Positions 1 through 64,000 of a stretch of 64,000 nt of DNA are shown here, piece after piece; positions within the stretch are counted from its first letter, which is position 1, and each line of letters opens with the position of its first letter. The DNA comes from a virus. The DNA lies in the IMG/VR virus record IMGVR_UViG_3300032245_001322, positions 1 to 64,000 of that record, one strand, 5' to 3'. The notes under the pieces were generated by a model that had not been told where the DNA came from, did not search any database, and saw only the letters and a program-made list of their open reading frames with translations. The translations under genes were made by a program, and so were the position numbers.

Positions 1-8
1 TGGCGTTG

Positions 9-82
9 TGGTCGGGGCAGGATTCGAACCTGCACGATGCCGAACTTAATCACATTACGCTAACCAATTACGCCACCCGACC
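9..82 (-). tRNA. tRNA-like gene with non-canonical anticodon arm (possible pseudo-tRNA or unusual tRNA)
   Basis: Minus-strand read has a perfect 7-bp acceptor stem GGTCGGG/CCCGACC and a T-arm GCAGG-TTCGAAT-CCTGC. Only a 4-bp anticodon stem with an 11-nt loop can be drawn. GCGTAAT occurs twice as a direct repeat. Confidence 0.55.
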
Positions 83-101
83 TTTTTTTTTATCTCTTGG
101 G

Positions 102-344
102 TTATTTGTTACCTCCGTATGTTAAAATTTCTTGCTTAACTTCTTGCCAATATTGCAAATATGATGATGTCTCCACGAATGTATCTTCATCAATTAACAT
201 ATCTGTTTTTATTATTTCATCAACACAAATCAATGCACATTGTTTTGCGAATTCCAACGGAACAGGTATATATTCTTCCATTGTTCCAAATGATGCCGTT
301 AAATATTTATCAATTAATTCTTCTGCTTTTTCATTTGCTTTCAT
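102..344 (-). CDS. hypothetical small protein, paralog family A
   Basis: ATG at 344 preceded by GGAGGGAACAA. Shares KQCAL-C--EI and Y--EVK-EIL-Y motifs with the 6338..6595 product. Confidence 0.6.
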   Translation of the reverse strand: MKANEKAEELIDKYLTASFGTMEEYIPVPLEFAKQCALICVDEIIKTDMLIDEDTFVETSSYLQYWQEVKQEILTYGGNK

Positions 345-356
345 TTGTTCCCTCCG

Positions 357-521
357 TTAATTTAAAATTCCTTCTATTTTTAGTTTTTGCTCTATGCAAT
401 TAACTAATTCCTTAAATCCAAGTATTTTGATTAAACTAGAAAATTCGTACCCAACAATCAGTGGGGTAATTTCTTTTAGGTTAATCTTTGTGTGAATATC
501 TAAGGTTTTATACCAGTTCAT
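357..521 (-). CDS. hypothetical 54-aa protein
   Basis: ATG with GGAGAAATAACAA Shine-Dalgarno-like leader. Below the 60-aa cutoff of the ORF track. Confidence 0.35.
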   Translation of the reverse strand: MNWYKTLDIHTKINLKEITPLIVGYEFSSLIKILGFKELVNCIEQKLKIEGILN

Positions 522-774
522 TTGTTATTTCTCCGTTGTTGATTTCTGAATTTTCTTCAATATGTCTTACATATTTAAACAAATCAGAAGTGCCTTCAAA
601 ACCACCACCACTTTCATTTTTTAGTGATACATGAATAACACAATCTATAGGTCTAATAGTTGGGCTATTAAGAATAACTTCAAATTTTTCAACCTTGTAA
701 ATACCTAATACTCCACAAAATTCAACTTCAATAGTATCTCCAATACTAATGACTGATTTAATTGTTTTTTCCAT
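508..774 (-). CDS. hypothetical protein
   Basis: ORF in the co-directional minus operon, ATG start. Confidence 0.5.
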   Translation of the reverse strand: MEKTIKSVISIGDTIEVEFCGVLGIYKVEKFEVILNSPTIRPIDCVIHVSLKNESGGGFEGTSDLFKYVRHIEENSEINNGEITNELV

Positions 775-899
775 AATGCTATTTTTATTTTTTTATTTTT
801 TGTCTATTTGATTTTTTATTAAAATTATACTTATAGAAATAAGTAATCCTAAAATTATACCCGAAATAATTGTAAATGCGATTAATATTTGATTGTTAT

Positions 900-1178
900 T
901 CATTTGTTAACTCCTTTAGAATTTAGTTTTTTCAGTTTTTGAATAACATCTTCAAGTTCATCTTCATTGCACACCCCAAATTTATTTCCACACGTTGTGT
1001 AAATCCATTCTCCTTCTTTAACAACATAGTCTTCATTATGTGTAAGCGATGGGAAAATAATAAACTCCATTTTGCCGTCAACTCGCCTAATTTTGAATGC
1101 TATTGTCCTTATAAATTCAATAACTTCCTCGATTTTTTCTTGCGAATATTGTATCGCTTGTAATCTTTTAGTTTTCAT
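900..1178 (-). CDS. hypothetical protein
   Basis: ATG preceded by AGGAGGTAACAA; overlaps neighbouring genes by a few nt. Confidence 0.55.
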   Translation of the reverse strand: MKTKRLQAIQYSQEKIEEVIEFIRTIAFKIRRVDGKMEFIIFPSLTHNEDYVVKEGEWIYTTCGNKFGVCNEDELEDVIQKLKKLNSKGVNK

Positions 1179-1500
1179 TTGTTACCTCCTGTATTTTATT
1201 AAGCATCCATTTTGCTCCCTCAATAAAGTTTTCTCTAAAAAGTTTTCCTAAATCACAATAAATTTCTTCATATTCATTGTCATTTGGATATATTTTTTCG
1301 GCTTCTTCATCTATTAATTGAAAACTAATAACTTCTTTATTTTCTTTATCCGATATATCATTATCGCTTAGTAGTTCAATAAATTTTAATTTTCCCAAAA
1401 CCTCATGCTCATCGTAGGTTAATGGCGTTGCCCATATATTTTGACTAGTTCTTGCAATTCTTATGGCTTTTTTTACTTCTTCCTCTGTAAATAGTTTCAT
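1168..1500 (-). CDS. hypothetical protein
   Basis: ORF in minus operon; ATG start. Confidence 0.55.
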   Translation of the reverse strand: MKLFTEEEVKKAIRIARTSQNIWATPLTYDEHEVLGKLKFIELLSDNDISDKENKEVISFQLIDEEAEKIYPNDNEYEEIYCDLGKLFRENFIEGAKWMLNKIQEVTNEN

Positions 1501-1895
1501 TTCTCTTCTTTTATTGTTAATTCTTCTTCAGACAACACAAAATAAAAATTTTGAATTTGATGAACGTATTTAAAAATTATTTTAACACCTATCACGATTG
1601 CAAAAAAGTTGTCATCTATATCTTTATTGATAATTAAACAATGTTCATAATCATCTTCGATAATTTGACCAAACACTTTTGCAAAAGTTGGTATATCTGA
1701 TTCTTGTTCTTTAAACCCAAACTTCAACAACCATTCTTCAGTTAGTGTAATTGGGTCAACCAAATCATAAGGGACACATTCCTCATTCATAGTGTTTATG
1801 CAATCGCACAATACATCAATTATTTGTTCGGGCTCTTTTTCATTTCCCAATTGAACCCAATTGTTGATTCTTAAATCTCTTGCCGAAATATTCAT
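1497..1895 (-). CDS. hypothetical protein
   Basis: ORF with ATGA stop/start overlap with the downstream gene. Confidence 0.55.
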   Translation of the reverse strand: MNISARDLRINNWVQLGNEKEPEQIIDVLCDCINTMNEECVPYDLVDPITLTEEWLLKFGFKEQESDIPTFAKVFGQIIEDDYEHCLIINKDIDDNFFAIVIGVKIIFKYVHQIQNFYFVLSEEELTIKEEK

Positions 1896-1929
1896 ATTAC
1901 TTTATCAATTAAGCAGTTTTTTAATTTAG

Positions 1930-2000
1930 TGGCGAATCCAAGAATCGAACTTGGTATTATAGGTTATGAGCCTATCGTGTTACCTTTACACTAATTCGCA
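1930..2000 (-). tRNA. tRNA-Met (anticodon CAT); could also be Ile2 (lysidine) type
   Basis: Minus-strand cloverleaf: acceptor 6/7 bp (U1:C72 mismatch), D-stem GTGT/ACAC, anticodon stem ATAGG/CCTAT with loop CTCATAA (U33, CAT, A37), T-arm CCAAG-TTCGATT-CTTGG. No encoded CCA. Confidence 0.8.
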
Positions 2001-2067
2001 GTGTAGAGGGGTAAGTCAGCCCCTCTTTTTCTAAGTTTGCCCATTAGAAGATTAACGACTTGTTGTA

Positions 2068-2097
2068 CAAATATAATATTATTTTATAAAATAACAA
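2068..2097 (-). promoter_or_regulatory. conserved phage promoter cassette (Bacteroidota-type -33/-7)
   Basis: Minus-strand read TTGTTATTTTATAAAATAATATTATATTTG; precedes tRNA-Met and the minus operon. Confidence 0.6.
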
Positions 2098-2289
2098 ATA
2101 AAAATAAAAAAACCTCAAAAAATTAATTCTTGAGGTTTTGAAATTGAGAGGTGTGAGCGATAAAAACTGCTTAATGAATTCTATTTAGTGAATCAAATAT
2201 TGTAGCCCCCTTAATTAAACATAGCACATACACCTTCCAAATGCACTTTGAATAATTCCGAGTTGAAAGAACGTGTTGCAAATATACAA

Positions 2290-2916
2290 CTAAGAAATAA
2301 TAGTGTAGTCAATTATTTCTCCGTTTGTAAATAATTTTTGAATGTCGAACCAAATAGCATCTTTTGTAACGTGACACCCTGCACTCCAATTATCAATAAA
2401 AGAACCTAACCCACCCCTATGAAAGTTAATGCCATATAGACCATTAGTAATAGTGTGCTTATCTAATACCGAATCCTTATTACCATCTCTATATATCTTT
2501 AGGTTTTTAATTTGTCTAAAGAAAGGTGCACCTAACCATAGTGACTTCCAATTAGCACTTGTATTAAATTGATGTGAACCTAATACTTGTTGTGGTGATA
2601 CTGTTACTGCCGTTCCTGTAATACCACCCGTAGTGATAGGGTTTTGAATATAGTATTTTCCTGCCGTTGTAGAACAAGGGAATACCTTTGTAACTATACT
2701 ATCTAAAATTAATACTCCGAAGTCATCAAAAGTATTGGTTAACTTTTCATCGGTTCTAATCCATACTATTCCTTTTTTAGGGAACTTAAAATTGTTCTCT
2801 GTGATTCTTTTTGAAATGTAGATTTGCAATGCCGACAATGTTTGGTTTCCGATAATACCATCTACCTTTATTTCGGAATGTCCTCTCTCTTTTAAATATT
2901 GTTGTAGTTTTTCCAT
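2290..2916 (-). CDS. putative endolysin: N-terminal peptidoglycan-binding domain plus C-terminal YkuD-like (L,D-transpeptidase fold) His/Cys domain
   Basis: N-terminus LQQYLKERGHSEIKVDGIIGNQTLSAL resembles PG_binding_1. C-terminus HRGGLGSFIDNWSAGCHV fits the YkuD signature (His, then ~14 residues, then S-x-G-C). Adjacent to holin-like gene. Confidence 0.5.
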   Translation of the reverse strand: MEKLQQYLKERGHSEIKVDGIIGNQTLSALQIYISKRITENNFKFPKKGIVWIRTDEKLTNTFDDFGVLILDSIVTKVFPCSTTAGKYYIQNPITTGGITGTAVTVSPQQVLGSHQFNTSANWKSLWLGAPFFRQIKNLKIYRDGNKDSVLDKHTITNGLYGINFHRGGLGSFIDNWSAGCHVTKDAIWFDIQKLFTNGEIIDYTIIS

Positions 2917-2926
2917 AATTCAAAGA

Positions 2927-2956
2927 TAAAAAAAAAGGTAGCCAATTACGGCTACC
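2927..2956 (-). terminator. rho-independent terminator inside the lysis cassette
   Basis: Minus read: GGTAGCCGTAATTGGCTACC followed by T9. Confidence 0.6.
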
Positions 2957-2981
2957 CTTTGACACTTAATTAGAAAATTCT

Positions 2982-3167
2982 TTAAATTATATCCCCATCA
3001 ATTTTTTTCATTGCTTTCATTACAAGGTAAAAATAGAGTATGAATAAAAATGGTGATACAATAAAACAAACCCATGGATTGATGTAATTAAATAACATCA
3101 AACTAATTTGTATTATCAATATCAAAAGTAATACAAAGAAAACTGTATAAATAATTGCTTTTATCAT
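2982..3167 (-). CDS. holin-like 61-aa two-TM protein
   Basis: Start trimmed to the ATG at 3167 that overlaps the upstream TGA (ATGA). Two hydrophobic helices. Sits between lipoprotein and lysin. Confidence 0.5.
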   Translation of the reverse strand: MIKAIIYTVFFVLLLILIIQISLMLFNYINPWVCFIVSPFLFILYFYLVMKAMKKIDGDII

Positions 3168-3952
3168 TTTAGGTCTTTTATGAAGAATGGTGCACTTCCA
3201 TAAATTGGTGTGTGACCATCCCACTTTTTAATAAATTCTTGTTGCAATAGTTGTGGGGTAATTCCACTTGAAATAATTTTATTTTCCAAGGCTTGTAATT
3301 CTGCAAGTTCATTTCTCTTTTTTTGCTCAATAATTTGTTGGTCAATTACGGATACGTTTGTGTTAACTTCATTTCTTGAATCAATTTTTGCCTTAACCTT
3401 TGCACTAAAATCTAATTGACAACTGAATGTTAAAAGTTCTAAACCTTTTTTCTCAAATTCTAAAGAAACTAATTTTTGTACTTTCTCTTCAAATTTTAAA
3501 CTACCACCATTTGCCATTAATTCATCAGTTGTATATTTTCGACTTTCTTCTTTCATTAAATCATAAATCTTTGTTTCCAAAATATTATTTTCTAAAGACT
3601 TCATGAAGTCATCGCCACTACCTAAATGCTTATTATCAAATACAACATCAATTGCACGTCTTTCAATCACTTTGTAAGAGTAAATTGGTTTAGATGTAAA
3701 TTCAGTATTGTCGGACGCTTTTAAATGAAGAATTTTGTCTTCGTAGTCTGCTCTTTGTTCCCACAAAGGAACTTGAAATAATTCCATTCCTGCACCCCAA
3801 GTAGAAACACGACCCTTTTGTAAAGAAAAGTCACTTTTGCCACTTTTACCATAATTTTCCATTAATACACCAACATAATTAGGTGCTACACGCTCACAAG
3901 AGGTAGACAACAATATCATTGCCATTACTACCAAAATATTTATTTTTTTCAT
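3164..3952 (-). CDS. lipoprotein (signal peptide with lipobox LSTSC) with C-terminal coiled coil
   Basis: N-terminus MKKINILVVMAMILLSTSC. C-terminal heptad-like segment QQIIEQKKRNELAELQALENK. Confidence 0.55.
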   Translation of the reverse strand: MKKINILVVMAMILLSTSCERVAPNYVGVLMENYGKSGKSDFSLQKGRVSTWGAGMELFQVPLWEQRADYEDKILHLKASDNTEFTSKPIYSYKVIERRAIDVVFDNKHLGSGDDFMKSLENNILETKIYDLMKEESRKYTTDELMANGGSLKFEEKVQKLVSLEFEKKGLELLTFSCQLDFSAKVKAKIDSRNEVNTNVSVIDQQIIEQKKRNELAELQALENKIISSGITPQLLQQEFIKKWDGHTPIYGSAPFFIKDLK

Positions 3953-4317
3953 TTTTGTGTTTTTATTTTTACCATTTCAATTAATTCTTTTAACAATTGT
4001 AATTCACATTCTTCATGTGAAAATGTTTTTGGGCTTTTAACAATTTCTTCAATTTGAAATTCATCAGATTGTATTGTCCAATGGAATTCGCCATTTTCAT
4101 ATACTTCTATATATGAATGATAATCATATCTCTCTCTAAACCAATCAAATAATTGACAATAAAGTGGTGCATCTATGTATTGTTCAAATGATTGGGTTTT
4201 TTCATGTACAATCACATACCCATTATTGGCTTTATACCAATATAGTTCGCATTCTTCATTATATCCAATTTGCTTTAATTCTAAAACAATTTCACATGGT
4301 ACACAATATTTTTTCAT
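3949..4317 (-). CDS. hypothetical protein, paralog family B
   Basis: Shares QLFDWFRERYDYHSYIEV-like motif with 4314..4733 (QCFRWFRDKYKLYHKIDV). Confidence 0.55.
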   Translation of the reverse strand: MKKYCVPCEIVLELKQIGYNEECELYWYKANNGYVIVHEKTQSFEQYIDAPLYCQLFDWFRERYDYHSYIEVYENGEFHWTIQSDEFQIEEIVKSPKTFSHEECELQLLKELIEMVKIKTQK

Positions 4318-4733
4318 TTCCCGTTATTTGTTTTTACTATTACAATTGATTGTTTCAGACAAGCAAGTTCTGCTCCTTGGTATGACTTCAAATTTGCTTC
4401 TCTATGCAAGTCATTATTAAACTTACCTTTTTTTACTTCGAGAATTTCGTAATCGAATAAATCAAGTTCAATATCTTGTACATCTATTTTATGATACAAT
4501 TTATACTTATCTCTAAACCATCTAAAGCATTGGCTAAAAGTAGGAATAGAAATAGTAAATAAATTACTTTCATCTTTCCAATATTTTTGCCTATGTAATT
4601 TACTTGGAGAATTGGTTTCGCCCATCCATTTAGGTTTATCTTGGTCAACCCATTGAAACTTTACACAAGGTTCATCGAATCCAATATTAAACATTTCAAG
4701 GGCAATATCTTTTGATACAAATTCTTTTTCCAT
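4314..4733 (-). CDS. hypothetical protein, paralog family B
   Basis: Tandem paralog of 3949..4317. Confidence 0.55.
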   Translation of the reverse strand: MEKEFVSKDIALEMFNIGFDEPCVKFQWVDQDKPKWMGETNSPSKLHRQKYWKDESNLFTISIPTFSQCFRWFRDKYKLYHKIDVQDIELDLFDYEILEVKKGKFNNDLHREANLKSYQGAELACLKQSIVIVKTNNGK

Positions 4734-5767
4734 TATTTCATATTTGTTTTTAAAAACTCGGTCAATAAATCATAAACCTTATTTATATCTTCTATTTTTT
4801 CATCTTTGTAATAGAAATACTCTTTATCTACTTGAATTAAATCACCTATGTAAATAGTATTGGGTTTGTTTGCTTTCACATTATTTCCTATCACAATTGT
4901 ATTTTCTGCTGAATTAGTTCGACCAAATACCCCTATTTGAGCATCTAATTCCTCTCTTGTTTTAGCCTGTAATAATTCTTTTTGTTGTTGCTCTTGAATT
5001 CTTATTGCTTCGGCAAGTTCTTTGTCTTTTTGCTCTTGGAGTCTTTTTGCTTCTTCAATTAGTTTATTATTATATTCTTGAAGCCTTTTCGCTTCTGCAA
5101 GTTCCTTGTCTTTTGCGTCTTGGATTCTTTTTGCTTCTTGCCTTTGGTCTTCAAGTTGCTTTTGTAAACGTAAGTTTTCTAACCTTTGATTTTCAATACG
5201 AATTTTTTCTTCTTCAATTTTGGCTAATCTTTGACGCTCTTGTTCTTCTAATTCTGCTTTCTTTTTAAGAAACATATTTTTTGTAGTTTCAAGAATTGCA
5301 TTAAAAGTAAAATTATCCATTTCACCTAAGTTAAAATCATTTACATTAACCCCTTGTTCTAAATAAGGAGAAAGCAAATCAATTCTACTTGTAATCAATG
5401 ATGCTTTTCGTTCTGCTTCTTTTCTTTCGGCAAAAGTTTCTTGTTCTTTTAAATATTTTTCAGTAGGCTCGATTAATTCAGTAAGTTGTTTAGCAATTTT
5501 GTCAATCATTCGCCCCTCTTGTAAACTTGCATCTTTTAAACTTTTGCGAAGTCTTTCAATCTCAGTACGCTTTGAAGTTAAAAATTTACGCCCCTCTTTT
5601 GCTGAAGCCATAAGGTCTTTTTGATTCTCATCAGTAACTTGAATGGTTAATGATTTTTCTTTCCATTCATTTGCAACGCTTTCAAACTCTGCAAATTTGC
5701 TACTTAGTGAAAGTTGCTTTTCTTCGTCCAAGCCACTCTCTTTAATTAGGTCTTTAATATTTGTCAT
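4733..5767 (-). CDS. coiled-coil protein with internal KDKELAEA-R-QE repeats
   Basis: Long charged heptad region. Preceded by the conserved promoter at 5782..5811. Confidence 0.6.
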   Translation of the reverse strand: MTNIKDLIKESGLDEEKQLSLSSKFAEFESVANEWKEKSLTIQVTDENQKDLMASAKEGRKFLTSKRTEIERLRKSLKDASLQEGRMIDKIAKQLTELIEPTEKYLKEQETFAERKEAERKASLITSRIDLLSPYLEQGVNVNDFNLGEMDNFTFNAILETTKNMFLKKKAELEEQERQRLAKIEEEKIRIENQRLENLRLQKQLEDQRQEAKRIQDAKDKELAEAKRLQEYNNKLIEEAKRLQEQKDKELAEAIRIQEQQQKELLQAKTREELDAQIGVFGRTNSAENTIVIGNNVKANKPNTIYIGDLIQVDKEYFYYKDEKIEDINKVYDLLTEFLKTNMK

Positions 5768-5781
5768 AATAGAATTCGATG

Positions 5782-5811
5782 CAAATATAATATTATTTTA
5801 TAAAATAACAA
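5782..5811 (-). promoter_or_regulatory. conserved promoter cassette
   Basis: TTGTTATTTTATAAAATAATATTATATTTG on the minus strand. Confidence 0.6.
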
Positions 5812-5814
5812 TAA

Positions 5815-5848
5815 AAAATAAAAAAATAAAAAAGGGGCTTAAAGCCCC
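5815..5848 (-). terminator. rho-independent terminator
   Basis: Minus read: GGGGCTTTAAGCCCC then T-run. Confidence 0.6.
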
Positions 5849-6303
5849 ATGATGTTATTTCTTATTTCGTCCAAAGAAACTTTTTTTAGTTTTAAACTTT
5901 CTTCCCTAATCATTTTTTCGATTTCTTTGTTTTTTTCATATAATTGACTTATTGCTTTGAAGACACTCTCATTTATTGGGTCTTGTTTAAAATATTCTCC
6001 TTCTGAATATTTGCTTAATTGAACTCTTTTGCCATTTCTATCAATATAAATAAAAACTCCATGCTTAGTCATCCCAACAACTTCAAGAGTATCTTCATTA
6101 GAAAAATAAGTTCTTACTCGTTGAATTTTAAATGGCTTGAAGTTAAGATTTTCTTTTAAAAAATCATCAATGTATTTTTTAGTTGATGCATAACTTCTTT
6201 TGCTTTGTTGTCTATCGTATTCATTAGACGTAGTGTAAAAATCTTCATTTTCAGTGTCGAAAAAAATTTCCCAACCTCTGTATTCTTCTATTAGTACTCT
6301 CAT
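5839..6303 (-). CDS. hypothetical protein
   Basis: ORF followed on the minus strand by terminator hairpin GGGGCTTAAAGCCCC. Confidence 0.55.
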   Translation of the reverse strand: MRVLIEEYRGWEIFFDTENEDFYTTSNEYDRQQSKRSYASTKKYIDDFLKENLNFKPFKIQRVRTYFSNEDTLEVVGMTKHGVFIYIDRNGKRVQLSKYSEGEYFKQDPINESVFKAISQLYEKNKEIEKMIREESLKLKKVSLDEIRNNIMGL

Positions 6304-6337
6304 TTTTTATCTTATATTTTTTTACTTTGTTTTTTTA

Positions 6338-6595
6338 TTATTGATAGTTTAATATTTCTTCTTTCACTTCTTCGTAATATTTAATTGTAATATGTGCAGA
6401 ATAATGGTCTTTGCCTTCTGTTAAAGTCCCAAAATTTTCAAGAATCTCATTAATGCATCTTAATGCACATTGTTTGCTTAAATAAATATCATCAATACTT
6501 GTTTTTTCGGGGTATCCATCATGAAAGGTAGTGGATTCCATATCTCCAAAATCTTTAATTAATTGCTTTGCCTTTTCTTTTGGTGTAAGTTTCAT
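6338..6595 (-). CDS. hypothetical small protein, paralog family A
   Basis: Homologous motifs with the 102..344 product. Confidence 0.55.
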   Translation of the reverse strand: MKLTPKEKAKQLIKDFGDMESTTFHDGYPEKTSIDDIYLSKQCALRCINEILENFGTLTEGKDHYSAHITIKYYEEVKEEILNYQ

Positions 6596-6607
6596 AATTC
6601 ATTTTAA

Positions 6608-6868
6608 TTAATAAAGTAAAAATTTATCAAACCCATCTTTTATACTTATTTGCTCGAAGCAAATTTGAGAACGGAAAATATATTTTTGAATTTGATTCAA
6701 TTCATCATAATCTCCACCAAGTAATTCGGCTACTTTCTTTGCCAAATTTGTTGAAATCATTAATCTACCCGTGTGAGAAGTTTCTATTTTTTCATATATT
6801 TTTTCTCTAAGAAATTTTAACTTTTCATCATCGGTCATTAAAAAAAGTTTATTGTGTTTTTTCTTCAT
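6608..6868 (-). CDS. hypothetical protein
   Basis: ORF; ATGA overlap with the upstream gene. Confidence 0.5.
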   Translation of the reverse strand: MKKKHNKLFLMTDDEKLKFLREKIYEKIETSHTGRLMISTNLAKKVAELLGGDYDELNQIQKYIFRSQICFEQISIKDGFDKFLLY

Positions 6869-7254
6869 GATTTTTTAAATAATCTTTTATACCAAGGCAA
6901 TTGCATCCATGTTAAAATTTTAGATTTAGCATAATTTAATTCTTGCTCCGTGTCTGATAATTTTTCTTGCAAAATATATATTTGACCTTGTAAATTGTTT
7001 ATTTCGTATGACATTTGTCTTGCAATTGTATTCCCATCACACCCTAAAATAAAACTTATGTGCTCACCTACATCATATCTTGCTGAATGTTGACTTTTTG
7101 CATCATAAACTAAATCGCTAAACCAATTTTTTCTAACTATTATCCCCAATGTTCTACTTTTAATTAGTTCCCTTGAAGCCTTTAATTCTTGCTCCATTTT
7201 ATCAAATTCATCTTTTGATAAAATTATTTTTCTGTCTTTCATATTTATGTTCAT
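6865..7254 (-). CDS. hypothetical protein
   Basis: ORF; TAATG overlap with the upstream gene. Confidence 0.5.
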   Translation of the reverse strand: MNINMKDRKIILSKDEFDKMEQELKASRELIKSRTLGIIVRKNWFSDLVYDAKSQHSARYDVGEHISFILGCDGNTIARQMSYEINNLQGQIYILQEKLSDTEQELNYAKSKILTWMQLPWYKRLFKKS

Positions 7255-7718
7255 TAATAAATTTCTATTTCATAAATGCTATATTCTGTACCATCTTCAT
7301 CAAACATACTCGGAGTTTCATTTAAAGCCCAAAATTTTAGTTCGGGATTTCTTTCCCTTAAAATTAGCAATTGCTCATAAAACACATCTTCCGACCTCAT
7401 TGTCAAAATAATATTTTCTAATCCAACCACATCTAATTCAAAAAACAAATCAATAAGCATATTTATTTTGTCTTTATATACTCCTGTTGTCCCCACTATT
7501 AATGTTTTAGGTCTTAAAAATTGAAGAGAAACTAATCTTCTCGGTTTTTCATATAATTCATCAAGAACCCAATTTCTTGCTCCGTGAAAATTAAATGATT
7601 TAATCAAATAGTTTTCTGTATCGTGTAATCCTCTACCTCCCTCTAAAACACAAAAAGGAGCAAAATCATAAAGTGGGATAAGTTTTGTCGTTTCCATAGA
7701 TTGTATTTTTTGTTTCAT
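7254..7718 (-). CDS. hypothetical protein
   Basis: Track start 7739 is TTG; first ATG at 7718, downstream of the promoter at 7736..7768. Confidence 0.5.
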   Translation of the reverse strand: MKQKIQSMETTKLIPLYDFAPFCVLEGGRGLHDTENYLIKSFNFHGARNWVLDELYEKPRRLVSLQFLRPKTLIVGTTGVYKDKINMLIDLFFELDVVGLENIILTMRSEDVFYEQLLILRERNPELKFWALNETPSMFDEDGTEYSIYEIEIY

Positions 7719-7735
7719 TTTTGCAATTATTCCAT

Positions 7736-7768
7736 GCAAATATAATATTATTTTGAAAAATAAAAACT
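7736..7768 (-). promoter_or_regulatory. conserved promoter cassette (variant -33)
   Basis: TTTTTATTTTTCAAAATAATATTATATTTG on the minus strand. Confidence 0.5.
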
Positions 7769-7805
7769 TTTTTTAAAATATTTTTATTATGTTTGCAATA
7801 CAATT

Positions 7806-8150
7806 ATGGAAAGCACCTATGTAATAAGAAGAGTTAGTACACATGAAGGGCAAGTGTATCAACTTTACGACTTTGACAAAAGACAAGTTGTAGCCCAAGG
7901 TAGTGAACTTGCTTTGGTAAAAATTAGCGAGGACGATGGATACATACATGGTGGTACATTTATTCAAGGGTATAGATGTATGTCGCCAAAAGAATTAGGC
8001 AAGTTAGCAAACGATTTAATTAAAGTAAGACCAAAAATAAAAAGAAGTTTATGTAGCGACCCTTGTGGATTATGTTCTTACCATGGTTGTGCAGGGCATG
8101 AGGAGTTAGATAGAATAAACAATAAAATCATATTAGAATGGACGAAATAA
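7806..8150 (+). CDS. hypothetical protein with Cys/His-rich C-terminus
   Basis: ATG 20 nt after TATGTTTG. C-terminus CSDPCGLCSYHGCAGH. Confidence 0.5.
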   Translation: MESTYVIRRVSTHEGQVYQLYDFDKRQVVAQGSELALVKISEDDGYIHGGTFIQGYRCMSPKELGKLANDLIKVRPKIKRSLCSDPCGLCSYHGCAGHEELDRINNKIILEWTK

Positions 8151-8303
8151 AAGAATTAGTTCAATTTCACATCGAAGATGCGACTTTGAAAGAAGAGTTC
8201 GACAATGAACCAACAATCGACAAAGAAAAATTATTGAATGCCTTGGCGATAATGATTGATAGAAGAGAAAAGGCAATTTTTAGAAAATATAAAATTAATA
8301 AAA

Positions 8304-8639
8304 ATGATGATTGATACTATTTATGCATTATTGGGAGTTTTTTTAGCAGGGAATGTTTTACAAGCAGTATTTCGAGTTGATGCTAAACGTGAAGAAGGAA
8401 TATTCTTCAAACCTCACGACCTTGACTATTTAGATTTTAGACATAGTGTTTATGTGACTTTGTTTTGGGCTTCTATCATTACAAGCAGTTTGTATTACTA
8501 TTATCACCCGTTGCCATATTACCTTAATTTTAAAGCCAAGTATTCAACTTTTGCATATCATACAATTGTGATAATGTTTAGTATGTATGTTGGGGCTTCA
8601 TTCAATTACTACTTCTACAAAATATTTTTTAGAGATTAA
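8304..8639 (+). CDS. multi-pass membrane protein
   Basis: Track start 8256 is TTG; ATG at 8304. Three hydrophobic segments, Tyr-rich. Confidence 0.45.
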   Translation: MMIDTIYALLGVFLAGNVLQAVFRVDAKREEGIFFKPHDLDYLDFRHSVYVTLFWASIITSSLYYYYHPLPYYLNFKAKYSTFAYHTIVIMFSMYVGASFNYYFYKIFFRD

Positions 8640-8669
8640 TTGTTATTTTTGAAAATAATTATATATTTG
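8640..8669 (+). promoter_or_regulatory. conserved promoter cassette
   Basis: TTGTTATTTTTGAAAATAATTATATATTTG. Confidence 0.55.
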
Positions 8670-8676
8670 CAACAAT

Positions 8677-8853
8677 ATGGAAAACACACACGAATTACAA
8701 AAAGACGATTTGTCTATTTATCCAAGTCCTATGAATGAGGAAATGGATTTGTTTGAAGACATGGAAGACGATGTTCACGTTGACGATGAGCACGTTCCAT
8801 TTTCTTATGAAGATGACACAATACCTGCAAGTGAGAAAGGATTTCAATTATGA
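8677..8853 (+). CDS. small acidic protein (58 aa)
   Basis: ATG 8 nt after TATATTTG of the conserved promoter. Stop overlaps next ATG (ATGA). Confidence 0.45.
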   Translation: MENTHELQKDDLSIYPSPMNEEMDLFEDMEDDVHVDDEHVPFSYEDDTIPASEKGFQL

Positions 8854-9245
8854 TGTTTATTTTAAATATTCAAACATTTGCTTTGTGCGTATTGGCAACT
8901 TTGGTTTTTCTTTCTCTTTTTATTTTTTCTAAAAAGCCTTATGAAGAGAATATAGAAAATTATGAAGAAGTTGAAAATTTGCCGACTTATCACAAAGTAG
9001 AAAAGCCAACTTTACCAAATCCAACTTTACAAGAATTAAACATTGCCGAATCTTCAAAATTAGCAAAGGTTTACGAGATGTTAATTAGAGGTGATATTTT
9101 GACTGACGAAATAGTGTTTCGTGCATTGGGTAGTAAAAAGGCAAGTATTTTTATTTTTAGATTAAGGGAACGAGGTATGGTAATAGATACTTTGATTATG
9201 CCAAATGGCAAATCGGGGTATGCTTTTAGAAATTTTAAATTATGA
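8850..9245 (+). CDS. membrane-anchored protein (N-terminal TM)
   Basis: N-terminal hydrophobic helix then soluble domain. Confidence 0.5.
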   Translation: MMFILNIQTFALCVLATLVFLSLFIFSKKPYEENIENYEEVENLPTYHKVEKPTLPNPTLQELNIAESSKLAKVYEMLIRGDILTDEIVFRALGSKKASIFIFRLRERGMVIDTLIMPNGKSGYAFRNFKL

Positions 9246-9475
9246 CAACAAAAGATATTTCAATAAAAAAACAGACGAAGGTGTATGCATTGATTTTAAG
9301 TCGTGGATATAATCTTACGGAATTTATTAAGAGAGTTAAGGATACAACGGGTGTAAATATCGAGTTGTATAGAATGTCCAAAATTGCATCGGGATTAATC
9401 AGAAACTACAAAACTGATACTGCTCGTGCCATTGCAAATACCTTGGGTGTTCCTATTGATGATATTTTGGAATGA
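9242..9475 (+). CDS. XRE-type helix-turn-helix transcriptional regulator
   Basis: LTEFIKRVKDTTGVNIELYRMSKIASG...ARAIANTLGVPIDDIL resembles the Cro/C1 HTH. Confidence 0.55.
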   Translation: MTTKDISIKKQTKVYALILSRGYNLTEFIKRVKDTTGVNIELYRMSKIASGLIRNYKTDTARAIANTLGVPIDDILE

Positions 9476-10065
9476 TACCAAAGGAAGTTTGGAAACAACT
9501 GATTCCAAGACAAAATCATCTTAACCTATTAACTATGTTTCTTGCACACGAAGGCGAGGTATTGAGCCTATCTCGGATAAGTAGTGTGCTTGGACATAGT
9601 AGACAATATTTACATAAATTAATCAGCGAATTATCAAGTATGTTGGTTAAAAGCAAAGTTAATTTTAGTATTGTAACAAATAAGAATGGTTATGTTTTTA
9701 GTTTTGCTAAACAAGAGAAAAAAGCCGTCAAACAACAATCGTCAAATATTGACAACGTCAAATTGATTATTGATTATTTAAACAATAGAGCAGATAAAAA
9801 GTTTTCAGCAACTTCTAAATCTACTATAGATAGCATCAATGCAAGGATTAAAGAAGGATACAATTTTGATGACTTCAAATATGTTATTGATATAAAATGT
9901 CAAAAATGGTTGAATACATCAATGGAAGACTATCTTAGACCACAAACATTATTCGGAAATAAATTTAATTCATACCTAAATGAAAGACCACAATCACAAC
10001 CAATTAGCCAAATCGAATCAGCAATTAACGAATCCTCAAGAGCAGTCGATTGGGGCTTGGATTAA
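9472..10065 (+). CDS. hypothetical protein, possible DNA-binding
   Basis: ORF with ATGA overlap. Segment LSRISSVLGHSRQYLHKLISE is HTH-like. Confidence 0.45.
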   Translation: MIPKEVWKQLIPRQNHLNLLTMFLAHEGEVLSLSRISSVLGHSRQYLHKLISELSSMLVKSKVNFSIVTNKNGYVFSFAKQEKKAVKQQSSNIDNVKLIIDYLNNRADKKFSATSKSTIDSINARIKEGYNFDDFKYVIDIKCQKWLNTSMEDYLRPQTLFGNKFNSYLNERPQSQPISQIESAINESSRAVDWGLD

Positions 10066-10837
10066 AACCCAAGAAGAAAGGGATATTTACCTTGCCAACT
10101 TTGGCAAAACACTTCAGCATTTTTCAACGAATGCCGATATGGATGGTTTGAAAAATGTAATCGTCCAATGGGTTTATACTTTGGGGCTATCTTCAAAAAT
10201 TGGCGAAAAAGATATTTTTGCTTTGACCAAAATTACAAAAGACTTATTCCCAAAGTTGACTATTAAAGATATTCAGTTGGCGATAAAATTCAGTTTGCAA
10301 AACAAATTAGGAGTAGATATAGAATGTTATGGTAATTTTAGTGCTTTGTATATTTCGAAAATATTGAATGCTTATTGTGATTATAACCAAGAAAAAATGA
10401 AGGAAATTATTTGGAGGAAAGAATCATTTAATAAACAAATAGAAGCCCCTAAAGAAATTAGACCTTATGAAGAAAGATTGGAGTCAACAAAGAGATTAAT
10501 TATCTATTATGGCGATTGGGTAAAGAATAATGATACTTATTTAGGAGATTACAATAACGTTATTTGGGAGTTCCTAAAAAGAATTGGCTATTTAGACCCA
10601 ACAAAGGTTAATTTAGAAGAAGCAGAAGAGTGGGCTGATAATAGAATTAAGTTAGAAGCCATAACCACACAAGCAAAAGTGTTTTCAAAACTATCTCATG
10701 AAAAAAGAGAAAAGGAATTTGCTAAGTTTAGAAGATTGTATGGTCGCTATTATGTAATGAAGAAAATTTTTAGAGAAATTGATAATGTTACAGAATGGTT
10801 AAATAAGTTAGAGACAAAACAAATCTTATTACAATAA
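9980..10837 (+). CDS. hypothetical protein (start uncertain)
   Basis: ATG at 9980 overlaps the previous gene in another frame. Confidence 0.45.
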   Translation: MKDHNHNQLAKSNQQLTNPQEQSIGAWIKTQEERDIYLANFGKTLQHFSTNADMDGLKNVIVQWVYTLGLSSKIGEKDIFALTKITKDLFPKLTIKDIQLAIKFSLQNKLGVDIECYGNFSALYISKILNAYCDYNQEKMKEIIWRKESFNKQIEAPKEIRPYEERLESTKRLIIYYGDWVKNNDTYLGDYNNVIWEFLKRIGYLDPTKVNLEEAEEWADNRIKLEAITTQAKVFSKLSHEKREKEFAKFRRLYGRYYVMKKIFREIDNVTEWLNKLETKQILLQ

Positions 10838-10850
10838 AAAGTTATAAAAT

Positions 10851-11135
10851 ATGACAACAAAAACAATAAACCCACTTATGACTTTATCAATTCAAGACTT
10901 GAGAGAATTGATAATTGGAATAGAAAAAAATTTCATGAAAGTGGAAAGTATTGATATAGTCCAAAATATTGATTATTCAAAACACTTTGATAAATATCAA
11001 GACTTTATTAAATATTTAATTACAAATAAAGTTGTTATCAAACAAGGAGACAAAACACTAAATCTTTCTTACGGAGAAATGGCTTCAATATTGATTAGTG
11101 CAGAATTAAGAGATAGGATTTTGCCAAAAAACTAA
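10851..11135 (+). CDS. hypothetical protein
   Basis: ORF; ATG start. Confidence 0.5.
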   Translation: MTTKTINPLMTLSIQDLRELIIGIEKNFMKVESIDIVQNIDYSKHFDKYQDFIKYLITNKVVIKQGDKTLNLSYGEMASILISAELRDRILPKN

Positions 11136-11142
11136 ATAAAAA

Positions 11143-11292
11143 ATGTGTAAGCACAATTGGGAAACATTCGACTACGATGGAGAAAGGTCTATTATTTATT
11201 GTACTAAATGCGATAAGGTAAAAGTCAAATATCACACATTATTTTGGCATAACTTTATGGATAAAATATTTGGATGGATGTTTGTAAAGTAG
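11143..11292 (+). CDS. small Cys-containing protein (49 aa), possible zinc ribbon
   Basis: CKH...CTKC spacing. Below the track cutoff. Confidence 0.3.
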   Translation: MCKHNWETFDYDGERSIIYCTKCDKVKVKYHTLFWHNFMDKIFGWMFVK

Positions 11293-11325
11293 AAATATTA
11301 ACTTATTTTTGAAAATAATTAAAAA

Positions 11326-11997
11326 ATGGAAAACACGGACAACATAGTAACAGTAGCATTAGGTATTCCAACAATTAACAGGAATGATTTATTACAAGAA
11401 GCACTTGAAGTTTACAAAGATACTTGGTATGGTAGGAATGTATTTATCGTAGATAACGGAAACCAAGCAATACAAACCAAATCGGCTAACCAACGTGTAA
11501 TGGTTATGCCCAAAAATTTGGGTGTTGCAGGTTCTTGGAATTTATTGGCAAAAGTTGCAAGGAATAAAGGATATTCTCACATCGCACTTTTAAACGATGA
11601 TATTGTTTGGAAAAAAAATGCTGACGAAATTGAAGAATTTATCAAAAACCATCCTGCCGACTTTTATCAAGGGACGGGTACTTGGTGTTGTTTTGTAATG
11701 CCGATTGCAACGCTTGAGAAAGTTGGATTGTTTGATGAGATTTTTGTCGGTTCGTACTTTGAAGATAATTCTATGTACTACAGAATGAAGTTGTTAGGTA
11801 TGAAAATTATCGCAGATGTTTTTTTTAATCCCGAAGTTTATCGTAATAGTGCAACTATTGAAAAAGACCCATCATTAAATATGAATTTTGATAGGAATAG
11901 ACAAACATTTATTGAAATGTGGGGTGGAATGCCGATGCAAGAAACGTTTACAATTCCTTTTAATGGAACAAGACCTTATGACCCACCAAGATTTTAA
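11326..11997 (+). CDS. family 2 glycosyltransferase
   Basis: VTVALGIPTINRNDLLQEAL resembles the GT2 N-terminus. ALLNDDIV is a DxD-like motif. Confidence 0.55.
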   Translation: MENTDNIVTVALGIPTINRNDLLQEALEVYKDTWYGRNVFIVDNGNQAIQTKSANQRVMVMPKNLGVAGSWNLLAKVARNKGYSHIALLNDDIVWKKNADEIEEFIKNHPADFYQGTGTWCCFVMPIATLEKVGLFDEIFVGSYFEDNSMYYRMKLLGMKIIADVFFNPEVYRNSATIEKDPSLNMNFDRNRQTFIEMWGGMPMQETFTIPFNGTRPYDPPRF

Positions 11998-12601
11998 AAT
12001 AGACGGCAGAGAATTGCGTTTATTTCCCTTAAATGAAAATTATGGGGTAACTATTGATGGAGATGTTTATTCTTTTAAAAACAAAAAATGGATAAGTAAG
12101 CACATTAATAAAAATGGGTATTTTTTCGTAGGTATAAAAACAAAATGTAAAAAATCCTCTCAATTTTTTTTACATAGAGTTGTATTAATGACTTGGGGTA
12201 ATATGCCTCCCGAAGGTAAAAACGATGTGAATCACATTGATTGTAATAAAATGAATAATCATGTTTCAAATCTTGAATGGAATAGTAGAAAAGAAAATAT
12301 TGCACACGCAGTAAAAAATGGTTTATGGGATGCTCAAAAGAATGCCATTACCGAAAAAAACAAAAAAGATTGGGCTGAAGGCAAGAAGCGTAATGCAGTT
12401 GAAATGGGTGGGCTGAAACGTAAAGAATTTATAGGGGATAAACACGAACAATCAAAAACAATAATCAATATTAAAACAAATGAAATAATTGTTTGTGTTA
12501 GAGTATTGGCAGAAAAATTAAATATGCCATATTCTACTTTGAGGTCTAAACTCAATGGTCGTTCTAAAAACAATACAGAATGGAGATTTTTAAATAAATA
12601 A
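11978..12601 (+). CDS. HNH homing endonuclease (HNH_3 with NUMOD-like tail)
   Basis: HRVVLMTWGNMPPEGKNDVNHIDCNKMNNHVSNLEWNSRKENIAHA. Start trimmed to the ATG at 11978. Confidence 0.7.
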   Translation: MTHQDFKIDGRELRLFPLNENYGVTIDGDVYSFKNKKWISKHINKNGYFFVGIKTKCKKSSQFFLHRVVLMTWGNMPPEGKNDVNHIDCNKMNNHVSNLEWNSRKENIAHAVKNGLWDAQKNAITEKNKKDWAEGKKRNAVEMGGLKRKEFIGDKHEQSKTIINIKTNEIIVCVRVLAEKLNMPYSTLRSKLNGRSKNNTEWRFLNK

Positions 12602-12697
12602 TGGCTAAAAAACCTTTTTCATATTATTACGCAACTTCATACACCCAATATGGTTTTCAATTTGTTGGATTAGCAACTTTTAGAGTTAAATTTAGAT

Positions 12698-12964
12698 ATG
12701 TTTACACCGAAGATTTTTTTGATTAAGGTCAATACAAGAGCACCTTGGGAAGAGAAAGACCACAAATACACTTATATAAGTGATGTGGAGATAGAAAGCA
12801 GTTTGTGGAATCAATGCGACTTTCAAGGTGGTGCACGATTGTTTAGCCTTGAAGAAGCAACAAAAGTTTGTTCTTGGTTGAATAAAATAAATAAGAATTA
12901 TTTCGAAATTGATATTCGTTCAATATATATGAATACAAAACAATCTAAATTAAATGAAATATGA
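12698..12964 (+). CDS. hypothetical protein
   Basis: ORF; ATGA overlap with next gene. Confidence 0.5.
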   Translation: MFTPKIFLIKVNTRAPWEEKDHKYTYISDVEIESSLWNQCDFQGGARLFSLEEATKVCSWLNKINKNYFEIDIRSIYMNTKQSKLNEI

Positions 12965-13737
12965 GTGACGAAACACAAAAAACTGTATTTGATGTATTAA
13001 TTAAAAAACATTTAGAATTACCACACAGGGAAACAATAGTTGGTATTAATACATTACAAACAAAACCTTTTGACAATCAAAAAATGGAAAATATGAGCAA
13101 CGAAACACAACAATCAGCAGTAGATTATTATATTGATGCGACAATGGCTTTAGAAGTTTCACGAGGTCTAAACAACATGAATATCAAAGAATATATTGCG
13201 AGAAAAAAAATAATCATAGACAAAGCCAAAGAAATGGAGAAAGAACAAATGAAGATAACTGAAGATACGTCAGATGGTTATCATACATTTAAAGATTTAT
13301 ATGCAATTAGAAAGTCTTATAATGTGGCTTTATTTAATGGATGGGCAAAACAACATTATACACTTGACCCTTGTGGGCGTGAAATAGGATATGGATGCAT
13401 AAAAGATTGGAGTAATTTTAATAAAACATTTGATAAAATAAATGGTCATTTACCAAAGCATTTAGTCCATAAATCAAGGCGACATAATGATGGAGAATAT
13501 CCTTTTGGTAAAGACAATTGGTTTATAGTTTCGGCTATTTTACCTACGGGGCAAATATCAAATCATTACCCTATGGAAGATTGGGATTTGTTTATGATTC
13601 CCGAAACTGAAAAAGCACTATTTGAATTTGATGGGCACACTTCTCAAGATGTAATTGAAAGATTATTAAAATTAGAATTAGGGAAAGAAAGCATATTAAC
13701 ATATAACATATTATATGTAGGTTCAAATCAAGATTAA
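12961..13737 (+). CDS. hypothetical protein
   Basis: ORF. Confidence 0.55.
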   Translation: MSDETQKTVFDVLIKKHLELPHRETIVGINTLQTKPFDNQKMENMSNETQQSAVDYYIDATMALEVSRGLNNMNIKEYIARKKIIIDKAKEMEKEQMKITEDTSDGYHTFKDLYAIRKSYNVALFNGWAKQHYTLDPCGREIGYGCIKDWSNFNKTFDKINGHLPKHLVHKSRRHNDGEYPFGKDNWFIVSAILPTGQISNHYPMEDWDLFMIPETEKALFEFDGHTSQDVIERLLKLELGKESILTYNILYVGSNQD

Positions 13738-13741
13738 TAAA

Positions 13742-14377
13742 ATGAGAAAAGACTTATATAAATTTTTTAGCATTCTGATTATAGCCGTTTTGTTATGGCT
13801 ATTGTATGCAATTAATAACAACTTTGATAAAGTTAAAAACAACTTAGATACAATTACTAAAGAACGAGATAAAAATGGTGCTTTAATTGTAACACAAAAT
13901 CAACAAATACTTTCGATGAAGGATGCAATAAAAGTACTCAAGGAAACTAAAAACGTTTCCAAAGTTTCCCAACAAACTCAAATGAGAACGAAAAGTGCTA
14001 TTGTAGAAAAGAAAATACCCGTTTATTTTGAAACTATCAAATACATTGATTCAAATGAGATGGATACTTTTGAGTGGATGCCGTTGCCATATACATTCGT
14101 TTATCAAGATTCTTGGAGTAAATTAGAAGTTACAATTGACCCTTTAGATATTACAATAGATACGATGTATATGTTAAATAACTTTACTATTTCAGTTGGC
14201 GAAAAAAGTAATGGATTATTTAAAAAACCTACACCAATCGTAGAAATTAAATCAGACAACCCTTATACAGATATTACTTCGGTAAAAAATGTCACCATAG
14301 ATACAAAGAAGCCATTTTATAAGACTTTTTGGTTCGGGGGTGTAGTTGGTGCACTTGCAATGATTTTACTTCTTTAA
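13742..14377 (+). CDS. membrane-anchored protein (N-terminal TM)
   Basis: N-terminal hydrophobic helix. Confidence 0.5.
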   Translation: MRKDLYKFFSILIIAVLLWLLYAINNNFDKVKNNLDTITKERDKNGALIVTQNQQILSMKDAIKVLKETKNVSKVSQQTQMRTKSAIVEKKIPVYFETIKYIDSNEMDTFEWMPLPYTFVYQDSWSKLEVTIDPLDITIDTMYMLNNFTISVGEKSNGLFKKPTPIVEIKSDNPYTDITSVKNVTIDTKKPFYKTFWFGGVVGALAMILLL

Positions 14378-14386
14378 AATCCAAAT

Positions 14387-15328
14387 ATGGACAACACGAA
14401 AAAAGCATTAGTTATTGGAGCGACAGGAATGGATGGTTCACTTATGGTGGACTTATTGCTTTCCAAGGGATATTTTGTTTACGCTACTTTTTATAGCAAA
14501 GGCAATTTAAAAGAGCACGAAAATTTAAAGTGGTTCTTTTTTGATTTGTCTGATGAGAATTTAGTCTTTTCGCTTTTATCAATTCACGTTCACGAGAGTA
14601 TTGACGAGGTTTATAATTTTGGTGGCGTTTCTTTTAGCCCCGACTCTATTCGAATGCCAAGTTATACCATGGACGTAAACTATAGAAGTGTCATGAGATT
14701 ATTGGCTTGGGTTGAATATAAGAAATGTAAATTCTTTCAAGCGAGTAGTAGTGAAGTTTTTGGCAAGGTTAAAAATTTAACTTTAAATGAAAATTCACCG
14801 AGAAACCCACATACACCTTACGCTCACGCTAAAAATCTTGTAGATATGATGTTAAGGTATATGAGAGAGCAAGGATACCCCGTTTATAACGCAATATCTT
14901 TTAATCATGAATGCAATCTTAGAGGTGAACAATTCGTAACCAAAAAAATTACAAAGTTTGTTGCTGATATTGTAAATCACAAAAGAGTAGGAAAACTCAA
15001 ATTGGGAAACATACATAGTAAAAGGGATTGGGGTTATGCCCCCGACTTTATTGAGGGTTACTATAAAATGGTGCAAGGAGAACCTCGAGAACTTATATTT
15101 GCAACTGCTCAAACTCATTCTGTTCTTGATATTTTGAATATCGCATTTTCAAGTCAAGGATTAAATTGGGAAGATTATGTTTCGATTGATTCAGAATTAG
15201 TTCGTGAAGATGAAAGAGATAACTTATTGGGCGATTATTCAAAGGCTTGGCAAACTATTCAATGGTGTCCCAAAAAGCATTTTGATGAAATGATAATTGA
15301 AATGGTTGAATTAGAAAAAAATAAATAA
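14387..15328 (+). CDS. gmd: GDP-mannose 4,6-dehydratase
   Basis: Matches Gmd motifs: ALVIGATGMDGS...LLSKGY, DEVYNFG, FFQASSSEVFG, YAHAK, SFNHECNLRGEQFVTKKIT, LGNIHSKRDWGYAPDF. Confidence 0.85.
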   Translation: MDNTKKALVIGATGMDGSLMVDLLLSKGYFVYATFYSKGNLKEHENLKWFFFDLSDENLVFSLLSIHVHESIDEVYNFGGVSFSPDSIRMPSYTMDVNYRSVMRLLAWVEYKKCKFFQASSSEVFGKVKNLTLNENSPRNPHTPYAHAKNLVDMMLRYMREQGYPVYNAISFNHECNLRGEQFVTKKITKFVADIVNHKRVGKLKLGNIHSKRDWGYAPDFIEGYYKMVQGEPRELIFATAQTHSVLDILNIAFSSQGLNWEDYVSIDSELVREDERDNLLGDYSKAWQTIQWCPKKHFDEMIIEMVELEKNK

Positions 15329-15375
15329 TATATGAAAAGAGAAAATTGGACAGACACAAGAAAGGCGAATTTATC

Positions 15376-15936
15376 ATGAAGTTGTTTTTCTTTGATTTAG
15401 AAACCACAGGAGTGCGTTTTTGGAAAAATGGTATTCATCAAATATCGGGGAAAATTGTAATTGATGGAGAGTTGAAAGAGAGATTTGATTTTAAAGTACA
15501 ACCTTATAAGGATGCTTTAATAGAACAAGAAGCCTTGGATATAGCGAAAATAACCAAAGATGATTTATTAACTTATGAACCAATGATTTCGGTTTATTCT
15601 AAATTGCTTTCAATGTTAGGTAAGTATGTTGATAAATTTAATAAAAACGATAAATTTCATTTGGTTGGTTACAATAACGCTTCTTTTGATAATCAATTTT
15701 TTAGGGCATTTTTTACACAAATGGGTGATAATTATTTTGGTAGTTGGTTTTGGTCTGATTCTATTGACGTTATGGTTTTGGCTTCTCATTATTTAAAAAA
15801 TGAAAGGTCAAAATTGACAAACTTCAAACTTTCAAGCGTAGCAAAACATTTAGGGATTAAAGTAGTAGAAGATGATTTGCATGATGCTCAATATGATATT
15901 GATTTAACAGAGAAAATTTATAATATAGTAGGATGA
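15376..15936 (+). CDS. DEDD-family 3'-5' exonuclease (DnaQ-like)
   Basis: Exo I FFDLETTG, Exo II GYNNASFDNQFF, Exo III HDAQYD. Track start 15346 is TTG; ATG at 15376. Confidence 0.7.
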   Translation: MKLFFFDLETTGVRFWKNGIHQISGKIVIDGELKERFDFKVQPYKDALIEQEALDIAKITKDDLLTYEPMISVYSKLLSMLGKYVDKFNKNDKFHLVGYNNASFDNQFFRAFFTQMGDNYFGSWFWSDSIDVMVLASHYLKNERSKLTNFKLSSVAKHLGIKVVEDDLHDAQYDIDLTEKIYNIVG

Positions 15937-16553
15937 TACACAGTTATAGTCAATTTGGTGAAGATAAAATCTTGCAAGATTTCTTCGAATCGGGATACAA
16001 GGGAGTTTGTATTGATGTAGGTGCAACAGATGGTATTGGACAAAGTAATACTTATCATTTCGAAAAACATGGTTGGATGTGTATTTGTTGTGAAGCAAAT
16101 CCCGATATGTACGAGAATTTAAAAATGAATCGCCACAATGCAGTACATTGTGCAGTTGGTAGCGAAGATAAGTTAGAAGTAGAATTTAACGTAGTTACTT
16201 TAACTGCTCAAGGTGGAAATCAAACGGCTATTAGTGGTTTGCAAATAGACCAAAGGTTATATAATGACCATTTGTTTTTGCAACCCGAAGTTAAAAAAAT
16301 TAATGTGCCAATGATGACTTTAAATACTATTCTTAAAAAGTATCCTGCTATCGACAAGATTGATTTTTTATCAATTGATACCGAAGGTACTGAAGTAGAT
16401 GTTATGAAAGGATTTGATATTGCCAGATGGATGCCGAAAGTAGTTGTATTAGAAAACAATTATGACGACAAACATTATGTAGATTACATGGATAGTGTAG
16501 GATACAAAAGAGTTTTAAGAAATGTAGTTAATGATTTTTATATAAAAAAATGA
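15933..16553 (+). CDS. FkbM-family SAM methyltransferase
   Basis: SQFGEDKIL...CIDVGATDG...ANPDMYENL...FLSIDTEGTEVDVMKG pattern of Methyltransf_21. Confidence 0.7.
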   Translation: MIHSYSQFGEDKILQDFFESGYKGVCIDVGATDGIGQSNTYHFEKHGWMCICCEANPDMYENLKMNRHNAVHCAVGSEDKLEVEFNVVTLTAQGGNQTAISGLQIDQRLYNDHLFLQPEVKKINVPMMTLNTILKKYPAIDKIDFLSIDTEGTEVDVMKGFDIARWMPKVVVLENNYDDKHYVDYMDSVGYKRVLRNVVNDFYIKK

Positions 16554-17773
16554 AACACGGAGAAGAAATTTTAGATTTAGGCGAACACTTTGTTAGTGCA
16601 TTTACAGATACGTTCGAAGAAGCGTTTGAAGGGCAGAAATACCCCTTAAAATTAGTTTATGATGAAAACTTGGGATGTCCCGTACTTACAGAACAACCAC
16701 CATTTGATTTAATGTGGGGTAAATATTGGTATCATAGTGGAATCAATGGTAAAATGGTAAAAGATTTAAAAAAAGTAGTTGACAATATTGATGAACTCAT
16801 TTTACCACAAACAGGTGATGTTTGGTTGGATATTGCATCAAATGATGGTACTTTATTAAATTTTGTTAAAAACGAGTACGTTAAGGTGGGGTGCGACCCT
16901 GTTGAAGGATTCATTGCAGAATCATGTAAGCATAGAAGTAATATTTTTATCAATGATTATTTTACGGCTGAAAAATACTTACAAAATGTAACTAAAAAAG
17001 CAAAAGTTATTACTTGTTGTGCAATGTTTTACGACCTTCAAGACCCTATGTCGTTTTTAAATGATGTTAGAGAAATTTTAGATGAAGATGGAATATTTGT
17101 TTTCCAATTCACCTACACACCAAGTATGTTAATGATGGGCGATTTTATGAATATTTGTCACGAACATTATGCTTATCATTCATTTACGAATGTTGCAGGT
17201 ATGTTAGTTCAAAATAAATTTAGCGTTTTTAATGCCGAAATAAATGATGTTAATGGTGGTTCTATTAGAATATATTGTAGAAAAAGTTATAGTCATTCAT
17301 TTTTACCACCATCAAAATATGTGGTAGGAATTGTAAATATGTATGCTTTGCAAACTTTTGAAAAGACTGAAATTTCTTGGGAAACTTTTAAAAAGCATAT
17401 CAATCTTAGCAAAATGAAGTTAGTTGATTATGTTAGAGAAGCCAATAAACAAGGATTATCTGTTTGGGGTTATGGTGCATCTACAAAAGCAAATACTTTA
17501 TTGCAATACTATGAATTGGACTTTGAAGATATTACCAAAATTGCTGAAGCGAACACCGATAAATATGGTAAATTCACAAAAGGTAGTGGAATAGAAATTT
17601 GTAGCGAAGAAGAATGGAGAGAAGCAAAACCAAATCTTACTGTTGTTTTTCCTTTTCAATTTATTGATTATTTTGTAGAAAGAGAAAAAGATTACCTACA
17701 AAATGGAGGTACATTTTTAGTGCCTTGCCCCGAACCTCATTTGATTACAAAACATGGAGTAACGAACTTATGA
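16550..17773 (+). CDS. class I SAM methyltransferase with C-methyltransferase-like C-terminal domain
   Basis: Motif I LDIASNDGTLL. C-terminal VWGYGASTKANTLLQYY...DTDKYGKFTKGSGIEI. Confidence 0.55.
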   Translation: MKHGEEILDLGEHFVSAFTDTFEEAFEGQKYPLKLVYDENLGCPVLTEQPPFDLMWGKYWYHSGINGKMVKDLKKVVDNIDELILPQTGDVWLDIASNDGTLLNFVKNEYVKVGCDPVEGFIAESCKHRSNIFINDYFTAEKYLQNVTKKAKVITCCAMFYDLQDPMSFLNDVREILDEDGIFVFQFTYTPSMLMMGDFMNICHEHYAYHSFTNVAGMLVQNKFSVFNAEINDVNGGSIRIYCRKSYSHSFLPPSKYVVGIVNMYALQTFEKTEISWETFKKHINLSKMKLVDYVREANKQGLSVWGYGASTKANTLLQYYELDFEDITKIAEANTDKYGKFTKGSGIEICSEEEWREAKPNLTVVFPFQFIDYFVEREKDYLQNGGTFLVPCPEPHLITKHGVTNL

Positions 17774-18024
17774 AAAAAACTATTGGACAACTAATTGACG
17801 AACTTTCGATTGTAAACATCAAAATTTGGATGGCTGAAGATATTAAACGTGACCCGTCTGCAACTGATAAACAGATTGCAGACGCTACACGAAAAACAAA
17901 TATTGCCAATCAACAACGGAATGATTTAATCCAAGCGATTGACGAAGAAATGAATTTAATTGCACAAGGAAAGAAACAAAAGTTATACGACCAAGGAAGC
18001 ACTAAAATGTATGGAAAAGGTTAG
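17770..18024 (+). CDS. hypothetical small protein
   Basis: ATG overlapping upstream TGA; track start 17725 lies inside the previous gene. Confidence 0.4.
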   Translation: MKKTIGQLIDELSIVNIKIWMAEDIKRDPSATDKQIADATRKTNIANQQRNDLIQAIDEEMNLIAQGKKQKLYDQGSTKMYGKG

Positions 18025-18733
18025 TGTACTTATAAGTGGAAAGTTGGGTGATTTAATTCATTCATTATACGTTTGCAAAGTTTTATTTAAGCATTTCAAT
18101 AAAAAGTCTGTTATCTACATGACCGATAGTGTAGAGCCGTTTGAAAATGGTTTAAAAAATACTTATATGGAGTTGTATGAGTTTATTAAAATGCAATCTT
18201 TTTGTGAAGATTTTAAAATTTGGAATGGTGAGCCAATAGAAGCCAATACCACTCTATTCAGACGCTCGAATTTGTTATATAAAAATTGTTGGAGAGAAAT
18301 TTTTAACGAAACATTCAATACTTCAATATTGACGGGGGCTTGGCTCGATTACCATAACCCCAAAATAAAACAAAATACTTTGGTTATTGCAAGACGTTAT
18401 AAAACACCGATGAGCGACAATACAAAAATTATTTATTTGAAGTATATCGAGCAATTTGAAAAGATTGTTTTTTTAGGTTCAAAACACGACTACGACCTTT
18501 TTGATTTAAAGCATTACTGCAAATTAGTAACGCCTTTAACTATTGACGATTGGCTCATAAATATCAAAACAAGTGGTTATTTTATTGGCAATCAAAGTAG
18601 CCCTTTAGCGATGGCTTTAGCATTAGATGTCAATGTTTTAGCAGAGTTGTTCCCAAGAACTATTATTGATTATATTCACTATGTAGGTGAAGAAAAATAT
18701 AGTCAAAAGTTCAATTATTTTTTGAATGAATAA
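18011..18733 (+). CDS. GT9-like glycosyltransferase (heptosyltransferase-like)
   Basis: C-terminal YFIGNQSSPLAMALALDVNVLAEL resembles the GT9 GNDSGPMHLAAAL motif. Track start 17960 is TTG; ATG at 18011. Confidence 0.45.
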   Translation: MEKVSVLISGKLGDLIHSLYVCKVLFKHFNKKSVIYMTDSVEPFENGLKNTYMELYEFIKMQSFCEDFKIWNGEPIEANTTLFRRSNLLYKNCWREIFNETFNTSILTGAWLDYHNPKIKQNTLVIARRYKTPMSDNTKIIYLKYIEQFEKIVFLGSKHDYDLFDLKHYCKLVTPLTIDDWLINIKTSGYFIGNQSSPLAMALALDVNVLAELFPRTIIDYIHYVGEEKYSQKFNYFLNE

Positions 18734-18766
18734 TATTATTCTCTATAATAAAATTATATTTGCACT

Positions 18767-19084
18767 ATGAGTGAACAAGAAAAAATTAAATTAGAATATT
18801 TACATCAATATTCAGTTACCGAACACCCTCAAATTAAGGGAGTAAAAGTTTTAGTAAAAGACGGATTACCTGCTAAATGTCACAAATGTGCCCCAATACC
18901 TACTCAGAATATGGCTAATCAAATAGTTATGTCCTATGAGTTGTGTGGCACTAATTGTACAAAGTTGCAAGTGGCAAAAGAAGGCGAGAACGTTGTGGCT
19001 ATTCAGACTTGCGAGGTTCAAGCCATGAAATTTTTAGTTGGTAAATATGAAACAAAGCCTAAACTTGAAATACAAAGAAGTTAA
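18767..19084 (+). CDS. hypothetical Cys-rich protein
   Basis: ATG 5 nt after TATATTTG. Cysteines in CHKC...CGTNC...C pattern. Confidence 0.5.
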   Translation: MSEQEKIKLEYLHQYSVTEHPQIKGVKVLVKDGLPAKCHKCAPIPTQNMANQIVMSYELCGTNCTKLQVAKEGENVVAIQTCEVQAMKFLVGKYETKPKLEIQRS

Positions 19085-19206
19085 GCGTTTAATTATTTGT
19101 TCAAGGGGTGCAACCATTGGCGAAAATTTAAAAAATAAAAGTGTTGCCACCCTTAATGAATACGCACGTTTGAACGAAACAACTATTGACGAAATTTTTA
19201 AAAAAT

Positions 19207-21786
19207 ATGACGAAAGAATTGGACAAAAAAGACACTAAAAGAATATTGTGCTTTATGGATTTTATGTGCCCTACGGGATTTGGTACTGTAGCACACAATA
19301 TTTTAGATAGATTAACACCTTGGTTTAAAAAAATGAACATTGAGGTAGATGTATGTGCATTAAATTACGGAGACAACCCTCATACGAAGTATAACGAGCA
19401 AATAATGGTGCTCAATCCTAAGTTTTTTGCAAGAAACAAAGATGATTTTTATTGGAGGGATGGTGTTTTAAAGATTTTGCAGATAGGAGAATATGATTTG
19501 TTTTTCCCTATGAATGATATTCCCGTTATTAGCCCGATGGGTCGCCATTTACAAGCGTTAAAGGAAGATAAAATTTTTAAAAATAAAAAGCCCTTCAAGA
19601 CCTTATTTTACACGCCAATTGACTCGCAACCATATAGAAGATATTTTAAAGATTTAGAGTTTTTTGATACACTTGTAACATATACAGAATATGGTAAAAA
19701 AGAAATACTTGATGCTTACAAAGTAGTAAGCCCAAATAAAAAAATCAATGTAGAAATTATTAACCATGGTATTGATAGAAAAAACTTCAAACCAATGTCT
19801 AATAAGAGTGAGTTGCGTAAAAAGTATAATATGCCCGAAAATGCATTCATTTGGGGCAACGTAAACAAAAATCAACCCCGAAAGGATATAGGAACTACAC
19901 TTATTGCTTTTAAGTACTTTAAAGAATGGCTAAAAGAGAATCACCCTAACGAGAAAAGTGTTTTGTATTTGCATTGTTATCATTCGGACAATACAGGTAT
20001 CAATTTATATGTAGCCCTTGAAAGACTTGGTTTAACTATTGGCGAAGATGTAATACTTCCTTTAGAAGATAAGTATGTAAGCAATAATTACACTACTCAA
20101 GAGATGAATGAAGTTTTTAATTGTTTTGACGTATTTGTAAATACAACTATGGCAGAAGGTTGGGGGCTTTGTTTAGAATCAAATACCTTAGTTGAAACAA
20201 ATAATGGATTAAAGAAGATTAAAGATTTGCATTTATTTAAAGAAACGCAAGACAAGGTTTTAACTAATGATGGAGAGTTTCATAAAATATTAGATTTTAC
20301 AAGTAGAGATGTAAATGAATATTATATTTTAAATTCAGAATATAATATGGAAGTTTCCGTAACGCCAGAGCATCCATTTTTTGTCACTGATGGAATTTCA
20401 GAGCCATATTGGGCAAATGTTAAGGAATTGATAAATAAGCCAAATATGTACGTTGCAATGCGAAAACCAAAATTAATTAATGTTACGGATTCTAATATTT
20501 TATTAAGATTGGAAAATGAATTGAGTGATTATCAAGAAGATTTTTATTATGAAAATGAATTTGCTTTTTGCAAATATGGGTATTCCCCTTTTAATAAAAA
20601 ATGGAGTATTTCTTCAATAATGAAAAGATATAATGTCACTAAACATACTGTAGAACGTGCTATATTGAAAATAACCAATAATAGATTGTCTAATAATCCA
20701 AATGTTATAGATTTATGTAATAAACTAATTGAAGATGGATTTGAGAAAAACGAACCTATAAAATGCAAATCTAAAATTATAGTAGATGCAGATTTAGCCG
20801 AAGTTTTTGGATGGTATTTAGCCGAAGGCTCAAATGAGAATAGCAATAGAATAGAATTTTCTTTTAATGGAAATTTAATAAATAGTAAAGCAGTTTTTAT
20901 TAAAAACATTTTAGAAAATAAATTTGGATTAAAGTGCGTAATTGATAAAAATGGCAAAAATAAATGTAGAGTCAGAGTATCTAACAAAATTTTAGCAACA
21001 TTATTTGGAGAATGTTTTGGTATTCATGCTGAAAATAAAAAAATACCTCATTGGCTTTATTTAAATGGCGAACTAATGAAAAGTGTATTAAAAGGATATA
21101 TTTTAGGAGATGGACATATTAACCAAAGCAAAAATCACATTTCATATACTACTAAAAGCCCTCATTTAGCATTCCAAATAAGAAGTATATTAATGAGTTT
21201 TAATATAATGTCGGCTATTAAAAAATCAAAAAGAGGGTGTTATTATGTAATTTTTACAAATAATTCTCTTCAAAAAGCAAAATCATTTTTAGGTAATGAT
21301 ATGTGTTTTAGAAATGAAAACACTAGGAGACACAAGCCTAAATACATAGAAACATCTACTCACTTTTTTTCAAGAATAAACAATATAGAATTTGTTAAAT
21401 TAAATGAACCTACTAAATTTTACGATATTTGTGTTGAGAATGAACATAGTTTTACGGCAAATGGTATAATCTGTCACAATACAGTTACTGAAGCGATGAG
21501 TGTAGGAATGCCAATTATTTGTGGATTGCATACTTCTATTAATGAAATTACCGACTATGGAAAATTAGTTTATGGAGTTACGGATATGGTTGAACATTTT
21601 CAAATCTCAGATGCTGAAAATATTCGCTTTAAGTTAAATCCAATTGCAGTTAAAGACCAAATGATAAAAGCATTTGAAAATAGAAACAAACCATTTAGCC
21701 CAAATAAGTATAAACATAAATTCGAGGAATACGATTGGGATAAAATTGCAGAACAATTCAAACAACAAATAAAAAAATTGATATAA
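19207..21786 (+). CDS. GT1/GT4-like glycosyltransferase interrupted by an intein
   Basis: Extein junction AEGWGL | TVTEAMSVGMPIICG reconstructs the GT4 EGFGL--EAM-G-P motif. Track start 19186 is TTG; ATG at 19207. Confidence 0.7.
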   Translation: MTKELDKKDTKRILCFMDFMCPTGFGTVAHNILDRLTPWFKKMNIEVDVCALNYGDNPHTKYNEQIMVLNPKFFARNKDDFYWRDGVLKILQIGEYDLFFPMNDIPVISPMGRHLQALKEDKIFKNKKPFKTLFYTPIDSQPYRRYFKDLEFFDTLVTYTEYGKKEILDAYKVVSPNKKINVEIINHGIDRKNFKPMSNKSELRKKYNMPENAFIWGNVNKNQPRKDIGTTLIAFKYFKEWLKENHPNEKSVLYLHCYHSDNTGINLYVALERLGLTIGEDVILPLEDKYVSNNYTTQEMNEVFNCFDVFVNTTMAEGWGLCLESNTLVETNNGLKKIKDLHLFKETQDKVLTNDGEFHKILDFTSRDVNEYYILNSEYNMEVSVTPEHPFFVTDGISEPYWANVKELINKPNMYVAMRKPKLINVTDSNILLRLENELSDYQEDFYYENEFAFCKYGYSPFNKKWSISSIMKRYNVTKHTVERAILKITNNRLSNNPNVIDLCNKLIEDGFEKNEPIKCKSKIIVDADLAEVFGWYLAEGSNENSNRIEFSFNGNLINSKAVFIKNILENKFGLKCVIDKNGKNKCRVRVSNKILATLFGECFGIHAENKKIPHWLYLNGELMKSVLKGYILGDGHINQSKNHISYTTKSPHLAFQIRSILMSFNIMSAIKKSKRGCYYVIFTNNSLQKAKSFLGNDMCFRNENTRRHKPKYIETSTHFFSRINNIEFVKLNEPTKFYDICVENEHSFTANGIICHNTVTEAMSVGMPIICGLHTSINEITDYGKLVYGVTDMVEHFQISDAENIRFKLNPIAVKDQMIKAFENRNKPFSPNKYKHKFEEYDWDKIAEQFKQQIKKLI
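20170..21480 (+). mobile_element. LAGLIDADG-type intein (437 aa) inside the glycosyltransferase gene
   Basis: Starts with Cys (CLESNTLVETNNG, block A). LAGLIDADG-like FGWYLAEGS and LKGYILGDGHI. Ends ICHN with +1 Thr (block G). Confidence 0.75.
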
Positions 21787-21818
21787 TTAAAATTTTAAAA
21801 AGTTAAGGGCAAAAAAAA

Positions 21819-21850
21819 GGCGACAACATCGTTGTCGCACCCTTTCCATT
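21819..21850 (+). terminator. possible terminator hairpin after the GT-intein gene (weak U-tract)
   Basis: GGCGACAAC-ATC-GTTGTCGC, then ACCCTTTCC. Confidence 0.35.
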
Positions 21851-22279
21851 CAGTTAACACAGATTAACTATTTGCAAGAATTACTTCTTGTAAATAATGT
21901 AAGCGAGTGCACCGATAATAATTAGGTTGTGAACGTTGTTACCACCTAAAAATTTGTCTGAATTGATATTTAAGAAATCTCCCATAGTGTTACAAATATA
22001 CTATTGGCAAAAGACTCAAAATTATGCATTGGAATATTTTAGAATTGCATATTTAGTAAGTTATTAGTATAGTTGAATATAAAATTCATGCACAAAATTA
22101 TCTTATTAAATTACATTTGTATTTTACACCAATTTTACAAAGTTTTTTCTAACTATTTTTATCAATTATTGAAAAATTATGTCAAAATGATTTAAAACGC
22201 ATTTTTTATTGACCTCAAATGCTTTGCAAATTCCTTGAAAATAGAATTTAATATCTTATTCTTATATTTGTAATGTATT

Positions 22280-24640
22280 ATGCAAAATATTGATTACGAT
22301 TTAGAATACGATAACGCTATAAAAAAAATGGCGTTAGGTGGAGAGACCTCTGCTTTATTTAAAATAGATACCCCAACGGGTGCTCCCTCTAAATTGACTT
22401 ATATTCAACAATTATTAGTTCGCACTAAATCGTTTAAAGAATGGTTTGGTGATTGGGAAGATTTTGCTAATAAAATTGTACAAAGTAGAAAAGACAAAAG
22501 TCCTTTCTATGAAGTTGAAATTATGATAAAGAAAAATTTTGATAAAGACGACAAAAGCAATGGTAATTTGTCGAAGAATCAAAAATTATTATGGATATAT
22601 TTTGAAAACTTTGATATTAAAAATCTTTCTTATACAATTGACTATGACACTTTAGAACCACAAGCATATTGGCATGGAACTAAATCAGAAGAATTTTTTG
22701 AATTTAAGACTTATGTAAGTCGATTTGGTAGACCATACGCTTATTTTGCAGTTAATAAATCTTATAGTGATTTTTTTAGTGCAAGTGAAGAGCATTTATA
22801 TAGTGTTTTTACTTGTATAAAAAATCCATATATTAATTTTAACTATGAACATCAAAACACACTATCCTTTATATCAGAAATATTTATTGATTATGGTTTA
22901 AAGAATAATTTGGATTCGGCTCAAATAGAAAAATTGGCTAAAGATAAAGAATACGATTATATTAAAAAATATGGTATTTCATTTAGTCAAAGTAAAGATT
23001 ATCCATTTTGGAGATTGATGTCCGATGATAGTATGGGTCAATTCAAAATGTTTTTACAATCATTAGGTTATGACGGAGTTATGTATGTTGAAGAACTTCG
23101 ACTCGATTCCGATATAAGTAAAGAAGATGAATTTACAAGAGCCGTTACAATATTTGAACCTAATCAAGTAAAACTTGCAGATGGCAGGAATACTGAATTT
23201 AGTTCTTTAAGTAACGATATACGTTATGAAAAAGGTGGGTTAATTGCTCCTAATGGCAAGAAAAGTAATTTAACTCCCGAACAATATAAACTTGTTCGTA
23301 CTCCCGAATTTAAAAAATGGTTTGGAGATTGGGAAAATGACCCTAAAAACGCAAGTCAAGTTGTAGACGAAAATGGAGAACCTTTAGTAGTTTATCACGG
23401 GACTTATGCAAAAGAGCCATTTTACACATTTGATTTAGAAAAAGCCGATTTAGGTTTCCATTTTGGGACAAAAGAACAAGCAAAAAATCGCTCTACAACA
23501 AAATTTTTTATAGAGGGGTTTAAATCTTATGTAAGTTCTTATTTTTTAAACATAAAACCTTTATTTGAAGTAAGTGATATTGGAGAATGGGAATACCCTC
23601 AAAGATATATTGATATGTTAATTTCAGACAACATAATTGATGAAAAAATTGCCAAAGAAAAAGGGTTTTTAAGTGCTTATTATAGAGAAGACAATGTAAA
23701 AATTCGAGAATATATAAAATCTAAATATGGCAATTTTGTTGGGTTTATTTACAACAATAAATATGAGGGAGATGGTAAATCATTTATTGTACTTTCCCCT
23801 AATCAAATCAAACTTGCAGACGAAACAAACACAACTTTTGATAATGAAAGTAACGATATAAGATATAAAGAGGGTGGTAATATTGACAATAAAATTGCTT
23901 TTATTACAAAATTTGAAAACAATATTTATTGGTTAATATCTAAAAAAGATGATGATTTTTATTATCAAATAGATGGCGATAGAAGATTATATGTTGTCAA
24001 AGACATGGCTAAAAGATGGGGATATAAGTTAGTTTCTGCAAAAGAATATAATGATTATTATGATGTTCCCGAAAGAATAAGGATGCATGAAAATAAAACA
24101 AAATATGAAAATGGAGGCAAAACAACAACAATGAATAGATATTCTCATTTACACGGAATGTTTGGGCAAGAAACCCCAAAATTTGCCGAAGGTGGTTCAG
24201 TAGCAACTGCACACGGAATTACTAACAATGGTAAAAAAGGTGGTTACTTCGATGGTAGAAGTCACGCTGAAGGTGGTATAAAAGCATGGAATTCAACAAC
24301 TAATTCACCAATAGAAGTAGAAGGGGGAGAAGTTATTATCACTAAAAAAGCCGTTGAAGATGATGAATTATACGAATTTGAAGGCGAAATGCTAACAAAT
24401 AGGCAAATATTATCCAAAATAAATGAAAGTGGTGGAGGTGTTAAGTTTGAAGATGGTGGTGAAATTCATCAATGTAATTGTTCGGGTAAAATGTATAAAT
24501 TTGGGGGCGAAACTATGGAAGATTATCAAATAATGAATAAAATAAATTCAACTTATAATAAAAAACAAGGCATGAAAAACCATAAAACTTCTTACGGGCA
24601 CAACCTTATGAGAAAAATGAAAGAAGGAGGATATTGCTAA
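22280..24640 (+). CDS. large internally duplicated protein (two modules with WFGDWE and Y/W-HGT motifs; C-terminal aromatic-x-GG repeats)
   Basis: FKEWFGDWE...YWHGTKSEE and FKKWFGDWE...VVYHGTYAKE. PNQVKLADGRNTEFSSLSNDIRYEKGG vs PNQIKLADETNTTFDNESNDIRYKEGG. ATG 8 nt after TATATTTG. Confidence 0.6.
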   Translation: MQNIDYDLEYDNAIKKMALGGETSALFKIDTPTGAPSKLTYIQQLLVRTKSFKEWFGDWEDFANKIVQSRKDKSPFYEVEIMIKKNFDKDDKSNGNLSKNQKLLWIYFENFDIKNLSYTIDYDTLEPQAYWHGTKSEEFFEFKTYVSRFGRPYAYFAVNKSYSDFFSASEEHLYSVFTCIKNPYINFNYEHQNTLSFISEIFIDYGLKNNLDSAQIEKLAKDKEYDYIKKYGISFSQSKDYPFWRLMSDDSMGQFKMFLQSLGYDGVMYVEELRLDSDISKEDEFTRAVTIFEPNQVKLADGRNTEFSSLSNDIRYEKGGLIAPNGKKSNLTPEQYKLVRTPEFKKWFGDWENDPKNASQVVDENGEPLVVYHGTYAKEPFYTFDLEKADLGFHFGTKEQAKNRSTTKFFIEGFKSYVSSYFLNIKPLFEVSDIGEWEYPQRYIDMLISDNIIDEKIAKEKGFLSAYYREDNVKIREYIKSKYGNFVGFIYNNKYEGDGKSFIVLSPNQIKLADETNTTFDNESNDIRYKEGGNIDNKIAFITKFENNIYWLISKKDDDFYYQIDGDRRLYVVKDMAKRWGYKLVSAKEYNDYYDVPERIRMHENKTKYENGGKTTTMNRYSHLHGMFGQETPKFAEGGSVATAHGITNNGKKGGYFDGRSHAEGGIKAWNSTTNSPIEVEGGEVIITKKAVEDDELYEFEGEMLTNRQILSKINESGGGVKFEDGGEIHQCNCSGKMYKFGGETMEDYQIMNKINSTYNKKQGMKNHKTSYGHNLMRKMKEGGYC

Positions 24641-25974
24641 TGGCAAAAGAGAAAAAAGACCTCATAATTTTTGGGGAAACGTATAAAAACATTGACGTAA
24701 ATACTTATGGAGGCTCATATACTTTGGATACTACAGGTATTGCTCAAGTGATTAAGCAATATGTTAAAAACAATTATGGAGATATAAAAGTTTGGGCAAA
24801 AAGCAGTTCATATTCTATGGGTTCATCTATAAATATATATTTATGGAATGTTCCAAAAGATTGGGTTAAAAAAATTAATGATTTCGCTCAAAGTTTTGGT
24901 CAATACAATGAATATGATGGAGGTGATGGAATATGGAAGGGTCGTGAAGTAGATGCTCAATTAACCGATGGAACGAAAATTGGAAATTGGTCGCCAATTA
25001 TATTTGTTAATAATACACCACCTTATGGCTCAAAAGAATATGATTTGACACCTCCAAATTACGAAGATATGCCTAAACCTAAGAAAAAAGAATACAAGGG
25101 TAAATTCGAAAAAAAAGGTGCTAAATTTAGTCCAACTGACAACCTTGATTTAATTCTTGATTGTGGGAATGGATGGAAAATTTATGTGGGTAAACCAAAA
25201 GAAAAATATCTTTATAAAGCAGTTAAGGACGAAGCAACAGAACCTAATAGAGAGAAGTGGGCTGAAATTAAATCAGATATGCTTGAAGTAGGTTTTCAAT
25301 GGAATTGGAAGGACGCTACATTTGTTAGATGGACGACTAATGCCGATGATACCATTCCACAAATGGCTTGTGATGTTTTAAGCAAATATTGGGCAGGAGC
25401 GAGTCAACCAAAAGCAGAAAATCCCATAAAGCCACAAGTAGTTATTCCACAATGGACTGAATTCGAATTAATAGAAGATGATGGGAATTTAAAAAAGGGA
25501 GATATAGGTGTTTTATCTAAAGATTATTATCCACCAAATACTTTTGTAGATGTATATATGAATTCTGAAGCAAGACCCGATTATAATTATATTATTCCAT
25601 TTAAAAAGATTAGGGTTATTGAAGAAAGCACAAAAGAAGTTTTGCCATTTTATTTAAACGATACAATACAATTAAAAATGCCTTTTCGGTATAATGTTTC
25701 GTTGTATCCAATAGGATATGTTGGTGTTATTAGTTCTATTGATTATGGTCAAAAAGAAGCCTATATAGATTTTGATGGCAATGGAATTACTATACCCGTG
25801 CCTTTTGAATTTATTGAAAAATATGTATCTAAATCACAAACAAAATTAGAAGTTAATTTAGATGAATATATTAGTGACTTAAATTATCTATTAGAGATGG
25901 AAGCAGATGAATCAAAAAGAATGGAATTGGCTACATATATAAGCGATTTAAATACCTTAAAATTATTAGATTAA
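24640..25974 (+). CDS. hypothetical protein
   Basis: ATG overlapping upstream TAA, preceded by AAGGAGG. Confidence 0.55.
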   Translation: MAKEKKDLIIFGETYKNIDVNTYGGSYTLDTTGIAQVIKQYVKNNYGDIKVWAKSSSYSMGSSINIYLWNVPKDWVKKINDFAQSFGQYNEYDGGDGIWKGREVDAQLTDGTKIGNWSPIIFVNNTPPYGSKEYDLTPPNYEDMPKPKKKEYKGKFEKKGAKFSPTDNLDLILDCGNGWKIYVGKPKEKYLYKAVKDEATEPNREKWAEIKSDMLEVGFQWNWKDATFVRWTTNADDTIPQMACDVLSKYWAGASQPKAENPIKPQVVIPQWTEFELIEDDGNLKKGDIGVLSKDYYPPNTFVDVYMNSEARPDYNYIIPFKKIRVIEESTKEVLPFYLNDTIQLKMPFRYNVSLYPIGYVGVISSIDYGQKEAYIDFDGNGITIPVPFEFIEKYVSKSQTKLEVNLDEYISDLNYLLEMEADESKRMELATYISDLNTLKLLD

Positions 25975-25980
25975 AACGAA

Positions 25981-27435
25981 ATGACACAACAAGAAATAAA
26001 TTCAAAAATTGAAGCAATGGAAAGGATTGTAAGCAATCCAAGTACCCCCGAAAGTATTCGCTTAAATGCTCAATCCAAATTAGATGAATTAAAAGCAATG
26101 ACTCCTAAAGTAGAGGAAGTTGTTATAAAAGAAACTAAAAAAGAAAAAAAGGCAAAATCAACTACTGATGGTTCTTCAACTATTGATGCTATGCTTACCA
26201 CATTGAGGGCTATGATGCTTTCTAATCAAGGTGGTGGCATGGATAGTTACGAAGTAAGGAAAATGATTGAAGAGTTCCTTACAACTCGTAAAATCAATTT
26301 AGATGAATTAGATAAAAGCGTTTTAGATGAAATACGCAAAAATCAAATAGTTGTTTTAAGTTTGCCTAAATACGATTTGCAAATTACAGTGGATAAAAGC
26401 ACTGCAATGATACCAAATATTTTCTCTATTTTGGATGATGTATTGGCAGGAAATAACGTTTATTTAATTGGTGAGGCTGGTTCAGGAAAAACCATATCGG
26501 CAGAAAAAGTATCTGAAATATTAAATAGAGAGTATTTAATGTTAAATTGTTCTCAATATACTTCGCCAACTGAAATTTTAGGAGGTCAAACAATCGAAGG
26601 TTATAAGGATGGCAAATTAGTGATAGCATGGAGAGATGGTAAAATATTGGTTTTAGACGAAATGCCTAAACTTGACCCGAATACGGCAGGTTTATTAAAC
26701 GATGCTTTAGCAAAATCTTCTAAAACAAGAAAAAATCCTAAAATAAATTCAACGAACCCAAGCGAACCTCCGATTCCAAGAAATGAAAATTTTGCAGTTA
26801 TAGCAACAGGTAACGTGTATCCGAATAAACCAAACCCAGCAGGATATGTTGGTAACAACCAACAAGATTTATCTTTATTAGATAGATTTAGTGGTAGTGT
26901 TTACTATGTTGATTATTCTCAATATATTGACGAAGAAAGTTGCCGTTATAAGTTTTTATATGATATGCTTGTAGGTAATTATCATGAATATATTAAAGCA
27001 AAAAGAGATGGTAGACCATTGCCTACCCCAAGAGGATTAAGAACGATTATTGAAGCAAACAATATGAAAAATATGGCGTTAGTTTCTTATCGTACAATTA
27101 TTGCCTTTAGAGTAGGTTTTGAAATAGAATTGGTTCGTGCTATTGCCAAAAAACAAGGAGATTCAGATGTTACTAATAAAGGGAAAACGGTATTGTCAAC
27201 TTTTGAAAGTTATTTAGTTGCTTTTGGCGATGATGCTAAACAAACCTTAATTCGTGAAAGTGGATACACCTACGATGAAGTTGAAAAAATAACTAAAAAT
27301 GCTATTGATTTAATCGTCAATGGTGGAGAAAGTGGGTTTGTAGATTCATTGACCCCAATGGTTAAAGAAACGGCTTCTAAAATTTATAGCGAATCAACAA
27401 ATTGGTTAATTGCTGATAAATATATTGTTAACTAA
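25981..27435 (+). CDS. MoxR/AAA_5-type AAA+ ATPase
   Basis: Walker A GEAGSGKT, Walker B ILVLDEM, sensor ATGN, LLDRF motif typical of MoxR-like ATPases. Confidence 0.65.
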   Translation: MTQQEINSKIEAMERIVSNPSTPESIRLNAQSKLDELKAMTPKVEEVVIKETKKEKKAKSTTDGSSTIDAMLTTLRAMMLSNQGGGMDSYEVRKMIEEFLTTRKINLDELDKSVLDEIRKNQIVVLSLPKYDLQITVDKSTAMIPNIFSILDDVLAGNNVYLIGEAGSGKTISAEKVSEILNREYLMLNCSQYTSPTEILGGQTIEGYKDGKLVIAWRDGKILVLDEMPKLDPNTAGLLNDALAKSSKTRKNPKINSTNPSEPPIPRNENFAVIATGNVYPNKPNPAGYVGNNQQDLSLLDRFSGSVYYVDYSQYIDEESCRYKFLYDMLVGNYHEYIKAKRDGRPLPTPRGLRTIIEANNMKNMALVSYRTIIAFRVGFEIELVRAIAKKQGDSDVTNKGKTVLSTFESYLVAFGDDAKQTLIRESGYTYDEVEKITKNAIDLIVNGGESGFVDSLTPMVKETASKIYSESTNWLIADKYIVN

Positions 27436-28736
27436 TGGGATTTACTAAAGTAGACATATCTTCAGTCAAACCTAATAGTCAAACTATCTTATTTGATAGT
27501 TATTTTGACTATGTAGATTACATAAATGATTTAGTCCCTAAATTACAAGGGAATGCTCGGACTGTTTATGATTTGACATTTTCACGAACAACTCTTGAAA
27601 ATGATGCAAGAGATGAAAATTGGTTTGGTACTACAGACCTAAGTCAAGTAACAGACGATGTGACTACTTTTTTATTCAATAATGAATTAAGTCAAGAATT
27701 AGAAGCATTTGACAGACGTAATACAAATATTGAACAAATAGATTTAGAGCAAAAAAAGAAAATAACTTTTACTGCTCAAGAAATTGGAATTTTCTCTTTT
27801 GACCTTGCATCTTTAGGGCTTATTCCCGTAGTTGAATATTTTAGCCCACTATTAAATAGAATTGTTAGTGGCGATGAAGTTCGTTCTTATAAAACGGGTA
27901 ATGGGGATGTGGTTTTTTATCACATTTTCGTTGCCGAAATACCACAACACTATTTAAAACAAGAAAAAGGTAAATTGTTTTCTCCTATTTTAAATATTTT
28001 TGTCAATGAAAATAGTCCTTATGTTATTAAAGAAATAATTGATGGCAAATTTGAATTTATTCATTTAAAAGTAGAAGAAATTCCACGTCACGATGTTCAA
28101 CAAAGACAAGTTATTGGAGATAATGGATTGCCTAAATTTAGTTCTACTTGGAAAAAAAGTTTTATTTATATACCTCAAATTCCTTTTCAGTTACCTCAGA
28201 TAGATATTGTTATTCAAGTCAGTTACAATGCCTATATTCAAGCAAGAAACCAAATGTTTTGGACTTCTGTTGCGGTGAACGCTATTATTGAAAAATTAAG
28301 CAAATCTAATGTTAGATTTAGAATTTATGCAGGAGGTTCAACTTCTTGGGGAACGAACGGAACGAAAATAATAAGTAGTTTTATTAAACTAAAAGATTTA
28401 AACGACCCATTAAATATAAATACAACTTCAATTATTTCTGCTGATGCAAGAAATTTTAGGTATCAATTTTTTAAATACATTATAACTGCTTCTTATGATT
28501 TAGGATATGATGCAGATATTAATACAGGTTTGGGTAGGGCGATTAATGATGTTGATGTTACAAAAAGAAGTCTTATTGAAGCATTGAAAATAAGTAAAGA
28601 TTTTGGAAGTAGTCAAAACGATAGTTTAAATCCTAATACTAAAATTATAATCAATGCTTGTTTAAGTGAAGAAGAAGCCCAAGAGACATTTGATAGAGCG
28701 ATAAGACAAATTAAAAATTTAGAGCAAACGCCATGA
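27435..28736 (+). CDS. hypothetical protein (possible partner of the AAA+ ATPase)
   Basis: ORF immediately downstream with start/stop overlap. Confidence 0.5.
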   Translation: MGFTKVDISSVKPNSQTILFDSYFDYVDYINDLVPKLQGNARTVYDLTFSRTTLENDARDENWFGTTDLSQVTDDVTTFLFNNELSQELEAFDRRNTNIEQIDLEQKKKITFTAQEIGIFSFDLASLGLIPVVEYFSPLLNRIVSGDEVRSYKTGNGDVVFYHIFVAEIPQHYLKQEKGKLFSPILNIFVNENSPYVIKEIIDGKFEFIHLKVEEIPRHDVQQRQVIGDNGLPKFSSTWKKSFIYIPQIPFQLPQIDIVIQVSYNAYIQARNQMFWTSVAVNAIIEKLSKSNVRFRIYAGGSTSWGTNGTKIISSFIKLKDLNDPLNINTTSIISADARNFRYQFFKYIITASYDLGYDADINTGLGRAINDVDVTKRSLIEALKISKDFGSSQNDSLNPNTKIIINACLSEEEAQETFDRAIRQIKNLEQTP

Positions 28737-29035
28737 CAGATTTACAAAAATACAAAATAGAAAATTTAAGAAACGAGTATAACAATAATGTTAATGAATA
28801 CATAGGGTTTGGCTCTGAAAGGTATTGCTCTTTTGAAGTTAGAAAAAGTCTAAATGAGGAAGATAATAGTATAACTATTGTTTCAACTTTAATAGAAGAT
28901 TTATCTGAAGAAAACATTCCATTTACTAAACAAATATTTTATAATATTTTATTTGATGGTGAAGTAATAACTATGAATTTAGTTATGCCACAACCATTAA
29001 TTGCTAAATATATAAGTAACACAACACTAATATGA
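28733..29035 (+). CDS. hypothetical protein
   Basis: ORF. Confidence 0.5.
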   Translation: MTDLQKYKIENLRNEYNNNVNEYIGFGSERYCSFEVRKSLNEEDNSITIVSTLIEDLSEENIPFTKQIFYNILFDGEVITMNLVMPQPLIAKYISNTTLI

Positions 29036-29409
29036 TAAGATTTTTTAATTTTTTAAATATATCCGAAGAGGAACAAAATAAATTACCACAAGATATTCTT
29101 GATGGTGGCAAATTAATTGATGGAATGCAGTTAATTTATGAAGAAATAACAAATGAGCGTAAAAGAGATGTAATGGCTCATACTATTGCAGAAATGTCAA
29201 GTATTTTGTTAAAGCGTTTAAATGAATATAAATTAAATCCTAAAGCAAAAGAAAACATTGAAGAAGAAATAAAAGAAATTGAGCAGGTTCAAGATATTCA
29301 AGAAGTTCAAGTTGTCGAAACGCCACCAAGTGACGATGATAAAAATATTGATGAAAAAAGATTATTTTTGGAACATATTAGAAAAGACATTTTAGATATA
29401 GAATTTTAA
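29032..29409 (+). CDS. hypothetical acidic protein
   Basis: ORF. Confidence 0.5.
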   Translation: MIRFFNFLNISEEEQNKLPQDILDGGKLIDGMQLIYEEITNERKRDVMAHTIAEMSSILLKRLNEYKLNPKAKENIEEEIKEIEQVQDIQEVQVVETPPSDDDKNIDEKRLFLEHIRKDILDIEF

Positions 29410-29418
29410 AATAAAATT

Positions 29419-30216
29419 ATGAGACATACTACAAATACTTTATCCACTTTATACAGGTCTATTGACCAAACAAAGATTTCTGATAAAGCAAAGGAAACAT
29501 TAAAAAAATTGCGTTTAGCAACGGGTAATTTTGTTGGTAAAGACGAAGAAGCAAAACAATTATTTGTTGATTTTTTTAACAAGTTAAAAGAAAGTAAACC
29601 TATTGCCGTTAAGACAACTCCCGAATATAAAAAGGCTTTGAGAGATGCTCAAAGAGAGAGAGGTAAAGCCCTTGGCGAAAAAAGGAAACAGAAATCTAAA
29701 GAGCCCAAAGGTACAGGGAACGAAATTGACGCAAGTAGACCTGCAAAACCTTTTGGATGGAGAATGAGGGGTAAACATAATTACAAAAAACCTACAAGAG
29801 CAGACATTACAGAAGGAAGAGCGTATTACGAAGGACGTGTTAATCGTGCAGATGTAAAACGTAAAAAATATCCTATGTTAGAGCGTGGTGGCTATATGGC
29901 TGAAGGTGGTATGATTAACCATGGCTTTAGAAGTGGAGATAAAATCATTGAAATTTACAAAGGATATGGCATTATAGAATCAAAAGATATTGTTGAAGTA
30001 ATTGACCCTTCAAGAGGTTCTCGCTATGTTGTAGACCATGGAAATACTATGGACGAACAAATTGATGGTGCAAAAAGAATGATTGATAATATGACCCCTA
30101 TAGAACTTGTAGATAGAATTGAAATAGGAACAGATAGAAATGGTTCTATGGATAGACGTGGAGTTGAATATGCTAAAGGTGGAGTATTTTACACCGAAAA
30201 ACACAAAAAAGATTAA
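29419..30216 (+). CDS. basic protein with aromatic-x-GG repeats
   Basis: LERGGYMAEGGMINHG, YAKGGVFY. Lys/Arg-rich N-terminal half. Confidence 0.55.
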   Translation: MRHTTNTLSTLYRSIDQTKISDKAKETLKKLRLATGNFVGKDEEAKQLFVDFFNKLKESKPIAVKTTPEYKKALRDAQRERGKALGEKRKQKSKEPKGTGNEIDASRPAKPFGWRMRGKHNYKKPTRADITEGRAYYEGRVNRADVKRKKYPMLERGGYMAEGGMINHGFRSGDKIIEIYKGYGIIESKDIVEVIDPSRGSRYVVDHGNTMDEQIDGAKRMIDNMTPIELVDRIEIGTDRNGSMDRRGVEYAKGGVFYTEKHKKD

Positions 30217-31085
30217 TGATGAAGTTGTTTACAAAAGACATTGATAAAAAGTTATTTGCTCAATTCCCGAAAGGTGGGGATTTAGCAAATCAAAAGGTAA
30301 TTGCTAAAATATTTAATCCTTATGGTCGTGGAGTTTGGTATATAATTAATTCAGACCCCGATGACCCAGATTATTTATGGGCTATTGTTAACTTATTTGA
30401 AGTTGAAGTAGGGAGCGTTTCAAGAAAAGAACTTGAATCTTTAAGAATAAAGCCATTTATGTTGCCTTTAGAGAGAGATTTATCGTTTCGTGAAAGAAAT
30501 GCTTTAGAGGTATATAAAGGTGTACAAGGTGGCGAAAGATATGAGCATGGTGGGGAGTTAGAAATGGGTATCAAAAAAGAAATGGAAGAGCATGGTATGT
30601 CAAAAGAAGAGGCTACCAAAACGGCTATAGACCACTTGAGAGAAAATCCTAAATACTATACATTGCTTGAAAAATTCAAATTAGCAGGTGGTGGCGTAAC
30701 GAGAAAACATAAAATTACCTTGTATGAAAGTAAATTAATGGCTGAAGAAGGTAAACGAGTTTTAGTATCTCAAGATGGTCAACAATTTTATACTATTGAA
30801 GAAGGTGTCCTATACAAAACTGATGATGACTTAAATCATCAAGAAAAGTTTGATATGGATAAAATAAAGTTAATTATTTTACCTATGGAAAGTTATGAAA
30901 GTAAATTTGCAAAAGGTGGTTTAACATTTGATGAAAAAGTTAAAGCAGTTAAAAAATCATTAATGAGTAGAGATGTTCCTAAAAAATATCGAAATTTGTA
31001 TGGTAAAAAATACGATAAAGATGAAGCAGAGGAATCTGCTAAAAAAATTATTGGGGCACAAGTAAAAAAATACAACAAAAAATAA
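30216..31085 (+). CDS. protein with aromatic-x-GG repeats
   Basis: YEHGGELEMG, LAGGGVTRKH, FAKGGLTFDE. Confidence 0.55.
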   Translation: MMKLFTKDIDKKLFAQFPKGGDLANQKVIAKIFNPYGRGVWYIINSDPDDPDYLWAIVNLFEVEVGSVSRKELESLRIKPFMLPLERDLSFRERNALEVYKGVQGGERYEHGGELEMGIKKEMEEHGMSKEEATKTAIDHLRENPKYYTLLEKFKLAGGGVTRKHKITLYESKLMAEEGKRVLVSQDGQQFYTIEEGVLYKTDDDLNHQEKFDMDKIKLIILPMESYESKFAKGGLTFDEKVKAVKKSLMSRDVPKKYRNLYGKKYDKDEAEESAKKIIGAQVKKYNKK

Positions 31086-31097
31086 AAATAGGACAAC

Positions 31098-31598
31098 ATG
31101 GACAAAATTATTAAAGTTCTCAAACAGAACAAATTAAAAGAAAGTATGCTAAGTCAAGAGATTCAAACTTCTATTGAAAATCTTGAAAATTTAATTGTAA
31201 AGCATAATGCTGAAGTTGATGAATTGGACAATTCAGAAGAAGTAACTGAAGAACAAGAAAATCATATTGAGCAACAATCTCAATTAATTGATTCAACGGA
31301 AGCAAGTATTGTTTCTGCAATTGAAACTTTTTTAGAAGCAAAAGCAGATGCTGAAGCAAAAGCAAAAGAAGAAGCAGAGCAAAAAGCAAAAGACGAAGCC
31401 GATAAAAAGGCAAAAGAAGATGCTGATTCAAAAGCGAAAGCAGACTCAGAAGCAAAAGAAGAAGCCGATAGAAAGGCTAAAGAAGAATTAAACAAACCTA
31501 AACCAAAAGAGAAAAAAAGTGGATTAGGAATGTTTTTGTTGGGTGCAGTAGTACTTATTGCAACGGCAGGGGTAGTTAATGTAATGAATAAAAAATAA
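31098..31598 (+). CDS. coiled-coil repeat protein (KAKEEAD repeats) with C-terminal TM anchor
   Basis: AEAKAKEEAEQKAKDEADKKAKEDADSKAKADSEAKEEADRKAKEE, then GMFLLGAVVLIATAGVV. Confidence 0.55.
   Translation: MDKIIKVLKQNKLKESMLSQEIQTSIENLENLIVKHNAEVDELDNSEEVTEEQENHIEQQSQLIDSTEASIVSAIETFLEAKADAEAKAKEEAEQKAKDEADKKAKEDADSKAKADSEAKEEADRKAKEELNKPKPKEKKSGLGMFLLGAVVLIATAGVVNVMNKK
31330..31480 (+). repeat. imperfect 21-24-nt coding repeats (GCAAAAG[A/C]AGA[A/T]GC[T/C]GA...)
   Basis: Encodes KAKEEAD-type repeats. Confidence 0.5.
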
Positions 31599-31891
31599 TG
31601 GCTTATAAAATAACTGCATATACCAAATCACAAGCGAAAAAACTTGGCGTAGTAGTGAAGAATTCTTCGGTGAAAGGGAAGAAGATTGCAGTTATTAAAA
31701 ACGGCAAAAAAATAGCCGATGTAGGTGCATTAGGTTACAATGATTATCCCACTTTCCTTGAATTAGAAAAACAAGGCAAATTGCCAAAAGGTACTGCAAC
31801 CCAAAAAAGGAAAAATTATAAAAGTAGGCACGAGAAAGATAGGAAAGTCCCTAATTCTCGTGGCTACTATGCAGACAAACTTTTATGGTAG
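31598..31891 (+). CDS. hypothetical basic protein
   Basis: ORF. Confidence 0.5.
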   Translation: MAYKITAYTKSQAKKLGVVVKNSSVKGKKIAVIKNGKKIADVGALGYNDYPTFLELEKQGKLPKGTATQKRKNYKSRHEKDRKVPNSRGYYADKLLW

Positions 31892-32163
31892 TTAAAAAAG
31901 AGGATATGAAGTTACCGATTACATTTGAACAATTTAAAAAAAATCCTATCACGGCAGTTACATTTTGTATGCTAGTCGTAGTAGGTTACTTATATGTCGA
32001 CCAAAAGACAAGTGAGAAAGAGAGATTAACCGATTGTGCTACAGAAGTTAATGCACTAAAATCCGAGTTGAAAATTGTACAAAATAGACAACGAAAGAAT
32101 GATAGTGCTTTGGCAGTAGCCATGACTGAATTAAAGATTTTAACAAGATTAGGCAAAATATGA
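31885..32163 (+). CDS. membrane protein (one TM)
   Basis: Hydrophobic helix AVTFCMLVVVGYLYV. Confidence 0.5.
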   Translation: MVVKKEDMKLPITFEQFKKNPITAVTFCMLVVVGYLYVDQKTSEKERLTDCATEVNALKSELKIVQNRQRKNDSALAVAMTELKILTRLGKI

Positions 32164-32465
32164 AAAAATTAATTCCTTTGATATTTTTGATTGGATGTTC
32201 GCAGAAAGAAACACCAAAAAAATACGAACACGATGAAGTTATTATTCACGACACATTAATAGCGTCTTTTAGTGACGAAATTAAAAATATGAAGTCGGCT
32301 ATTGAAAATAAAAATCATTCAGTCAAAAGGTCTAAGGATTCGTTATCTAAGCAAATAAAAAAGTTACACGCTAAAAACAAACATCTTCAATATGAAAATG
32401 ATTTCTATTTAGATGCAATTGATGGATATAGCGATGTAATCATGCATAATGATACTATTAAATAA
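32160..32465 (+). CDS. lipoprotein
   Basis: MKKLIPLIFLIGC lipobox. Confidence 0.5.
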   Translation: MKKLIPLIFLIGCSQKETPKKYEHDEVIIHDTLIASFSDEIKNMKSAIENKNHSVKRSKDSLSKQIKKLHAKNKHLQYENDFYLDAIDGYSDVIMHNDTIK

Positions 32466-32486
32466 AAATGCTTAAATTTGTAAATC

Positions 32487-32633
32487 ATGAGTAGAAATTT
32501 TATTATAATCGGAAGTGTTTTAGCCGTGGCTATTGGAATAGGTTATTGGTATTATATCTCTAACCAAGAGAAAGATACGGAAGCAATAACTCCCGAAGAT
32601 AAAGAGGAATTAGAAAAAATTAAAATAGTTTAA
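32487..32633 (+). CDS. small TM protein (48 aa)
   Basis: Below track cutoff; hydrophobic IIIGSVLAVAIGIGYWYYI. Confidence 0.35.
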   Translation: MSRNFIIIGSVLAVAIGIGYWYYISNQEKDTEAITPEDKEELEKIKIV

Positions 32634-32634
32634 T

Positions 32635-33399
32635 ATGGCAAACATTGTTATACCTGCATTAAAAGAAGAATATAAAGTACCTGCAAACCAACCACCTTGG
32701 AAAATTCAGTCAATTGCGACTGTTAAAAAGGTAAAGGCTAATTATGGTAAAGTTCTTGAAGAAGCATCAAGTTATATTGGTGTGCCTTATGAATTAGTAG
32801 TTGGCTTTACTTCAACCGAGAGTGGTGGTGCAAAAAACGAAACTTTAAATGGTGGTGCAAAAGGTATTATGCAAGTCGAAGTAGGTACTGCATGGCAATG
32901 TTTATCAGACCAATTAAAAGTTGATACCTTGGGTAATTTTTATATTTTTTATAAACTTGCACCAAACTTATTTTCAATTAAAAAAACTATTCCAAATCCT
33001 TTAGGAAATGCAAGTAATGAAAAGGCTTCAGATTATTTAAAAATAAAACCTTTAAGTTCTGTATCAAGTTCCGTTGCAAAATATTTAACGACAAAAGATG
33101 CCAAATTTTCTGCCTACATAGGTTCTTTGGTATTAGGTCAAATGATTAACAAAACTTTGAAAAGTGTTGGTCAAATTAGACTTGACCATATTATCATTAA
33201 GTATAACGCAGGAACGGGTGCTTTTTCTAAAAATGTAACAAAAAAAGGGTTGGAAAAATCAAATGTTGATACAACGGGTATTTACAATAGTATTAAAACG
33301 AACTTCGCTCAAAGAAAATCTGAGGTTCTTCGTTCGTACTTAGTAAAAATGCTTGGTATTAATGGTTTTTTAGACGTTCAAAAACAAAAATTAGCATAA
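32635..33399 (+). CDS. lytic transglycosylase (SLT domain)
   Basis: FTSTESGGAKNE...GAKGIMQVEVGTA matches the SLT E-S ... GLMQ motif. Confidence 0.6.
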   Translation: MANIVIPALKEEYKVPANQPPWKIQSIATVKKVKANYGKVLEEASSYIGVPYELVVGFTSTESGGAKNETLNGGAKGIMQVEVGTAWQCLSDQLKVDTLGNFYIFYKLAPNLFSIKKTIPNPLGNASNEKASDYLKIKPLSSVSSSVAKYLTTKDAKFSAYIGSLVLGQMINKTLKSVGQIRLDHIIIKYNAGTGAFSKNVTKKGLEKSNVDTTGIYNSIKTNFAQRKSEVLRSYLVKMLGINGFLDVQKQKLA

Positions 33400-33400
33400 T

Positions 33401-33643
33401 ATGAATTTTTTCAGAAATATGGTTAGTTCTAAGGGTGATGTTTCTTCAAAGAGATTTCTTGGGGCTATTGGATTCATTTCTCTTATCCTTGCTATGTTTA
33501 TCACACTTTATGTTAAGTTTGATTTAGAAGTAGGTAAGAGATTAATTGAAGCCGTTGAATACATTTCTATTGCTTATGGTTTAGGTACTGTGGCAGAGAA
33601 ATTTGCAAATAAAAACGAAACAAATAATGAAATAATTAATTAA
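33401..33643 (+). CDS. small TM protein
   Basis: Hydrophobic helix. Confidence 0.5.
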   Translation: MNFFRNMVSSKGDVSSKRFLGAIGFISLILAMFITLYVKFDLEVGKRLIEAVEYISIAYGLGTVAEKFANKNETNNEIIN

Positions 33644-33645
33644 AT

Positions 33646-33762
33646 ATGGATACTAAAAAAATAGGTTTAGGTGGGATGTTATTCTCATTAGCCGTAGGAT
33701 TTGCGACTATCTATGCATTTGCATACGTTGCAGGTAAGGGTTGGAAAAAAGCAAATAGTTAA
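33646..33762 (+). CDS. small TM protein (38 aa)
   Basis: Below cutoff; hydrophobic. Confidence 0.3.
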   Translation: MDTKKIGLGGMLFSLAVGFATIYAFAYVAGKGWKKANS

Positions 33763-34244
33763 TGCAAGGGGTTTTTAAGGAAATATCGAGAGCGACTGAA
33801 GGGTCTTATGGTACTGCAATCATTTATGCAGGTGCTATTGGATTGATTCTATCTGACATTATTCCTACTCCTGCTGACGCTTTATATTTCTATACCGAAA
33901 AGAAACTTCGTGACCAATGGGTTGCTAAACAAATTACGCCAAAACAATATTGGATAAGGTCGGCATCGGCTTATTACTTATACAATCCTATTTGGTGGAC
34001 TTTGGTTTTAGGGGCTATGCACTACACCGAAGGCGACTTTAAACAAAAGGCTAAAATTGGCTTAATGGTTATTGGAGCAGGTGCAGTAATTGGTATGATT
34101 TATAGGAACTATAAAGTAGACATTCAACAAGTTAAAGAAGATGCTTTTGCAAAAGACACAAAAGTAAACTTTGATGCAAAACCAAGTACCAATCGAGTAA
34201 GAAGTGTTTACAGAGTTGGTAATAAAATTAAATTCACACAATAA
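33762..34244 (+). CDS. membrane protein
   Basis: Several hydrophobic segments. Confidence 0.5.
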   Translation: MQGVFKEISRATEGSYGTAIIYAGAIGLILSDIIPTPADALYFYTEKKLRDQWVAKQITPKQYWIRSASAYYLYNPIWWTLVLGAMHYTEGDFKQKAKIGLMVIGAGAVIGMIYRNYKVDIQQVKEDAFAKDTKVNFDAKPSTNRVRSVYRVGNKIKFTQ

Positions 34245-34597
34245 TGATAGACCCTAACGCAACACAACAAGTAGCAACAAATGGTGCAGGAGGTTCGCCA
34301 CAAGTGAACATCCCACCTATGGAAACACCAACACCATCTCAAGGTATGGCAGAAGGTGGTTCAACTGACAATAATACAATTGATACTTTAGAAGAAAATA
34401 CGGCTATGGATAGAACTCAATGGTTAACCATTTTTTTAATTGGTTTAACAATTGTATCCTTAGTCATGAGTATCGTTTCAAGTCGTAAACAGATTCAAAA
34501 ATTGGACAAAGATGATTCTGATATGAACAAAAAATTGAACGAACTCGAAACTAATTTAAGAAAACAAATGGGCGACAAGTATGAAGAGTTGGCTTGA
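34244..34597 (+). CDS. TM protein
   Basis: Central hydrophobic helix. Confidence 0.5.
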   Translation: MIDPNATQQVATNGAGGSPQVNIPPMETPTPSQGMAEGGSTDNNTIDTLEENTAMDRTQWLTIFLIGLTIVSLVMSIVSSRKQIQKLDKDDSDMNKKLNELETNLRKQMGDKYEELA

Positions 34598-35231
34598 CGA
34601 AGTCACATACGGAAATCCGAATGATATTTACTTGCCCTACTTGAAAAAAGGGGGCGAGTTTGAATCATTATATGAGGAATTTAAAAATTTTCCTTTCCCC
34701 TCTAATTCATCAGAGACAACCAAAGATGAAATAAGAGAACTATTGCATTATCAAAATAGCGAAAGTCAACAAAATGAAAAAATTGTTACTCGATATATTT
34801 CCTACGATGATGATTTAGCATCAATTTTAAAGCGTTATTGCGTTGAAAAAATTGGTCAAAACGAAGATGAACTTATTGATGATATTATTGAATCTACAAA
34901 AAGTTTAATCGCAAAATTAAAATTTCACTATCAACGACCAAGACCTTATCAGTTGGCACAATATTTAAAGGCTCGGTTATTCCCTTCAGCAAGTATGTCG
35001 GCATTGAATCCTTCATACCCAAGTGGACATACCTTACAAGCAAAACTTGTTTGTAGTGTTTTGGGAAACAAATACGTTGAACACAATGATTATTTACAAA
35101 AATTGGCACACGACATATCAGTTAGTAGATTGTTCTTAGGATTGCATTATTCAAGTGATAATGATTTTTCCTTAATTATTGCAGACAAAATACTAACAGA
35201 CAAAAACTTCACGAAAAAACATGGAATATGA
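34581..35231 (+). CDS. PAP2-family phosphatase
   Basis: Complete tripartite signature: KLKFHYQRP (K-x6-RP), PSGH, SRLFLGLHYSSD (SR-x5-H-x3-D). Confidence 0.7.
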   Translation: MKSWLDEVTYGNPNDIYLPYLKKGGEFESLYEEFKNFPFPSNSSETTKDEIRELLHYQNSESQQNEKIVTRYISYDDDLASILKRYCVEKIGQNEDELIDDIIESTKSLIAKLKFHYQRPRPYQLAQYLKARLFPSASMSALNPSYPSGHTLQAKLVCSVLGNKYVEHNDYLQKLAHDISVSRLFLGLHYSSDNDFSLIIADKILTDKNFTKKHGI

Positions 35232-35604
35232 ATTTTTAGTAACACCGATAGGTAAACCAAGAATGACCCAAAGGGACAAATGGTTAAAACCTCCAAGAGA
35301 AGCAGTTTTAAAATATAGACTGCATAAAAAAGCCATGGAAGATTACGCCATGATAACTAAGTTTAAATTAACGGAAATTTTAGATGTAGATTTTTACATT
35401 CCTATGCCCGAAAGTTGGAGCAAAAAGAAAAAAGAGTCTATGTGTGGTAAACCACATCAAAATAAACCCGACTTAGATAATATTTTAAAATTTATCATGG
35501 ATACGCTATTACCCGAAGGCGACCAAAATGTACACACTATTGTGGCTAAAAAAGTTTGGGATTACGAAGGCAAAATTATTTTTAGAGATGCAACCAACGA
35601 ATAA
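35221..35604 (+). CDS. rusA: RusA-like Holliday junction resolvase
   Basis: KPDLDNILKFIMDTL and GDQNVHTIVAKKVW resemble RusA RRDLDNLQKAAFDAL and DDAQVV-YRVVK. Confidence 0.65.
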   Translation: MEYEFLVTPIGKPRMTQRDKWLKPPREAVLKYRLHKKAMEDYAMITKFKLTEILDVDFYIPMPESWSKKKKESMCGKPHQNKPDLDNILKFIMDTLLPEGDQNVHTIVAKKVWDYEGKIIFRDATNE

Positions 35605-35617
35605 TGATAACAATCAA

Positions 35618-36040
35618 ATGGTTTCTAATCTATTAGAGACCATGGTTTCGACAATTAAAGAAATAGGAATATTAAATACTATTCTTGTTCTCGAAAATGG
35701 CAAAGATAAATCTAATAACTTTGAAAGAAAAGATATTTTGTGGGCTATAGAATGTGTATGTGCAGTATTCAATATGCCACCCGAAACACTCTTTTCACCA
35801 AGTAAAAAATATCCAAGAAAATATGCTTTTGGTATTTGGGCTTATCTATGTGATAAACACTTGCTTTATAGTCCTAAAGACCTTGCCAAAATAAGTGGTA
35901 AAAGTAGGGCTACAATTTACAAGTCAACTTGCTTTATTAGGAAATTCCCTAAATCAAGTACAAACGCTTTTGAGCAAAAAATTATTGAAAAAATTAACGA
36001 ATCAGAAAACAACTTAAAAATAAAATTAAACAAAAATTAA
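35618..36040 (+). CDS. hypothetical protein with DnaA-C-terminal-like HTH
   Basis: PRKYAFGIWAYLCDKHLLYSPKDLAKISGKSRATIYKS resembles DnaA domain IV. Start trimmed to in-frame ATG after the RusA stop. Confidence 0.35.
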   Translation: MVSNLLETMVSTIKEIGILNTILVLENGKDKSNNFERKDILWAIECVCAVFNMPPETLFSPSKKYPRKYAFGIWAYLCDKHLLYSPKDLAKISGKSRATIYKSTCFIRKFPKSSTNAFEQKIIEKINESENNLKIKLNKN

Positions 36041-36041
36041 T

Positions 36042-37049
36042 ATGGACAACAACGTAGGATTTAACGCTGAAGCAGAATTTGAAAATGACTTTTCACCACT
36101 ACAAGAAAATGTAGTTCAAAGAGATTATACAAGACCGAATGTATCGGGAATGGTAGATTCATCTCCTATTGAAGAAGCAGTCGTTATTCCACCAACTTTT
36201 GAAGATTTGAATAATTCATTTCAACAAAATTTAGGTGGTGCAGAAATGGAAGAACAACCAAGTGGCGATGGTAGAAAAGTTTGGGGCTCTGATGACGAAT
36301 CGGGAAGTGCAAACCCTTACACAGAGAATTTAGATAAAAAAGACCAAAAGAAAGCGTCCGAAGCACTTGTAGAAGCCGTTTTAGATGGCTACACTCAATT
36401 AAATGGTTTTGCTAACAAACTTATTCAATTCAATCCGAATAAGGTTCAGAAAATGATTAGCGAAGGGGAAATTGATGGTGGTTTAAGAATTCCAATTCAA
36501 GGTCAAACTATTGGAGTATTAGATTACATTAATGAATACAATAAACAAACCGAAGGAGTTATTAGTGTAAGTGATGAATTTAAAGACAAGGTAAGACCTG
36601 TAATGGTTCGTGTATTCCAAAAGAGAAATATTGGAATGACAGATGAGCAGTTATTGGCTTATTATTTTGGTGTGGATATTATTCAAAAAGGTGCTATGGT
36701 TTATCAATTAAGAGGTCAAAATGCTCAATTATTGGCACAACTTAAAGATATGAGTACGGGTTACACGCCACCACCACCACAAAGAGAACAAGCAAGGGAA
36801 GAAGCCCCACGCCAAGAACCACAACAAACAAATGAAGCCCCACAAAGGGAATATGTTGAACCCGATGAAGTAAAAAAAGAAAGTCCAAAAGAAGAATTCG
36901 TAGAAGTCGAAGTAGTTAAGGAAACACCTAAACGTGCTAAGAGACCTACAACCATGCCCGAATTTGGAAATGAATCTATTTTACAACACATGGAAGATAT
37001 AGCAAACGAAGGTAAACCAAGAACAAATACAAGAAGGAAAAGAAAATGA
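36042..37049 (+). CDS. hypothetical protein with basic C-terminus
   Basis: Ends KPRTNTRRKRK; Pro/Glu-rich segment. Confidence 0.55.
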   Translation: MDNNVGFNAEAEFENDFSPLQENVVQRDYTRPNVSGMVDSSPIEEAVVIPPTFEDLNNSFQQNLGGAEMEEQPSGDGRKVWGSDDESGSANPYTENLDKKDQKKASEALVEAVLDGYTQLNGFANKLIQFNPNKVQKMISEGEIDGGLRIPIQGQTIGVLDYINEYNKQTEGVISVSDEFKDKVRPVMVRVFQKRNIGMTDEQLLAYYFGVDIIQKGAMVYQLRGQNAQLLAQLKDMSTGYTPPPPQREQAREEAPRQEPQQTNEAPQREYVEPDEVKKESPKEEFVEVEVVKETPKRAKRPTTMPEFGNESILQHMEDIANEGKPRTNTRRKRK

Positions 37050-37861
37050 GAGAAGCAATGCTAGGTGTAGCCGTTGGTAAAAAAGGGGTTGGAAAATCCT
37101 TTACCACCAACAAAATGATTCAATCTTATGTAACGGGGAATTTAGCAAGTGGCATACTTCCCCGAAGGGCTTTGATATTAGATGTTAATGATGAATTTTC
37201 TCACATTAAATCAATTGCAATGAAAGACTTAGTGAGATTTTCTGTACACCCTATTGTTGAAGCAAGAAGAATTAGACCTTTTCATGAGAATGGTAAAAAG
37301 ATGACCTTGGACGATATTGCCAAGACGCTTTTTATCATTCTTGAAACATATAGAGGTGGGTTGTTGTTAATTGAAGATATTAATAAATACATATCAGACG
37401 CTTTACCAAATGACGTTATTGGTGCAATTTGTACAAATAGGCATACGGATATGGACATTATCATGCACTTTCAATCTATTGGACGTATTAGCCCAAAAAT
37501 TTGGCAAAACATGAATTGGATTAGATTCCATAAAAATTTGGATTCAGTTGGTCGTCACGCTAAAAAGTTTGAAGACAAATATGAACTACTTCGAATTGTG
37601 GAAATGTTAACCGATAATGAATACAATAGTGGGAATAAAAGATTCTTCCAATATGTAGATATGGACGAGATGAAAATAGTAGGTAAAATAGATGATAAAA
37701 AACTTGACTTTGCTATTCGTCAATACATAGAAGAAAACTATCGTAAAATAATTACCCCTTTATTACAAATAAAAGGGTCAAATGGTAAAAACAAATACAC
37801 AACTGATAGTGCATTGAAATCTGAATACAATAGAATCAAAAATCTTTACACTAATTCATAA
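37046..37861 (+). CDS. small P-loop ATPase (candidate packaging ATPase of A32/PRD1-P9 type, or ParA-like)
   Basis: Walker A GVAVGKKGVGKS; Walker B-like GGLLLIEDI. 271 aa, directly upstream of putative major structural protein. Confidence 0.5.
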   Translation: MREAMLGVAVGKKGVGKSFTTNKMIQSYVTGNLASGILPRRALILDVNDEFSHIKSIAMKDLVRFSVHPIVEARRIRPFHENGKKMTLDDIAKTLFIILETYRGGLLLIEDINKYISDALPNDVIGAICTNRHTDMDIIMHFQSIGRISPKIWQNMNWIRFHKNLDSVGRHAKKFEDKYELLRIVEMLTDNEYNSGNKRFFQYVDMDEMKIVGKIDDKKLDFAIRQYIEENYRKIITPLLQIKGSNGKNKYTTDSALKSEYNRIKNLYTNS

Positions 37862-38029
37862 TTTGTAAATAATTGATTTTCTTGTTATTGGAAATTAAAT
37901 TCTAACATAGTTAAACATTCATAGGAATTTAAGAAATGCGTAGCAAACTTATTATCAATAATAAAAAATAATTTTGAAATAGTTAAGACCTCTGAAGGTG
38001 CTTGACAAGAAAAAAATAGAAATATAGAA

Positions 38030-38137
38030 ATGGAAAAGGTAAAAGAATTTTTATTATCGGTAGGAGTTATCGTTGTTGGTGTCCTTGTTGCCAACCAAGT
38101 GCAAAAAGCAATTGACAAAAACAAGACTACAATTTAA
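38030..38137 (+). CDS. small TM protein (35 aa)
   Basis: Below cutoff; LLSVGVIVVGVLVA. Confidence 0.3.
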   Translation: MEKVKEFLLSVGVIVVGVLVANQVQKAIDKNKTTI

Positions 38138-38170
38138 ACAAACAAACAAAAATTTTAAAAAAACAAAATT

Positions 38171-38869
38171 ATGAGTATTAGAAAATATTTAGCCGATGCA
38201 CAAAGAAATGCAAACGAAGGCTTCGCAAACGCAGACGGATTTTTTGACGATGATTTGTCATTCACCGCTTCTGATGACTTTTATGGTGCTGATGCATCAT
38301 CAATGGGTGCTCCAAGTGCTCCAACTTCACAACCTTACATCGTAACAATTACTAACACAGGTTCTGCCGTTAATAATTTTGACGTATTAGGTTCATTTGA
38401 ATACATTAACAATAATGGCTTCAATGCAAGTGGTAACTTGGTAATTGGTAACGTAACGATTAGTTCTGCTATTCCAAACGTAACTTACCAACAAATGTTA
38501 TGGCAGTTCCAAAGCGTACCTTATAGCGTAGGTTTGACTTATATCCAATCTGCAACTGCAAATCAGTTGTTGGAGACTTTGTCAATCAACACTAAAGATG
38601 CGAATGGTAACATTGCACAAAAAGCGTTAATCCCAACTCTTGACCCATATCAGCAACAATCAACTGTGTTGGCTATGCGTTATGGCTATAGAATTGATGG
38701 TTACACCAAAATCATCCTTTCTTCTGTTTTAGCATCTACAACTGTTAAATTGTACTTGTACCCAAGTGACAACATTAACATGGCTCGTGGATTAAGTGGT
38801 AAAGCAGTTGCTCGTGATTTCGCATCACCAGGCATTGTACGTTCACAACCTGTTAAATTGGTAGGTTAA
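38171..38869 (+). CDS. putative major virion structural (capsid) protein
   Basis: 232-aa beta-rich protein followed by the strongest rho-independent terminator in the window. Positioned after an ATPase and before a membrane-protein run. Confidence 0.4.
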   Translation: MSIRKYLADAQRNANEGFANADGFFDDDLSFTASDDFYGADASSMGAPSAPTSQPYIVTITNTGSAVNNFDVLGSFEYINNNGFNASGNLVIGNVTISSAIPNVTYQQMLWQFQSVPYSVGLTYIQSATANQLLETLSINTKDANGNIAQKALIPTLDPYQQQSTVLAMRYGYRIDGYTKIILSSVLASTTVKLYLYPSDNINMARGLSGKAVARDFASPGIVRSQPVKLVG

Positions 38870-38892
38870 TCCTAACAATTGACTTTATAAAA

Positions 38893-38926
38893 AGGGTGGG
38901 GTGTTATCGCCCTACCCTTTTTTTTT
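38893..38926 (+). terminator. strong rho-independent terminator after putative major structural gene
   Basis: GGGTGGGGTGTTATCGCCCTACCC followed by T9. Confidence 0.75.
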
Positions 38927-38950
38927 ATCACATAAAAAAGAATTAAAACG

Positions 38951-39346
38951 ATGTATGAATATATAGCAATAAACAATCCGTATGGAGCAATGTCCGTGTT
39001 AAAATCTTATGGATTAAAAATTAGGGATAAAAGAAACCTTGGTTCGGCTTTACGCAAGTTGGTTGCCCAAGAAGGAGAACCTGCATTACGCAAGATTGCA
39101 GATTTACATCCCGATAAAGAATTAATCATGGATGTATATTCAAACGCAGACGGAGGTTGTAATTGTGGATGTCAAAACAAATCAAGTATGGGTCAAGACC
39201 TTAAATACAATTTTGTTGGAGCAGACGCAAGTACTTCAGTAAGTAACAACCAAGTAAGTGAATCTACTAAATTAGCAATGCAAACAAATGCATTTTTAAT
39301 TGTAGCAACAATAATCATCGCATCAGCAATAATCACAAGAAAATGA
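38951..39346 (+). CDS. C-terminally TM-anchored protein
   Basis: C-terminal helix AFLIVATIIIASAII; shares the FVGADAST motif. Confidence 0.5.
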   Translation: MYEYIAINNPYGAMSVLKSYGLKIRDKRNLGSALRKLVAQEGEPALRKIADLHPDKELIMDVYSNADGGCNCGCQNKSSMGQDLKYNFVGADASTSVSNNQVSESTKLAMQTNAFLIVATIIIASAIITRK

Positions 39347-39903
39347 AACAATTAACAGATAAAGAAGTTTTTTTAGTTGCAGTAGCAACTATTGACAAAA
39401 AGAAACCCGAAGTAATCGCATTGATTAACAAGTATGGTATCAAATTATCACCAAGTGCCGATTTAAAAACTATTGATTCGGCTTTTTTAACTTTGGCTAA
39501 AACGAGCAACAATTTTAGAAAAGAATTTTCTGATTTGTCAGCACAAGCATCTGCATCTTTTACAGGTGACAATGGCTTTTTTGGAGCAGACGCAACACCA
39601 AGTACTTCTACAACTACTTCTACTTCAAGTGGGGGCTTTTTAAGTAAACTTGGTGAATATCTTAGTCCCGATGTTTTCAAATCAATTGTTAACACAGGTT
39701 TAAATGTTTGGTCAGTTAAACAAACAGGTCAAAATGCACCAACTGCTCAAGGGGCTATGGATTCTGCAAGAGAAACTTATTACCAACAACAAGGCACTCA
39801 ATCTTCTGAAAAATCGGGCATGGGTGTAGGTAGCATTATTCTTTTGTCTGTAGGTGGTCTTTTGCTTTTAGGTGGTATTATTTATTTCGTAAGAAAAAAG
39901 TAA
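39343..39903 (+). CDS. C-terminally TM-anchored protein
   Basis: C-terminal GVGSIILLSVGGLLLLGGIIYFV; FFGADATPST motif. Confidence 0.5.
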   Translation: MKQLTDKEVFLVAVATIDKKKPEVIALINKYGIKLSPSADLKTIDSAFLTLAKTSNNFRKEFSDLSAQASASFTGDNGFFGADATPSTSTTTSTSSGGFLSKLGEYLSPDVFKSIVNTGLNVWSVKQTGQNAPTAQGAMDSARETYYQQQGTQSSEKSGMGVGSIILLSVGGLLLLGGIIYFVRKK

Positions 39904-39904
39904 T

Positions 39905-40021
39905 ATGGATGAGGTAAAATTTAAAGAATTAGAAACCAAAGTAAATATGCTTTACAATACGCACAAAGTTGCGATTATTGTTTTGGCAGTTGCTTTAGGA
40001 GTATATCTAATAAAAAAGTAA
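39905..40021 (+). CDS. small TM protein (38 aa)
   Basis: Below cutoff. Confidence 0.3.
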   Translation: MDEVKFKELETKVNMLYNTHKVAIIVLAVALGVYLIKK

Positions 40022-40025
40022 ACCT

Positions 40026-40250
40026 ATGAATGAATTTGAAGATGCATTAGATAACGTAAAAAGCATTAAGGAAACAAATAATCATGATTCTTTTATGTCA
40101 ACTGCTAAACAAACCATAAAAGGAAGTGCAGTTGGTGCTATTGCAGGTTTGATGTTCGCATGGTACAAACAAAAAAATCTCTACGTTTATGGCTTTTTAG
40201 GGGCTATAGGTGGTGGAGCAATTAACTATTTTTTAATAGGGAAAAAATGA
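40026..40250 (+). CDS. small TM protein
   Basis: Gly-rich hydrophobic helices. Confidence 0.5.
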   Translation: MNEFEDALDNVKSIKETNNHDSFMSTAKQTIKGSAVGAIAGLMFAWYKQKNLYVYGFLGAIGGGAINYFLIGKK

Positions 40251-40447
40251 AAACAGAACACATAATTACAGGAATAGTAGTTTTAGGCATAGCCTATTTA
40301 ATTTTCAAGCCTAAAAATGACAAGGTTCTTGATACTGCAAAAGTAACCGAGGAGAGTACATTGTCGTTTGACGCTATTGACGATTCTATGGCAGATATGT
40401 CACAAAAGAATATTTTCAAAAGTAAAGCAAGATTTAATTTAAGATAA
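40247..40447 (+). CDS. small N-terminally TM-anchored protein
   Basis: ATGA overlap. Confidence 0.5.
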   Translation: MKTEHIITGIVVLGIAYLIFKPKNDKVLDTAKVTEESTLSFDAIDDSMADMSQKNIFKSKARFNLR

Positions 40448-40448
40448 A

Positions 40449-41054
40449 ATGAAAACTATAACAAAAGTAGCATTAGTAGTCGGTGGATTAATTATTGCAA
40501 ATAAATTATTGTCAAAGCCAAAAGGAACAACAACTGCAACCGAAGAAGGTGAAGAACCCACTTCGGGTGGTGGTGGAGGTGGTGGATTTCCAATAATTCC
40601 TGCTTTAGGAATACCAATTTTACCTTTAGGTATTCCGATTAGTAAAACAGAAGAACAAATAAAGGCTGAAGCAGATGCAAAAATTAAAGCAGAAGCCGAA
40701 GCAAAAGCAAAAGCCGTTTTGGATAGCGTTCAACAAAAAATAAAAGATATGCAAAAGGCAACTGCTACAACAACTGTGACTCCTGCTTCGGGCACTATTG
40801 GAGACCAATTAGGCATAGGAACAACTTCTGGAACTTCTACGGGAGCAACCACGGGAACTTCTACGGGAACAACTACGGGAACTTCTACGGGAACAACTAC
40901 GGGAACTTCTACGGGTGGTATCTTAGGAGGAACGGGTACAACAACAACTTCGGGGTCAACAGTAACTCGTATGGGTGCTCCAACTCCAATTGGAGGGGTA
41001 ATTCCTTTTGATGGAACAATTGAAACATTAAGACGAAAACCAAATTTTAGATAA
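40449..41054 (+). CDS. N-TM protein with KAEAEAKAKA coiled-coil and (GTSTGTTT)n repeats
   Basis: Tandem 24-nt repeats at 40823..40916 encode a Gly/Thr/Ser-rich segment. Confidence 0.55.
   Translation: MKTITKVALVVGGLIIANKLLSKPKGTTTATEEGEEPTSGGGGGGGFPIIPALGIPILPLGIPISKTEEQIKAEADAKIKAEAEAKAKAVLDSVQQKIKDMQKATATTTVTPASGTIGDQLGIGTTSGTSTGATTGTSTGTTTGTSTGTTTGTSTGGILGGTGTTTTSGSTVTRMGAPTPIGGVIPFDGTIETLRRKPNFR
40823..40916 (+). repeat. in-frame tandem 24-nt repeat (ACGGGAACTTCTACGGGAACAACT, about 3.5 copies)
   Basis: Direct reading; encodes (GTSTGTTT)n. Confidence 0.7.
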
Positions 41055-41641
41055 TGGAAAGTAAAAACATAATTATTGGGGTTGGCGTTTTAGCCATTGG
41101 TGGGTATTTAGCATATAAATACTTTAAAAAGCCTACGGGTCAAGAAAATGAAAATTCTGAAAACGAAAGTGCTAATTCAACAAAAAATCAAACTGCTCAA
41201 GAAGTAACATCTCAAGGATTAAAATTGGGAGAAACTAAAGAAAAAATTCAAGAAGTTGCAGATGTTAAACCATCATCAAGTACGACAACTATGGCAGGTG
41301 GAAATACCCCTGTTAAAGGCATTACTATTGACCCAAATAAAATATCTTCTTCAAAAGCACCTTTTGTAAATGCAAAAATTATGAAAGATATTAACAAGAA
41401 AATTTTAACAGGTCAAATAGTTCCTTTGTTTAAAAAAGGAGATATTGTTAGTGTTGCAAATACTTTTGGAGATTCAACTGAAACTTATGTTGAAGGCAAT
41501 ACATCATTAAAATTAAAATGGGATGTTGATGTATATTTCCCAAGAAGTGGAAGTAAAATAAATACTGCAAGTGGAGTAGGTGGAGCACCTCAATTTGATG
41601 GTGGCAAAACCAAAGGACATAATTTCCCTTATTTTTATTAA
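41054..41641 (+). CDS. N-terminally TM-anchored protein
   Basis: Hydrophobic N-terminus. Confidence 0.5.
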   Translation: MESKNIIIGVGVLAIGGYLAYKYFKKPTGQENENSENESANSTKNQTAQEVTSQGLKLGETKEKIQEVADVKPSSSTTTMAGGNTPVKGITIDPNKISSSKAPFVNAKIMKDINKKILTGQIVPLFKKGDIVSVANTFGDSTETYVEGNTSLKLKWDVDVYFPRSGSKINTASGVGGAPQFDGGKTKGHNFPYFY

Positions 41642-41650
41642 TTTTACAAA

Positions 41651-41908
41651 ATGATTAGTGCTAATAAAATATATAAAGAAAGTGGTTCTTCTTTGCCTTT
41701 TAAAGATTGGTTGGAGAGAGAAAAGAATAAAGGACATTTTATTCCTAACGCTCAAGCATTAAAAGAATTCCAAAATTTTGATGGTGAAGAAAGCACGGAA
41801 ACAAATATCAAAGGCGAATTTATCGGAAGCAATGTAATGAGAAATACTTTGATTGTTTTAGGTTTAGGAATTGGAATATATTTATTTTATAAATTACAGA
41901 CACAATGA
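41651..41908 (+). CDS. C-terminally TM-anchored protein
   Basis: Hydrophobic C-terminus. Confidence 0.5.
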   Translation: MISANKIYKESGSSLPFKDWLEREKNKGHFIPNAQALKEFQNFDGEESTETNIKGEFIGSNVMRNTLIVLGLGIGIYLFYKLQTQ

Positions 41909-42126
41909 GTTTAACAAATAAGCAATTAGCATGTATTGGTATTGGAATTATTTGCGTAATTATTATTTATGCAAATAGGGGAAATTTGCCACTTCCTAAA
42001 GAGCCATTAAATGCTGATGGTGATGGTGTTAACGCAATTGATAAAGCAATTGCACTATTAAAGAGTGGGCAAATTAAAGTAAATGAAATGCCCGATAACG
42101 TAAAGCAACAATTGAATGAAGTATAA
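41905..42126 (+). CDS. N-terminally TM-anchored protein
   Basis: Hydrophobic N-terminus. Confidence 0.5.
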   Translation: MSLTNKQLACIGIGIICVIIIYANRGNLPLPKEPLNADGDGVNAIDKAIALLKSGQIKVNEMPDNVKQQLNEV

Positions 42127-42901
42127 AATAACAACAAACTACGCTCCTTTAACTTTGGCAGTTACTTTAAAAACAAGTAAACCTACCAAGTTGCAATTGT
42201 GTGTGTATGATGCAACGGACAAGACAAGAAAATTTACCGATAGATACAAAACTATCAATGGTGAAGAAACTTTGTATGTCCGTATGCCATTATCACCCGA
42301 AGTTGCAGTAGTTGAAGTTTATAATTGTGCACTTGGTAAGAATATACCAAGAGAACAAGAAAAATCATTCGAAATAGTAAGTGTTCGAAAAACACCTTTA
42401 GAAAGAAGGTTGGATGAGAACGATATGGGAAATGCGTTAATTAAGAGTTTTGTGGATTTTTCACAAAAATTTGCATTTAACCTTGGAGAATTGACCCCAA
42501 ACACCTATAAAAGTGACGATAATCGCTATTTTATACGATTAAGTCAACAAATAAAAGGTCAAGATGGAAAAGTCTTAAATACACCTGCAAGAGTAGGTAG
42601 GAAAACAGGAATTATTGAAGTCTCTAAAGAAGAGTTTCAAAAAATGACTATTCCAATGAGATTAGCAATTCTATTTCATGAATTTTCTCATTATTACTTA
42701 AATGAACAAATAAATGATGAAATGGAAGCAGATTTGAATGGTTTATTGATTTATTTGTCTTTGGGTTATCCAAGGATTGAAGCATATCAAGCATTCTTGG
42801 AAACTTTCCAAGGAAGACCTTCAAAATTAAACAAGGAAAGAGCCGATTTGATTGATAAATTTATCAATGATTTCGACAAATTAAATATGGTAATTAAATA
42901 A
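42116..42901 (+). CDS. putative zinc metallopeptidase (HExxH)
   Basis: AILFHEFSHYYLNE contains HEFSH. Confidence 0.45.
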   Translation: MKYKITTNYAPLTLAVTLKTSKPTKLQLCVYDATDKTRKFTDRYKTINGEETLYVRMPLSPEVAVVEVYNCALGKNIPREQEKSFEIVSVRKTPLERRLDENDMGNALIKSFVDFSQKFAFNLGELTPNTYKSDDNRYFIRLSQQIKGQDGKVLNTPARVGRKTGIIEVSKEEFQKMTIPMRLAILFHEFSHYYLNEQINDEMEADLNGLLIYLSLGYPRIEAYQAFLETFQGRPSKLNKERADLIDKFINDFDKLNMVIK

Positions 42902-42908
42902 GTAAAAA

Positions 42909-43358
42909 ATGGTAGTAACAACTTGGAATGTAGTTCCCGATTATGATGCTTGGGGTTCAGATACTTCTTGGACTTGTGACAATTGGATTCAATGGCACAA
43001 AGAACTAAAGAAGCGTTTTGGTGGTGATAAAGCCAATGCTATTTGGAACTATGCATATTCACTTCAAAGTGATGGTGCAAGAGCATTAGATTGCAGAACA
43101 TTTAACACGGCATTTAGGAAATATATGACTGAGGAATCATTAGACCCGTATGCGAGTGCAGGAGTTTTTGCATTAGTTTTAAAACCAATTGGTGCAGGTA
43201 CGGATTTAGTAGATTCGGCTTCAAATTTGATTACGAATATTGGTCAAGGAATTAGTGGTTTTTTTAGTGGAAACATGATTAAAACCATCGTAACAATTGG
43301 TGTAGTTGGAGTTGTTGGATATTATGGTTACAAGTTTTATAAATCTACACAATCATGA
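42909..43358 (+). CDS. C-terminally TM-anchored protein
   Basis: Hydrophobic C-terminus. Confidence 0.5.
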   Translation: MVVTTWNVVPDYDAWGSDTSWTCDNWIQWHKELKKRFGGDKANAIWNYAYSLQSDGARALDCRTFNTAFRKYMTEESLDPYASAGVFALVLKPIGAGTDLVDSASNLITNIGQGISGFFSGNMIKTIVTIGVVGVVGYYGYKFYKSTQS

Positions 43359-43528
43359 AAAAAGAAACTTGGGTAAAAATAGGGATAATAAGTGCAGTCG
43401 CTATTGTTGGAGTTATCATTATAACAAAAAACAAAGAAACGGCTAAGTATGGTGGAAAAACTAAAGAAGAGTTTGACGCTGAAGAAATAAAAAAATTAGT
43501 TGACGCAATAGATAAAGCCAAAAAATGA
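43355..43528 (+). CDS. small N-TM protein (57 aa)
   Basis: Below cutoff; ATGA overlaps on both sides. Confidence 0.35.
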   Translation: MKKETWVKIGIISAVAIVGVIIITKNKETAKYGGKTKEEFDAEEIKKLVDAIDKAKK

Positions 43529-44055
43529 AAAAAGAATATTTAATATATGGTGGACTTGGAGTAGTTGTTTTGATTGCTTTGTATTATGCAACTAAAGACA
43601 CGCCAAAAGGAGACACTTCTGAAGATGAAGGACAAACTGTAAGTGATATTGAACAAGGTTCAGATAAAACAAAAGAGCAAATAAAATTAGACCCTGCTTT
43701 AGCAAATATTTTTAAATCTCCAACTTGGAATAAAGATATAATTGGTAAAAAGGTTTATTCTAAAATTGCCGATATAAAACTTAGAGATAACGAATTGGTT
43801 AATGATGGATTAATTAACAATATTTATGGTGTTGTATCTAAAGCAGGTACATATCTCGGTGATGTTGTTGGTGCTTATTATGATAGAGGTGGTGCAATAA
43901 ATCCCGAAAGTAAAGTAAAATATAAGTGGGTTAAAATTAAATTAACTGATGCAGTTTATAAAGAAGTTCAAAGTGAAAAAAGTTTTTTAACTAAGGATTT
44001 GTTCAAAATACCAAATGTTTACAAATATGTTAGGGAGGATGTAATTAAATTATGA
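43525..44055 (+). CDS. N-terminally TM-anchored protein
   Basis: Hydrophobic N-terminus. Confidence 0.5.
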   Translation: MKKEYLIYGGLGVVVLIALYYATKDTPKGDTSEDEGQTVSDIEQGSDKTKEQIKLDPALANIFKSPTWNKDIIGKKVYSKIADIKLRDNELVNDGLINNIYGVVSKAGTYLGDVVGAYYDRGGAINPESKVKYKWVKIKLTDAVYKEVQSEKSFLTKDLFKIPNVYKYVREDVIKL

Positions 44056-44450
44056 AAAATAAAAAATTAATTTATGGCACTATTATCGTGCTTGGAATAT
44101 ATGTGCTTTACAAAATGTTCAAAAGTGATAGTCCGATTGTTTTAGTTGCAGGTGGTGGTATTGATAAAACACCTTACGACCCAAATGAAGATATGTCAAA
44201 ATACAAATCAAATTCATTTGACCCTATTGCTGAAGCAATTAAAGATGGAATTTTCGAAACTAAAGTTATGTTATTCCAAAATAAATTGAATAAAGTTTTA
44301 GCACAAAAATATCCGAACGAACCTCAATTAATAGCAGATGGTCGTTTGGGTGACAAAACTTTAAAAGCAATTATCAGAGTTTTTGGTGATAGAATGTTGC
44401 CAATAGTAAGCAAACAACAAGTTGAATTTTTAAGTAATCAATTAAAATAA
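44052..44450 (+). CDS. N-TM protein with peptidoglycan-binding-like domain
   Basis: LNKVLAQKYPNEPQLIADGRLGDKTLKAI resembles PG_binding_1. Confidence 0.45.
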   Translation: MKNKKLIYGTIIVLGIYVLYKMFKSDSPIVLVAGGGIDKTPYDPNEDMSKYKSNSFDPIAEAIKDGIFETKVMLFQNKLNKVLAQKYPNEPQLIADGRLGDKTLKAIIRVFGDRMLPIVSKQQVEFLSNQLK

Positions 44451-44451
44451 A

Positions 44452-45000
44452 ATGGAAATAGATGTATTTTACCAAAATGATGATATGTCTTTTGGATTTG
44501 ACGGAATGTCAAAATTAGATAAAAATGCTTTTGCTTTTGCAAAAAAAGCACAATATGGATTTTCCGATGTAGATTATTCGTATGCTGATGGCAAACCCGA
44601 TGGAAGTTGGGGAAGTAGACAACAAGAAGCATATAAAGGAAGATTTGAAGGATGGAAAAAAAGTTATAGAACAGATTGTACTATGCTTGAAAAATATATT
44701 AACAATTGCAAAAAACAAATCAAAAAAGATGAAGATGATTATTTAACTGCAAGTGTTGATAGAAAAAGAGTTATTAATGATTACATTCAAGGTTCAAAAT
44801 ATGCTTTATCTGAATTAGAAGGATATTATGATAAAGCAGAATGTTTGATAAAAAAAACTAAAGAAGAAGAACAAAATTATCAAAATGAATTATTAAATGC
44901 AAAAGGCAATTCTAAAATTGGTACTTTTGTATTAATAGGTTCAATTGTGGTTTTGGTTGGAGTAGTTGGATTTTTGGCTTATAGGAGATTTAACAAATGA
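44452..45000 (+). CDS. C-terminally TM-anchored protein
   Basis: Hydrophobic C-terminus. Confidence 0.5.
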   Translation: MEIDVFYQNDDMSFGFDGMSKLDKNAFAFAKKAQYGFSDVDYSYADGKPDGSWGSRQQEAYKGRFEGWKKSYRTDCTMLEKYINNCKKQIKKDEDDYLTASVDRKRVINDYIQGSKYALSELEGYYDKAECLIKKTKEEEQNYQNELLNAKGNSKIGTFVLIGSIVVLVGVVGFLAYRRFNK

Positions 45001-45851
45001 AAAATATAAATAAACAATTAGGGGCAACTGTACGAAGAAATGTAACCCCAATAGGTATGTTTAAAAGTCGGAATGGCTTTTTAAATTTAGAAGGTTCTTA
45101 CGCTTATTCAAATATTAATTTGAGTGGGTTGGAAGATATTGACAAAAATGGCGATTTTCAAAAAAGAGTCATGGCTATGGTTGATGAATTAAAAAATTCT
45201 AAAGGATATAAAATTAATGAATCAATTGATGATGACACTTTAGATAGCCAAATGAACGAAGTTCAATCGTATGCAAATAACGAAGGGAATAAAGCATTAC
45301 AAACTAAATCAAGACTTCAAAAAGATTATGGAAAACAATTTGGAAGTGCTTTAAAATCAGAATTAAATGGATGGTTAAAAAGTGGTGCAAATGGTCAATG
45401 GAATGATTTATTCAATCAATACCAATTAGCAAATGCTTTGAGCATTATTGCAGTTTCCATGAAAAAAGAACTTGATTTAAGGCAAAAAATTAGTGATAGA
45501 ATTAATTCTGCGATTAAAGAAGGTGATTTAACTTTAATTAAAAGTTTAGAAAACGAGTATCGCACTATTGAACAAAAGAAACAAATTAAGGATGCTATTT
45601 TATTTGCTGAAGCACAAGAAAAAAAGAAAGAAGAGGAACGCTTAAAGCAACAAAAATTAGATGAACTAAATAGCAAGTTAGCAAACGCAAAAACGGCTGA
45701 AGAAAGACAAGCAATTGCTTCTCAAATTTCCAATCTTACAGGTAGCGTAGCATCTCAGTTTGGCATTCCTAAAGGGATGATTTATTTTGGGATTGGTATT
45801 GCAGTTGTAGTTGGTGTTTGGATTACAATTAGAGCAATTAGAAAAGACTAA
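44997..45851 (+). CDS. C-terminally TM-anchored coiled-coil protein
   Basis: C-terminal GIGIAVVVGVWITI. Confidence 0.5.
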   Translation: MKNINKQLGATVRRNVTPIGMFKSRNGFLNLEGSYAYSNINLSGLEDIDKNGDFQKRVMAMVDELKNSKGYKINESIDDDTLDSQMNEVQSYANNEGNKALQTKSRLQKDYGKQFGSALKSELNGWLKSGANGQWNDLFNQYQLANALSIIAVSMKKELDLRQKISDRINSAIKEGDLTLIKSLENEYRTIEQKKQIKDAILFAEAQEKKKEEERLKQQKLDELNSKLANAKTAEERQAIASQISNLTGSVASQFGIPKGMIYFGIGIAVVVGVWITIRAIRKD

Positions 45852-45852
45852 A

Positions 45853-46356
45853 ATGGATAAAACAAGTAAATTTTTATTGGCAGTTGGTGGGGGCTTGGGT
45901 GCTTTTGCTATATTCCGTTATGTGTACAAAACAATTTCATTGGCTCAAAGAATGGAATTGCAATATGAAGGATTCATTATAAAAACTATTACCCCCGAAT
46001 TATCGGGAGTAGTAACTATGAATATTTTAAATAAATCTGATTTAACATTAACGATTAAGAATGTCGATATAAAATTATTTGCAGGTACTGCCGAAGTTGG
46101 AAGTTTAGTTCAACCAAGAGAATTAAGCATTTTGCCTAATGGTAAGTCTTTGATAAGATTAAATATAAATGTTAATTATCAAAGTGTTATAGATGGTTTT
46201 GGTCAAATCAAAAATGCAATTAAATCAACAAATGATTTGCCAATAGATATTATTGGTAATGCAGATGTTAAATCAATTTTTGGTTGGGTTAAAATGCCAT
46301 TAAAATATTCTACAAGTGGTAAAGATTTAAAAGCACTTTACGACCAATATTATTAA
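45853..46356 (+). CDS. N-terminally TM-anchored protein
   Basis: Track start 45811 is TTG; ATG at 45853. Confidence 0.5.
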   Translation: MDKTSKFLLAVGGGLGAFAIFRYVYKTISLAQRMELQYEGFIIKTITPELSGVVTMNILNKSDLTLTIKNVDIKLFAGTAEVGSLVQPRELSILPNGKSLIRLNINVNYQSVIDGFGQIKNAIKSTNDLPIDIIGNADVKSIFGWVKMPLKYSTSGKDLKALYDQYY

Positions 46357-46357
46357 A

Positions 46358-46924
46358 ATGTCAGCAACTCAAGATTATATTAGTAAGCACATAGGAGATG
46401 TTATGTTAGCAGTTCAAGGGAGTAAAATATTCCCCGAAGTTGCTATATCTCAAAGTGCTTTGGAAAGTTCTTGGGGGAAATCGTTACTTGCAAGTAAATA
46501 CAATAACTACTTTGGAATTAAAGCAAGTCCCGATTGGAAAGGCGAAACAATAACTTTAAAAACTGATGAAGTTTACAATGGTGTAAAAAGCAATATAAGT
46601 GGGACTTTTAGAGTTTATGATTCTTTTTTGGATTCAGTTAGAGATTATGTTAAATTTTTAACTGAAAATCCAAGATATACTTCGGGTGGAGTGTTTAATG
46701 CAATTTCGCCCGAAGAACAAATCAAAAGATTAAAAGAGTCGGGATATGCTACAGGTTTAGACTATACTCAAATCGTTATAAATGTTTTAAAATCGAATAG
46801 AGATTACATTCAAGACAAAATTACGGATTATTTAAAAAACCAACCTGCAAAAGCATTGTTAGTAATTTTATTGTTTGCAGGGGTTGTGTATAGCGTATAT
46901 AAGTTGTCAAAATTGAATAAATAA
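46358..46924 (+). CDS. membrane-anchored glucosaminidase (FlgJ-type PG hydrolase)
   Basis: AISQSALESSWGKSLLASKYNNYFGIKA is the glucosaminidase-domain signature. C-terminal TM helix. Confidence 0.7.
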   Translation: MSATQDYISKHIGDVMLAVQGSKIFPEVAISQSALESSWGKSLLASKYNNYFGIKASPDWKGETITLKTDEVYNGVKSNISGTFRVYDSFLDSVRDYVKFLTENPRYTSGGVFNAISPEEQIKRLKESGYATGLDYTQIVINVLKSNRDYIQDKITDYLKNQPAKALLVILLFAGVVYSVYKLSKLNK

Positions 46925-46938
46925 CATATTTTTGTAAT

Positions 46939-47325
46939 ATGTTAGTTGGCAGAATTAAAAAAGACTTTCTCAATGGAGTCAATAAAATCGCATTAAAAAA
47001 ACAATGCAACATTGAACAAATTCAGATAAAATTAACCTTTGGTGAAAGTCAAGAAAATCCAATAGTTTACACTTTGTGTCAAGATTGGAAACCTTACGAA
47101 GTAAGTACTTACAAGGCTATCATGGACAAAAAATTTGACTTCATTGGTGAGGAAAGTCTTGTTACGCCTTATTTAATTCATTCCATGGCTACAAAGATGC
47201 AAGAGATTGGTGCTGAACCACATCAGTTCTCTGCTTACTTGCAAGAGTTTAAAGGCACAATTATGGTTGCTTTGTTTAAAGGAGTGAATTGCATTAAAAC
47301 TTTACCTATTGAACAATTGTTCTGA
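46939..47325 (+). CDS. hypothetical protein
   Basis: ORF. Confidence 0.5.
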   Translation: MLVGRIKKDFLNGVNKIALKKQCNIEQIQIKLTFGESQENPIVYTLCQDWKPYEVSTYKAIMDKKFDFIGEESLVTPYLIHSMATKMQEIGAEPHQFSAYLQEFKGTIMVALFKGVNCIKTLPIEQLF

Positions 47326-47431
47326 TTATATTTTTATATAATTTTTACCTAAAATAACACTTATTGTTTTTATTGATTTTAAAGTATAAATTTGCGTAAG
47401 CCCAAAAGGGCTTAAATGTTTATTGTTAAAA

Positions 47432-47677
47432 ATGATAGGGAAAAAAGCATTCAGTATTGATGACTTATGGACTTGGTTTTTAAGAATCATTATGGGAATT
47501 GTGTCATTTATTTTGATGGAAACTTATAATGATATAAAAAAGATGAGCCAAGACTTGGGTGAGATAAAGGTAATTGTTGCTCAAAGTCAAAAAGACATTG
47601 AGTACTTAAAAGACGACCATAAACAATTTAAAGAGGAAACTAAAGGGCGTTTAACTTACTTAGAACAAAAAAAATAA
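47432..47677 (+). CDS. small N-TM protein
   Basis: Track start 47423 is TTG; ATG at 47432; TAAATTTG upstream. Confidence 0.45.
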   Translation: MIGKKAFSIDDLWTWFLRIIMGIVSFILMETYNDIKKMSQDLGEIKVIVAQSQKDIEYLKDDHKQFKEETKGRLTYLEQKK

Positions 47678-47679
47678 TT

Positions 47680-47982
47680 ATGTCAGCAGAATTAATTGCA
47701 GGATTGGTAGAAGGTATAGGTAATATGGGTGTTAACATCTATAACAATGAGGATAATCAAAACCTTAAATCTTACTTAGCAGGTAAAACACTTGCAGACC
47801 AAAGAGAGATTCAACAACAAATGTTGTCTTTACAAACCCAAGCCCAAAAACAAGCATACGCTCAATCTATGATTGATAAAGCAAGAAAAACAAAATACAT
47901 ACCTTATTACATAGCAGGTGGCGTATTATTGGTGACTATTGGTATTGCATTGTTCGTTGTTTTTAGAAAAAAAGACGTTTAA
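47680..47982 (+). CDS. C-terminally TM-anchored protein
   Basis: Hydrophobic C-terminus. Confidence 0.5.
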   Translation: MSAELIAGLVEGIGNMGVNIYNNEDNQNLKSYLAGKTLADQREIQQQMLSLQTQAQKQAYAQSMIDKARKTKYIPYYIAGGVLLVTIGIALFVVFRKKDV

Positions 47983-47983
47983 A

Positions 47984-48295
47984 ATGGATTCAAGGATAAG
48001 AGATTATTTACTCATTGGTGGTATAGTCGTAGTTGGCTATTTAATTCTTGTTCCAAGGAGCAAAGGTATTAAAAAACCACAAGTTGCAACTGAGAGTGAC
48101 GTAAGTCAAGTTCAAAATGCAAGAACTGTGTTAGATGCTTTCTTAAATGCGTATGAAGCCAAAGAACCACCATCCGAACTAAACAAATTAAATCAAATAT
48201 TTGTTAAAGAATATGGATTGAAGGTTCATAAACGTAAAGACGGGAAATTTGTTGCTCGTACTTTAGATGGTAAAGATGTTTTAATGGTTAAATAA
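47984..48295 (+). CDS. N-terminally TM-anchored protein
   Basis: Track start inside the previous gene; ATG at 47984. Confidence 0.45.
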   Translation: MDSRIRDYLLIGGIVVVGYLILVPRSKGIKKPQVATESDVSQVQNARTVLDAFLNAYEAKEPPSELNKLNQIFVKEYGLKVHKRKDGKFVARTLDGKDVLMVK

Positions 48296-48738
48296 TGCCG
48301 AGTGTACCACCAAATATCACAGTTGGGTCAACACCTACTATTGTTGTAGATAGTATTAGTGGAGTTTCCTATAATCAAATCAATCAAAGTATTGGTTCGT
48401 TTAGTTATTTGGTTAAAAATATTTACATTTATTCAAGTAATCTTGACCAACTTTTACAACCAATAGGTTTAAAAAAGTATAATAAATTTGGTGATAAGCA
48501 CATTCGTGTTTTACAACCAATGATTGACCCTTATCAAACATCAAGTGCTTTAAATCAAACTACAATAGGATTAGATTATGCTTTCGATTCCAATAATGGA
48601 TTTTATCCAATTATATCAGCAAACACAACTGCAACTTTTCAAATTGATACTAGACAAATAAGTGCAGACGAATTACTAAATATAAGAAGTAATTTTGAAG
48701 ATATTGAATTTTTAACAGATTACTTAAACGATTTTTAA
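48295..48738 (+). CDS. hypothetical protein
   Basis: ORF. Confidence 0.5.
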   Translation: MPSVPPNITVGSTPTIVVDSISGVSYNQINQSIGSFSYLVKNIYIYSSNLDQLLQPIGLKKYNKFGDKHIRVLQPMIDPYQTSSALNQTTIGLDYAFDSNNGFYPIISANTTATFQIDTRQISADELLNIRSNFEDIEFLTDYLNDF

Positions 48739-49112
48739 TGATTGACGGAAAGATAGTTGTAAACGTAACAAATAACTTGGCATTCGATGCTCAAGTTTCA
48801 TTATTTGGTTCTACTTCAGACCCTTTGGCTTCTTCCGTTGGTGCTTATACTCAATATCATTGGGATATTGCTTACCCGTTTTTAAATGTGGCAAATACTC
48901 CAATTATGTATTTGGAATATAAGAATGTTGGAGCACCAAGTTTTTCGACCATTCCTTTTTATACAAATTTAACTTATCAAGGAATTTGGATTGGTTTAAA
49001 TAGTTTAAATATGGGTATTTTTTGGAATGGTTATCCTACTTTCATACCAACAATTGGGTATCAAGTTTATACTTCAAACGATAAGTTTGAATTTGGGAAT
49101 ATTACTTGGTAA
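48738..49112 (+). CDS. hypothetical protein
   Basis: Last ORF of the plus block, before a convergent terminator. Confidence 0.5.
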   Translation: MIDGKIVVNVTNNLAFDAQVSLFGSTSDPLASSVGAYTQYHWDIAYPFLNVANTPIMYLEYKNVGAPSFSTIPFYTNLTYQGIWIGLNSLNMGIFWNGYPTFIPTIGYQVYTSNDKFEFGNITW

Positions 49113-49138
49113 AAAAAAAGAGGGATTTTAACCCCTCT
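49110..49138 (-). terminator. terminator at the convergent junction
   Basis: AGAGGG-ATTTTAAC-CCCTCT hairpin flanked by an A9/T9 tract. Confidence 0.55.
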
Positions 49139-49225
49139 TAATTGTGAAACGAACAGTCGTTAGCGTTGGAAAAAATCAAATCACTTTATTTTGGTAAAAA
49201 TATCGTGTGGTACAAAAATAGTAAA

Positions 49226-50023
49226 TTAATCGAAATCTACATCACCAAACATTGACTTTTCTTTTATATCAGTTGTTAATTTGGTTACAATTACATTATT
49301 TTCAGCATCTAAATCTAATAAGTTTCCACCCTCTAAAGCATTGTCAGTATTAACTGCTAACGTTCCCGAATAGTCTTTAGGTAAAAATTTAGCAAGTTGT
49401 TTTAATACAATCTTTTTGAGCATCCAATGATTTGAATCTTTAACATCGTTAAAATAAAAATCACTTTTTGTTTTTTGCATATTGATTGTAGCCAACAATT
49501 CACTTCGTGTCATCACTTTAAACGATTTTGTGCCATTTTTAAAGGTTGCTACACAATACACATGAGTTAGAGTAAATGCATTCCTAATAGGGTCTTCGGG
49601 AATATGTTTTAAAATTGGATTCAATCCTAATTCATACTCGAAAATATCACCTTCATGTACACTTTCACCACTAATAGAGATTATTTCACCACTTCTTAAT
49701 AAAATTGAGATTAATCCTTGGTATCCAATGATAGGATTTACATAGTAACCTTTTGCATCTGATTTTTCTACACTAAAATAAAACTGCCCAAGTTGACTAC
49801 TCGGCATTAACCCTAACTGAGCACATAATACGATAGAAGCAAACAAAGAAGTTGGATTTGTTTGAAATGCTATTTGCATATTGTACGATTTTTTTATTTC
49901 AGAGAGAATTAATTGCTTAAAAGTCGCTCCCGAAATATTATGATTTTTCAAAAGGTCATTGAATACCTTTTTTTCATAAGCATCTAACTGATTACTTAAC
50001 TCTAATATTAATTCATTGTCCAT
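49226..50023 (-). CDS. recT: RecT-family single-strand annealing protein
   Basis: QTNPTSLFASIVLCAQLGLMPSSQLGQFYFSV...IIGYQGLISILLRSG matches the RecT core. Confidence 0.65.
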   Translation of the reverse strand: MDNELILELSNQLDAYEKKVFNDLLKNHNISGATFKQLILSEIKKSYNMQIAFQTNPTSLFASIVLCAQLGLMPSSQLGQFYFSVEKSDAKGYYVNPIIGYQGLISILLRSGEIISISGESVHEGDIFEYELGLNPILKHIPEDPIRNAFTLTHVYCVATFKNGTKSFKVMTRSELLATINMQKTKSDFYFNDVKDSNHWMLKKIVLKQLAKFLPKDYSGTLAVNTDNALEGGNLLDLDAENNVIVTKLTTDIKEKSMFGDVDFD

Positions 50024-50198
50024 TGGTTAATATTTTAAGGGCTTCTTTTTTAGTTTTCATTTTTCTCAAATCTTCGGAAGTATATCCGAAAATTGTAAAT
50101 TCATTGTTTAATGAATCTATTTCTTTTTTTAATTGCTCTATGGCTTCTGATTGAACTTTTGTCTTTAAAAGTTCGTCAACTATTTGTTGTGCTTCCAT
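50013..50198 (-). CDS. hypothetical small coiled-coil protein
   Basis: Start trimmed to ATG at 50198. Confidence 0.4.
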   Translation of the reverse strand: MEAQQIVDELLKTKVQSEAIEQLKKEIDSLNNEFTIFGYTSEDLRKMKTKKEALKILTNGQ

Positions 50199-50971
50199 TA
50201 ATAGTAAATTGTTGTTATTGTTGGTAATAGTGCTCTTGATTCGCAATTTTCATTTATAGGGCAAGTTGAACATTTAAGTAAACTTGGTCTTGGTTTAAAG
50301 TTATTTGTTTCAACCATTTTTTGCCACATTTGTTTGGCTAATTTAATATCCTCAATGTGTTTTAAGGTTTTCATAGGGTCAACTTCTATTTTTGCCACTC
50401 TTACATCTGAAGGATTGGTGCTTGAAAATAAAAAGAAATAAAAATCTACAGGTTCTTGATACAAAGATTCAGCAATATATTTGTAGTGCACGGCTTGAAT
50501 CATCAATTGGTCTTTCTCGGTTAAAGTGTTAAAATCCCAACCTCTTTCATCCCACTTATTATCTAATAAACCCGAATATTTTAAATCTATAATGCATAGT
50601 CTACCATTCCATCTTGCTTTAATATCTAAAGTTCCTTTAGCATCGTTATACTCAATTGTTTCACCCGTGGACAAAACATCTATATCCATTTTTTGAATTA
50701 AAACTTTGCAATATAGGGCACTTTGATATGCACGTTGGTAAGGTTCTGATAATTTTTCTTTTGGTGTTCCCTCGGATACTTTTTTGGCTTTAGGTACATT
50801 TCCAAATTTAGGTAGTTGACCCGTTGCTATATATTCGAAATATTGACCTAATAACATTGCTTCGCTTTTAAATAAGTCTTTATTTTCTACATACATAGCC
50901 TTTAAAATCAGACCACATTCTTCCTTCAAAAAATACTTTTGAAGGGACTTCATTAAAGATTGACTAATCAT
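50198..50971 (-). CDS. Cas4-like PD-(D/E)xK exonuclease with four-Cys cluster
   Basis: D...IIDLKYS nuclease motif. One N-terminal Cys plus C-terminal C-x2-C-x5-C. Partner of RecT. Confidence 0.6.
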   Translation of the reverse strand: MISQSLMKSLQKYFLKEECGLILKAMYVENKDLFKSEAMLLGQYFEYIATGQLPKFGNVPKAKKVSEGTPKEKLSEPYQRAYQSALYCKVLIQKMDIDVLSTGETIEYNDAKGTLDIKARWNGRLCIIDLKYSGLLDNKWDERGWDFNTLTEKDQLMIQAVHYKYIAESLYQEPVDFYFFLFSSTNPSDVRVAKIEVDPMKTLKHIEDIKLAKQMWQKMVETNNFKPRPSLLKCSTCPINENCESRALLPTITTIYY

Positions 50972-50974
50972 AAT

Positions 50975-51340
50975 TTAAAAAGGTACATCGTCAATAGGTG
51001 CAAAAGGGTCATCAACTTTTGGTTGCTCTACAGGTTTTTCTTTAGCCCCTAAAAGTTGTATTTCATCAATTCTCATTTTTAGATAAGGTTTACCTTCGAA
51101 TAGAGTGGCATTCATTTCGCCACGAACATAAACTAAAGTTCCTTTAAGTAAATAATCTGCAATCTTGTGACTTGCATTGGGTTGTACCCAACGAGTTGCA
51201 CTTACCCAAGTTGTTATTTTATTTCCATCTTTGTCTTTTTTGTTTGACCCGATTGAAAATGTAATTGCACGGCTACCATCTTGCATGGTAGTTACTTTGG
51301 CATCTGCTCCTAAGTTGCCAATCATTGTTGTCATTATCAT
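50975..51340 (-). CDS. ssb: single-stranded DNA-binding protein
   Basis: OB-fold-like sequence with acidic C-terminal tail DDPFAPIDDVPF. Confidence 0.7.
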   Translation of the reverse strand: MIMTTMIGNLGADAKVTTMQDGSRAITFSIGSNKKDKDGNKITTWVSATRWVQPNASHKIADYLLKGTLVYVRGEMNATLFEGKPYLKMRIDEIQLLGAKEKPVEQPKVDDPFAPIDDVPF

Positions 51341-51573
51341 AATTTATTCCAAGTGTTGTTTTGCCAAATGTATTTTTGATTGTTAATTATCTTTTCACTT
51401 ACCCCTTCTAATAAGGCTTCAACTGTTTCTCGACAAAGATTTTCTAAAAAATAACCTTTAGACTCTAAATCGGGAATAATGTTTTGAAGTTTAATTCGAG
51501 CGTTGTATTTATTTGTCGCTTCAATCTTTATCGGCTTGTCTATATCCGTAAAATAAAATCTGTAAATATTCAT
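51337..51573 (-). CDS. hypothetical protein
   Basis: ORF. Confidence 0.5.
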   Translation of the reverse strand: MNIYRFYFTDIDKPIKIEATNKYNARIKLQNIIPDLESKGYFLENLCRETVEALLEGVSEKIINNQKYIWQNNTWNKL

Positions 51574-51714
51574 AAAATCCGTGTCAATAATAGATTAAGG
51601 GGTAATTAATTCTAAATTTTTAATAATTATTTTTGAAGCACATACATTTCGTTAGAAGTGTCGTGTTGTCCAATAAGGGTGGGTAAAGTCGCCAACTACT
51701 CCCACCCTTTTAAA

Positions 51715-52056
51715 TTATCTTACTTTAATCCAATTAATTTGCTTTTTTAAATCTTCGATATTCATATCGTGGTCAACATCGTCTCCCTCAGAATCAGTTC
51801 CAACAATCATTGCGTTGTTCATGATTGGGGAATCCCAAGAATCTAATTGAAAACCACCTTTAATATCGTGAACTCTAAATAAAATTTCGCCATCACAATA
51901 AAGAGCATTTCCAAAATTCTTTTCAGAAGGGAAATTTATCGGACACTCAAAACAATCACATCCATTACCGATAGTTCTATAGATAGCATCCAAGCCACCC
52001 TCAAATTCTATCTCATAAACATCTTGTTTTTCAACATCAATTTTTACTACTTTCAT
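51715..52056 (-). CDS. hypothetical protein
   Basis: ORF. Confidence 0.5.
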   Translation of the reverse strand: MKVVKIDVEKQDVYEIEFEGGLDAIYRTIGNGCDCFECPINFPSEKNFGNALYCDGEILFRVHDIKGGFQLDSWDSPIMNNAMIVGTDSEGDDVDHDMNIEDLKKQINWIKVR

Positions 52057-52271
52057 CGTTTTGCGTTATAAAAGCGTTTAACTTCATTTGCGTTGTGTTG
52101 ATAGACTTCTGCAAGTTGTTCTGCAACATCATCCAAGGTTTTCATCTCAGAATACCATTGAGCAAATGGCTTTGCTTCTTCGGTAGGTGCAGGAAATAAT
52201 TTGTCGGAGATTTTGTCAGAAACTTTCTGAGCAAAATCATTCATTCTTTGAGCAATTGTTCTTTTTTGCAT
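52053..52271 (-). CDS. hypothetical protein
   Basis: ORF. Confidence 0.5.
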   Translation of the reverse strand: MQKRTIAQRMNDFAQKVSDKISDKLFPAPTEEAKPFAQWYSEMKTLDDVAEQLAEVYQHNANEVKRFYNAKR

Positions 52272-52273
52272 GA

Positions 52274-52672
52274 TTATTTTTTAATTATAAATGGTTTTAA
52301 GTTTTTGTCTTTGCAATATCTTTCAAGTTCAATGAAAATTTGAATTGCCATCTCTCTATTTTTTGCTTTGGCTTTGTTCTTGAAAAACCAAAAAATGTTA
52401 CCTTCTTCATCTTGACAACCGAATTTGTATTTCCATAAATGTTTGCTAACATTCGCACGATAAGGTTGTAAAAATGTTAATTTTCGACCATCTTCAGCAA
52501 CGGAAATAAAACAAAAGAAGTAATCTTGGTAAACAAATTCTTCGCCACCTTTAAATAGTTCACGATTTACCTCGACAATATCTTTTGCTTTTCCCATAGC
52601 ATAGTAATCAAGGGTATCTTGGTCGATAAGTTCCTCGATTTTTGCTTCGTTTAATTCTAATGTAATACTCAT
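52274..52672 (-). CDS. hypothetical protein
   Basis: Track start 52690 is TTG; ATG at 52672. Confidence 0.45.
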   Translation of the reverse strand: MSITLELNEAKIEELIDQDTLDYYAMGKAKDIVEVNRELFKGGEEFVYQDYFFCFISVAEDGRKLTFLQPYRANVSKHLWKYKFGCQDEEGNIFWFFKNKAKAKNREMAIQIFIELERYCKDKNLKPFIIKK

Positions 52673-52735
52673 TTCGATACAAATATACAAAGTAATTTTA
52701 TTTTACAAAATAATATTGCAAATATTTTTAAAAAA

Positions 52736-53491
52736 TTATTGATTTTCTTCTTCCCAAATGATTTGACGATATGTAAAACCTTGTTCCGTAAGGTAATCGT
52801 ACACTTTTTTGCGATTTTCAACAGAATCTCTGTAGTATATGCAGTCGGTTCTATAGGCTTCAAAATCCTTACCTAAGATAACTGCAAGTTGACCCATGTG
52901 ATAGTAGCAACCATAACGGATTGCACGATACAAGTTTTTTAATTTTTCGTGGTGCTCTGTGGCTACAATGATTGGTTTTTCAATTCTTTGACCTTTCTCG
53001 TAAACATAGTATGCTTTGATTCGTCCTAAAACTGCAAGTGACGCTAACTTAGTTACTTTGTAATCTTTGTCGTTTCCTTTATGGTAGGTTTGCTCTGAGA
53101 TTATTCCCAATTTATACGCCATCGTCCAATATGCTGATTCAATATCAGTCCCCGTAATTTGACCATAAGAATTATCATAATCAATGTTTGTCACGTTCAC
53201 GGGTAATTTATTGCTAATCTCAAAATTGGGATTTTCTTGGGTAAATCTAATTGCATCCCTTTTCACTGCTGAAAATATCCAAAGTTGTTTCGGTGGGAAC
53301 GTATATTCCTTATCTTTACTCGGATAAATAGTTTCTAAACCATCGTGAATAATCGAAGTATAATACTTCGTTTTTCGAATTACAAAATTTTGTTTTCGAT
53401 TTACAAGTGTATCAAGTAACGCTTGGTCTTTGCCAATTGGCTTGAATACACGCTCGACGACTTCGGGGCTATCTGCGAATTCGGGTTTCAT
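52736..53491 (-). CDS. hypothetical protein
   Basis: First gene after the conserved promoter at 53496..53526. Confidence 0.55.
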   Translation of the reverse strand: MKPEFADSPEVVERVFKPIGKDQALLDTLVNRKQNFVIRKTKYYTSIIHDGLETIYPSKDKEYTFPPKQLWIFSAVKRDAIRFTQENPNFEISNKLPVNVTNIDYDNSYGQITGTDIESAYWTMAYKLGIISEQTYHKGNDKDYKVTKLASLAVLGRIKAYYVYEKGQRIEKPIIVATEHHEKLKNLYRAIRYGCYYHMGQLAVILGKDFEAYRTDCIYYRDSVENRKKVYDYLTEQGFTYRQIIWEEENQ

Positions 53492-53495
53492 ACAA

Positions 53496-53526
53496 CAAAT
53501 ATAATATTATTTTTGAAAATAACTAC
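53496..53526 (-). promoter_or_regulatory. conserved promoter cassette
   Basis: AGTTATTTTCAAAAATAATATTATATTTG on the minus strand. Confidence 0.55.
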
Positions 53527-54536
53527 ACTACACCACCATCTTTAAATTTAGAAATAGCAAGTTTAGTTGTAGCCATGATTTCTTTACGCTCGGCAGTAAA
53601 TTCTTGTTTAGTCAAAATACCCTCACGAAATAAACGCTCTGATTCTGCTAACATCTCTTTTTCACGCTCAAGGGCTTCTTGAACATTTTTGGTTCGAGTT
53701 TCTTGAGAAGTTTTTTGCTCTAAAGTTGGTTTTTCTTTTTTTGTAGGACGTGGACGCTTTCGGGCTTCCTTTTCTTTCATTGCTTGTCTACGAACTTTTG
53801 CACGTTCTTTTTTCGCTAATGTTATTTCTTTTCGTCTTGCTCTACGTTGTTCTAAAGTTTCTTGTGGTAAAGGAATTTCGGTTGTAGATACTTCAGCAGT
53901 AAAAGTTGGTGGAACTTCCTTGCCACCTATATATAGTGTAAAACGTAAAAAATAAGAATCCGTTTGACCATCGTCAGTAAATCCTTCTCTAACTACGGGT
54001 TGTCCCACCCATTCGGGTTCTGAGTCGTCCTCTAAAGATTCTCTAATACTTTCAATAATTTCGTTTAATCCCGTAAATTCATATTGATAATTCAATAAGT
54101 CAAAAATACCTGTAGAACCATATTCTCCTGCATTAACTTCAACTCTTAAATCCAAGGGGCTAACTTCAGAAAACAAATCAACACTTAAATAATCATCAAG
54201 GTCAAACCATAGGATACCCGTGGTTCTTGAAGGACTAATAAGTAAAGGGTTATAATAGATTTGTGAAGATTGTACACCTTCAATAATTGGAGTAGGAGAA
54301 GGATTTTGGGCTTGAAGTTGTGTTTGAATTACCGATTTAATATCTCTTACTCTAACTTGGTAAGATTTTTCGCCTTTAAAGTCGGGATAAACATTTTTTT
54401 GTGTAAATTCTCTAACTTCTTTTACCGACCATTGTAAATCATTTTTTTCGGCAAATTTTTTGACGGATTTATAAACCTTATAATAGGTCTTTAAGGCTTG
54501 TTTTCGTTTCGTTTGGACTTTTGGATTACGGGGCAT
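53523..54536 (-). CDS. hypothetical protein with basic C-terminal region
   Basis: Preceded by GTCACCCCTTAAACACAAT element. Confidence 0.55.
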   Translation of the reverse strand: MPRNPKVQTKRKQALKTYYKVYKSVKKFAEKNDLQWSVKEVREFTQKNVYPDFKGEKSYQVRVRDIKSVIQTQLQAQNPSPTPIIEGVQSSQIYYNPLLISPSRTTGILWFDLDDYLSVDLFSEVSPLDLRVEVNAGEYGSTGIFDLLNYQYEFTGLNEIIESIRESLEDDSEPEWVGQPVVREGFTDDGQTDSYFLRFTLYIGGKEVPPTFTAEVSTTEIPLPQETLEQRRARRKEITLAKKERAKVRRQAMKEKEARKRPRPTKKEKPTLEQKTSQETRTKNVQEALEREKEMLAESERLFREGILTKQEFTAERKEIMATTKLAISKFKDGGVV

Positions 54537-54630
54537 AATTGTGTTTAAGGGGTGACGAAATTACAATAATCAATTTTTAAAAAAAAATTTTTGTTAAAAA
54601 AATGTGTCAAGCCCTTTGTTTATATGGTGT

Positions 54631-54834
54631 TTACCCTTGCAAGTAAATTGATATTTCATTTTTATTTTCCTTGTCAATAAACTTGGTTTTTCTATCTTTT
54701 GAAATGATAAGCATTACTTCGCCTTTTTTATCAAAAAGACTTTGTGGAATTTCGATAGATTCCTTTACGATAATTTTGCCGTTAAATTCTATAACGAACA
54801 TTTGATTGTTTGTATTTTCCATATTTTTTATCAT
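54631..54834 (-). CDS. hypothetical small protein
   Basis: Preceded by GTCACCCCTTATTAAACACAAT element. Confidence 0.45.
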   Translation of the reverse strand: MIKNMENTNNQMFVIEFNGKIIVKESIEIPQSLFDKKGEVMLIISKDRKTKFIDKENKNEISIYLQG

Positions 54835-55043
54835 ATTTGCATTCGATTTGTGAACTCATCTAATTAGGATTGTGTTTAATAAGGGGTGACTTGGGGAGGT
54901 TGCCCCTTTTTTTCTTCCAACAAATGTGTGAATTTTCCGATTTTTTTCTTATAATATTTGGTGAATGGATAGTTTTTTTAGTAAAAATTCATATAATGTA
55001 TATTTTTGATTAAATTTGCTTAGAATAAATAACATAAAATATT

Positions 55044-55307
55044 ATGGCTACTACTTTTCAAGCATTAAATGCATCTGTAATTACACCTTCAAATACTACA
55101 GATTTAACTTTATCGGGTGGAGCAATAGAATCTACAGAAACAGGTGCTTGTATATTTGTTGGAACTACAGGAAATTTACAAGTAACAATGTTAGGTGGTC
55201 AAGTTGTTGTTTTTAATAATATTCCTTCGGGGACATTTTTACCAATTCAAGTTAAAAGGGTTTGGAGTACAAATACAACGGCTACCAATTTATTGGCATT
55301 ATATTAA
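55044..55307 (+). CDS. hypothetical small protein
   Basis: ATG downstream of TAAATTTG. Confidence 0.5.
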   Translation: MATTFQALNASVITPSNTTDLTLSGGAIESTETGACIFVGTTGNLQVTMLGGQVVVFNNIPSGTFLPIQVKRVWSTNTTATNLLALY

Positions 55308-55317
55308 AATATAAAAT

Positions 55318-57609
55318 ATGTTAGTCAACATTATAGGTAATAGCATTTCGTCTAATGCTCAAGCATCGGGCTCTATAACTTATGAACCATTTGTTTTTCA
55401 AGTAACAGTTACAAATGGTCAAACGATAACTTTGCCTTATTATGTTGATGGTGAATATACGGGAAATATAGATTGGGGAGATGGAAATACAAGCGTAAAT
55501 AGTTATGCAAATAGGCAACACACTTATTCCATAGGTTCAAAATATACAATTAGAATACAAGGAAGAGTAAAAAAATTTTCTTTCGTTTCGTTAACGGCAT
55601 CAGAAAGATTATATATCAATGAAATAGTTTCGTGGGGCGATTTTGAGCCAAGTTCTGTTGGAAGTACTTTTATTGGATGTACAAATTTGGATTGTAGAAC
55701 TACAACTGATTATTTAAAAATAAAATCAGATACGAACTTAACCTCTTTTTTTCAAGATTGCAATCAAACAATTTTTACTTCAATTAATAATTTAACATTG
55801 TGGGATTTAAACAATTTAGTTTTATACAAAACATTGTCAAAAATGTTTTTAAATTGTTTATATTTTAATCAAAGCATAAATTCTTGGGATGTATCAAATA
55901 TTACAAATATGTCATATTTATTTGCATCAACTATTGCAGGTTATCATTCATTTAATCAAAGTTTAAGCAATTGGAATGTTTCAAATGTTACTGACATGAG
56001 TTTCATGTTCACGGCAAGTTCTTTTAATCAACCTTTAAGCACATGGAATGTTTCAAATGTTACTACGATGCAATCAATGTTTCAAGCATCAAATGCATTT
56101 TCGCAAAATTTAAGTAATTGGAATGTTTCCAATGTTACAACATTCCAAGAAATGTTTGCACTAAGTGTATTTAATTCAGCAATAAATTGGACTATGGGTG
56201 GTAACTCAACTATAAATGTTAGTTTATACTTGATGTTTAGTGAAAATATAAACTTTAATCAACCAATAAATTCTTGGAATACTTCAAGAGTTACTAATTT
56301 AAACAATACATTTGGTAGAACTTTAAATTTTAATCAAGCATTAAATTTGTGGAATACATCCTTGGTTACTGATATGAATGGGACTTTTCGAGGTACAAGT
56401 GCAGTAAATAAATCAATTTTCAATCAAGATATTAGTTCATGGAATACATCAAATGTTTTGGATATGACACAAATGTTTGATTATAGCAATTTTAACAATG
56501 GTGGTGCAAGTTTAAATAGTTGGAATACTTCAAAAGTAACATCAATGTCAACAATGTTTAGAAATACTCCATTTAATCAAAATATTACTTCTTGGAATAC
56601 ATCAAATGTTACTACGATGCAACGTATGTTTCTCAATGCAACTTCATTTAATCAAAATGTTGGTGGGTGGGATGTATCAAAAGTTACAACGATGTCAGAA
56701 ATGTTTAGTGGAGCAAGTGCATTCAATAACGCAAGTAATTCATCAATAGGTTCTTGGAATGTTGGGTTAGTTACCAATATGTCTTCTATGTTTTCAAGTA
56801 GTCCTTTTAATCAAAACATAGGGTCTTGGAATACATCAAATGTTACTACAATGGCTTCAATGTTTGCAACGGCAACTTCATTTAATCAAAATATTGGTGG
56901 GTGGGATACATCAAAAGTTACGACAATGGCTTCAATGTTTAATGGGGCAACAGCATTCAATAACGCAAGTAATTCATCAATAGGTTCTTGGAATGTTGGG
57001 TTAGTTACGACAATTCAAACAATGTTTAGGAGTTCTGCATTTAATCAACCTATTGGAAGTTGGAATGTTTTAAACGTGACTAATATGAATGGTACATTTC
57101 AAACAAATACTGCATTCAATCAAAGTTTAAGTTCTTGGAATGTAGGGAAAGTTACTACATTCCAAAATTGTTTTAGTGGAGCAACTGCTTTTAATCAAAA
57201 TATTGGTTCATGGAATGTTTCTTCTTGTACCATTTTTTCTAATATGTTTACGTCTGCAACATCCTTCAATAATGGTGGGTCAAATACAATAAATAATTGG
57301 TCATTAAATACTTCTACATCAATAACGATAGCAATGCAATCTATGTTTCAAAGTGCAACTGCTTTTAATCAACCAATTAATAATTGGGTAATATCAAGAG
57401 TTAATAATTTTACCAATTTTATGGCAAATAAAACTAACTTAAATTATTCAGCATCTAATCTTGACGCTATTTATAACACTTGGTCAACAATATCAAGAAT
57501 AGCATCATTATCAATTAGTTTCGGGACAATAAAATATACTGCTGGGGGTTCGGCAGGAAGGGCTATATTAGTGGCAACACCATGGACAATAACTGACGGA
57601 GGAATATAA
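55318..57609 (+). CDS. DUF285 (BspA-like) repeat protein, candidate receptor-binding/adhesin
   Basis: About 20 repeats of FNQ-I--WNVSNVT-M--MF; intragenic near-identical duplications. Confidence 0.65.
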   Translation: MLVNIIGNSISSNAQASGSITYEPFVFQVTVTNGQTITLPYYVDGEYTGNIDWGDGNTSVNSYANRQHTYSIGSKYTIRIQGRVKKFSFVSLTASERLYINEIVSWGDFEPSSVGSTFIGCTNLDCRTTTDYLKIKSDTNLTSFFQDCNQTIFTSINNLTLWDLNNLVLYKTLSKMFLNCLYFNQSINSWDVSNITNMSYLFASTIAGYHSFNQSLSNWNVSNVTDMSFMFTASSFNQPLSTWNVSNVTTMQSMFQASNAFSQNLSNWNVSNVTTFQEMFALSVFNSAINWTMGGNSTINVSLYLMFSENINFNQPINSWNTSRVTNLNNTFGRTLNFNQALNLWNTSLVTDMNGTFRGTSAVNKSIFNQDISSWNTSNVLDMTQMFDYSNFNNGGASLNSWNTSKVTSMSTMFRNTPFNQNITSWNTSNVTTMQRMFLNATSFNQNVGGWDVSKVTTMSEMFSGASAFNNASNSSIGSWNVGLVTNMSSMFSSSPFNQNIGSWNTSNVTTMASMFATATSFNQNIGGWDTSKVTTMASMFNGATAFNNASNSSIGSWNVGLVTTIQTMFRSSAFNQPIGSWNVLNVTNMNGTFQTNTAFNQSLSSWNVGKVTTFQNCFSGATAFNQNIGSWNVSSCTIFSNMFTSATSFNNGGSNTINNWSLNTSTSITIAMQSMFQSATAFNQPINNWVISRVNNFTNFMANKTNLNYSASNLDAIYNTWSTISRIASLSISFGTIKYTAGGSAGRAILVATPWTITDGGI
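56630..57045 (+). repeat. intragenic near-identical direct duplication (~180 nt units about 235 nt apart) in the DUF285 gene
   Basis: GCATTCAATAACGCAAGTAATTCATCAATAGGTTCTTGGAATGTTGGGTTAGTTAC at ~56718 and ~56953. TTTAATCAAAATATTGGTGGGTGGGAT at ~56646 and ~56883. Confidence 0.65.
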
Positions 57610-57611
57610 AT

Positions 57612-57971
57612 ATGCAAGAAATAAATTATCCAAGTGAATTAACATATTTTATTGCTTATGTCGATGAAAATATTTTTTGTTACGGCATTGTTGAACCACA
57701 ACAATGTATGGCAACAGGCGAACCTAATCTTTATCAAACAACAAATTATTATGATTGGATTGAGGAATTAAAAAAATTTCATGTTTTTCAAGGTTACTAT
57801 TTTAACAACATTGAAGAAGCACAAAATGCTAAAAATTCTATTGAAGAATTTTATGGAACAAACATTAGAACTTTAGGGGATTCAATCAATAATGGCAATG
57901 TATTTTATTATATATTAGGCAATTATGTTGATATTTTAGGAGAAAGCACTTTGCTAAAAATACCTTTATAA
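57612..57971 (+). CDS. hypothetical protein
   Basis: ORF. Confidence 0.5.
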   Translation: MQEINYPSELTYFIAYVDENIFCYGIVEPQQCMATGEPNLYQTTNYYDWIEELKKFHVFQGYYFNNIEEAQNAKNSIEEFYGTNIRTLGDSINNGNVFYYILGNYVDILGESTLLKIPL

Positions 57972-57972
57972 A

Positions 57973-58020
57973 AATTATTTTTGAAAATATTTGTTTGTTT
58001 GTAAAATAATATTACATTTG
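57973..58020 (+). promoter_or_regulatory. conserved promoter cassette with upstream palindrome
   Basis: AAATTATTTTTGAAAATA ... TTGTTTGTTTGTAAAATAATATTACATTTG. Confidence 0.55.
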
Positions 58021-58043
58021 TAGTGAACAAAAGAACAAAACAA

Positions 58044-58451
58044 ATGGAAAACAAAAATTCAAACGAAACAAATTTTACTGAATTAGTTAACAACTTTTTG
58101 CAGATTACCGAATTTGAGTTATTAGAACTCTCTACTATTGAAGAACATGGAAAATTAACTATTGACTATGTTGGCTTGTGTGCTTTCAAAATGGTTAAGT
58201 TAGAGTTGGTGATTAAAGAAGTAGAAAATGTTATAATTTCCAAAATAGAAAAAACTCATGGTCAATTAGGAGTTAAAAAAATGAGACAAATTTTATTTAT
58301 GGAATTAGTTTCTTGGTTAGATAAATATGGTAAAAGAATTGTACATGATGCAATTCTAAAAAATGAAGAAGATGTAAACCAAGAAGAATTAAAGATTGAA
58401 CTTGCTTTTATGAAAAGTGCTTACGAGTTATTTGAAAAAATAGAGAGATGA
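58044..58451 (+). CDS. hypothetical protein
   Basis: Track start 58023 is GTG; ATG at 58044, downstream of the conserved promoter. Confidence 0.5.
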   Translation: MENKNSNETNFTELVNNFLQITEFELLELSTIEEHGKLTIDYVGLCAFKMVKLELVIKEVENVIISKIEKTHGQLGVKKMRQILFMELVSWLDKYGKRIVHDAILKNEEDVNQEELKIELAFMKSAYELFEKIER

Positions 58452-58813
58452 AATTAATTGATGGTAAATTTTACAAAAATGGCGAAGAAGTGCCATTGGA
58501 GATAGGTAATTGGGAACAAATTAATTTACTTAAAGAAAAGGCAAAACAATTAGAAAAGGGTACTAAAGTTGATGTTATAATAAAAAGCACTTATACATTG
58601 AGTGTTGAATTTGAATGTCCCCTTTGTTGTAAAGTAAATACAATAGAAGATGCAGAAGAATATGAAGATTTCGAACCCGATGATGAAGATGTGGAATCAT
58701 TGTGTAGTGCTGAGATTTGCCAATGTGATTATTGTTTAGGCGATATAAAACTAAAAGTTGAAAATTCGGATGAGAGATTTAGGAGTAAAAAATTCTTCGT
58801 AAAACCTGCTTAA
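58448..58813 (+). CDS. zinc-ribbon-like protein
   Basis: CPLCC...CSAEICQCDYC; followed by a strong terminator. Confidence 0.5.
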   Translation: MKLIDGKFYKNGEEVPLEIGNWEQINLLKEKAKQLEKGTKVDVIIKSTYTLSVEFECPLCCKVNTIEDAEEYEDFEPDDEDVESLCSAEICQCDYCLGDIKLKVENSDERFRSKKFFVKPA

Positions 58814-58816
58814 AAC

Positions 58817-58842
58817 GTGCCCCTTTTTGGGGCTTTTTTTTT
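58817..58842 (+). terminator. rho-independent terminator
   Basis: GCCCCTTTTTGGGGC then T9. Confidence 0.7.
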
Positions 58843-58872
58843 GTACAGAATTAATTATATATTTGTATTATT

Positions 58873-59679
58873 ATGGCAAGTGTAAATATAGTTAACGATT
58901 TAGGGCAAAATATTACGGCAGATGTGAAATACAATCCTATCGTAAATGGTCGTGCACTTGACCCTCAAAGAATCGTTGACACTTTAAATAAATATTATCC
59001 AACTATATTAACTGCATACGAAAGTCAAGATGCATATTTAAACAAACCAATTTTTGTTGGAATAAGAATGAAGTCTTGTGGTATTTCGGGCGTTAAAGGT
59101 GGTGTTGTTGCAGATGACATTTTTGTTATGTTAAGAAGACAAACAAGCCCACTTCATGCATTTTTTACAAATTGGACGATTGAATATTATCCGATAACAA
59201 CTGACCCGACTTCGGCTTTTAGAGAGAAAGGAATTCAAAACAAAAAGAAAACGGGTTATCTAATTGCTCGAAATTGGTCTCCTACAGAACAAATCCCCGA
59301 ATTTTGTGGTCACTATTTATATAGAGTAGGTAACTATATGAATAGCAACGCTTTTATTTGTAGAACTGAGCAAAATGTTTGGCAATTTGATATTGTTGCC
59401 GAAGGCAAACAACAAATACCCGTTGGTATGACTGCTGATGCCTATGCAAAACAAATTGGGTTAAAACCAACAAGATACCAAGCAGGAATGTTTATTCATC
59501 GCTCTTGGGGTGATTTGATGTTTATGGATTCGGCAGGTTGCCAAGTTTTTAAAGACAATAATGATTTAAGTAGAGTTTTCAATATTGCTTGGGCTTGGGA
59601 ATCTAAAATGAGGTCTAAAAACAAAAAGTATAAAGGCTTTTTTGATTATGTATTAGTTGATGGGGAGATGGTGTTATGA
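58873..59679 (+). CDS. YkuD-like (L,D-transpeptidase fold) protein, paralog of the lysin catalytic domain
   Basis: FIHRSWGDLMFMDSAGCQVFKD parallels HRGGLGSFIDNWSAGCHVTKD of 2290..2916. ATG 7 nt after TATATTTG. Confidence 0.5.
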   Translation: MASVNIVNDLGQNITADVKYNPIVNGRALDPQRIVDTLNKYYPTILTAYESQDAYLNKPIFVGIRMKSCGISGVKGGVVADDIFVMLRRQTSPLHAFFTNWTIEYYPITTDPTSAFREKGIQNKKKTGYLIARNWSPTEQIPEFCGHYLYRVGNYMNSNAFICRTEQNVWQFDIVAEGKQQIPVGMTADAYAKQIGLKPTRYQAGMFIHRSWGDLMFMDSAGCQVFKDNNDLSRVFNIAWAWESKMRSKNKKYKGFFDYVLVDGEMVL

Positions 59680-59918
59680 TGATAAAAAATAAAGGTGTAT
59701 TGTTATTCTCATTAGGATTTTTATCAGTCTTTTTAGGTACTTACGTTTATTTCTATATTGATAGAAATAGAACTGCTGAATTTACAGATGAAAAAGCAGA
59801 AGTTGAAGAATTATTGAGACAATTTTTAGTGATGAAAGGTTTGCAAGATAATGCAACCAATAGAATAAAATATTCGCAAATGACAAAGGAAGACTTAGAG
59901 AAAGCCCTTGGTTATTAA
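59676..59918 (+). CDS. small N-TM protein
   Basis: ATGA overlap; followed by a terminator. Confidence 0.5.
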   Translation: MMIKNKGVLLFSLGFLSVFLGTYVYFYIDRNRTAEFTDEKAEVEELLRQFLVMKGLQDNATNRIKYSQMTKEDLEKALGY

Positions 59919-59938
59919 TATTTCGTTCTTATTTAGTT

Positions 59939-59972
59939 AGCCCTTATTTGAGAAAATAGGGGCTTTTTTTTT
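59939..59972 (+). terminator. rho-independent terminator
   Basis: AGCCCTTATTTGAGAAAATAGGGGCT then T10. Confidence 0.65.
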
Positions 59973-59999
59973 GGATAAATAATTGACTTATATTTGTAT

Positions 60000-60581
60000 A
60001 TGCCAATATCAAAATCACTAAGCGAAGATATTACCTCTCCAATAGGAAATAGCCTTGCTATATTTAAAGAAGATGATTCAGACCTTTTAATGTTAAAAGA
60101 CATCTATGGTAATAACGAACCTTTAAATAATTATTTGAATTATCAAGGTAGTTTTTACGATACAACGACTCAAACAAGTTTAGGTAGCGAAATTAAAATT
60201 TTGACATTTAATTCTACATTTATTTCCAATGGAATAAGCCTTATTAACAATAGTCAATTAAAAGTATCTCAAAAAGGAATTTACAATTTGCAATTTTCTG
60301 CTCAATTAACTAAAACTTCGGGTGCAAGTTTAGAAATCGCTTATATTTGGTTTAGAAAAAATGGTCAAGATATACCGAATTCAGCGAGTACAATTTCTAT
60401 TCAAGCAAATAATAATACAAGGTTAGTTCCTTCGTGGAATTTTTTCGCTGATATGAATAAAAATGATTATTTAGAAATAGTTTGGTACAGTACAGATGTA
60501 CATATCGTATTTTTAGCAGTTGCTGAAAGTGTAAATATACCTGCCATTCCAAGTGTTATAGTTACAATGTCAAGAGTGTAA
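60000..60581 (+). CDS. C1q/TNF-like domain protein (candidate fibre/receptor-binding)
   Basis: KGIYNLQFSAQL...WFRKNGQDI...NDYLEIVWYS matches the C1q jelly-roll pattern G-Y-F-F ... NG ... D-V-V. Track start is TTG; ATG at 60000. Confidence 0.4.
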   Translation: MPISKSLSEDITSPIGNSLAIFKEDDSDLLMLKDIYGNNEPLNNYLNYQGSFYDTTTQTSLGSEIKILTFNSTFISNGISLINNSQLKVSQKGIYNLQFSAQLTKTSGASLEIAYIWFRKNGQDIPNSASTISIQANNNTRLVPSWNFFADMNKNDYLEIVWYSTDVHIVFLAVAESVNIPAIPSVIVTMSRV

Positions 60582-60594
60582 CTATATTTGTATT

Positions 60595-61101
60595 ATGTTA
60601 AATTTAAAGGACGACAAAACAAAATTTGCCATTGGTATTATTGGTGTAATTGCCTTTTTTTTATTTAAAAGAAAAATGTCCACAACTTATACGGAAAGCA
60701 ATTGGAAAAATGATTTAGTAAATCCAATAAGAGGGAAAGTCGCTTCGGGATTTGGTGGTAGAATTAATCCAATAACAAAAGTGTGGGGCTTTCATAACGG
60801 AGTAGATATAGGAGCACCTCGTGATACACCTATTTTAGCACCTTTAAATGGAGTAGTTTCAGCAAAATACACAAGTAGTGCAGGTGGAAATCAATTAATA
60901 ATTGATTCGGGATACCCTAAATTTGGATTTGCTCATTTGAATAAATATGCCGAAAACATTGAAGTAGGCTCTGTAGTTAATCGTGGCGAAATAATTGGAT
61001 ATGTAGGAACAACGGGTATGTCAACGGGCAATCATTTACATTTTACCTTGCGTCTAAATAATCAACCAACAGACCCTGCAAAACATTTTTCGTTTAAATG
61101 A
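60595..61101 (+). CDS. M23 family peptidase with N-terminal TM
   Basis: HNGVDIGAP...GTTGMSTGNHLHF is the classic M23/LytM motif. Confidence 0.8.
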   Translation: MLNLKDDKTKFAIGIIGVIAFFLFKRKMSTTYTESNWKNDLVNPIRGKVASGFGGRINPITKVWGFHNGVDIGAPRDTPILAPLNGVVSAKYTSSAGGNQLIIDSGYPKFGFAHLNKYAENIEVGSVVNRGEIIGYVGTTGMSTGNHLHFTLRLNNQPTDPAKHFSFK

Positions 61102-61490
61102 TGGAAACGGCAAAAAAGAAAAATCCTAAACTTTGGGAATCAATTGTGGCATCTGTAAAAAGAGGTGACAAAGGTGGTAAAAAAGGCGAGTGGAGTGCAC
61201 GAAAAGCCCAATTAGCCGTCAAAATGTATAAGGATAAAGGGGGTGAATATATTGGGGCAAAAAGCAAAAGCAATTCACTTGTAAAATGGACTAAACAAGA
61301 TTGGACTACAAAAAGTGGAAAACCATCTTTGGAAACGGGCGAAAGATATTTACCTAAGAAAGCAATCAAATCTTTAACCCCAAAAGAATATAAAGAGACT
61401 TCATTGGCAAAAAAGAAAAGTCTTAAAAAAGGCGAACAATTTTCTAAGCAACCAACCAAAATAGCAAAAAAGGTTTCTAAATTCAGATAA
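61098..61490 (+). CDS. hypothetical basic Lys/Gly-rich protein
   Basis: ATGA overlap; KGGKKGEWSARKAQ. Confidence 0.5.
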   Translation: MMETAKKKNPKLWESIVASVKRGDKGGKKGEWSARKAQLAVKMYKDKGGEYIGAKSKSNSLVKWTKQDWTTKSGKPSLETGERYLPKKAIKSLTPKEYKETSLAKKKSLKKGEQFSKQPTKIAKKVSKFR

Positions 61491-61705
61491 TGGCAAAAAC
61501 AAAAGAAATAAGCATATCAGTTAATAATTGGTACGCAATATATGACCCTAACAAGGGCTTTACTCAATTTGGAATAGCACAAAGTTTAGTTAAGGATGTA
61601 GTTCTATTTAAAATGAAGAATGGAAACATGGAAAGGTATGAGCATAAATATTGCACAAAAGTCTATGAGAACAATCTTTTATTTCAATTAAACGAAACTT
61701 CTTGA
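61490..61705 (+). CDS. hypothetical small protein
   Basis: ORF followed by a terminator. Confidence 0.45.
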   Translation: MAKTKEISISVNNWYAIYDPNKGFTQFGIAQSLVKDVVLFKMKNGNMERYEHKYCTKVYENNLLFQLNETS

Positions 61706-61774
61706 GGTTTATTGGAAAATAATATTATATTTGTATTGCTTTTCATTTGAGCAATTTGTTCTTTAATTAATGGA

Positions 61775-61806
61775 GGGGTTAGAAGAAATTTTAACCCCTT
61801 TTTTAT
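61775..61806 (+). terminator. rho-independent terminator
   Basis: GGGGTTAGAAGAAATTTTAACCCC then T-run. Confidence 0.65.
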
Positions 61807-61812
61807 TTTTGT

Positions 61813-61842
61813 TTGTTATTTTCAAAAATAATATTACATTTG
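61813..61842 (+). promoter_or_regulatory. conserved promoter cassette
   Basis: TTGTTATTTTCAAAAATAATATTACATTTG; 19-nt spacer. Confidence 0.6.
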
Positions 61843-61846
61843 TCAT

Positions 61847-62122
61847 ATGAAACAATACACAAAAATTTACATGGATTATTTTGGGTATGATACTTCAGAC
61901 TTTATTTGTTGTGAAGTATGTGGAAATCAAGGGGTCGATACGCATCATATTGAAGCACGTTCTATGGGTGGCACGAAGAAAAAAGATGAAATTTTCAATT
62001 TAATGTGTTTATGTCGTCATTGCCACGTCAAATATGGCGATAAGAAACAATACAAAGATTTTTTAAAAAATACACATTTAGAATTTATGTCCAAAATGGG
62101 AGGTAACAATGGAACTAAATAA
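61847..62122 (+). CDS. small HNH nuclease
   Basis: CEVCGNQGVDTHHIEARSMGG...CRHCHVKY. Confidence 0.55.
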   Translation: MKQYTKIYMDYFGYDTSDFICCEVCGNQGVDTHHIEARSMGGTKKKDEIFNLMCLCRHCHVKYGDKKQYKDFLKNTHLEFMSKMGGNNGTK

Positions 62123-62513
62123 ACCAAAAGAAATTCGCCACAAAGTAGATAGTAGTGGCAACATCCTTCGTGCCTATTGGTACGGAGATGTAAGTAGAAT
62201 CACTCTCTCACTTGCAAAAGAAAAACGTGAGCGTGAGATTGGTGTAATTAATCATGCTAAAAGAAGATTTGAAATTAGACGTGACCCCAAGCGTCACCTA
62301 TTTTTAAAATTCAATGCTTATGGAATGAATCACTCTTTGTTAAATGACCAATTATTTGATAGCGTTTTAATCGAAGATGGTAAAAACACTTGGAACGTGC
62401 CAAATGATTGGATAATAAACAATGGCAAGTTCTTAAACTTTAAAAACAATGGTGGTTTTGAACTTCAAGTATTCATTCCTTTGGATGCAATTACCCAATT
62501 TAAAGTAAATTGA
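62109..62513 (+). CDS. hypothetical protein
   Basis: ORF. Confidence 0.5.
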   Translation: MELNKPKEIRHKVDSSGNILRAYWYGDVSRITLSLAKEKREREIGVINHAKRRFEIRRDPKRHLFLKFNAYGMNHSLLNDQLFDSVLIEDGKNTWNVPNDWIINNGKFLNFKNNGGFELQVFIPLDAITQFKVN

Positions 62514-62533
62514 AAAATATTTTTTTACTTTAC

Positions 62534-62563
62534 TTGTTATTTTGAAAAATAATATTACATTTG
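62534..62563 (+). promoter_or_regulatory. conserved promoter cassette
   Basis: TTGTTATTTTGAAAAATAATATTACATTTG; 19-nt spacer. Confidence 0.6.
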
Positions 62564-62579
62564 TAATGAAGAACACAAA

Positions 62580-62825
62580 ATGGAAGGCAAAAACGAAAAA
62601 ACACAATTGAGCACTCGATGGCTCGTTGAGAAATTATTTGAAGAGGGATTTTTGGTGAAAACTCCCGAAAACATCAAATCGCTAAGATTGATTATCAAAG
62701 AAGCAACCGAAATGGAAAAGATGAAAATCATTGACTCGCACATTGTTGCTTATGAGGAAATGGGTTTCCCGTATTCTGCAAAAGATTCAGCAGTTACATA
62801 TTATAAAGAAATTTACGGAAAATGA
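62580..62825 (+). CDS. hypothetical protein
   Basis: Downstream of the conserved promoter; a tiny 14-codon uORF at 62565 precedes it. Confidence 0.5.
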   Translation: MEGKNEKTQLSTRWLVEKLFEEGFLVKTPENIKSLRLIIKEATEMEKMKIIDSHIVAYEEMGFPYSAKDSAVTYYKEIYGK

Positions 62826-63184
62826 GAATGGCAAAAGCCCCCCAAGAGCACATTGATAAATTGCGTGTGTGGATGCAATTTAACGATGAATTATGCGAAA
62901 TCGACCCAACTTATGAGTTAGAGTGGAAGAAATTTAAAAAAGATTGGGAAGAAGATGAAAGATTTGTTCCTATAATAAAACATTGTGAGGATGATAACGG
63001 ATTTAATTGGGAATATTATTGGGATTATTATCGTAGTAATATATCACACATACACATGAGAATTTTAATGGGGTATGATGTTTTAGTCGATAATGTGTGC
63101 GACCCCGATTTGGACTATTTAGATTATAAACCCGAACTAAAAAAACAATTTGAATTTTACGAAAAAAACGCAAACGAAAAATGA
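62822..63184 (+). CDS. hypothetical protein
   Basis: ORF. Confidence 0.5.
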   Translation: MRMAKAPQEHIDKLRVWMQFNDELCEIDPTYELEWKKFKKDWEEDERFVPIIKHCEDDNGFNWEYYWDYYRSNISHIHMRILMGYDVLVDNVCDPDLDYLDYKPELKKQFEFYEKNANEK

Positions 63185-63390
63185 GAAAGTTTTTATTATC
63201 AATTGGTATTATTCAAACTCGCAAAGAGACAACAAATCATGGTACTTTTACATATAAAAGGTTAAATCCGTTTAATCCTTTAACTTATGTATTGATTGTT
63301 TTAACATTCATTATTGGAACTTTGATGTTTGGGTTTGTGGGGGTGTGGAAAGAAATAAATTTAGATGAGTTAAAATTCAAATGGAAATAA
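63181..63390 (+). CDS. small TM protein
   Basis: Hydrophobic segment. Confidence 0.45.
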   Translation: MRKFLLSIGIIQTRKETTNHGTFTYKRLNPFNPLTYVLIVLTFIIGTLMFGFVGVWKEINLDELKFKWK

Positions 63391-63479
63391 AATGAGCAGG
63401 GTCGATTCTTTTTTCATGCCAAATTACTTATATAAATGTTCACGAAATCGTGAACAAATAAAAATAATGAACAAAACAA

Positions 63480-63752
63480 ATGAAAAAATATAGAATTAAA
63501 ATAATCGAAAGACATAATGGGGATATTTGCTATATTCCTCAATTTGGTATGTCAAATATTTGGTCAAATATAGTATTTCTAATTAACCCCATTACAGGCA
63601 ACACTATGAAACAAGTGAGAATAAATGCAGTATTGGAAAAAGAGTTTGACACGGAAGAAGAAGCATTAAAAATGATAAATCAACATAAAATACAAGAGGA
63701 GATAGACGAGGGATTTAAAATAAAAACAACAACTTATAAAGATATATTATGA
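63480..63752 (+). CDS. hypothetical protein
   Basis: ORF. Confidence 0.5.
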   Translation: MKKYRIKIIERHNGDICYIPQFGMSNIWSNIVFLINPITGNTMKQVRINAVLEKEFDTEEEALKMINQHKIQEEIDEGFKIKTTTYKDIL

Positions 63753-64000
63753 GCCAAGAAACAAACCAACAATTGCATAAACAAAACTCGATTGAATTAG
63801 AATGGTATATAGACCAAGTTGGTATTTTGGCTATGAAATCATTTAATAATGAAATAAGCGTAGATGAGTTTCACGTTAAAAGAAAAGAGTTAGAAAAACA
63901 ATGTGAAGAAATGATAATTAAAAGTAAAGAAAGTATATATGCCGATGGATATAGCGAAGGCTACAAACGAGCATTAGGGTTAATTGAATGGATGGTAAAA
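63749..64000 (+). CDS. hypothetical protein (3' partial at window end)
   Basis: ATGA overlap; continues past the window. Confidence 0.35.
   Translation, partial: MSQETNQQLHKQNSIELEWYIDQVGILAMKSFNNEISVDEFHVKRKELEKQCEEMIIKSKESIYADGYSEGYKRALGLIEWMVK

Follow-up and report, generated by a model that had tools for sequence, protein, structure and literature searches.

A conserved virus-encoded gene cassette predicted to make and transfer a methylated 6-deoxyhexose

Results

Gene Content of the Locus

The window analyzed here is the 64,000-nucleotide stretch at positions 1 to 64,000 of IMG/VR virus record IMGVR_UViG_3300032245_001322. Positions 11326-21786 carry six sugar-pathway genes, all on the plus strand and located where the original prediction had placed them: a GT2, a Gmd-type dehydratase, an FkbM methyltransferase, a C-methyltransferase, a GT9-like protein, and an intein-bearing GT4, each recovered by profile or fold matches. 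Profile, structure, and synteny evidence underlie the assignments across the cluster. The interspersed HNH endonuclease and DnaQ-like exonuclease were also recovered, and a DUF4254 gene and three small conserved ORFs, overlooked in the first reading, are further members of the cluster. The features are as follows.

11326..11997, plus strand: GT2 (GT-A) glycosyltransferase, 223 aa, soluble, core gene (PF00535, E 1.5e-8)
11978..12601, plus strand: HNH_3 homing-type endonuclease (PF13392, E 2.2e-6)
12698..12964, plus strand: conserved 88-aa ORF that accompanies the cluster within the closer lineage
12961..13737, plus strand: WDGH-domain protein, 258 aa (PF25311, E 3e-30)
13742..14377, plus strand: conserved 211-aa protein directly upstream of Gmd, with N- and C-terminal hydrophobic helices
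14387..15328, plus strand: Gmd-type NDP-hexose 4,6-dehydratase (SDR), 313 aa, core gene (PF16363, E 2e-72)
15346..15936, plus strand: DEDD (DnaQ/RNase T-like) 3'-5' exonuclease (PF00929, E 2.8e-14)
15933..16553, plus strand: FkbM-family SAM methyltransferase, 206 aa (PF05050, E 3.5e-24)
16550..17773, plus strand: NDP-hexose 3-C-methyltransferase homologue (TylC3/MtmC/TcaB9 type), 407 aa, core gene (PF08484, E 1.2e-31; PF13489)
17770..18024, plus strand: DUF4254 small protein, 84 aa (PF14063, E 2.7e-10)
18011..18733, plus strand: minimal GT-B protein, 240 aa, with a GT9-heptosyltransferase-like fold by structure match, core gene (18011 is the true start)
18767..19084, plus strand: conserved 105-aa Cys-containing ORF (homologues 42-85% identical in relatives)
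19207..21786 (alternative start 19186), plus strand: GT4 (GT-B, Glycos_transf_1) glycosyltransferase with intein, core gene (extein PF00534, E 7e-8)
20170..21480, plus strand: class-1 intein with LAGLIDADG homing endonuclease, 437 aa (PF14890, PF14528, PF03161, TIGR01443, TIGR01445)

Each of the pathway ORFs is intact and complete in length, and hydropathy analysis places no hydrophobic segment in any pathway enzyme. Neither Wzx, Wzy, a polyprenyl-phosphate glycosyltransferase, a nucleotidyltransferase, nor a second SDR is present among window ORFs of at least 72 aa, in keeping with the earlier view that this is not a serotype-conversion locus of the Wzx/Wzy type.

Viral Origin and Conservation

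The cassette is carried by an uncultured freshwater bacterial virus, and its gene set is conserved. The GC content of the cluster is 0.307 versus 0.310 for the window, phage-type genes flank it on either side, and about a dozen virus contigs from metagenomes share its gene order, their proteins being 35-94% identical; together these place the cluster in the virus rather than in host-derived flanking DNA, as originally proposed. Because the shared order extends down to 35-50% protein identity, the clustering exceeds chance. In contig L006, which has nothing else in common with the window, a five-gene core (GT2, Gmd, C-methyltransferase, GT9-like, GT4) is retained at 40-50% identity, with a different class-I methyltransferase in the FkbM slot and four Laminin_G_3 proteins after the cassette. 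The setting in the window is an early/replication-like block, away from the structural genes. Homologues of the GT9-like protein fall into 23 clusters, whereas a virion-like protein conserved in this virus group yields more than 1000. The cassette is therefore probably missing from the majority of the group; it appears accessory, and particle building would not need it.

Dehydratase and Methyltransferases

The 313-aa dehydratase had been described as a high-confidence Gmd, which is slightly overstated. Its Gmd type holds by PF16363 and by its top PDB sequence matches, which are exclusively GMDs (E 1e-50 to 1e-43), and its QASSSEVFG, YAHAK, NHExxxRGEQFVTKKIT, and RDWGYA motifs line up with those of crystallized GMDs. 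Against TIGR01472 (gmd) it scores 199.7 bits, well apart from the next SDR families (about 63 bits) but below the equivalog cut-off of 415. Judged by sequence, it is a short, divergent Gmd-type enzyme, and the score under the NCBIfam cut-off means that a related GDP- or NDP-hexose substrate is possible.

The second SAM methyltransferase, correctly predicted to have a C-methyltransferase-like domain (PF08484), aligns over its full length to MtmC-type 4rv9 (E 2e-25) and to TcaB9 (E 5e-24). It retains HEH residues aligned to TcaB9 Glu224-His225 as well as the Tyr of WYHSG; it lacks the N-terminal CxxC and the Zn site, and the positions aligned to TcaB9 Tyr222 and His181 are Cys and Asp. It drew just five tblastn matches among 50,697 phage records. 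Its full-length homology to NDP-hexose 3-C-methyltransferases sharpens the earlier prediction of a methylated 6-deoxyhexose to a 3-C-methyl branched sugar, and we consider it probable that the product of the cassette is 3-C-methylated. The FkbM protein scores 62 bits against TIGR01444 (cut-off 37.7), is 57-91% identical in relatives and 50% identical to a copy in megaphage LR756501, and is presumed to be a sugar O-methyltransferase.

Glycosyltransferases, DUF4254, and the Intein

The GT2 gene is present in every related locus (51-77% identity in L001, L002, L004, L006, and L011-L019) and matches phrog_29879, annotated as galactosyl transferase, at E 9e-26. The 240-aa protein gave no Pfam, NCBIfam, or PHROG match and no sequence-profile match to GT9 chains in the PDB. 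Its AF2 model (pLDDT 92) returned WaaC, WaaF, a Veillonella GT9, and TibC as the best Foldseek matches (E 1.7e-6 to 1e-4), with GT-B-fold 2-epimerases in the same search at E 6e-5 to 4e-4. The predicted heptosyltransferase-type label is thus supported by the modeled fold and at fold level only, with no profile link to GT9. Its homologues are each about 240 aa, all metagenomic, and share the invariant motifs G-K-L-G-D-x-x-H-S and G-N-Q-S-x-P-L-A. The DUF4254 gene overlaps both the C-methyltransferase stop and the GT9-like start; it is 69-90% identical in relatives, and a 61% identical copy lies beside FkbM in megaphage LR756501. DUF4254 genes typically adjoin GT9 genes in Bacteroidota.

The GT4 is the intein-bearing glycosyltransferase that had been predicted, with intein domains inside a Glycos_transf_1 extein that also matches PF13692 (E 1.8e-7) and phrog_2170 (E 1e-31). 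The intein (GC 0.26 versus 0.31 for the extein) sits within the EX7E motif, as AEGWGL / intein / TVTEAM, with canonical, in-frame splice residues (Cys1 ... His-Asn / Thr+1). With the intein taken out, the extein forms a gapless alignment with the intein-free homologues of L001, L002, L004, and L006.

Small Conserved ORFs and Variable Insertions

The 88-aa ORF (homologues at 40-84% identity in L001, L002, L004, and L011-L019) gave no match in family searches, and neither the 105-aa ORF nor the 211-aa protein gave one in family or PHROG searches. The 211-aa protein, with hydrophobic segments at 3-29 and 193-211 by hydropathy and homologues 35-91% identical in the same set of loci, may tether the pathway to the membrane.

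Three genes are insertions that lie outside the pathway, a variability that had escaped the original prediction. The HNH gene (its ORF as listed begins at 11888, with ATG codons at 11963 and 11978) is a mobile insertion missing from most relatives: L001 and L011 have no such gene between GT2 and the 88-aa ORF, and L004 and L005 hold a 40% identical copy. The WDGH and exonuclease genes are window-specific, with a homologue of either in none of the related loci compared; a topoisomerase-I-like gene fills the WDGH slot in L001 and L011, and in the related loci Gmd adjoins FkbM.

Such insertions could mean that mobile elements (HNH, intein, inserted genes) have disrupted the cluster and that the glycan is no longer made: three unrelated genes stand among the pathway genes, the intein interrupts the catalytic EX7E of the GT4, and there is no reductase gene. 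We regard decay as very unlikely, given intact, full-length pathway ORFs, an intein in frame with canonical Cys1, His-Asn, and Thr+1, and catalytic motifs conserved in the Gmd and C-methyltransferase alignments; the 35-94% protein identity kept across many contigs argues for purifying selection.

Discussion

Proposed Sugar Pathway

Synthesis and transfer of a methylated 6-deoxyhexose is, in our view, the likely function of the cassette. In the proposed pathway, the Gmd-type enzyme would convert host GDP-mannose to GDP-4-keto-6-deoxy-D-mannose, and the TylC3/MtmC/TcaB9-type SAM enzyme would methylate C3, adjoining the 4-keto group. The partner 4-ketoreductase or epimerase, for which a search elsewhere in the genome had been advised, is absent from the scanned ORFs of the 64-kb window, and the pathway as written is thus incomplete. 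Reduction might come from a second, MtmC-like activity of the C-methyltransferase, from a PBCV-1-like bifunctional Gmd, or from host Rmd/GMER, and would yield a GDP-6-deoxy-3-C-methylhexose of the virenose/evalose type. A GDP route to virenose has been proposed to run from GMD through a 3-C-methyltransferase to a reductase (Rmd, bifunctional GMD, or GMER), and a TylCIII homologue with 4-ketoreductase activity was reported in the same work (PMC3539893); the PBCV-1 GMD doubles as a reductase, and methylation of the PBCV-1 sugar happens on the finished glycan (PMC9614988). The FkbM enzyme would add its O-methyl group either to the nucleotide sugar or to the finished glycan.

Three soluble glycosyltransferases, the GT2, the mini GT-B (GT9-like fold) paired with DUF4254, and the GT4, active only once the intein is spliced out of EX7E, would then build an oligosaccharide straight on the acceptor. 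Assembly would take place in the cytoplasm without a lipid carrier, flippase, or polymerase, for which the 64 kb has no gene. The three inserted genes (HNH, WDGH, and DEDD exonuclease) would have no part in it.

Choice of Acceptor

The original prediction named virion protein, DNA, or lipid as acceptor, and the sequence evidence selects none of these. Our leading guess, a tentative one that we hold at somewhat less than even confidence, is a component of the virion, whether a structural protein or a membrane protein associated with the particle. Circumstantial evidence favors it: the window ORF at 40449-41054 combines a tract of 73% Ser/Thr with two hydrophobic segments, and the structural-looking region at 38-48 kb holds many small membrane proteins. 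The position of the cluster outside the structural genes and its probable absence from most of the virus group count against it. For the explanation taken whole, in which a working cassette of viral genes supplies a rare nucleotide sugar, assembles a short glycan in the cytoplasm of the host, and places that glycan on a virion component, our confidence is evenly balanced.

The same sugar chemistry with a different acceptor would describe auxiliary metabolic genes that remodel the host envelope from the cytoplasmic face, modifying LPS/LOS core, glycolipid, S-layer, or another surface glycoprotein; superinfection might thereby be blocked or progeny kept off cell debris. We consider this rather unlikely, although several observations point to it. 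The best fold matches of the 240-aa glycosyltransferase are LPS-core heptosyltransferases, enzymes that modify lipid A-core on the inner leaflet independently of Wzx/Wzy, and this GT9-like protein is paired with DUF4254. A two-helix membrane protein is conserved directly upstream of Gmd, a PAP2 lipid-phosphatase-type gene is conserved in the virus group, and the cassette appears accessory within that group. Analogous cyanophage Gmd/GMER clusters have also been interpreted as host metabolic genes (PMC10611076). However, the 240-aa protein has no sequence-level GT9 membership, Kdo, heptose, and lipid A genes are absent, and neither an integrase nor a lysogeny module, which would give lasting serotype conversion a use, was found in the 64 kb.

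Alternatively, the glycosyltransferases could build a methylated deoxy-sugar glycan on a hydroxylated pyrimidine of the virus DNA, protecting it against restriction in a manner resembling glucosyl-hmC of T-even phages or poly-arabinosyl-5hoC of RB69. This is improbable, in our estimate more so than envelope remodeling. Its main support is a TET-associated glycosyltransferase (PF20691, E 4e-33; two copies 58% identical) that one sub-lineage (L002/L003 and L016/L017) carries within the cluster, flanked by the 105-aa ORF and the GT4; the T6 member of this family is thought to add a second glucose on DNA (PMC13390438). The glycosyltransferases are all soluble, the cluster sits among early, DNA-related genes, the clusters of L001 and L015 contain inserted N6/N4 DNA methylase genes, and one distant bacterial GT9-like homologue (n = 1) lies in a type I R-M operon beside GmrSD. 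In documented cases, phage DNA-glycan clusters carry nucleotide-sugar genes of their own together with several glycosyltransferases that act in turn (bioRxiv 10.1101/2023.12.21.572611; PMC13326640). Against this, the window's own cluster lacks the TET-associated glycosyltransferase, and no ThyA-like hydroxylase/hydroxymethylase, TET/JBP (5mYOX), or C5-methyltransferase was found in the scanned ORFs of the 64-kb window or in the gene tables and scans available for the related loci; such DNA-modification pathways are reportedly clustered as a rule. N6/N4 methylases create no hydroxyl group to which a sugar could be joined, and relatives of the bacterial homologue do not share its R-M setting.

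Comparison with Known Systems

Virion glycosylation by a virus's own enzymes, the tentatively preferred reading here, is a feature of chloroviruses and mimiviruses. The closest annotated analogue of the cassette is in cyanophage DSL-LC02, where Gmd, C-methyltransferase, FkbM, and several glycosyltransferases are linked as in the window, and where a GDP-L-fucose synthase follows the C-methyltransferase; the window has no reductase gene. The 735-kb megaphage LR756501 likewise links C-methyltransferase, FkbM, and DUF4254. Virus-encoded sugar clusters are already known, and it is the version predicted to yield a branched, methylated 6-deoxy sugar that is unusual.

Gene Content and Viral Setting

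The stretch from 11326 to 21786 holds six sugar-pathway genes, all on the + strand, and profile, fold, and synteny evidence bears out their prediction from the sequence alone. The HNH and DnaQ-like exonuclease genes said to be interspersed with them are confirmed by Pfam domain matches, the latter as a DEDD exonuclease. A DUF4254 gene that overlaps both of its neighbors and three small ORFs that travel with the cluster had been missed.

Genes of the cluster (position, strand where assigned, description)
11326-11997, +, GT2 glycosyltransferase (PF00535, E 1.5e-8; phrog_29879, E 9e-26)
about 11978-12601, +, HNH endonuclease
12698-12964, small ORF
13742-14377, small ORF
14387-15328, +, Gmd-type SDR (PF16363, E 2e-72)
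15346-15936, +, DEDD exonuclease
15933-16553, +, FkbM methyltransferase (PF05050, E 3.5e-24)
16550-17773, +, C-MT, a sugar 3-C-methyltransferase homologue: class-I SAM domain plus sugar C-methyltransferase C-terminal domain (PF08484, E 1.2e-31)
17770-18024, DUF4254 gene (E 2.7e-10)
18011-18733, +, GT9-like GT-B protein, 240 aa
18767-19084, small ORF
19186-21786, +, GT4 ORF with intein and LAGLIDADG domains

The window has a GC content of ∼31%, dense short ORFs, two tRNAs, and a single long rightward gene block from 7.8 to 49 kb. Its phage-type genes include Phg_2220_C, ART-PolyVal, a MoxR-type AAA_5 ATPase, DUF7192, RecT, SSB, PAP2, a glucosaminidase, an M23 peptidase, and HNH. We can eliminate host-derived flanking DNA as the source of the cluster: its GC content equals that of the window (0.307 vs 0.310), virus genes lie on both sides, and the synteny extends across virus contigs. 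A megablast search of the region against 50,697 GenBank phage records gave no match, nor did an exact-protein look-up with C-MT, and promoter and terminator scans returned sites in the cluster region at a level not above that in shuffled sequence.

Several neighboring genes merit a record. Directly downstream of the cluster lies an ART-PolyVal gene (ADP-ribosyltransferase of polyvalent proteins; 22280-24640, +), the counterpart of which in the related metagenomic locus L002 is part of a >2100-aa polyvalent protein that also bears DUF5661 (15144-20717). A PAP2-superfamily gene of the lipid phosphatase type (34581-35231, +; 1842-2486 in the related locus L009) is kept in the virus group beside a structural-looking block and may bear on lipid or envelope chemistry. 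A recombination module on the - strand (49226-51340) comprises RecT (49226-50023), a 257-aa ORF (50198-50971), and SSB (50975-51340); this ORF has an IIDLKYS motif and a C-terminal Cys cluster and resembles a Cas4/RecB-type nuclease by eye only, as 35221-35604 resembles RusA. We recognized no DNA polymerase or primase within the 64 kb. Finally, 55318-57609 (+) encodes a 763-aa protein of DUF285/BspA-type leucine-rich repeats (PF03382, E 2.5e-145) with relatives in many jumbo phages, including Aeromonas D3, Kosakonia Kc263, Sphingomonas PAU, and Pseudomonas OBP.

Predicted Route to a Branched Deoxy-Sugar

The dehydratase had been called a high-confidence Gmd. The Gmd-type identity stands, but the confidence was too strong, because the protein scores 199.7 bits on TIGR01472 against an equivalog cut-off of 415. 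It scores 244.8 bits on PF16363 (cut-off 27), a family that is not Gmd-specific and spans other SDR dehydratases too. In a search of PDB sequences, GMDs or GMD-type entries fill the top 11 places (E 1e-50 to 1e-42), and Rmd scores much lower (3e-14). The segments QASSSEVFG, YAHAK, NHECNLRGEQFVTKKIT, and RDWGYA align to GMD motifs, and Ser-Ser-Glu, Tyr-xxx-Lys, NHE...RGExFVTKKIT, and RDWG are all present.

C-MT has the three-part architecture of the TylC3/MtmC/TcaB9-type enzymes, with PF13489 in addition to the Methyltransf_14 domain PF08484. Residues 5-399 pair with 22-416 of 4rv9 and with 23-415 of TcaB9, and the alignment with KijD1 likewise runs end to end. The best PDB match is 4rv9, titled 'D-mycarose 3-C-methyltransferase', which we take to be MtmC of the mithramycin pathway and the same protein as the TylCIII homologue of S. 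argillaceus. HEH in C-MT stands opposite DEH of TcaB9 (Glu224-His225) and HEH of 4rv9, and WYHSG stands opposite PYHSS; the Glu-His pair is presumably catalytic and the Tyr an active-site residue (TcaB9 numbering). At the positions of Tyr222 and His181 of TcaB9, C-MT has Cys and Asp. The N-terminal four-Cys zinc site is missing, since the alignment begins at TcaB9 residue 23, the first CxxC is lacking, and the second position retains one Cys; there is no PF08421 match. A C-MT homologue was found by tblastn in 5 of the 50,697 GenBank phage records.

Enzymes of this type methylate C3 of an NDP-4-keto-hexose, which is exactly the type of product that Gmd makes. The coupling of Gmd to C-MT is supported in three ways: by the adjacency of the two genes in the cyanophage DSL-LC02, by the GDP route proposed for virenose (PMC3539893), and by the relatives of this virus, where Gmd and C-MT sit within one compact cassette in every related locus examined. 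The FkbM enzyme most likely adds an O-methyl group; in chlorovirus PBCV-1, O-methylation of sugars occurs on the finished glycan (PMC9614988).

A reductase gene is lacking from the window. The original prediction had proposed a search for the 4-reductase/epimerase partner of Gmd elsewhere in the genome. We sought it in the rest of the window by a Pfam scan of all remaining ORFs of ≥72 aa, joined into 10 pseudoproteins, which revealed no second SDR and no nucleotidyltransferase, ThyA-like, TET/JBP, or C5-methyltransferase gene. Reduction of the 4-keto group could have three sources. C-MT might possess a second, ketoreductase activity, as has been reported for the S. argillaceus TylCIII homologue (PMC3539893). 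The Gmd might be bifunctional, like PBCV-1 A118R, a GMD shown to double as a 4-reductase (PMC9614988). Alternatively, a host Rmd or GMER could supply the step.

A Minimal GT-B Protein

The original label for the 240-aa protein, a GT9-like heptosyltransferase-type enzyme, holds at the level of the fold but not of the sequence. The protein has no match in Pfam, whose GT9 family is PF01075, in NCBIfam, or among PHROGs, and its family profile matches no GT9 chain among PDB sequences. The AlphaFold model (pLDDT 92, pTM 0.89) has a predicted GT-B fold nearest to GT9 structures, the best Foldseek PDB matches being WaaC, WaaF, a Veillonella GT9, and TibC (E 1.7e-6 to 1e-4; TM ∼0.5-0.6 on the query); it also matches GT-B-fold 2-epimerases (E 6e-5 to 4e-4) and is ∼90 aa shorter than GT9 enzymes. 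Because the fold matches but a sequence link is lacking, we describe it as a minimal GT-B protein with a GT9-like fold rather than as a demonstrated member of GT9. Its homologues form 23 clusters, all metagenomic and none annotated, plus a few distant relatives. Members are ∼240 aa each, which places the true start at 18011, and their alignment contains invariant G-K-L-G-D-x-x-H-S and G-N-Q-S-x-P-L-A motifs; Asp14 is among the invariant residues.

One distant homologue (24% identity) in a Gemmataceae MAG (JAXMBB010000004.1, 3185-14054 of our locus L021) is flanked by hsdR and hsdM within a type I R-M operon, with GmrSD and a Cap4-type nuclease upstream. We considered on this account whether the family might be a component of conflict systems and rejected the idea; we regard the R-M context as a single case, as the few relatives occur in unrelated contexts. 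The ORF after DUF4254 in the megaphage LR756501 was likewise rejected as a counterpart (hhalign probability 0.4%).

An Intein in the Catalytic Motif of GT4

The last gene of the cluster had been read as an intein-bearing GT1/4, and after in silico splicing, it proves to be a GT4. The intein (437 aa, nt 20170-21480) runs from Cys329 to His-Asn765 with Thr766 at +1, and bears PF14890, PF14528, PF03161, TIGR01443, and TIGR01445. It is a predicted class-1 LAGLIDADG intein, judging by its splice residues, blocks, and endonuclease, its in-frame position at a conserved site, and the existence of intein-free alleles. The spliced extein (422 aa) matches PF00534 (Glycos_transf_1, E 7e-8), PF13692 (E 1.8e-7), and phrog_2170. 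Its alignment with intein-free orthologues, one set of four from other contigs, runs through the junction without gaps, and all four keep the E-GWGLTVT-E motif. The GC content is 0.26 for the intein versus 0.31 for the extein. Since the insertion splits AEGWGL from TVTEAM and thereby interrupts the E-x7-E motif, GT4 activity should hinge on protein splicing.

In the window, the MoxR-type AAA_5 ATPase gene (25981-27435) is uninterrupted. Its homologues in the related loci L001 (19819-20849), L004 (15788-18292), and L005 (13749-16253) have either a ∼1 kb interruption or an enlarged product of 834 aa, and a faint LAGLIDADG signal is present. Inteins thus seem to move between different genes within the virus group, residing in GT4 here and in the ATPase there.

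Conservation and Mobility of the Cluster

Related contigs were retrieved with C-MT, the GT9-like protein, and an upstream 285-aa gene. Every sufficiently long locus has the order GT2, 88-aa ORF, 211-aa two-helix protein, Gmd, FkbM, C-MT, DUF4254, GT9-like protein, 105-aa ORF, and GT4, followed by ART-PolyVal and the AAA_5 ATPase, with protein identities from 35% to 94%. No relative has a counterpart of the WDGH or exonuclease gene, and HNH recurs in L004 and L005 only. At the junctions that these genes occupy, some relatives carry different inserts: L001 has N6/N4 DNA methylases, a topoisomerase-I-like gene, and a second FkbM, and L014 and L019 have ∼2 kb of different sequence. In one sub-lineage (L002/L003 and L016/L017), the cluster includes a TET-associated glycosyltransferase (TAGT; PF20691, E 4e-33), with 58% identity between the two TAGT copies. 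Together with a cotravelling 132-aa ORF, the TAGT gene lies between the 105-aa ORF and GT4 (L002, 11466-12293; L016, 12005-12823; L017, 13059-13877).

We also considered whether the slot is a variable island that can hold other cargo. All long-enough contigs with a homologue of the upstream 285-aa gene carry the same cluster, so they include no informative cluster-free relative.

A set of more distant contigs, L006-L008, has in common with the window only GT2, Gmd, C-MT, the GT9-like protein, and GT4, at 40-50% identity. Because they share just those genes, the five-gene core behaves as a mobile cassette. The place of FkbM is taken by a class-I methyltransferase with a weak match, and this position behaves as one at which a methyltransferase is retained through nonorthologous replacement. 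The core in these loci is preceded by a sulfotransferase gene and followed by genes for four Laminin_G_3 proteins. In L006, the segment immediately before the cassette (1166-4252) encodes ribosomal protein S21 and a ClpB-like double AAA+ protein together with the sulfotransferase. The cassette is probably accessory in the virus group: the GT9-like protein falls into 23 clusters, whereas a 232-aa protein conserved in that group has >1000.

The Acceptor

As originally predicted, no Wzx/Wzy flippase or polymerase is found by Pfam family anywhere in the window. Nor is a membrane-bound bactoprenol glycosyltransferase of the Gtr type, so that these hallmarks of an O-antigen/serotype-conversion locus are all lacking. 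Hydropathy analysis further indicates that all three glycosyltransferases and the other enzymes are free of hydrophobic segments. Taken together, these observations mean that the glycan must be assembled in the cytoplasm, straight onto its acceptor.

We tentatively favor a virion component as that acceptor, at somewhat short of an even chance. This fits the chlorovirus precedent by analogy, and we count toward it the lectin-fold proteins that follow the cassette in L006, an otherwise unrelated virus, and a membrane protein with a 73% Ser/Thr tract encoded at 40449-41054 of the window. If true, the cluster would represent, in a bacterial virus, the equivalent of self-glycosylation in chloroviruses.

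The host envelope is suggested instead by the GT9-like fold, by DUF4254, by the two-helix membrane protein that is conserved here, and by the PAP2 gene kept in the virus group, and Gmd/GMER clusters in cyanophages are commonly interpreted as host metabolic genes (PMC10611076); we nonetheless regard an envelope acceptor as rather unlikely. DNA is a more doubtful acceptor again. The TAGT in the sub-lineage described here argues for it, as the T6 member of the family is believed to use glucosyl-hmC DNA as its substrate (PMC13390438), and so do the DNA methylases inserted in some relatives and the documented multiglycosyltransferase DNA-glycan clusters with their own nucleotide-sugar genes (bioRxiv 10.1101/2023.12.21.572611; PMC13326640). 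However, the genes of these pathways are generally clustered, according to published work (bioRxiv 10.1101/2023.12.21.572611), and neither a ThyA-like nor a TET/5mYOX enzyme, the defining component, was found among the window ORFs of ≥72 aa or in the annotated parts, called-gene tables, and scans of the related loci, including those that bear the TAGT.

In its most specific form, attachment to DNA would have a pyrimidine hydroxylated by an enzyme encoded outside the 64-kb window and then extended by GT2, the GT9-like protein, and GT4 (with the TAGT in some lineages) into an oligosaccharide bearing a 3-C-methyl, O-methyl 6-deoxyhexose, which we consider a long shot. Any DNA acceptor would amount to a new hypermodification, and decoration of this form would be hypermodification chemistry undescribed so far. 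The cassette is of a size that makes reconstitution in E. coli feasible whether the acceptor is DNA or, as we prefer, a virion component.

Comparison with Known Systems

Virus clusters of nucleotide-sugar and glycosyltransferase genes are already known from chloroviruses, mimiviruses, cyanophages, and mycobacteriophages. What is distinctive here is the predicted branched 3-C-methyl deoxy-sugar, a chemistry otherwise of antibiotic biosynthesis and the Coxiella O-antigen and very rare in GenBank phages; a compact five-gene core that passes from one uncultured freshwater virus to another, unrelated one; a family of minimal GT-B proteins of 240 aa that had lacked annotation; an intein within the GT4 catalytic motif; and a cluster with no encoded reductase.

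At the family level, chloroviruses (PBCV-1 A118R GMD, A295L GMER, A064R, A061L) and mimiviruses likewise combine a virus Gmd, soluble cytoplasmic glycosyltransferases, and sugar methyltransferases without ER/Golgi or lipid-carrier-type machinery (PMC9614988). These giant viruses infect eukaryotes, and a capsid protein is their proven acceptor, whereas the host of the window virus is a bacterium and its virion acceptor is putative. Their methylations are O-methylations, and the term 'C-methyl' is absent from the review (PMC9614988). Among phage clusters for glycan hypermodification of DNA, the T-even alpha/beta-glucosyltransferases with TAGT, the poly-arabinosyl-5hoC systems of RB69/DLP3, and the TET/5mYOX-linked clusters share successive soluble glycosyltransferases and virus-encoded nucleotide-sugar synthesis. 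Their partners, a ThyA homologue or TET/5mYOX with or without a C5-methyltransferase, do not occur in the 64-kb window or the annotated parts of related loci, and the window cluster has no TAGT, which appears within one related sub-lineage.

LR756501, a 735-kb uncultured megaphage, has C-MT (42% identical), FkbM (50%), and DUF4254 (61%) close together, along with an SDR and several glycosyltransferases. It differs in having two C-MT paralogues, a radical SAM enzyme, and GT25-like and Fringe-like glycosyltransferases and in lacking a GT9-like homologue; tblastn located no counterparts of the window Gmd, GT2, and GT4 in 21 kb of this genome.

The closest annotated analogue is the cluster of DSL-LC02 (OR032571; Kyanoviridae), a metagenome-assembled freshwater Synechococcus phage in which Gmd (34% identical to that of the window) lies beside a TylC3-type methyltransferase (32%), with FkbM, GT4, and further glycosyltransferases in the same block. 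Positions 91916-102407 of the record hold Gmd, the C-MT homologue, GDP-L-fucose synthase, FkbM, and at least eight glycosyltransferase genes in a row, the C-MT homologue being annotated merely as 'methyltransferase domain-containing protein'. The accompanying paper names only Gmd and GMER as fucose-pathway AMGs, and a branched-sugar pathway goes unmentioned (PMC10611076). Unlike the window, this T4-like cyanomyovirus encodes the GDP-L-fucose synthase (reductase/epimerase) directly after C-MT and many more glycosyltransferases, and it lacks the GT9-like mini GT-B, DUF4254, and the intein.

The same logic underlies the proposed route to virenose, a 6-deoxy-3-C-methylhexose of the Coxiella burnetii O-antigen, in which GMD is followed by an NDP-hexose 3-C-methyltransferase (a TylCIII homologue) and a 4-ketoreduction by an uncertain enzyme, with Rmd and GMER as candidate reductases (PMC3539893). 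That route differs from the viral cluster in being an in silico proposal for a cellular LPS pathway, set outside any viral context (PMC3539893).

Follow-up and report, generated by a model that had tools for sequence, protein, structure and literature searches.

Within a 64,000-nucleotide stretch of a phage-like viral genome (IMG/VR record IMGVR_UViG_3300032245_001322, hereafter the window), the gene for a GT4-like glycosyltransferase with a GT-B fold and an E-x7-E motif has very probably been invaded by a class-1 intein carrying a two-motif LAGLIDADG endonuclease, an element for which we infer both splicing and homing. The precursor is encoded on the plus strand by an open reading frame at positions 19186–21786 (866 aa from the TTG at 19186; stop codon at 21784–21786), in which, as originally predicted, glycosyltransferase sequence flanks an insert of 437 aa at 20170–21480; our analysis recovered the same insert coordinates exactly. 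An alternative ATG at 19207, which is more likely to be the start codon than the TTG at 19186, gives an 859-aa precursor, and two homologues (P0001 and P0002) start close to this position. The 321-aa N-extein (19207–20169, plus strand) spans the GT-B fold's N-terminal Rossmann domain and the beginning of its C-terminal domain; its last residues are ...NTTMAEGWGL, among them the first E-x7-E Glu (nt 20155–20157). The intein itself (20170–21480, plus strand; aa 329–765 of the 866-aa frame) runs from Cys1 to Asn437. Its first residues are CLESNTLVETNNG and its last are ICHN, followed by Thr, in agreement with the original prediction. The 101-aa C-extein (21481–21783, plus strand) starts with Thr+1 (TVTEAMSVGMPIICG...) and supplies the second Glu of the motif (nt 21490–21492). 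The insert therefore splits the E-x7-E motif (E-GWGL|TVT-E), and the predicted spliced junction reads ...AEGWGLTVTEAM...

Judged from its sequence, in which all the hallmarks are present, the insert is a class-1 intein, the class being defined by Cys or Ser at position 1, TxxH in block B, Asp at position 4 of block F, a C-terminal His-Asn and Cys, Ser or Thr at +1. The N-terminal splicing (Hint) region (20170–20469, plus strand) holds block A with Cys1 and block B (T65-P-E-H68, nt 20362–20373), and the C-terminal splicing region (21382–21480, plus strand) holds block F (FYDICVENEHSF, with Asp419) and block G (ANGIICHN, with His436-Asn437). A class-3 intein was ruled out by the presence of Cys1 and by Asp instead of Cys at position 4 of block F. 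The insert scored above the curated thresholds of the splicing-block profiles Intein_splicing (Pfam PF14890; 43.1 bits, 43–45 across runs, cutoff 35.8) and TIGR01443 intein_Cterm (24.8 bits, cutoff 15.6), and slightly below that of TIGR01445, which describes the intein N-terminal region (22.2 bits, cutoff 24.5). The agreement as a whole lies far above chance. C1, T65xxH68, D419 and H436-N437 are kept in 14 of 14 allelic inteins, at identities down to ~30%, and all 14 are followed by Thr or Ser at +1. In a set of 40 cluster representatives, position +1 is occupied by Thr in 19, Ser in 15 and Cys in 6. An HMM of the allelic inteins detected no second intein in the window.

The insert also carries a predicted two-motif LAGLIDADG homing endonuclease (20785–21294, plus strand), with scores above cutoff for LAGLIDADG_3 (PF14528; 47.1 bits, 47–49 across runs, cutoff 22.5) and LAGLIDADG_2 (PF03161; 27.9 bits, 28–30 across runs, cutoff 25). 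Both motifs named in the original prediction of a LAGLIDADG intein were found, each with its catalytic acidic residue: FGWYLAEGS (nt 20806–20832, E219) and LKGYILGDGHI (nt 21088–21120, D314). Two-motif monomeric enzymes are recognized by motifs that each end in an acidic residue plus Gly, together with an alpha-beta-beta-alpha-beta-beta-alpha core; E219 and D314, each followed by Gly, are invariant in the 14 allelic inteins, again down to ~30% identity. The intervening intein region (20470–20784, plus strand; aa ~101–205) includes a predicted three-helix segment in the secondary structure of an AF2 model, contains conserved K135, S139, P140, W145, S146 and Y154, and is a putative extra DNA-recognition domain.

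The identity of the host protein emerged upon removal of the insert. With the insert in place, glycosyltransferase models fail, Glyco_trans_1_4 reaching only 14.4 against a cutoff of 27. After in silico splicing, Glycos_transf_1 (PF00534) scores 32.6 (cutoff 26.4), Glyco_trans_1_4 (PF13692) scores 32.0 (cutoff 27) and the phrog_2170 glycosyltransferase family is matched at 1e-31. Removal joins AEGWGL to TVTEAM, as had been proposed, and intein-free homologues read AEGWGL-TVTEAM across the junction. E317 and T759 are nearly invariant and E762 is invariant; E762 and T759 are also found in intein-free homologues, and the extein contains a conserved Arg-Lys pair (R225, K226). The host protein is thus a GT4-like glycosyltransferase, as the original prediction held, and putatively a retaining one. 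Neighboring genes encode a GDP-mannose-dehydratase-like enzyme, an FkbM methyltransferase, a sugar C-methyltransferase-like protein and a GT2. Megablast of window positions 17000–25000 against 50,697 phage records gave no match, which indicates that no close relative has been cultured; when the spliced extein was compared with phages by tblastn, all matches were to distant glycosyltransferases that are not interrupted (S-CBS4, TJE1, S-EIVl and others). A search of 185,579 species genomes with the precursor as query found no relative, and hence neither a host clue nor a prophage copy.

An AF2 model of the precursor (mean pLDDT 83.4) was compared with solved structures using Foldseek. The insert matched the TliVMA and PhoVMA inteins, PI-PkoII and PI-SceI, and in sequence comparison PI-PkoII is its closest solved relative (3e-11). 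PI-PkoII (2cw7), TliVMA and PhoVMA (7qsu, 7qss, 7qst) and PI-SceI (1vde, 1jva) have in common with the window intein a Hint domain interrupted by a two-motif LAGLIDADG domain, as well as Cys1, TxxH, the block F Asp and His-Asn. The fold matches have E = 1e-17 to 1e-10, with only 12–18% identity over the fold alignments. The window intein differs further in that it resides in a glycosyltransferase and not in a DNA polymerase or V-ATPase, its source is a metagenomic phage genome, its +1 residue is Thr and its aa ~101–205 have no assigned counterpart in the solved inteins. The exteins matched NY2A B736L (3oy2), MshA, BshA, PimB', GlgM and OtsA. With NY2A B736L, MshA, BshA, PimB' and GlgM, all retaining GT-B enzymes, the spliced extein has the GT-B fold in common, and like retaining GT4 enzymes it scores above threshold for Glycos_transf_1 and has the E-x7-E motif and the Arg-Lys pair. 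However, it is at most 17% identical to any solved enzyme, and none of the characterized GT4 enzymes bears an intein.

A related viral contig (L007, IMGVR_UViG_3300009183_000101), with ~91% nucleotide identity and identical gene order, encodes an uninterrupted glycosyltransferase of 429 aa. In blastn comparisons, window positions 17768–20165 and 21489–23866 match adjoining segments of this contig and exactly the 1311-nt intein is unmatched, so the orthologous locus is polymorphic for presence of the intein. The junction in L007 reads GGTTGGGGATTA|ACTATAGTTGAAGCC. Alleles with and without the intein differ at 13 of 33 junction nucleotides, against a background of 9% (p = 4e-6; 1e-4 corrected), a hyper-divergence that fits a co-conversion tract or escape of the target site. 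The insert region is missing from homologous glycosyltransferases, this syntenic orthologue included, and is therefore not a native domain. We give next to no credence to the view that the insert is a native accessory domain, an assembly chimera or a pseudogene rather than a splicing element: the continuity of the reading frame is the sole point in its favor, and it is refuted by the clean 1311-nt indel, by the full set of intein catalytic residues and by strong purifying selection on the exteins. Hundreds of uninterrupted homologues, and recurrence of the identical intein-glycosyltransferase architecture in independent ENA, JGI and Logan assemblies, also speak against it. Selection was assessed against a sister contig (L005), relative to which extein dN/dS is 0.03–0.08. 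These values indicate purifying selection on the glycosyltransferase in intein-bearing genomes, which indirectly implies productive splicing.

In the same comparison, dS is 0.27 for the N-extein and 0.25 for the C-extein but 0.029 for the intein (Fisher p = 2e-11), a ~9-fold lower value. As a control, we found a region at ~24.1–25.9 kb that is as similar between the two contigs as the intein is (98.7% versus a mean of 95.8%), so ordinary mosaic recombination could contribute to the low intein divergence, which is weakened as proof of homing. Other comparisons are consistent with mobility in that, from allele to allele, intein similarity does not track extein similarity: P0008 and P0009 share 57% in the extein and 70% in the intein, and P0008 and P0032 share 68% and 45%, respectively. 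Occupancy is sporadic, with the intein present at 6 of the 80 best IMG/VR loci and the remaining 74 intein-free. An intein-only search of a 5.8-billion-protein set returned just six new proteins. Since matches in that set beyond glycosyltransferase alleles, in a DNA methylase and other hosts, are only ~25% identical, no recent donor intein from another host protein could be named.

These data also bear on whether the endonuclease is still active. Between the window and the sister contig, dN/dS is ~0.59 for the intein and ~0.88 for its endonuclease part (18 non-synonymous and 7 synonymous changes), so the endonuclease of the window copy may be under relaxed constraint. Such values would fit a splicing-competent intein whose endonuclease is dead, one that has reached a late stage of the homing cycle, is fixed and passes on vertically as a passenger, its low divergence reflecting ordinary phage recombination and not homing. 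The equally similar region elsewhere in the genome favors this reading, as does the fact that every one of the closest homologues (P0001–P0010, at least 37% identical) carries the intein. Nevertheless, we regard it as rather unlikely, in view of the invariant catalytic acidic residues and motif glycines across alleles down to 30% identity, the intein-free orthologue at ~91% DNA identity, the discordant intein and extein similarities and the hyper-divergent junction. Overall, these population signatures are consistent with a mobile intein.

We propose that translation would yield an 859-aa precursor whose nucleotide-sugar-binding E-x7-E loop is interrupted by the intein (E-GWGL | intein | TVT-E); the enzyme should therefore be inactive before splicing. 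Splicing would begin with an N-S acyl shift at Cys1, aided by Thr65 and His68 of block B, followed by attack of the Thr+1 hydroxyl, cyclization of Asn437 aided by His436 and block F Asp419, and an O-N shift. This would join the exteins into a 422-aa glycosyltransferase and release the 437-aa endonuclease. In co-infected cells, alleles lacking the intein would be cleaved by this endonuclease at the conserved site GCAGAAGGTTGGGG...|AC...GAAGC and would then acquire a copy of the intein through recombinational repair. Both reactions, protein splicing and DNA cleavage, are predictions for the window intein.

Another reading is that the phage has recruited the intein as a conditional switch acting after translation, with splicing dependent on redox state or infection stage, for instance, so as to set when the glycosyltransferase becomes active. 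Insertion within the active-site loop would suit such a role, Cys1, Cys421 and Cys435 are conserved among close alleles, and related glycosyltransferases have inteins in several of their active-site motifs. Yet insertion into a conserved active-site motif is what one expects of a selfish homing element, more distant alleles have V, L, A or S in place of Cys435, and the intein-free majority (74 of 80 loci) indicates that the enzyme does not need the intein. We consider this switch very improbable and favor the homing intein.

The original prediction described a glycosyltransferase as a very unusual intein host. This holds relative to published surveys, which stress nucleic acid- or ATP-binding hosts, but such a host is neither unprecedented nor rare in metagenomes. 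Fungal chitin synthase (CHS), a GT2 enzyme, carries inteins according to a survey of eukaryotic inteins (PMC5784728), and at least 40 clusters (50% identity) have an intein at the window's insertion site. Related glycosyltransferases carry inteins at other sites as well, giving at least five distinct sites, each located in or close to a sugar-nucleotide-binding motif; two inteins occur in some of the genes. The combination is therefore common in environmental viral sequences. Fungal CHS, the only glycosyltransferase precedent that we found in the intein literature, is a membrane-bound, processive synthase with a GT-A fold encoded in eukaryotic nuclear genomes, whereas the window host is a soluble, GT4-like GT-B enzyme encoded by a phage; we found no sequence relationship between the CHS inteins and the window intein family. 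Inteins of mycobacteriophages and other actinobacteriophages (PMC5050341; bioRxiv 10.1101/2025.01.02.630785) resemble the window intein in being phage-borne, located in active-site motifs and sporadic, and presumably pass from one co-infecting phage to another. Every mycobacteriophage intein host that has GO terms is reported to be a nucleic acid-binding protein (PMC5050341), and the string 'glycosyl' does not occur in the text of either paper. No report of an intein in a GT4 or phage glycosyltransferase was found in prokaryotic, eukaryotic, mycobacteriophage and actinophage surveys (PMC4760082 without its supplementary tables). The element itself is of an ordinary intein type; what is new relative to the literature found is the host enzyme.

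These findings widen the extein repertoire to phage-encoded, nucleotide-sugar-binding GT-B enzymes, and the insertion in E-x7-E agrees with the general preference of inteins for ligand-binding loops of the highest conservation. Annotation pipelines overlook such a glycosyltransferase unless the intein is removed beforehand. The family supplies new inteins whose +1 residue is Thr, Ser or Cys, and natural intein-plus and intein-minus pairs at ~91% DNA identity are convenient for studying homing and co-conversion in wild phages. A bolder and in our judgment improbable extension is that glycosyltransferase genes of a large group of uncultured phages constitute an undescribed intein hot spot whose inteins are more than selfish elements. 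They would also gate glycosyltransferase activity by conditional splicing, or allow phages that infect the same cell to exclude one another at a locus controlling virion or host-surface glycosylation.

The glycosyltransferase gene is an 866-aa ORF (19186–21786, + strand) with a TTG start; an in-frame ATG at 19207 gives an 859-aa precursor, in agreement with the starts of homologues. The insert lies exactly where the original prediction had placed it, at nt 20170–21480 (aa 329–765 of the 866-aa ORF, 437 aa), beginning with CLESNTLVETNNG and ending with ICHN followed by Thr. When the intact ORF was compared with Pfam, Intein_splicing scored 43.1 bits (cutoff 35.8), LAGLIDADG_3 47.1 (cutoff 22.5) and LAGLIDADG_2 27.9 (cutoff 25); among NCBIfam models, intein_Cterm (TIGR01443) reached 24.8 (cutoff 15.6) and intein_Nterm 22.2, slightly below its cutoff of 24.5. 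With the insert present, Pfam glycosyltransferase models remained below threshold (Glyco_trans_1_4, 14.4 against 27), whereas Glycos_transf_1 (32.6, cutoff 26.4) and Glyco_trans_1_4 (32.0, cutoff 27) both passed once it was removed in silico. The spliced extein matched PHROG 2170 'glycosyltransferase' over its full length (1e-31), and by sequence the closest solved structure is B736L, a glycosyltransferase of chlorovirus NY2A (3oy2, 2e-7).

A rival reading, that the region is a native glycosyltransferase domain, was checked against homologues. A large protein search recovered homologues with an intein at the window's site (P0001–P0010, P0031–P0033 and P0046) and one, P0047, with an intein six residues upstream; together they show 25–96% identity. 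Many intein-free homologues, 613-aa fusions of GT2 and GT4 domains, read uninterrupted TTTAEGWGLTVTEAM. Decisive was L007 (IMGVR_UViG_3300009183_000101), a contig with the gene order of the window that shares both the 240-aa ORF upstream and the ART-PolyVal protein downstream. The L007 glycosyltransferase, 429 aa long, is unbroken and reads ...NTTMAEGWGL/TIVEAMGAGLPIICG... across the insertion point. By blastn, window 17768–20165 corresponds to L007 2562–4959 (91.3%) and window 21489–23866 to L007 4972–7342 (87.8%); the window sequence without an L007 counterpart between these segments is exactly the 1311-nt intein. This comparison rules out a native domain. The ART-PolyVal (ADP-ribosyltransferase of polyvalent proteins) gene encodes 786 aa in the window (22280–24640, +) and 967 aa in L007 (5762–8665), the gap being an internal ~180-aa segment, a second indel polymorphism adjoining the glycosyltransferase.

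Across an alignment of 14 allelic inteins (30–96% identical), Cys1 (block A), Thr65-x-x-His68 (block B), Asp419 in FYDICVENEHSF (block F) and His436-Asn437 (block G) are kept in all 14, each with Thr or Ser at +1. The presence of Cys1, together with Asp at position 4 of block F, makes the insert a class-1 intein and rules out class 3. Every aligned allele retains the terminal acidic residue and Gly of the LAGLIDADG motifs (E219-G220, D314-G315). The ~105 aa that separate the N-terminal splicing region from the endonuclease contain three predicted helices, include several invariant residues and are a putative extra DNA-recognition module. The whole precursor was modelled with AlphaFold2 from a 29-sequence alignment (mean pLDDT 83.4), and in Foldseek searches of the PDB the insert and extein parts separated cleanly. 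The insert matched the TliVMA and PhoVMA inteins (1e-17 to 1e-12), PI-PkoII and PI-SceI, while the extein matched B736L, MshA, BshA, PimB', GlgM and OtsA, all retaining GT-B enzymes; by sequence, the insert's closest solved relative is PI-PkoII (3e-11). With intein and LAGLIDADG models above cutoff, catalytic residues kept and an orthologue without the insert, the original reading of an intein within a glycosyltransferase is supported. Its mechanism and structure resemble those of ordinary class-1 LAGLIDADG inteins; the unusual part is the host protein.

The insertion point interrupts the E-x7-E signature (E-GWGL/intein/TVT-E). With intein-free homologues included, conservation is 90% or more at E317, G318, W319, G320, L321 and T759 (precursor numbering) and complete at E762. 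Because T759 is also conserved without an intein, a native Thr would serve the intein as +1 nucleophile.

Four patterns among related sequences point to mobility of the element: low synonymous divergence, discordant similarities, a hyper-divergent junction and sporadic occupancy. The sister contig L005, which carries P0001, is ~96% identical to the window genome-wide. Between the two, dS is 0.27 in the N-extein and 0.25 in the C-extein versus 0.029 in the intein, and synonymous differences number 7 in the intein versus ~52 (Fisher p = 2e-11), which makes the intein DNA much younger than its host gene. Mosaic recombination may contribute to this low divergence, because identity ranges from 92.5% to 98.7% in sliding 1311-nt windows and a region at ~24.1–25.9 kb equals the intein in similarity. 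Extein dN/dS is 0.03–0.08, so that the glycosyltransferase is under purifying selection in intein-carrying genomes, which would imply that splicing works. For the intein, dN/dS from few substitutions is 0.59 overall and ~0.88 in the endonuclease part, which would count against current endonuclease activity of the window copy. Just upstream of the intein, window 20035–20118 differs from L005 at 22 of 84 nt; the window, L005 and L007 alleles all differ there (identity down to 75–85%), and the patch may mark a recombination breakpoint or encode a variable loop.

Among other alleles, the P0008 extein is 68% identical to P0032 and 57% to P0009, and its intein shows the reverse (45% and 70%). Inteins diverge faster than exteins among close hosts and are more conserved among distant ones. 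Over the 33 nt flanking the junction, 13 positions distinguish the window from L007, compared with a background of 9% (p = 4e-6, corrected 1e-4); such hyper-divergence fits co-conversion of donor flanks or target-site escape. The putative target DNA is well conserved even in distant empty alleles, GCAGAAGGTTGGGG being identical in L001. Occupancy is sporadic, with an intein at the window's site in 6 of the best 80 of 259 IMG/VR contigs encoding a relative (L013, L021, L022, L066, L073 and L057, of which L057 is truncated at a contig end).

A profile search covered 1.84 billion cluster representatives (50% identity), and we classified its best 150 matches. Forty are glycosyltransferases with an intein at a G[WF]G[LMV]/C...HN/[TSC] junction, as in the window (+1 residue: T 19, S 15, C 6). 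Another 20 carry an intein outside this strict pattern, most at the same profile position, with P0072, P0165, P0179 and P0202 having other sites or two inteins; 57 are intein-free glycosyltransferases. The remaining 33, below the glycosyltransferase criterion, include multi-intein proteins of 3,000–4,900 aa and also fragments, one of which (P0054) nevertheless has the EGWGL/C junction. Other sites lie directly before an NRNQ-x-RK motif (P0045 site 1 and the second glycosyltransferase of L081), six residues upstream of EGWG (P0047), after GIPAIH (P0058) and after FGMPW (second glycosyltransferase of L075). These counts and multiple sites make the combination widespread in environmental viral sequence. 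Related phage glycosyltransferases with two inteins or other sites include P0045, P0072, P0165, P0202, L081:4330–6513 and L075:5078–6886; the motif that follows the first of these sites is NRNQ-x-RK / TERKHP, and the L081 intein ends in FCGN, without penultimate His. Nine proteins of ~2,600–4,900 aa (P0088, P0096, P0101, P0114, P0122, P0124, P0134, P0154 and P0200), match the intein part of the profile in 5–11 separate stretches and look like giant metagenomic proteins with many inteins. The nearest inteins beyond the glycosyltransferase family, P0055 and P0057 (23–27% identity), have as hosts a possible GT-A type transferase, in which the intein adjoins a DDD motif, and a C5 DNA methyltransferase (PF00145).

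The window is AT-rich (~30% G+C) and encodes phage-type genes (Phg_2220_C, the ART-PolyVal polyvalent protein and an AAA_5 ATPase). It has close relatives in IMG/VR; no cultured-phage relative was found by DNA, and none in 185,579 species genomes. The glycosyltransferase ends a sugar-modification cluster comprising a GT2 (11326–11997, +), a GDP-mannose-4,6-dehydratase/epimerase-like enzyme (14387–15328), an FkbM methyltransferase (15933–16553) and a sugar C-methyltransferase-like protein (16550–17773), neighbours which suggest that a modified sugar is made and transferred to virion or host-surface targets. The 3' end of the GT2 gene is overlapped by an ORF (11888–12601, +) with an HNH_3 endonuclease domain (PF13392, 27.6 bits), which would be a second mobile-endonuclease-type gene beside a sugar-transferase gene in this cluster; no HNH gene follows GT2 in the syntenic contig L004. 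A large 763-aa repeat protein (55318–57609, +), unusual for a phage-like genome, is made of seven DUF285 repeats (PF03382, 476 bits); this repeat type takes its name from Mycoplasma surface proteins. Abutting ORFs at 36042–37049 and 37046–37861 (+), the second weakly matching the C-terminal part of terminase large subunit (phrog_2666, 1.5e-4) and a HerA-type ATPase, may represent one packaging ATPase gene that is split or carries a frameshift. Two minus-strand tRNA genes lie at the left end (tRNA-Leu(AAG), 8–82; tRNA-Met(CAT), 1929–2000), and GC skew changes sign at ~8 kb and ~49 kb, coinciding with switches in gene orientation.

Sugar-nucleotide enzymes, for example UDP-glucose dehydrogenase and GlmS, are among the archaeal intein hosts listed in InBase. 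JGI automatic annotation labels some proteins like the one studied here 'intein/homing endonuclease/glycosyltransferase'. That a glycosyltransferase is a very unusual intein host, as originally proposed, holds against published surveys: a prokaryotic intein survey stresses DNA- and ATP-binding exteins (PMC4760082), every phage intein host with GO terms in a mycobacteriophage survey binds nucleic acid (PMC5050341), and the word 'glycosyl' is absent from the latter and from a 2025 actinophage survey (bioRxiv 10.1101/2025.01.02.630785). It has to be tempered by the precedent of fungal chitin synthase inteins (PMC5784728) and by the spread of the combination in environmental viral sequence. Chitin synthase, however, is a GT2 enzyme of GT-A fold in a eukaryotic genome, whereas the present host is a GT4-like enzyme of GT-B fold from a phage-like genome, and the searchable literature yielded no published intein in a GT4/GT-B enzyme or phage glycosyltransferase. 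We conclude that the element is of a known kind, that its extein class is undescribed in the literature searched, and that the combination recurs in nature. The mechanism is unsurprising, but the family is large and multi-site, and its natural intein-plus/intein-minus pairs are useful for homing studies.

Follow-up and report, generated by a model that had tools for sequence, protein, structure and literature searches.

What does the 786-amino-acid (aa) gene at 22280..24640 encode, and are its internal repeats ADP-ribosyltransferase (ART) modules? The gene comes from an uncultured freshwater phage. The window analyzed was the whole 64,000-nucleotide stretch, and all features given below lie on its + strand. 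The open reading frame (ORF) runs from ATG to stop and encodes 786 aa. A public protein collection contains an identical sequence (P0001), and at least 2,407 matches at an E value of ≤1e-5 were retrieved among 8,000 scored candidates, so the gene is real. The protein contains a leader, module 1, module 2, a linker domain, and a T domain, in that order. These make up four or five domains with a single enzyme type (the two ART modules) plus T and the linker domain. The initial annotation had described an internally repeated 786-aa protein, and the ORF and all of the quoted motifs were found. Polyvalent proteins (Iyer et al. 2017) combine several domains, as a rule with unrelated activities, in a single polypeptide of a phage or conjugative element. 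We consider it probable that this protein is an ART-PolyVal phage effector of modular build, with two module subtypes and a T domain.

Module 1 spans aa 31 to 322 (22370..23245), and module 2 spans aa 323 to 533 (23246..23878). They contain 292 and 211 aa, respectively, which corrects the annotated length of about 290 aa for both. WFGDWE begins at aa 55 and 347. HGT begins at aa 132 (WHGTK) and 373 (YHGTY). The annotated end motifs were present in both modules, with PNQ[VI]KLAD at aa 294 and 507 and SNDIRY[EK][KE]GG at aa 311 to 320 and 524 to 533. The gap from WFGDWE to HGT is 77 aa in module 1 versus 26 aa in module 2, so the annotated spacing of about 70 aa holds for the first module and fails for the second. 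Module 1 contains an extra three-helix insert of ~50 aa in this gap.

The two halves of the protein are homologous beyond chance, as the annotated repeat implied. BLASTP of aa 1 to 322 against aa 323 to 786 gave 57 bits and an E value of 2e-13 with 26% identity. Module 2 is 66 to 97% identical to modules elsewhere versus only 26% identical to module 1. A recent tandem duplication was ruled out, since the junction DNA of the two modules is 71 to 73% identical and module 2 is nearer to the modules of other proteins. The protein is two different module subtypes joined together, not a recent internal duplication. Conserved extensions lie outside the Pfam model, with LVRT..FK.WFGDWE before each module and DIR[YF]..GG after it. 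The junction residues Q, K, L, A, D, G, N, F, D, I, R, and GG are 93 to 100% conserved in 203 modules. Homologues contain 1 to 4 complete modules, and their junction motifs are invariant. The x-E/K-G-G module ends were also considered as protease processing sites; this was set aside as speculation, with no peptidase family (including zincin-like metallopeptidases) found in the protein or the neighbor genes.

Both modules belong to PF18760, "ADP-Ribosyltransferase in polyvalent proteins" (ART-PolyVal), which has a Pfam gathering score of 31.2 bits. The whole protein scored 75.4 bits. Module 1 scored 40.4 bits over a core of aa 126 to 307 (nt 22655 to 23200), and module 2 scored 51.5 bits over a core of aa 363 to 520 (nt 23366 to 23839). 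Each exceeded the gathering score independently. The homologues include giant polyvalent phage proteins, and the annotation of ART-like modules in a polyvalent-type protein was thereby borne out. NCBIfam gave no match to the protein, and in PHROGs it matched "unknown function" families only, with most neighbors lacking a match. Homologues have ART-PolyVal modules fused to GNAT, N6-methylase, sliding-clamp, DUF5661, and DUF5824 domains. DUF5661 is the most frequent of these partners.

The AlphaFold models of both modules were confident. As the annotation had anticipated for a structure prediction, they retrieved almost solely ART-fold structures, mainly from the diphtheria-toxin/PARP (H-Y-E) group. 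The matches included PARP15, PARP4, PARP1, tankyrase, diphtheria toxin, exotoxin A, and AcrIF11. A PDB sequence search with the whole protein gave no match at an E value of ≤1. A profile of module 1 had its best PDB match in PARP12, where HGT and YFA aligned to HGT and SYFA; this match was weak (E value of ~0.2). The ART assignment of both modules is supported at the level of family and predicted fold and rests on homology together with the models. The H-Y-E class named in the annotation stood in part. The fold is nearest to this group, but the aligned acid is not the expected Glu; module 1 has Asp at the position, and module 2 has Val. The protein therefore resembles the H-Y-E group without being a member of it. 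ART-PolyVal, a relative of Tox-ART-HYD2, has the triad H-Y-D, with the His in strand 1, the Tyr in strand 2, and the Asp in strand 5 (Iyer et al. 2017, PMC5512222).

Module 1 encodes the complete H-Y-D triad. Its WFGDWE motif (aa 55 to 60; 22442..22459) is near-invariant in the 203 aligned modules. It lies within two short N-terminal helices outside the Pfam model, and the helices at aa 41 to 46 and 50 to 56 have a pLDDT of >93 in the AlphaFold model. H132 (22673..22675), in strand 1 (aa 129 to 134), aligns with the HGT His of PARP12 and is the predicted NAD+-binding His. This column contains His in 199 of 203 modules. Y155 (22742..22744), in strand 2 (aa 154 to 157), aligns with the Tyr of PARP12 SYFA and is predicted to stack on nicotinamide. 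Tyr occupies this position in all 76 module-1-type sequences. D265 (23072..23074), predicted to be the catalytic Asp, lies where strand 5 begins, directly before aa 266 to 272. It was assigned as the strand-5 position from the alignment and the predicted secondary structure. It is invariant in alignment A3, and Asp is found here in 76/76 module-1-type sequences and in 160 of the 203 modules overall. The full triad is kept in 76/76 module-1-type relatives. The C-terminal junction, PNQVKLADGRNTEF...SNDIRYEKGG, covers aa 294 to 320 (23159..23239), with VKL as the last strand. Module 1 is predicted to bind NAD+ and ADP-ribosylate a macromolecule of the host, probably a protein.

Module 2 is a variant subtype in which H-H-V replaces H-Y-D. 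H373 (23396..23398) is the strand-1 His (aa 371 to 377) and falls in the conserved column. H394 (23459..23461) is a His where the family has Tyr, in strand 2 (aa 393 to 396), within the motif ADLGFHFGT. The strand-2 Tyr column of the 203 modules contains Y in 123, H in 45, and F in 25. V487 (23738..23740) takes the place of the family's catalytic Asp, immediately ahead of strand 5 (aa 488 to 492). That column contains D in 160 modules, V in 19, I in 8, and N in 8. The 31-member subtype to which module 2 belongs conserves ADLGFHFGT at ≥95%, and YPQRY and Y.N..E are also strongly conserved. E498, in the conserved Y.N..E motif, is a candidate substitute acid and is placed by the model in the hairpin after strand 5.

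The activity of module 2 is uncertain, judged from a conserved subtype with H373, H394, and V487. It may work without a catalytic acid of its own, like the H-Y-I/L mono-ART PARPs, or it may be a noncatalytic binding module. The second option extends to a broader alternative, in which one or both modules are pseudo-enzymes that use the ART fold as a scaffold for binding NAD+, ADP-ribose, or a host protein, with no transfer. This is a serious possibility, although the less probable one. The substitution of H394 and V487 for the family Tyr and Asp speaks for it, as do the inactive PARP-like folds of PARP13, RCD1, and TASOR among the structural matches. Against it, module 1 keeps all three triad residues in 76/76 relatives. 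The module 2 subtype is also strongly conserved, at 66 to 73% identity across otherwise different proteins, and this indicates a selected function. Likewise against it, PARP10, PARP12, PARP14, and PARP15 lack the catalytic Glu (H-Y-I/L) and mono-ADP-ribosylate nonetheless. Module 2 is the stronger pseudo-enzyme candidate of the two.

The rest of the protein lies outside the modules. The N-terminal leader (MQNIDYDLEYDNAIKKMALGGETSALFKID) contains 30 aa (22280..22369). It is 67 to 93% identical in the closest relatives (P0002 to P0012), regardless of the number of modules that follow. The C-terminal 253 aa (aa 534 to 786) belong to neither module and were absent from the initial annotation. They begin with a linker region (aa 534 to 639; 23879..24196) that contains a small, poorly modeled domain with a pLDDT of <50. 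This domain is confined to three of the closest relatives (P0002, P0004, and P0011) and has no Pfam match. The T domain follows at aa 640 to 786 (24197..24637). Its conserved core lies at about aa 648 to 752 and reads GKKGGYF.GRSHA.GGIKA...PIEVEGGEVIITK...EFEGEMLTNR.ILS.IN.SGGGV.FEDGGE...C.CSGK.YK.GGE. T has no Pfam or NCBIfam family and no fold match. It is C-terminal in 79 of the 85 homologues that contain it. It also occurs alone in proteins of ~100 to 260 aa, one of which sits in the same genomic slot (L006). In L007, a T-only gene adjoins SNF2 and a 1,478-aa ArdA protein, an anti-defense setting that favors the effector reading. T is 42% identical over 84 aa (E value of 1e-13) to the C terminus of a tape-measure-type protein of Elizabethkingia phage TCUEAP1.

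An exact-sequence search with the 786-aa protein gave no contig, and the genomic context was therefore compared using the contigs of relatives. In syntenic relatives, the slot of this gene contains T alone (174 aa), leader-M1-T (492 aa), the 786-aa form, or a 967-aa form. Downstream, the gene overlaps one for a 446-aa LPD29-like protein (24634..25974), with a weak LPD29 match of 15.3 bits, below the cutoff. The N-terminal 230 aa of this protein are homologous (E value of 4e-19) to the L006 protein at the same position, which itself has an LPD29 match. Genes for an AAA_5 (MoxR/CobS-like) ATPase and DUF7192 follow at 25981..28736, on the evidence of Pfam, PHROGs, and synteny. The pair is conserved downstream in all syntenic relatives (L001, L003, L004, and L006). 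A protein with DUF2958 (45.8 bits) and DUF5661 (26.5 bits, just below the cutoff of 27) is encoded at 30216..31085. The polyvalent-type domains LPD29, DUF2958, and DUF5661 are thus carried here by separate neighbor genes. Other neighbors are sugar-modification genes (glycosyltransferase) and methyltransferases. No structural genes were recognized within ~10 kb on either side, in this phage or its relatives, and no portal, capsid, MuF, virion RNAP, or zincin peptidase was found near the gene or in the protein.

An intergenic region of ~490 bp with a terminator lies upstream, which suggests that the ART gene has its own transcription unit. A scan for sigma-70 promoters performed no better than shuffled sequence. 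The Bacteroidota-type TAnnTTTG box showed no overall enrichment (133 found versus 123 expected), so no host call was made.

The protein is best read as an injected or early NAD+-dependent effector that would modify the host. As infection begins, its probable purpose would be to disable a defense or commandeer the machinery of the host, in the manner of T4 Alt and AcrIF11. Packaging is proposed by analogy only, because no portal, capsid, MuF, or zincin peptidase is nearby and the neighbors are nonstructural. For polyvalent proteins, delivery with the DNA is indicated by late or virion genes, MuF, a virion RNAP, or a conjugation locus nearby. The only link to the virion here is indirect, through the T-like domain that ends the tape-measure-type protein. 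The same enzyme may instead be made in the infected cell and never packaged, as are T4 ModA/ModB and AcrIF11, with T serving in targeting or oligomerization. We consider this somewhat unlikely. The nonstructural genes around it (glycosyltransferase, methyltransferases, AAA_5 ATPase, and DUF7192) and the missing association with MuF, portal, or peptidase are consistent with such a protein. So are the upstream region and terminator, and among solved phage relatives the nearest, AcrIF11, is an ART that is expressed but not packaged. The T-like end of a tape-measure-type protein argues for delivery. Giant DarB-like proteins and RNAP-associated proteins of crAss-like phages also include family members, and the neighbors contain domains whose definition rests on their occurrence in polyvalent proteins; both observations point the same way.

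For the injected or early effector, T would be the element of the slot that stays constant, with the ART modules as exchangeable cargo. T probably anchors this cargo for incorporation into the virion or ejection, although that putative role is a guess. A fuller reading joins these points and is tentative, being unlikely to hold as a whole. T would serve in delivery or anchoring and be common to this slot and tape-measure C termini, the slot would accept hot-swappable effectors, and the module 2 subtype would be a new functional variant. The slot may be typical of one freshwater phage lineage, with forms from T alone up to several modules. ART modules may be shuffled at LVRT..FK.WFGDWE and NQIKLADG.N..F....DIR[YF]..GG. 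The H-H-[V/I/G] "GFHFGT" subtype may represent acid-independent catalysis or sensing of NAD+ or ADP-ribose.

The modules may also be active on something other than protein. They would then target DNA or RNA (as in DarT and Tpt1/KptA) or a small molecule (as in Arr), or they would hydrolyze NAD+. This is improbable. The top structural matches are protein-modifying enzymes, although the score differences are small. The describers of the family also grouped ART-PolyVal with the protein-modifying ARTs (Iyer et al. 2017, PMC5512222). A last alternative, that the repeat arose by chance or from low complexity in an AT-rich ORF and reflects no domain, has practically no likelihood and was refuted; the region has 27% G+C and short x-G-G motifs abound in the tail, but the modules match each other at an E value of 2e-13, two independent Pfam matches exceed the threshold, homologues number in the thousands, and the fold predictions are confident.

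This protein, in the preferred reading a modular ART-PolyVal effector, is a compact experimental case. It contains a canonical H-Y-D module beside a variant module, and natural relatives in the same slot contain zero, one, two, or more modules. It may be used to ask whether ART-PolyVal domains ADP-ribosylate host targets, which targets these are, and what role T has in packaging. The literature searched contained no biochemical study of any ART-PolyVal domain. What is known of the family is unchanged; the main outcome is that a motif-based call made from raw sequence proved correct.

The protein adds to the already known phage ART-PolyVal family and is not a new kind of system. ART-PolyVal has been described as the commonest macromolecule-modifying domain of phage polyvalent effectors. 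The protein is like the family (PF18760) in that both modules score above threshold, module 1 encodes H-Y-D, several copies occur per protein, and the source is a phage. Its homologues are also fused to known family partners, such as GNAT and N6-methylase. Unlike described members, it has neither a zincin peptidase, a hub domain that is frequent but optional in polyvalent proteins, nor MuF or a virion RNAP within or beside it. It also differs in the H-H-V residues of module 2, the conserved extensions that flank the modules, and a T end that matched nothing in the libraries searched.

AcrIF11 (PDB 6KYF) is an anti-CRISPR ART of phages and plasmids and thus a phage anti-defense enzyme. It is a small diphtheria-toxin-type ART whose His, Tyr, and catalytic Asp correspond to the triad predicted for module 1. 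Sequence identity to it is only 11 to 12%, with no match at the sequence level. Unlike the 786-aa protein, AcrIF11 is a single domain of 130 to 170 aa that is expressed in the cell. It acts on N250 of Cas8f, and no CRISPR link was found for the 786-aa protein. T4 Alt is the functional model, as a phage ART that is delivered with the DNA and modifies proteins of the host as infection begins. It falls in another branch of the ART superfamily, the R-S-E clade (Alt/VIP2). Packaging of Alt is established, whereas for the 786-aa protein we only infer it. Gp27 of cyanophage A-4L contains an LYHGT...GTYFS segment around residues 1400 to 1600. If gp27 is chain B of PDB 9K3A, a putative ART-like domain there would lie inside a solved ejection complex within the capsid.

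The mono-ART PARPs (PARP10, PARP12, PARP14, and PARP15) resemble module 2 in having no acidic third residue (H-Y-I/L). Unlike module 2, they are eukaryotic and keep Tyr where it has His. PARP12 is the top sequence-profile match of module 1. The homologues include polyvalent giants, namely a 4,675-aa P1 DarB-like protein of Pseudoalteromonas phage vB_PalP_Y7 and RNAP-associated proteins of crAss-like phages. They share the junction and strand-1 segment at 57 to 64% identity over ~70 to 80 aa or the whole module at ~30 to 35%. The giants contain thousands of residues and many enzyme types, whereas the 786-aa protein contains ART modules and T only.

The ART gene is an open reading frame on the plus strand at 22280..24640 (ATG to stop). 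It encodes 786 aa, and its region is very AT-rich, with a G+C content of 27%. The protein contains a leader (aa 1-30), module 1 (aa 31-322, 292 aa), module 2 (aa 323-533, 211 aa), a linker (aa 534-639), and a C-terminal T domain (aa 640-786). The last 253 residues (aa 534-786) lie outside both modules and were not described in the initial annotation. P0001, in a public protein collection, has the same sequence, and at least 2407 further proteins match at E <= 1e-5 among 8000 scored candidates. No close relative was found by tblastn among 50,697 GenBank phage records; the best match there had 29% identity and extended over 35% of the protein.

Every motif in the initial annotation is present in two copies: WFGDWE (aa 55 and 347), HGT (aa 132 and 373), PNQ[VI]KLAD (aa 294 and 507), and SNDIRY..GG (aa 311-320 and 524-533). 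The modules had both been put at about 290 aa, which holds for module 1 (292 aa) and fails for module 2 (211 aa). Likewise, the spacing of about 70 residues from WFGDWE to HGT holds in module 1 (77 aa) and fails in module 2 (26 aa). The repeat is real homology, since BLASTP of aa 1-322 against the remainder of the protein gives 57 bits, E 2e-13, and 26% identity. The description as internally duplicated was right about homology and wrong about origin. With the second module of the homologue P0002, module 2 shares 97% of its residues, with the first module of P0004 87%, and with modules of many differently built proteins 66-73%; with module 1 it shares only 26%. Together with 71-73% identity of the junction DNA inside the gene, these values argue against a recent duplication. 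The two-module layout is, judging by these sequences, one of module shuffling.

Both modules reach past the Pfam model on their N- and C-terminal sides. The N-terminal border (P.G..S.L...Q..LVRT..FK.WFGDWE) is modelled as two short helices with pLDDT > 93. The C-terminal border has NQ[IV]KLADG.N..F as its last strand, followed by DIR[YF]..GG. Border positions are 93-100% conserved across the 203 modules aligned. Conservation reaches furthest in the N-terminal junction plus strand 1: a Pseudoalteromonas phage has it in a 4675-aa DarB-like protein, a Shewanella phage in a "methyltransferase", and a crAss-like phage in a third protein, with identities of 57-64%. Homologues contain one (53 proteins), two (50), three (14), or four (2) complete modules. 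Some are fused to DUF5661, DUF5824, DUF3140, GNAT, N6-methylase/Eco57I, or DNA polymerase III beta domains.

In Pfam, the protein scores 75.4 bits against PF18760 (ART-PolyVal, "ADP-Ribosyltransferase in polyvalent proteins"). The curated cut-off of 31.2 bits is exceeded by each module scanned separately, with 40.4 bits for module 1 over aa 126-307 and 51.5 bits for module 2 over aa 363-520. PF18760 was found in 120/120 best homologues. Iyer et al. defined the family in 2017 by computational means and gave its active site as a strand 1 His, a strand 2 Tyr, and a strand 5 Asp (PMC5512222). Its domains were placed with the Tox-ART-HYD2 clade and occur in up to 12 copies per protein (PMC5512222). 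No experimental test of any member was found in the searchable literature.

A PDB sequence search gave no solved structure matching the protein. The three best matches of the module 1 profile in the PDB were the PARP12 catalytic domain, at an E value of only ~0.2; HGT aligned on the PARP12 HGT and YFA on its SYFA. AlphaFold was run on alignments of homologous modules. The module 1 model had a mean pLDDT of 89.4 and a pTM of 0.89; in a model of aa 323-786, module 2 had pLDDT mostly > 90. The initial annotation had suggested possible ADP-ribosyltransferase-like modules and named HHpred and structure prediction as checks; fold searches with the models retrieved ART structures with moderate scores. 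Foldseek of module 2 plus T against the PDB placed AcrIF11 (6KYF) first (E 0.014, prob 0.96), followed by exotoxin A, diphtheria toxin, and tankyrase 2. AcrIF11 is an ART of phages and plasmids with Cas8f as its target and Asp (D115) as catalytic residue. The match lists are almost exclusively ART, so the fold assignment is sound. Family and fold are assigned with high confidence.

The active site was aligned across 203 distinct modules drawn from the 120 best homologues. The strand 1 column contains H in 199/203 (H132 in module 1, H373 in module 2). The strand 2 column contains Y (123), H (45), or F (25), with Y155 in module 1 and H394 in module 2. The column at the start of strand 5 contains D (160), V (19), I (8), or N (8), with D265 in module 1 and V487 in module 2. 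All 76 of 76 module-1-type sequences encode H-Y-D. In the module 1 model, H132 lies in strand aa 129-134, Y155 lies in strand aa 154-157, and D265 directly precedes strand aa 266-272. By alignment and modelled strands, the putative triad H132/Y155/D265 matches the H-Y-D definition of the family's describers. The corresponding strands of module 2 are aa 371-377, 393-396, and 488-492. Module 2 belongs to a strongly conserved subtype of 31 modules with H-H-[V/I/G] and the motifs ADLGFHFGT, YPQRY, and Y.N..E. A conserved catalytic Glu had been named as the test in the initial annotation; the aligned position is the family's Asp in module 1 and carries no acid in module 2. PARP10, 12, 14, and 15 (H-Y-I/L, without Glu) still mono-ADP-ribosylate; by this analogy, module 2 is not necessarily dead.

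The T domain has a conserved core at aa ~648-752 (GKKGGYF.GRSHA.GGIKA...PIEVEGGEVIITK...EFEGEMLTNR.ILS.IN.SGGGV.FEDGGE...C.CSGK.YK.GGE). It is C-terminal in 79/85 homologues carrying it and also exists as stand-alone proteins of ~100-260 aa. It matched no Pfam or NCBIfam family and no structure in two PDB fold searches, and it was modelled at medium confidence (pLDDT 60-90). Syntenic contigs from freshwater metagenomes keep the order glycosyltransferase, ART/T slot, LPD29-like, AAA_5 ATPase, DUF7192, further genes, and DUF2958. The slot differs between them. It encodes T alone in locus L006 (174 aa), leader-module 1-T in L003 and L004 (492 aa), leader-module 1-module 2-linker-T in the window (786 aa), and a 967-aa form with a further insert in L001. 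What stays constant in the slot is therefore T, with the ART modules as variable cargo. The 967-aa orthologue (P0002, L001 10001-12904) is from a sister genome. Between its second module and its T domain lies an extra insert of ~200 aa with a phosphoribosyltransferase-like "FIVDNVIGTGVTMKNA" motif and no Pfam match.

The downstream gene (24634..25974) overlaps the ART gene. It is homologous (E 4e-19) to the L006 protein in the same position, which has an LPD29 match on record. The gene at 30216..31085 encodes DUF2958 and DUF5661. Both genes have domains whose definition came from polyvalent proteins. With these neighbours, 22.3-31 kb resembles an island of domains of the polyvalent-protein type, as if such a protein were divided into separate genes.

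Other features were observed in the window and its relatives. An AAA_5 ATPase and DUF7192 pair (25981-28736) is conserved 3' of the slot in all relatives examined; the best PHROG match of the ATPase is a family labelled "porphyrin biosynthesis". Just upstream of the ART gene, the glycosyltransferase gene (19186-21786) is split by an intein that includes a LAGLIDADG endonuclease. The L001 glycosyltransferase is intein-free (421 aa), and the L001 AAA_5 ATPase gene (14254-16737) encodes 827 aa versus 484 aa, with a faint LAGLIDADG match. The intein appears to occupy different genes in sister genomes. Upstream of the ART gene, a gap of ~490 bp contains a small minus-strand ORF within 21820-21985 for a hydrophobic peptide of 35 aa, MGDFLNINSDKFLGGNNVHNLIIIGALAYIIYKK, and after it a strong hairpin terminator (21838-21820, minus strand). 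The ART start codon is preceded, at a distance of 10 nt, by the sequence TATATTTG (22263-22270). Similar TAnnTTTG boxes, which resemble the Bacteroidota -7 promoter element, lie just upstream of several other starts. They are a weak hint to the host because they are not enriched across the whole window (133 found versus 123 expected). A 763-aa protein (55318-57609) consists of DUF285 repeats, with 7 stretches and 476 bits in Pfam, and its PHROG matches are to families of unknown function.

In the reading with the best support, module 1 would act as an NAD+-dependent mono-ADP-ribosyltransferase on a host macromolecule early in infection; its predicted catalysis is probable. Module 2, the divergent one, would be either a further effector or a binding module. 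T would be an anchor and may direct virion incorporation or ejection. In Elizabethkingia phage TCUEAP1, the 1227-aa PhageMin_Tail (tape-measure-type) protein ends in a T-like segment with 42% identity over 84 aa (E 1e-13), and in L007 a T-only gene is flanked by genes for an SNF2 helicase and a 1478-aa ArdA protein. Both settings hint at the role of T. In the main rival reading, this enzyme is made inside the infected cell and stays out of the virion. No recognised structural gene, MuF domain, or peptidase lies nearby in the window or its relatives, which favours this rival, and virion delivery is possible but somewhat doubtful. The modules may instead target nucleic acids or small molecules or simply hydrolyse NAD+, alternatives that fold scores by themselves do not separate from modification of host proteins.

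Host-protein modification after delivery with the DNA was postulated for ART-PolyVal by analogy with T4 Alt (PMC5512222). The domain family, its multi-copy arrangement, and this proposed role were already published in 2017 (PMC5512222). The ART protein is a further member, from an uncultured phage lineage, to which the conserved junction extensions of each module, the H-H-V subtype, and the T domain with its variable-cargo slot may each add a new, minor point.
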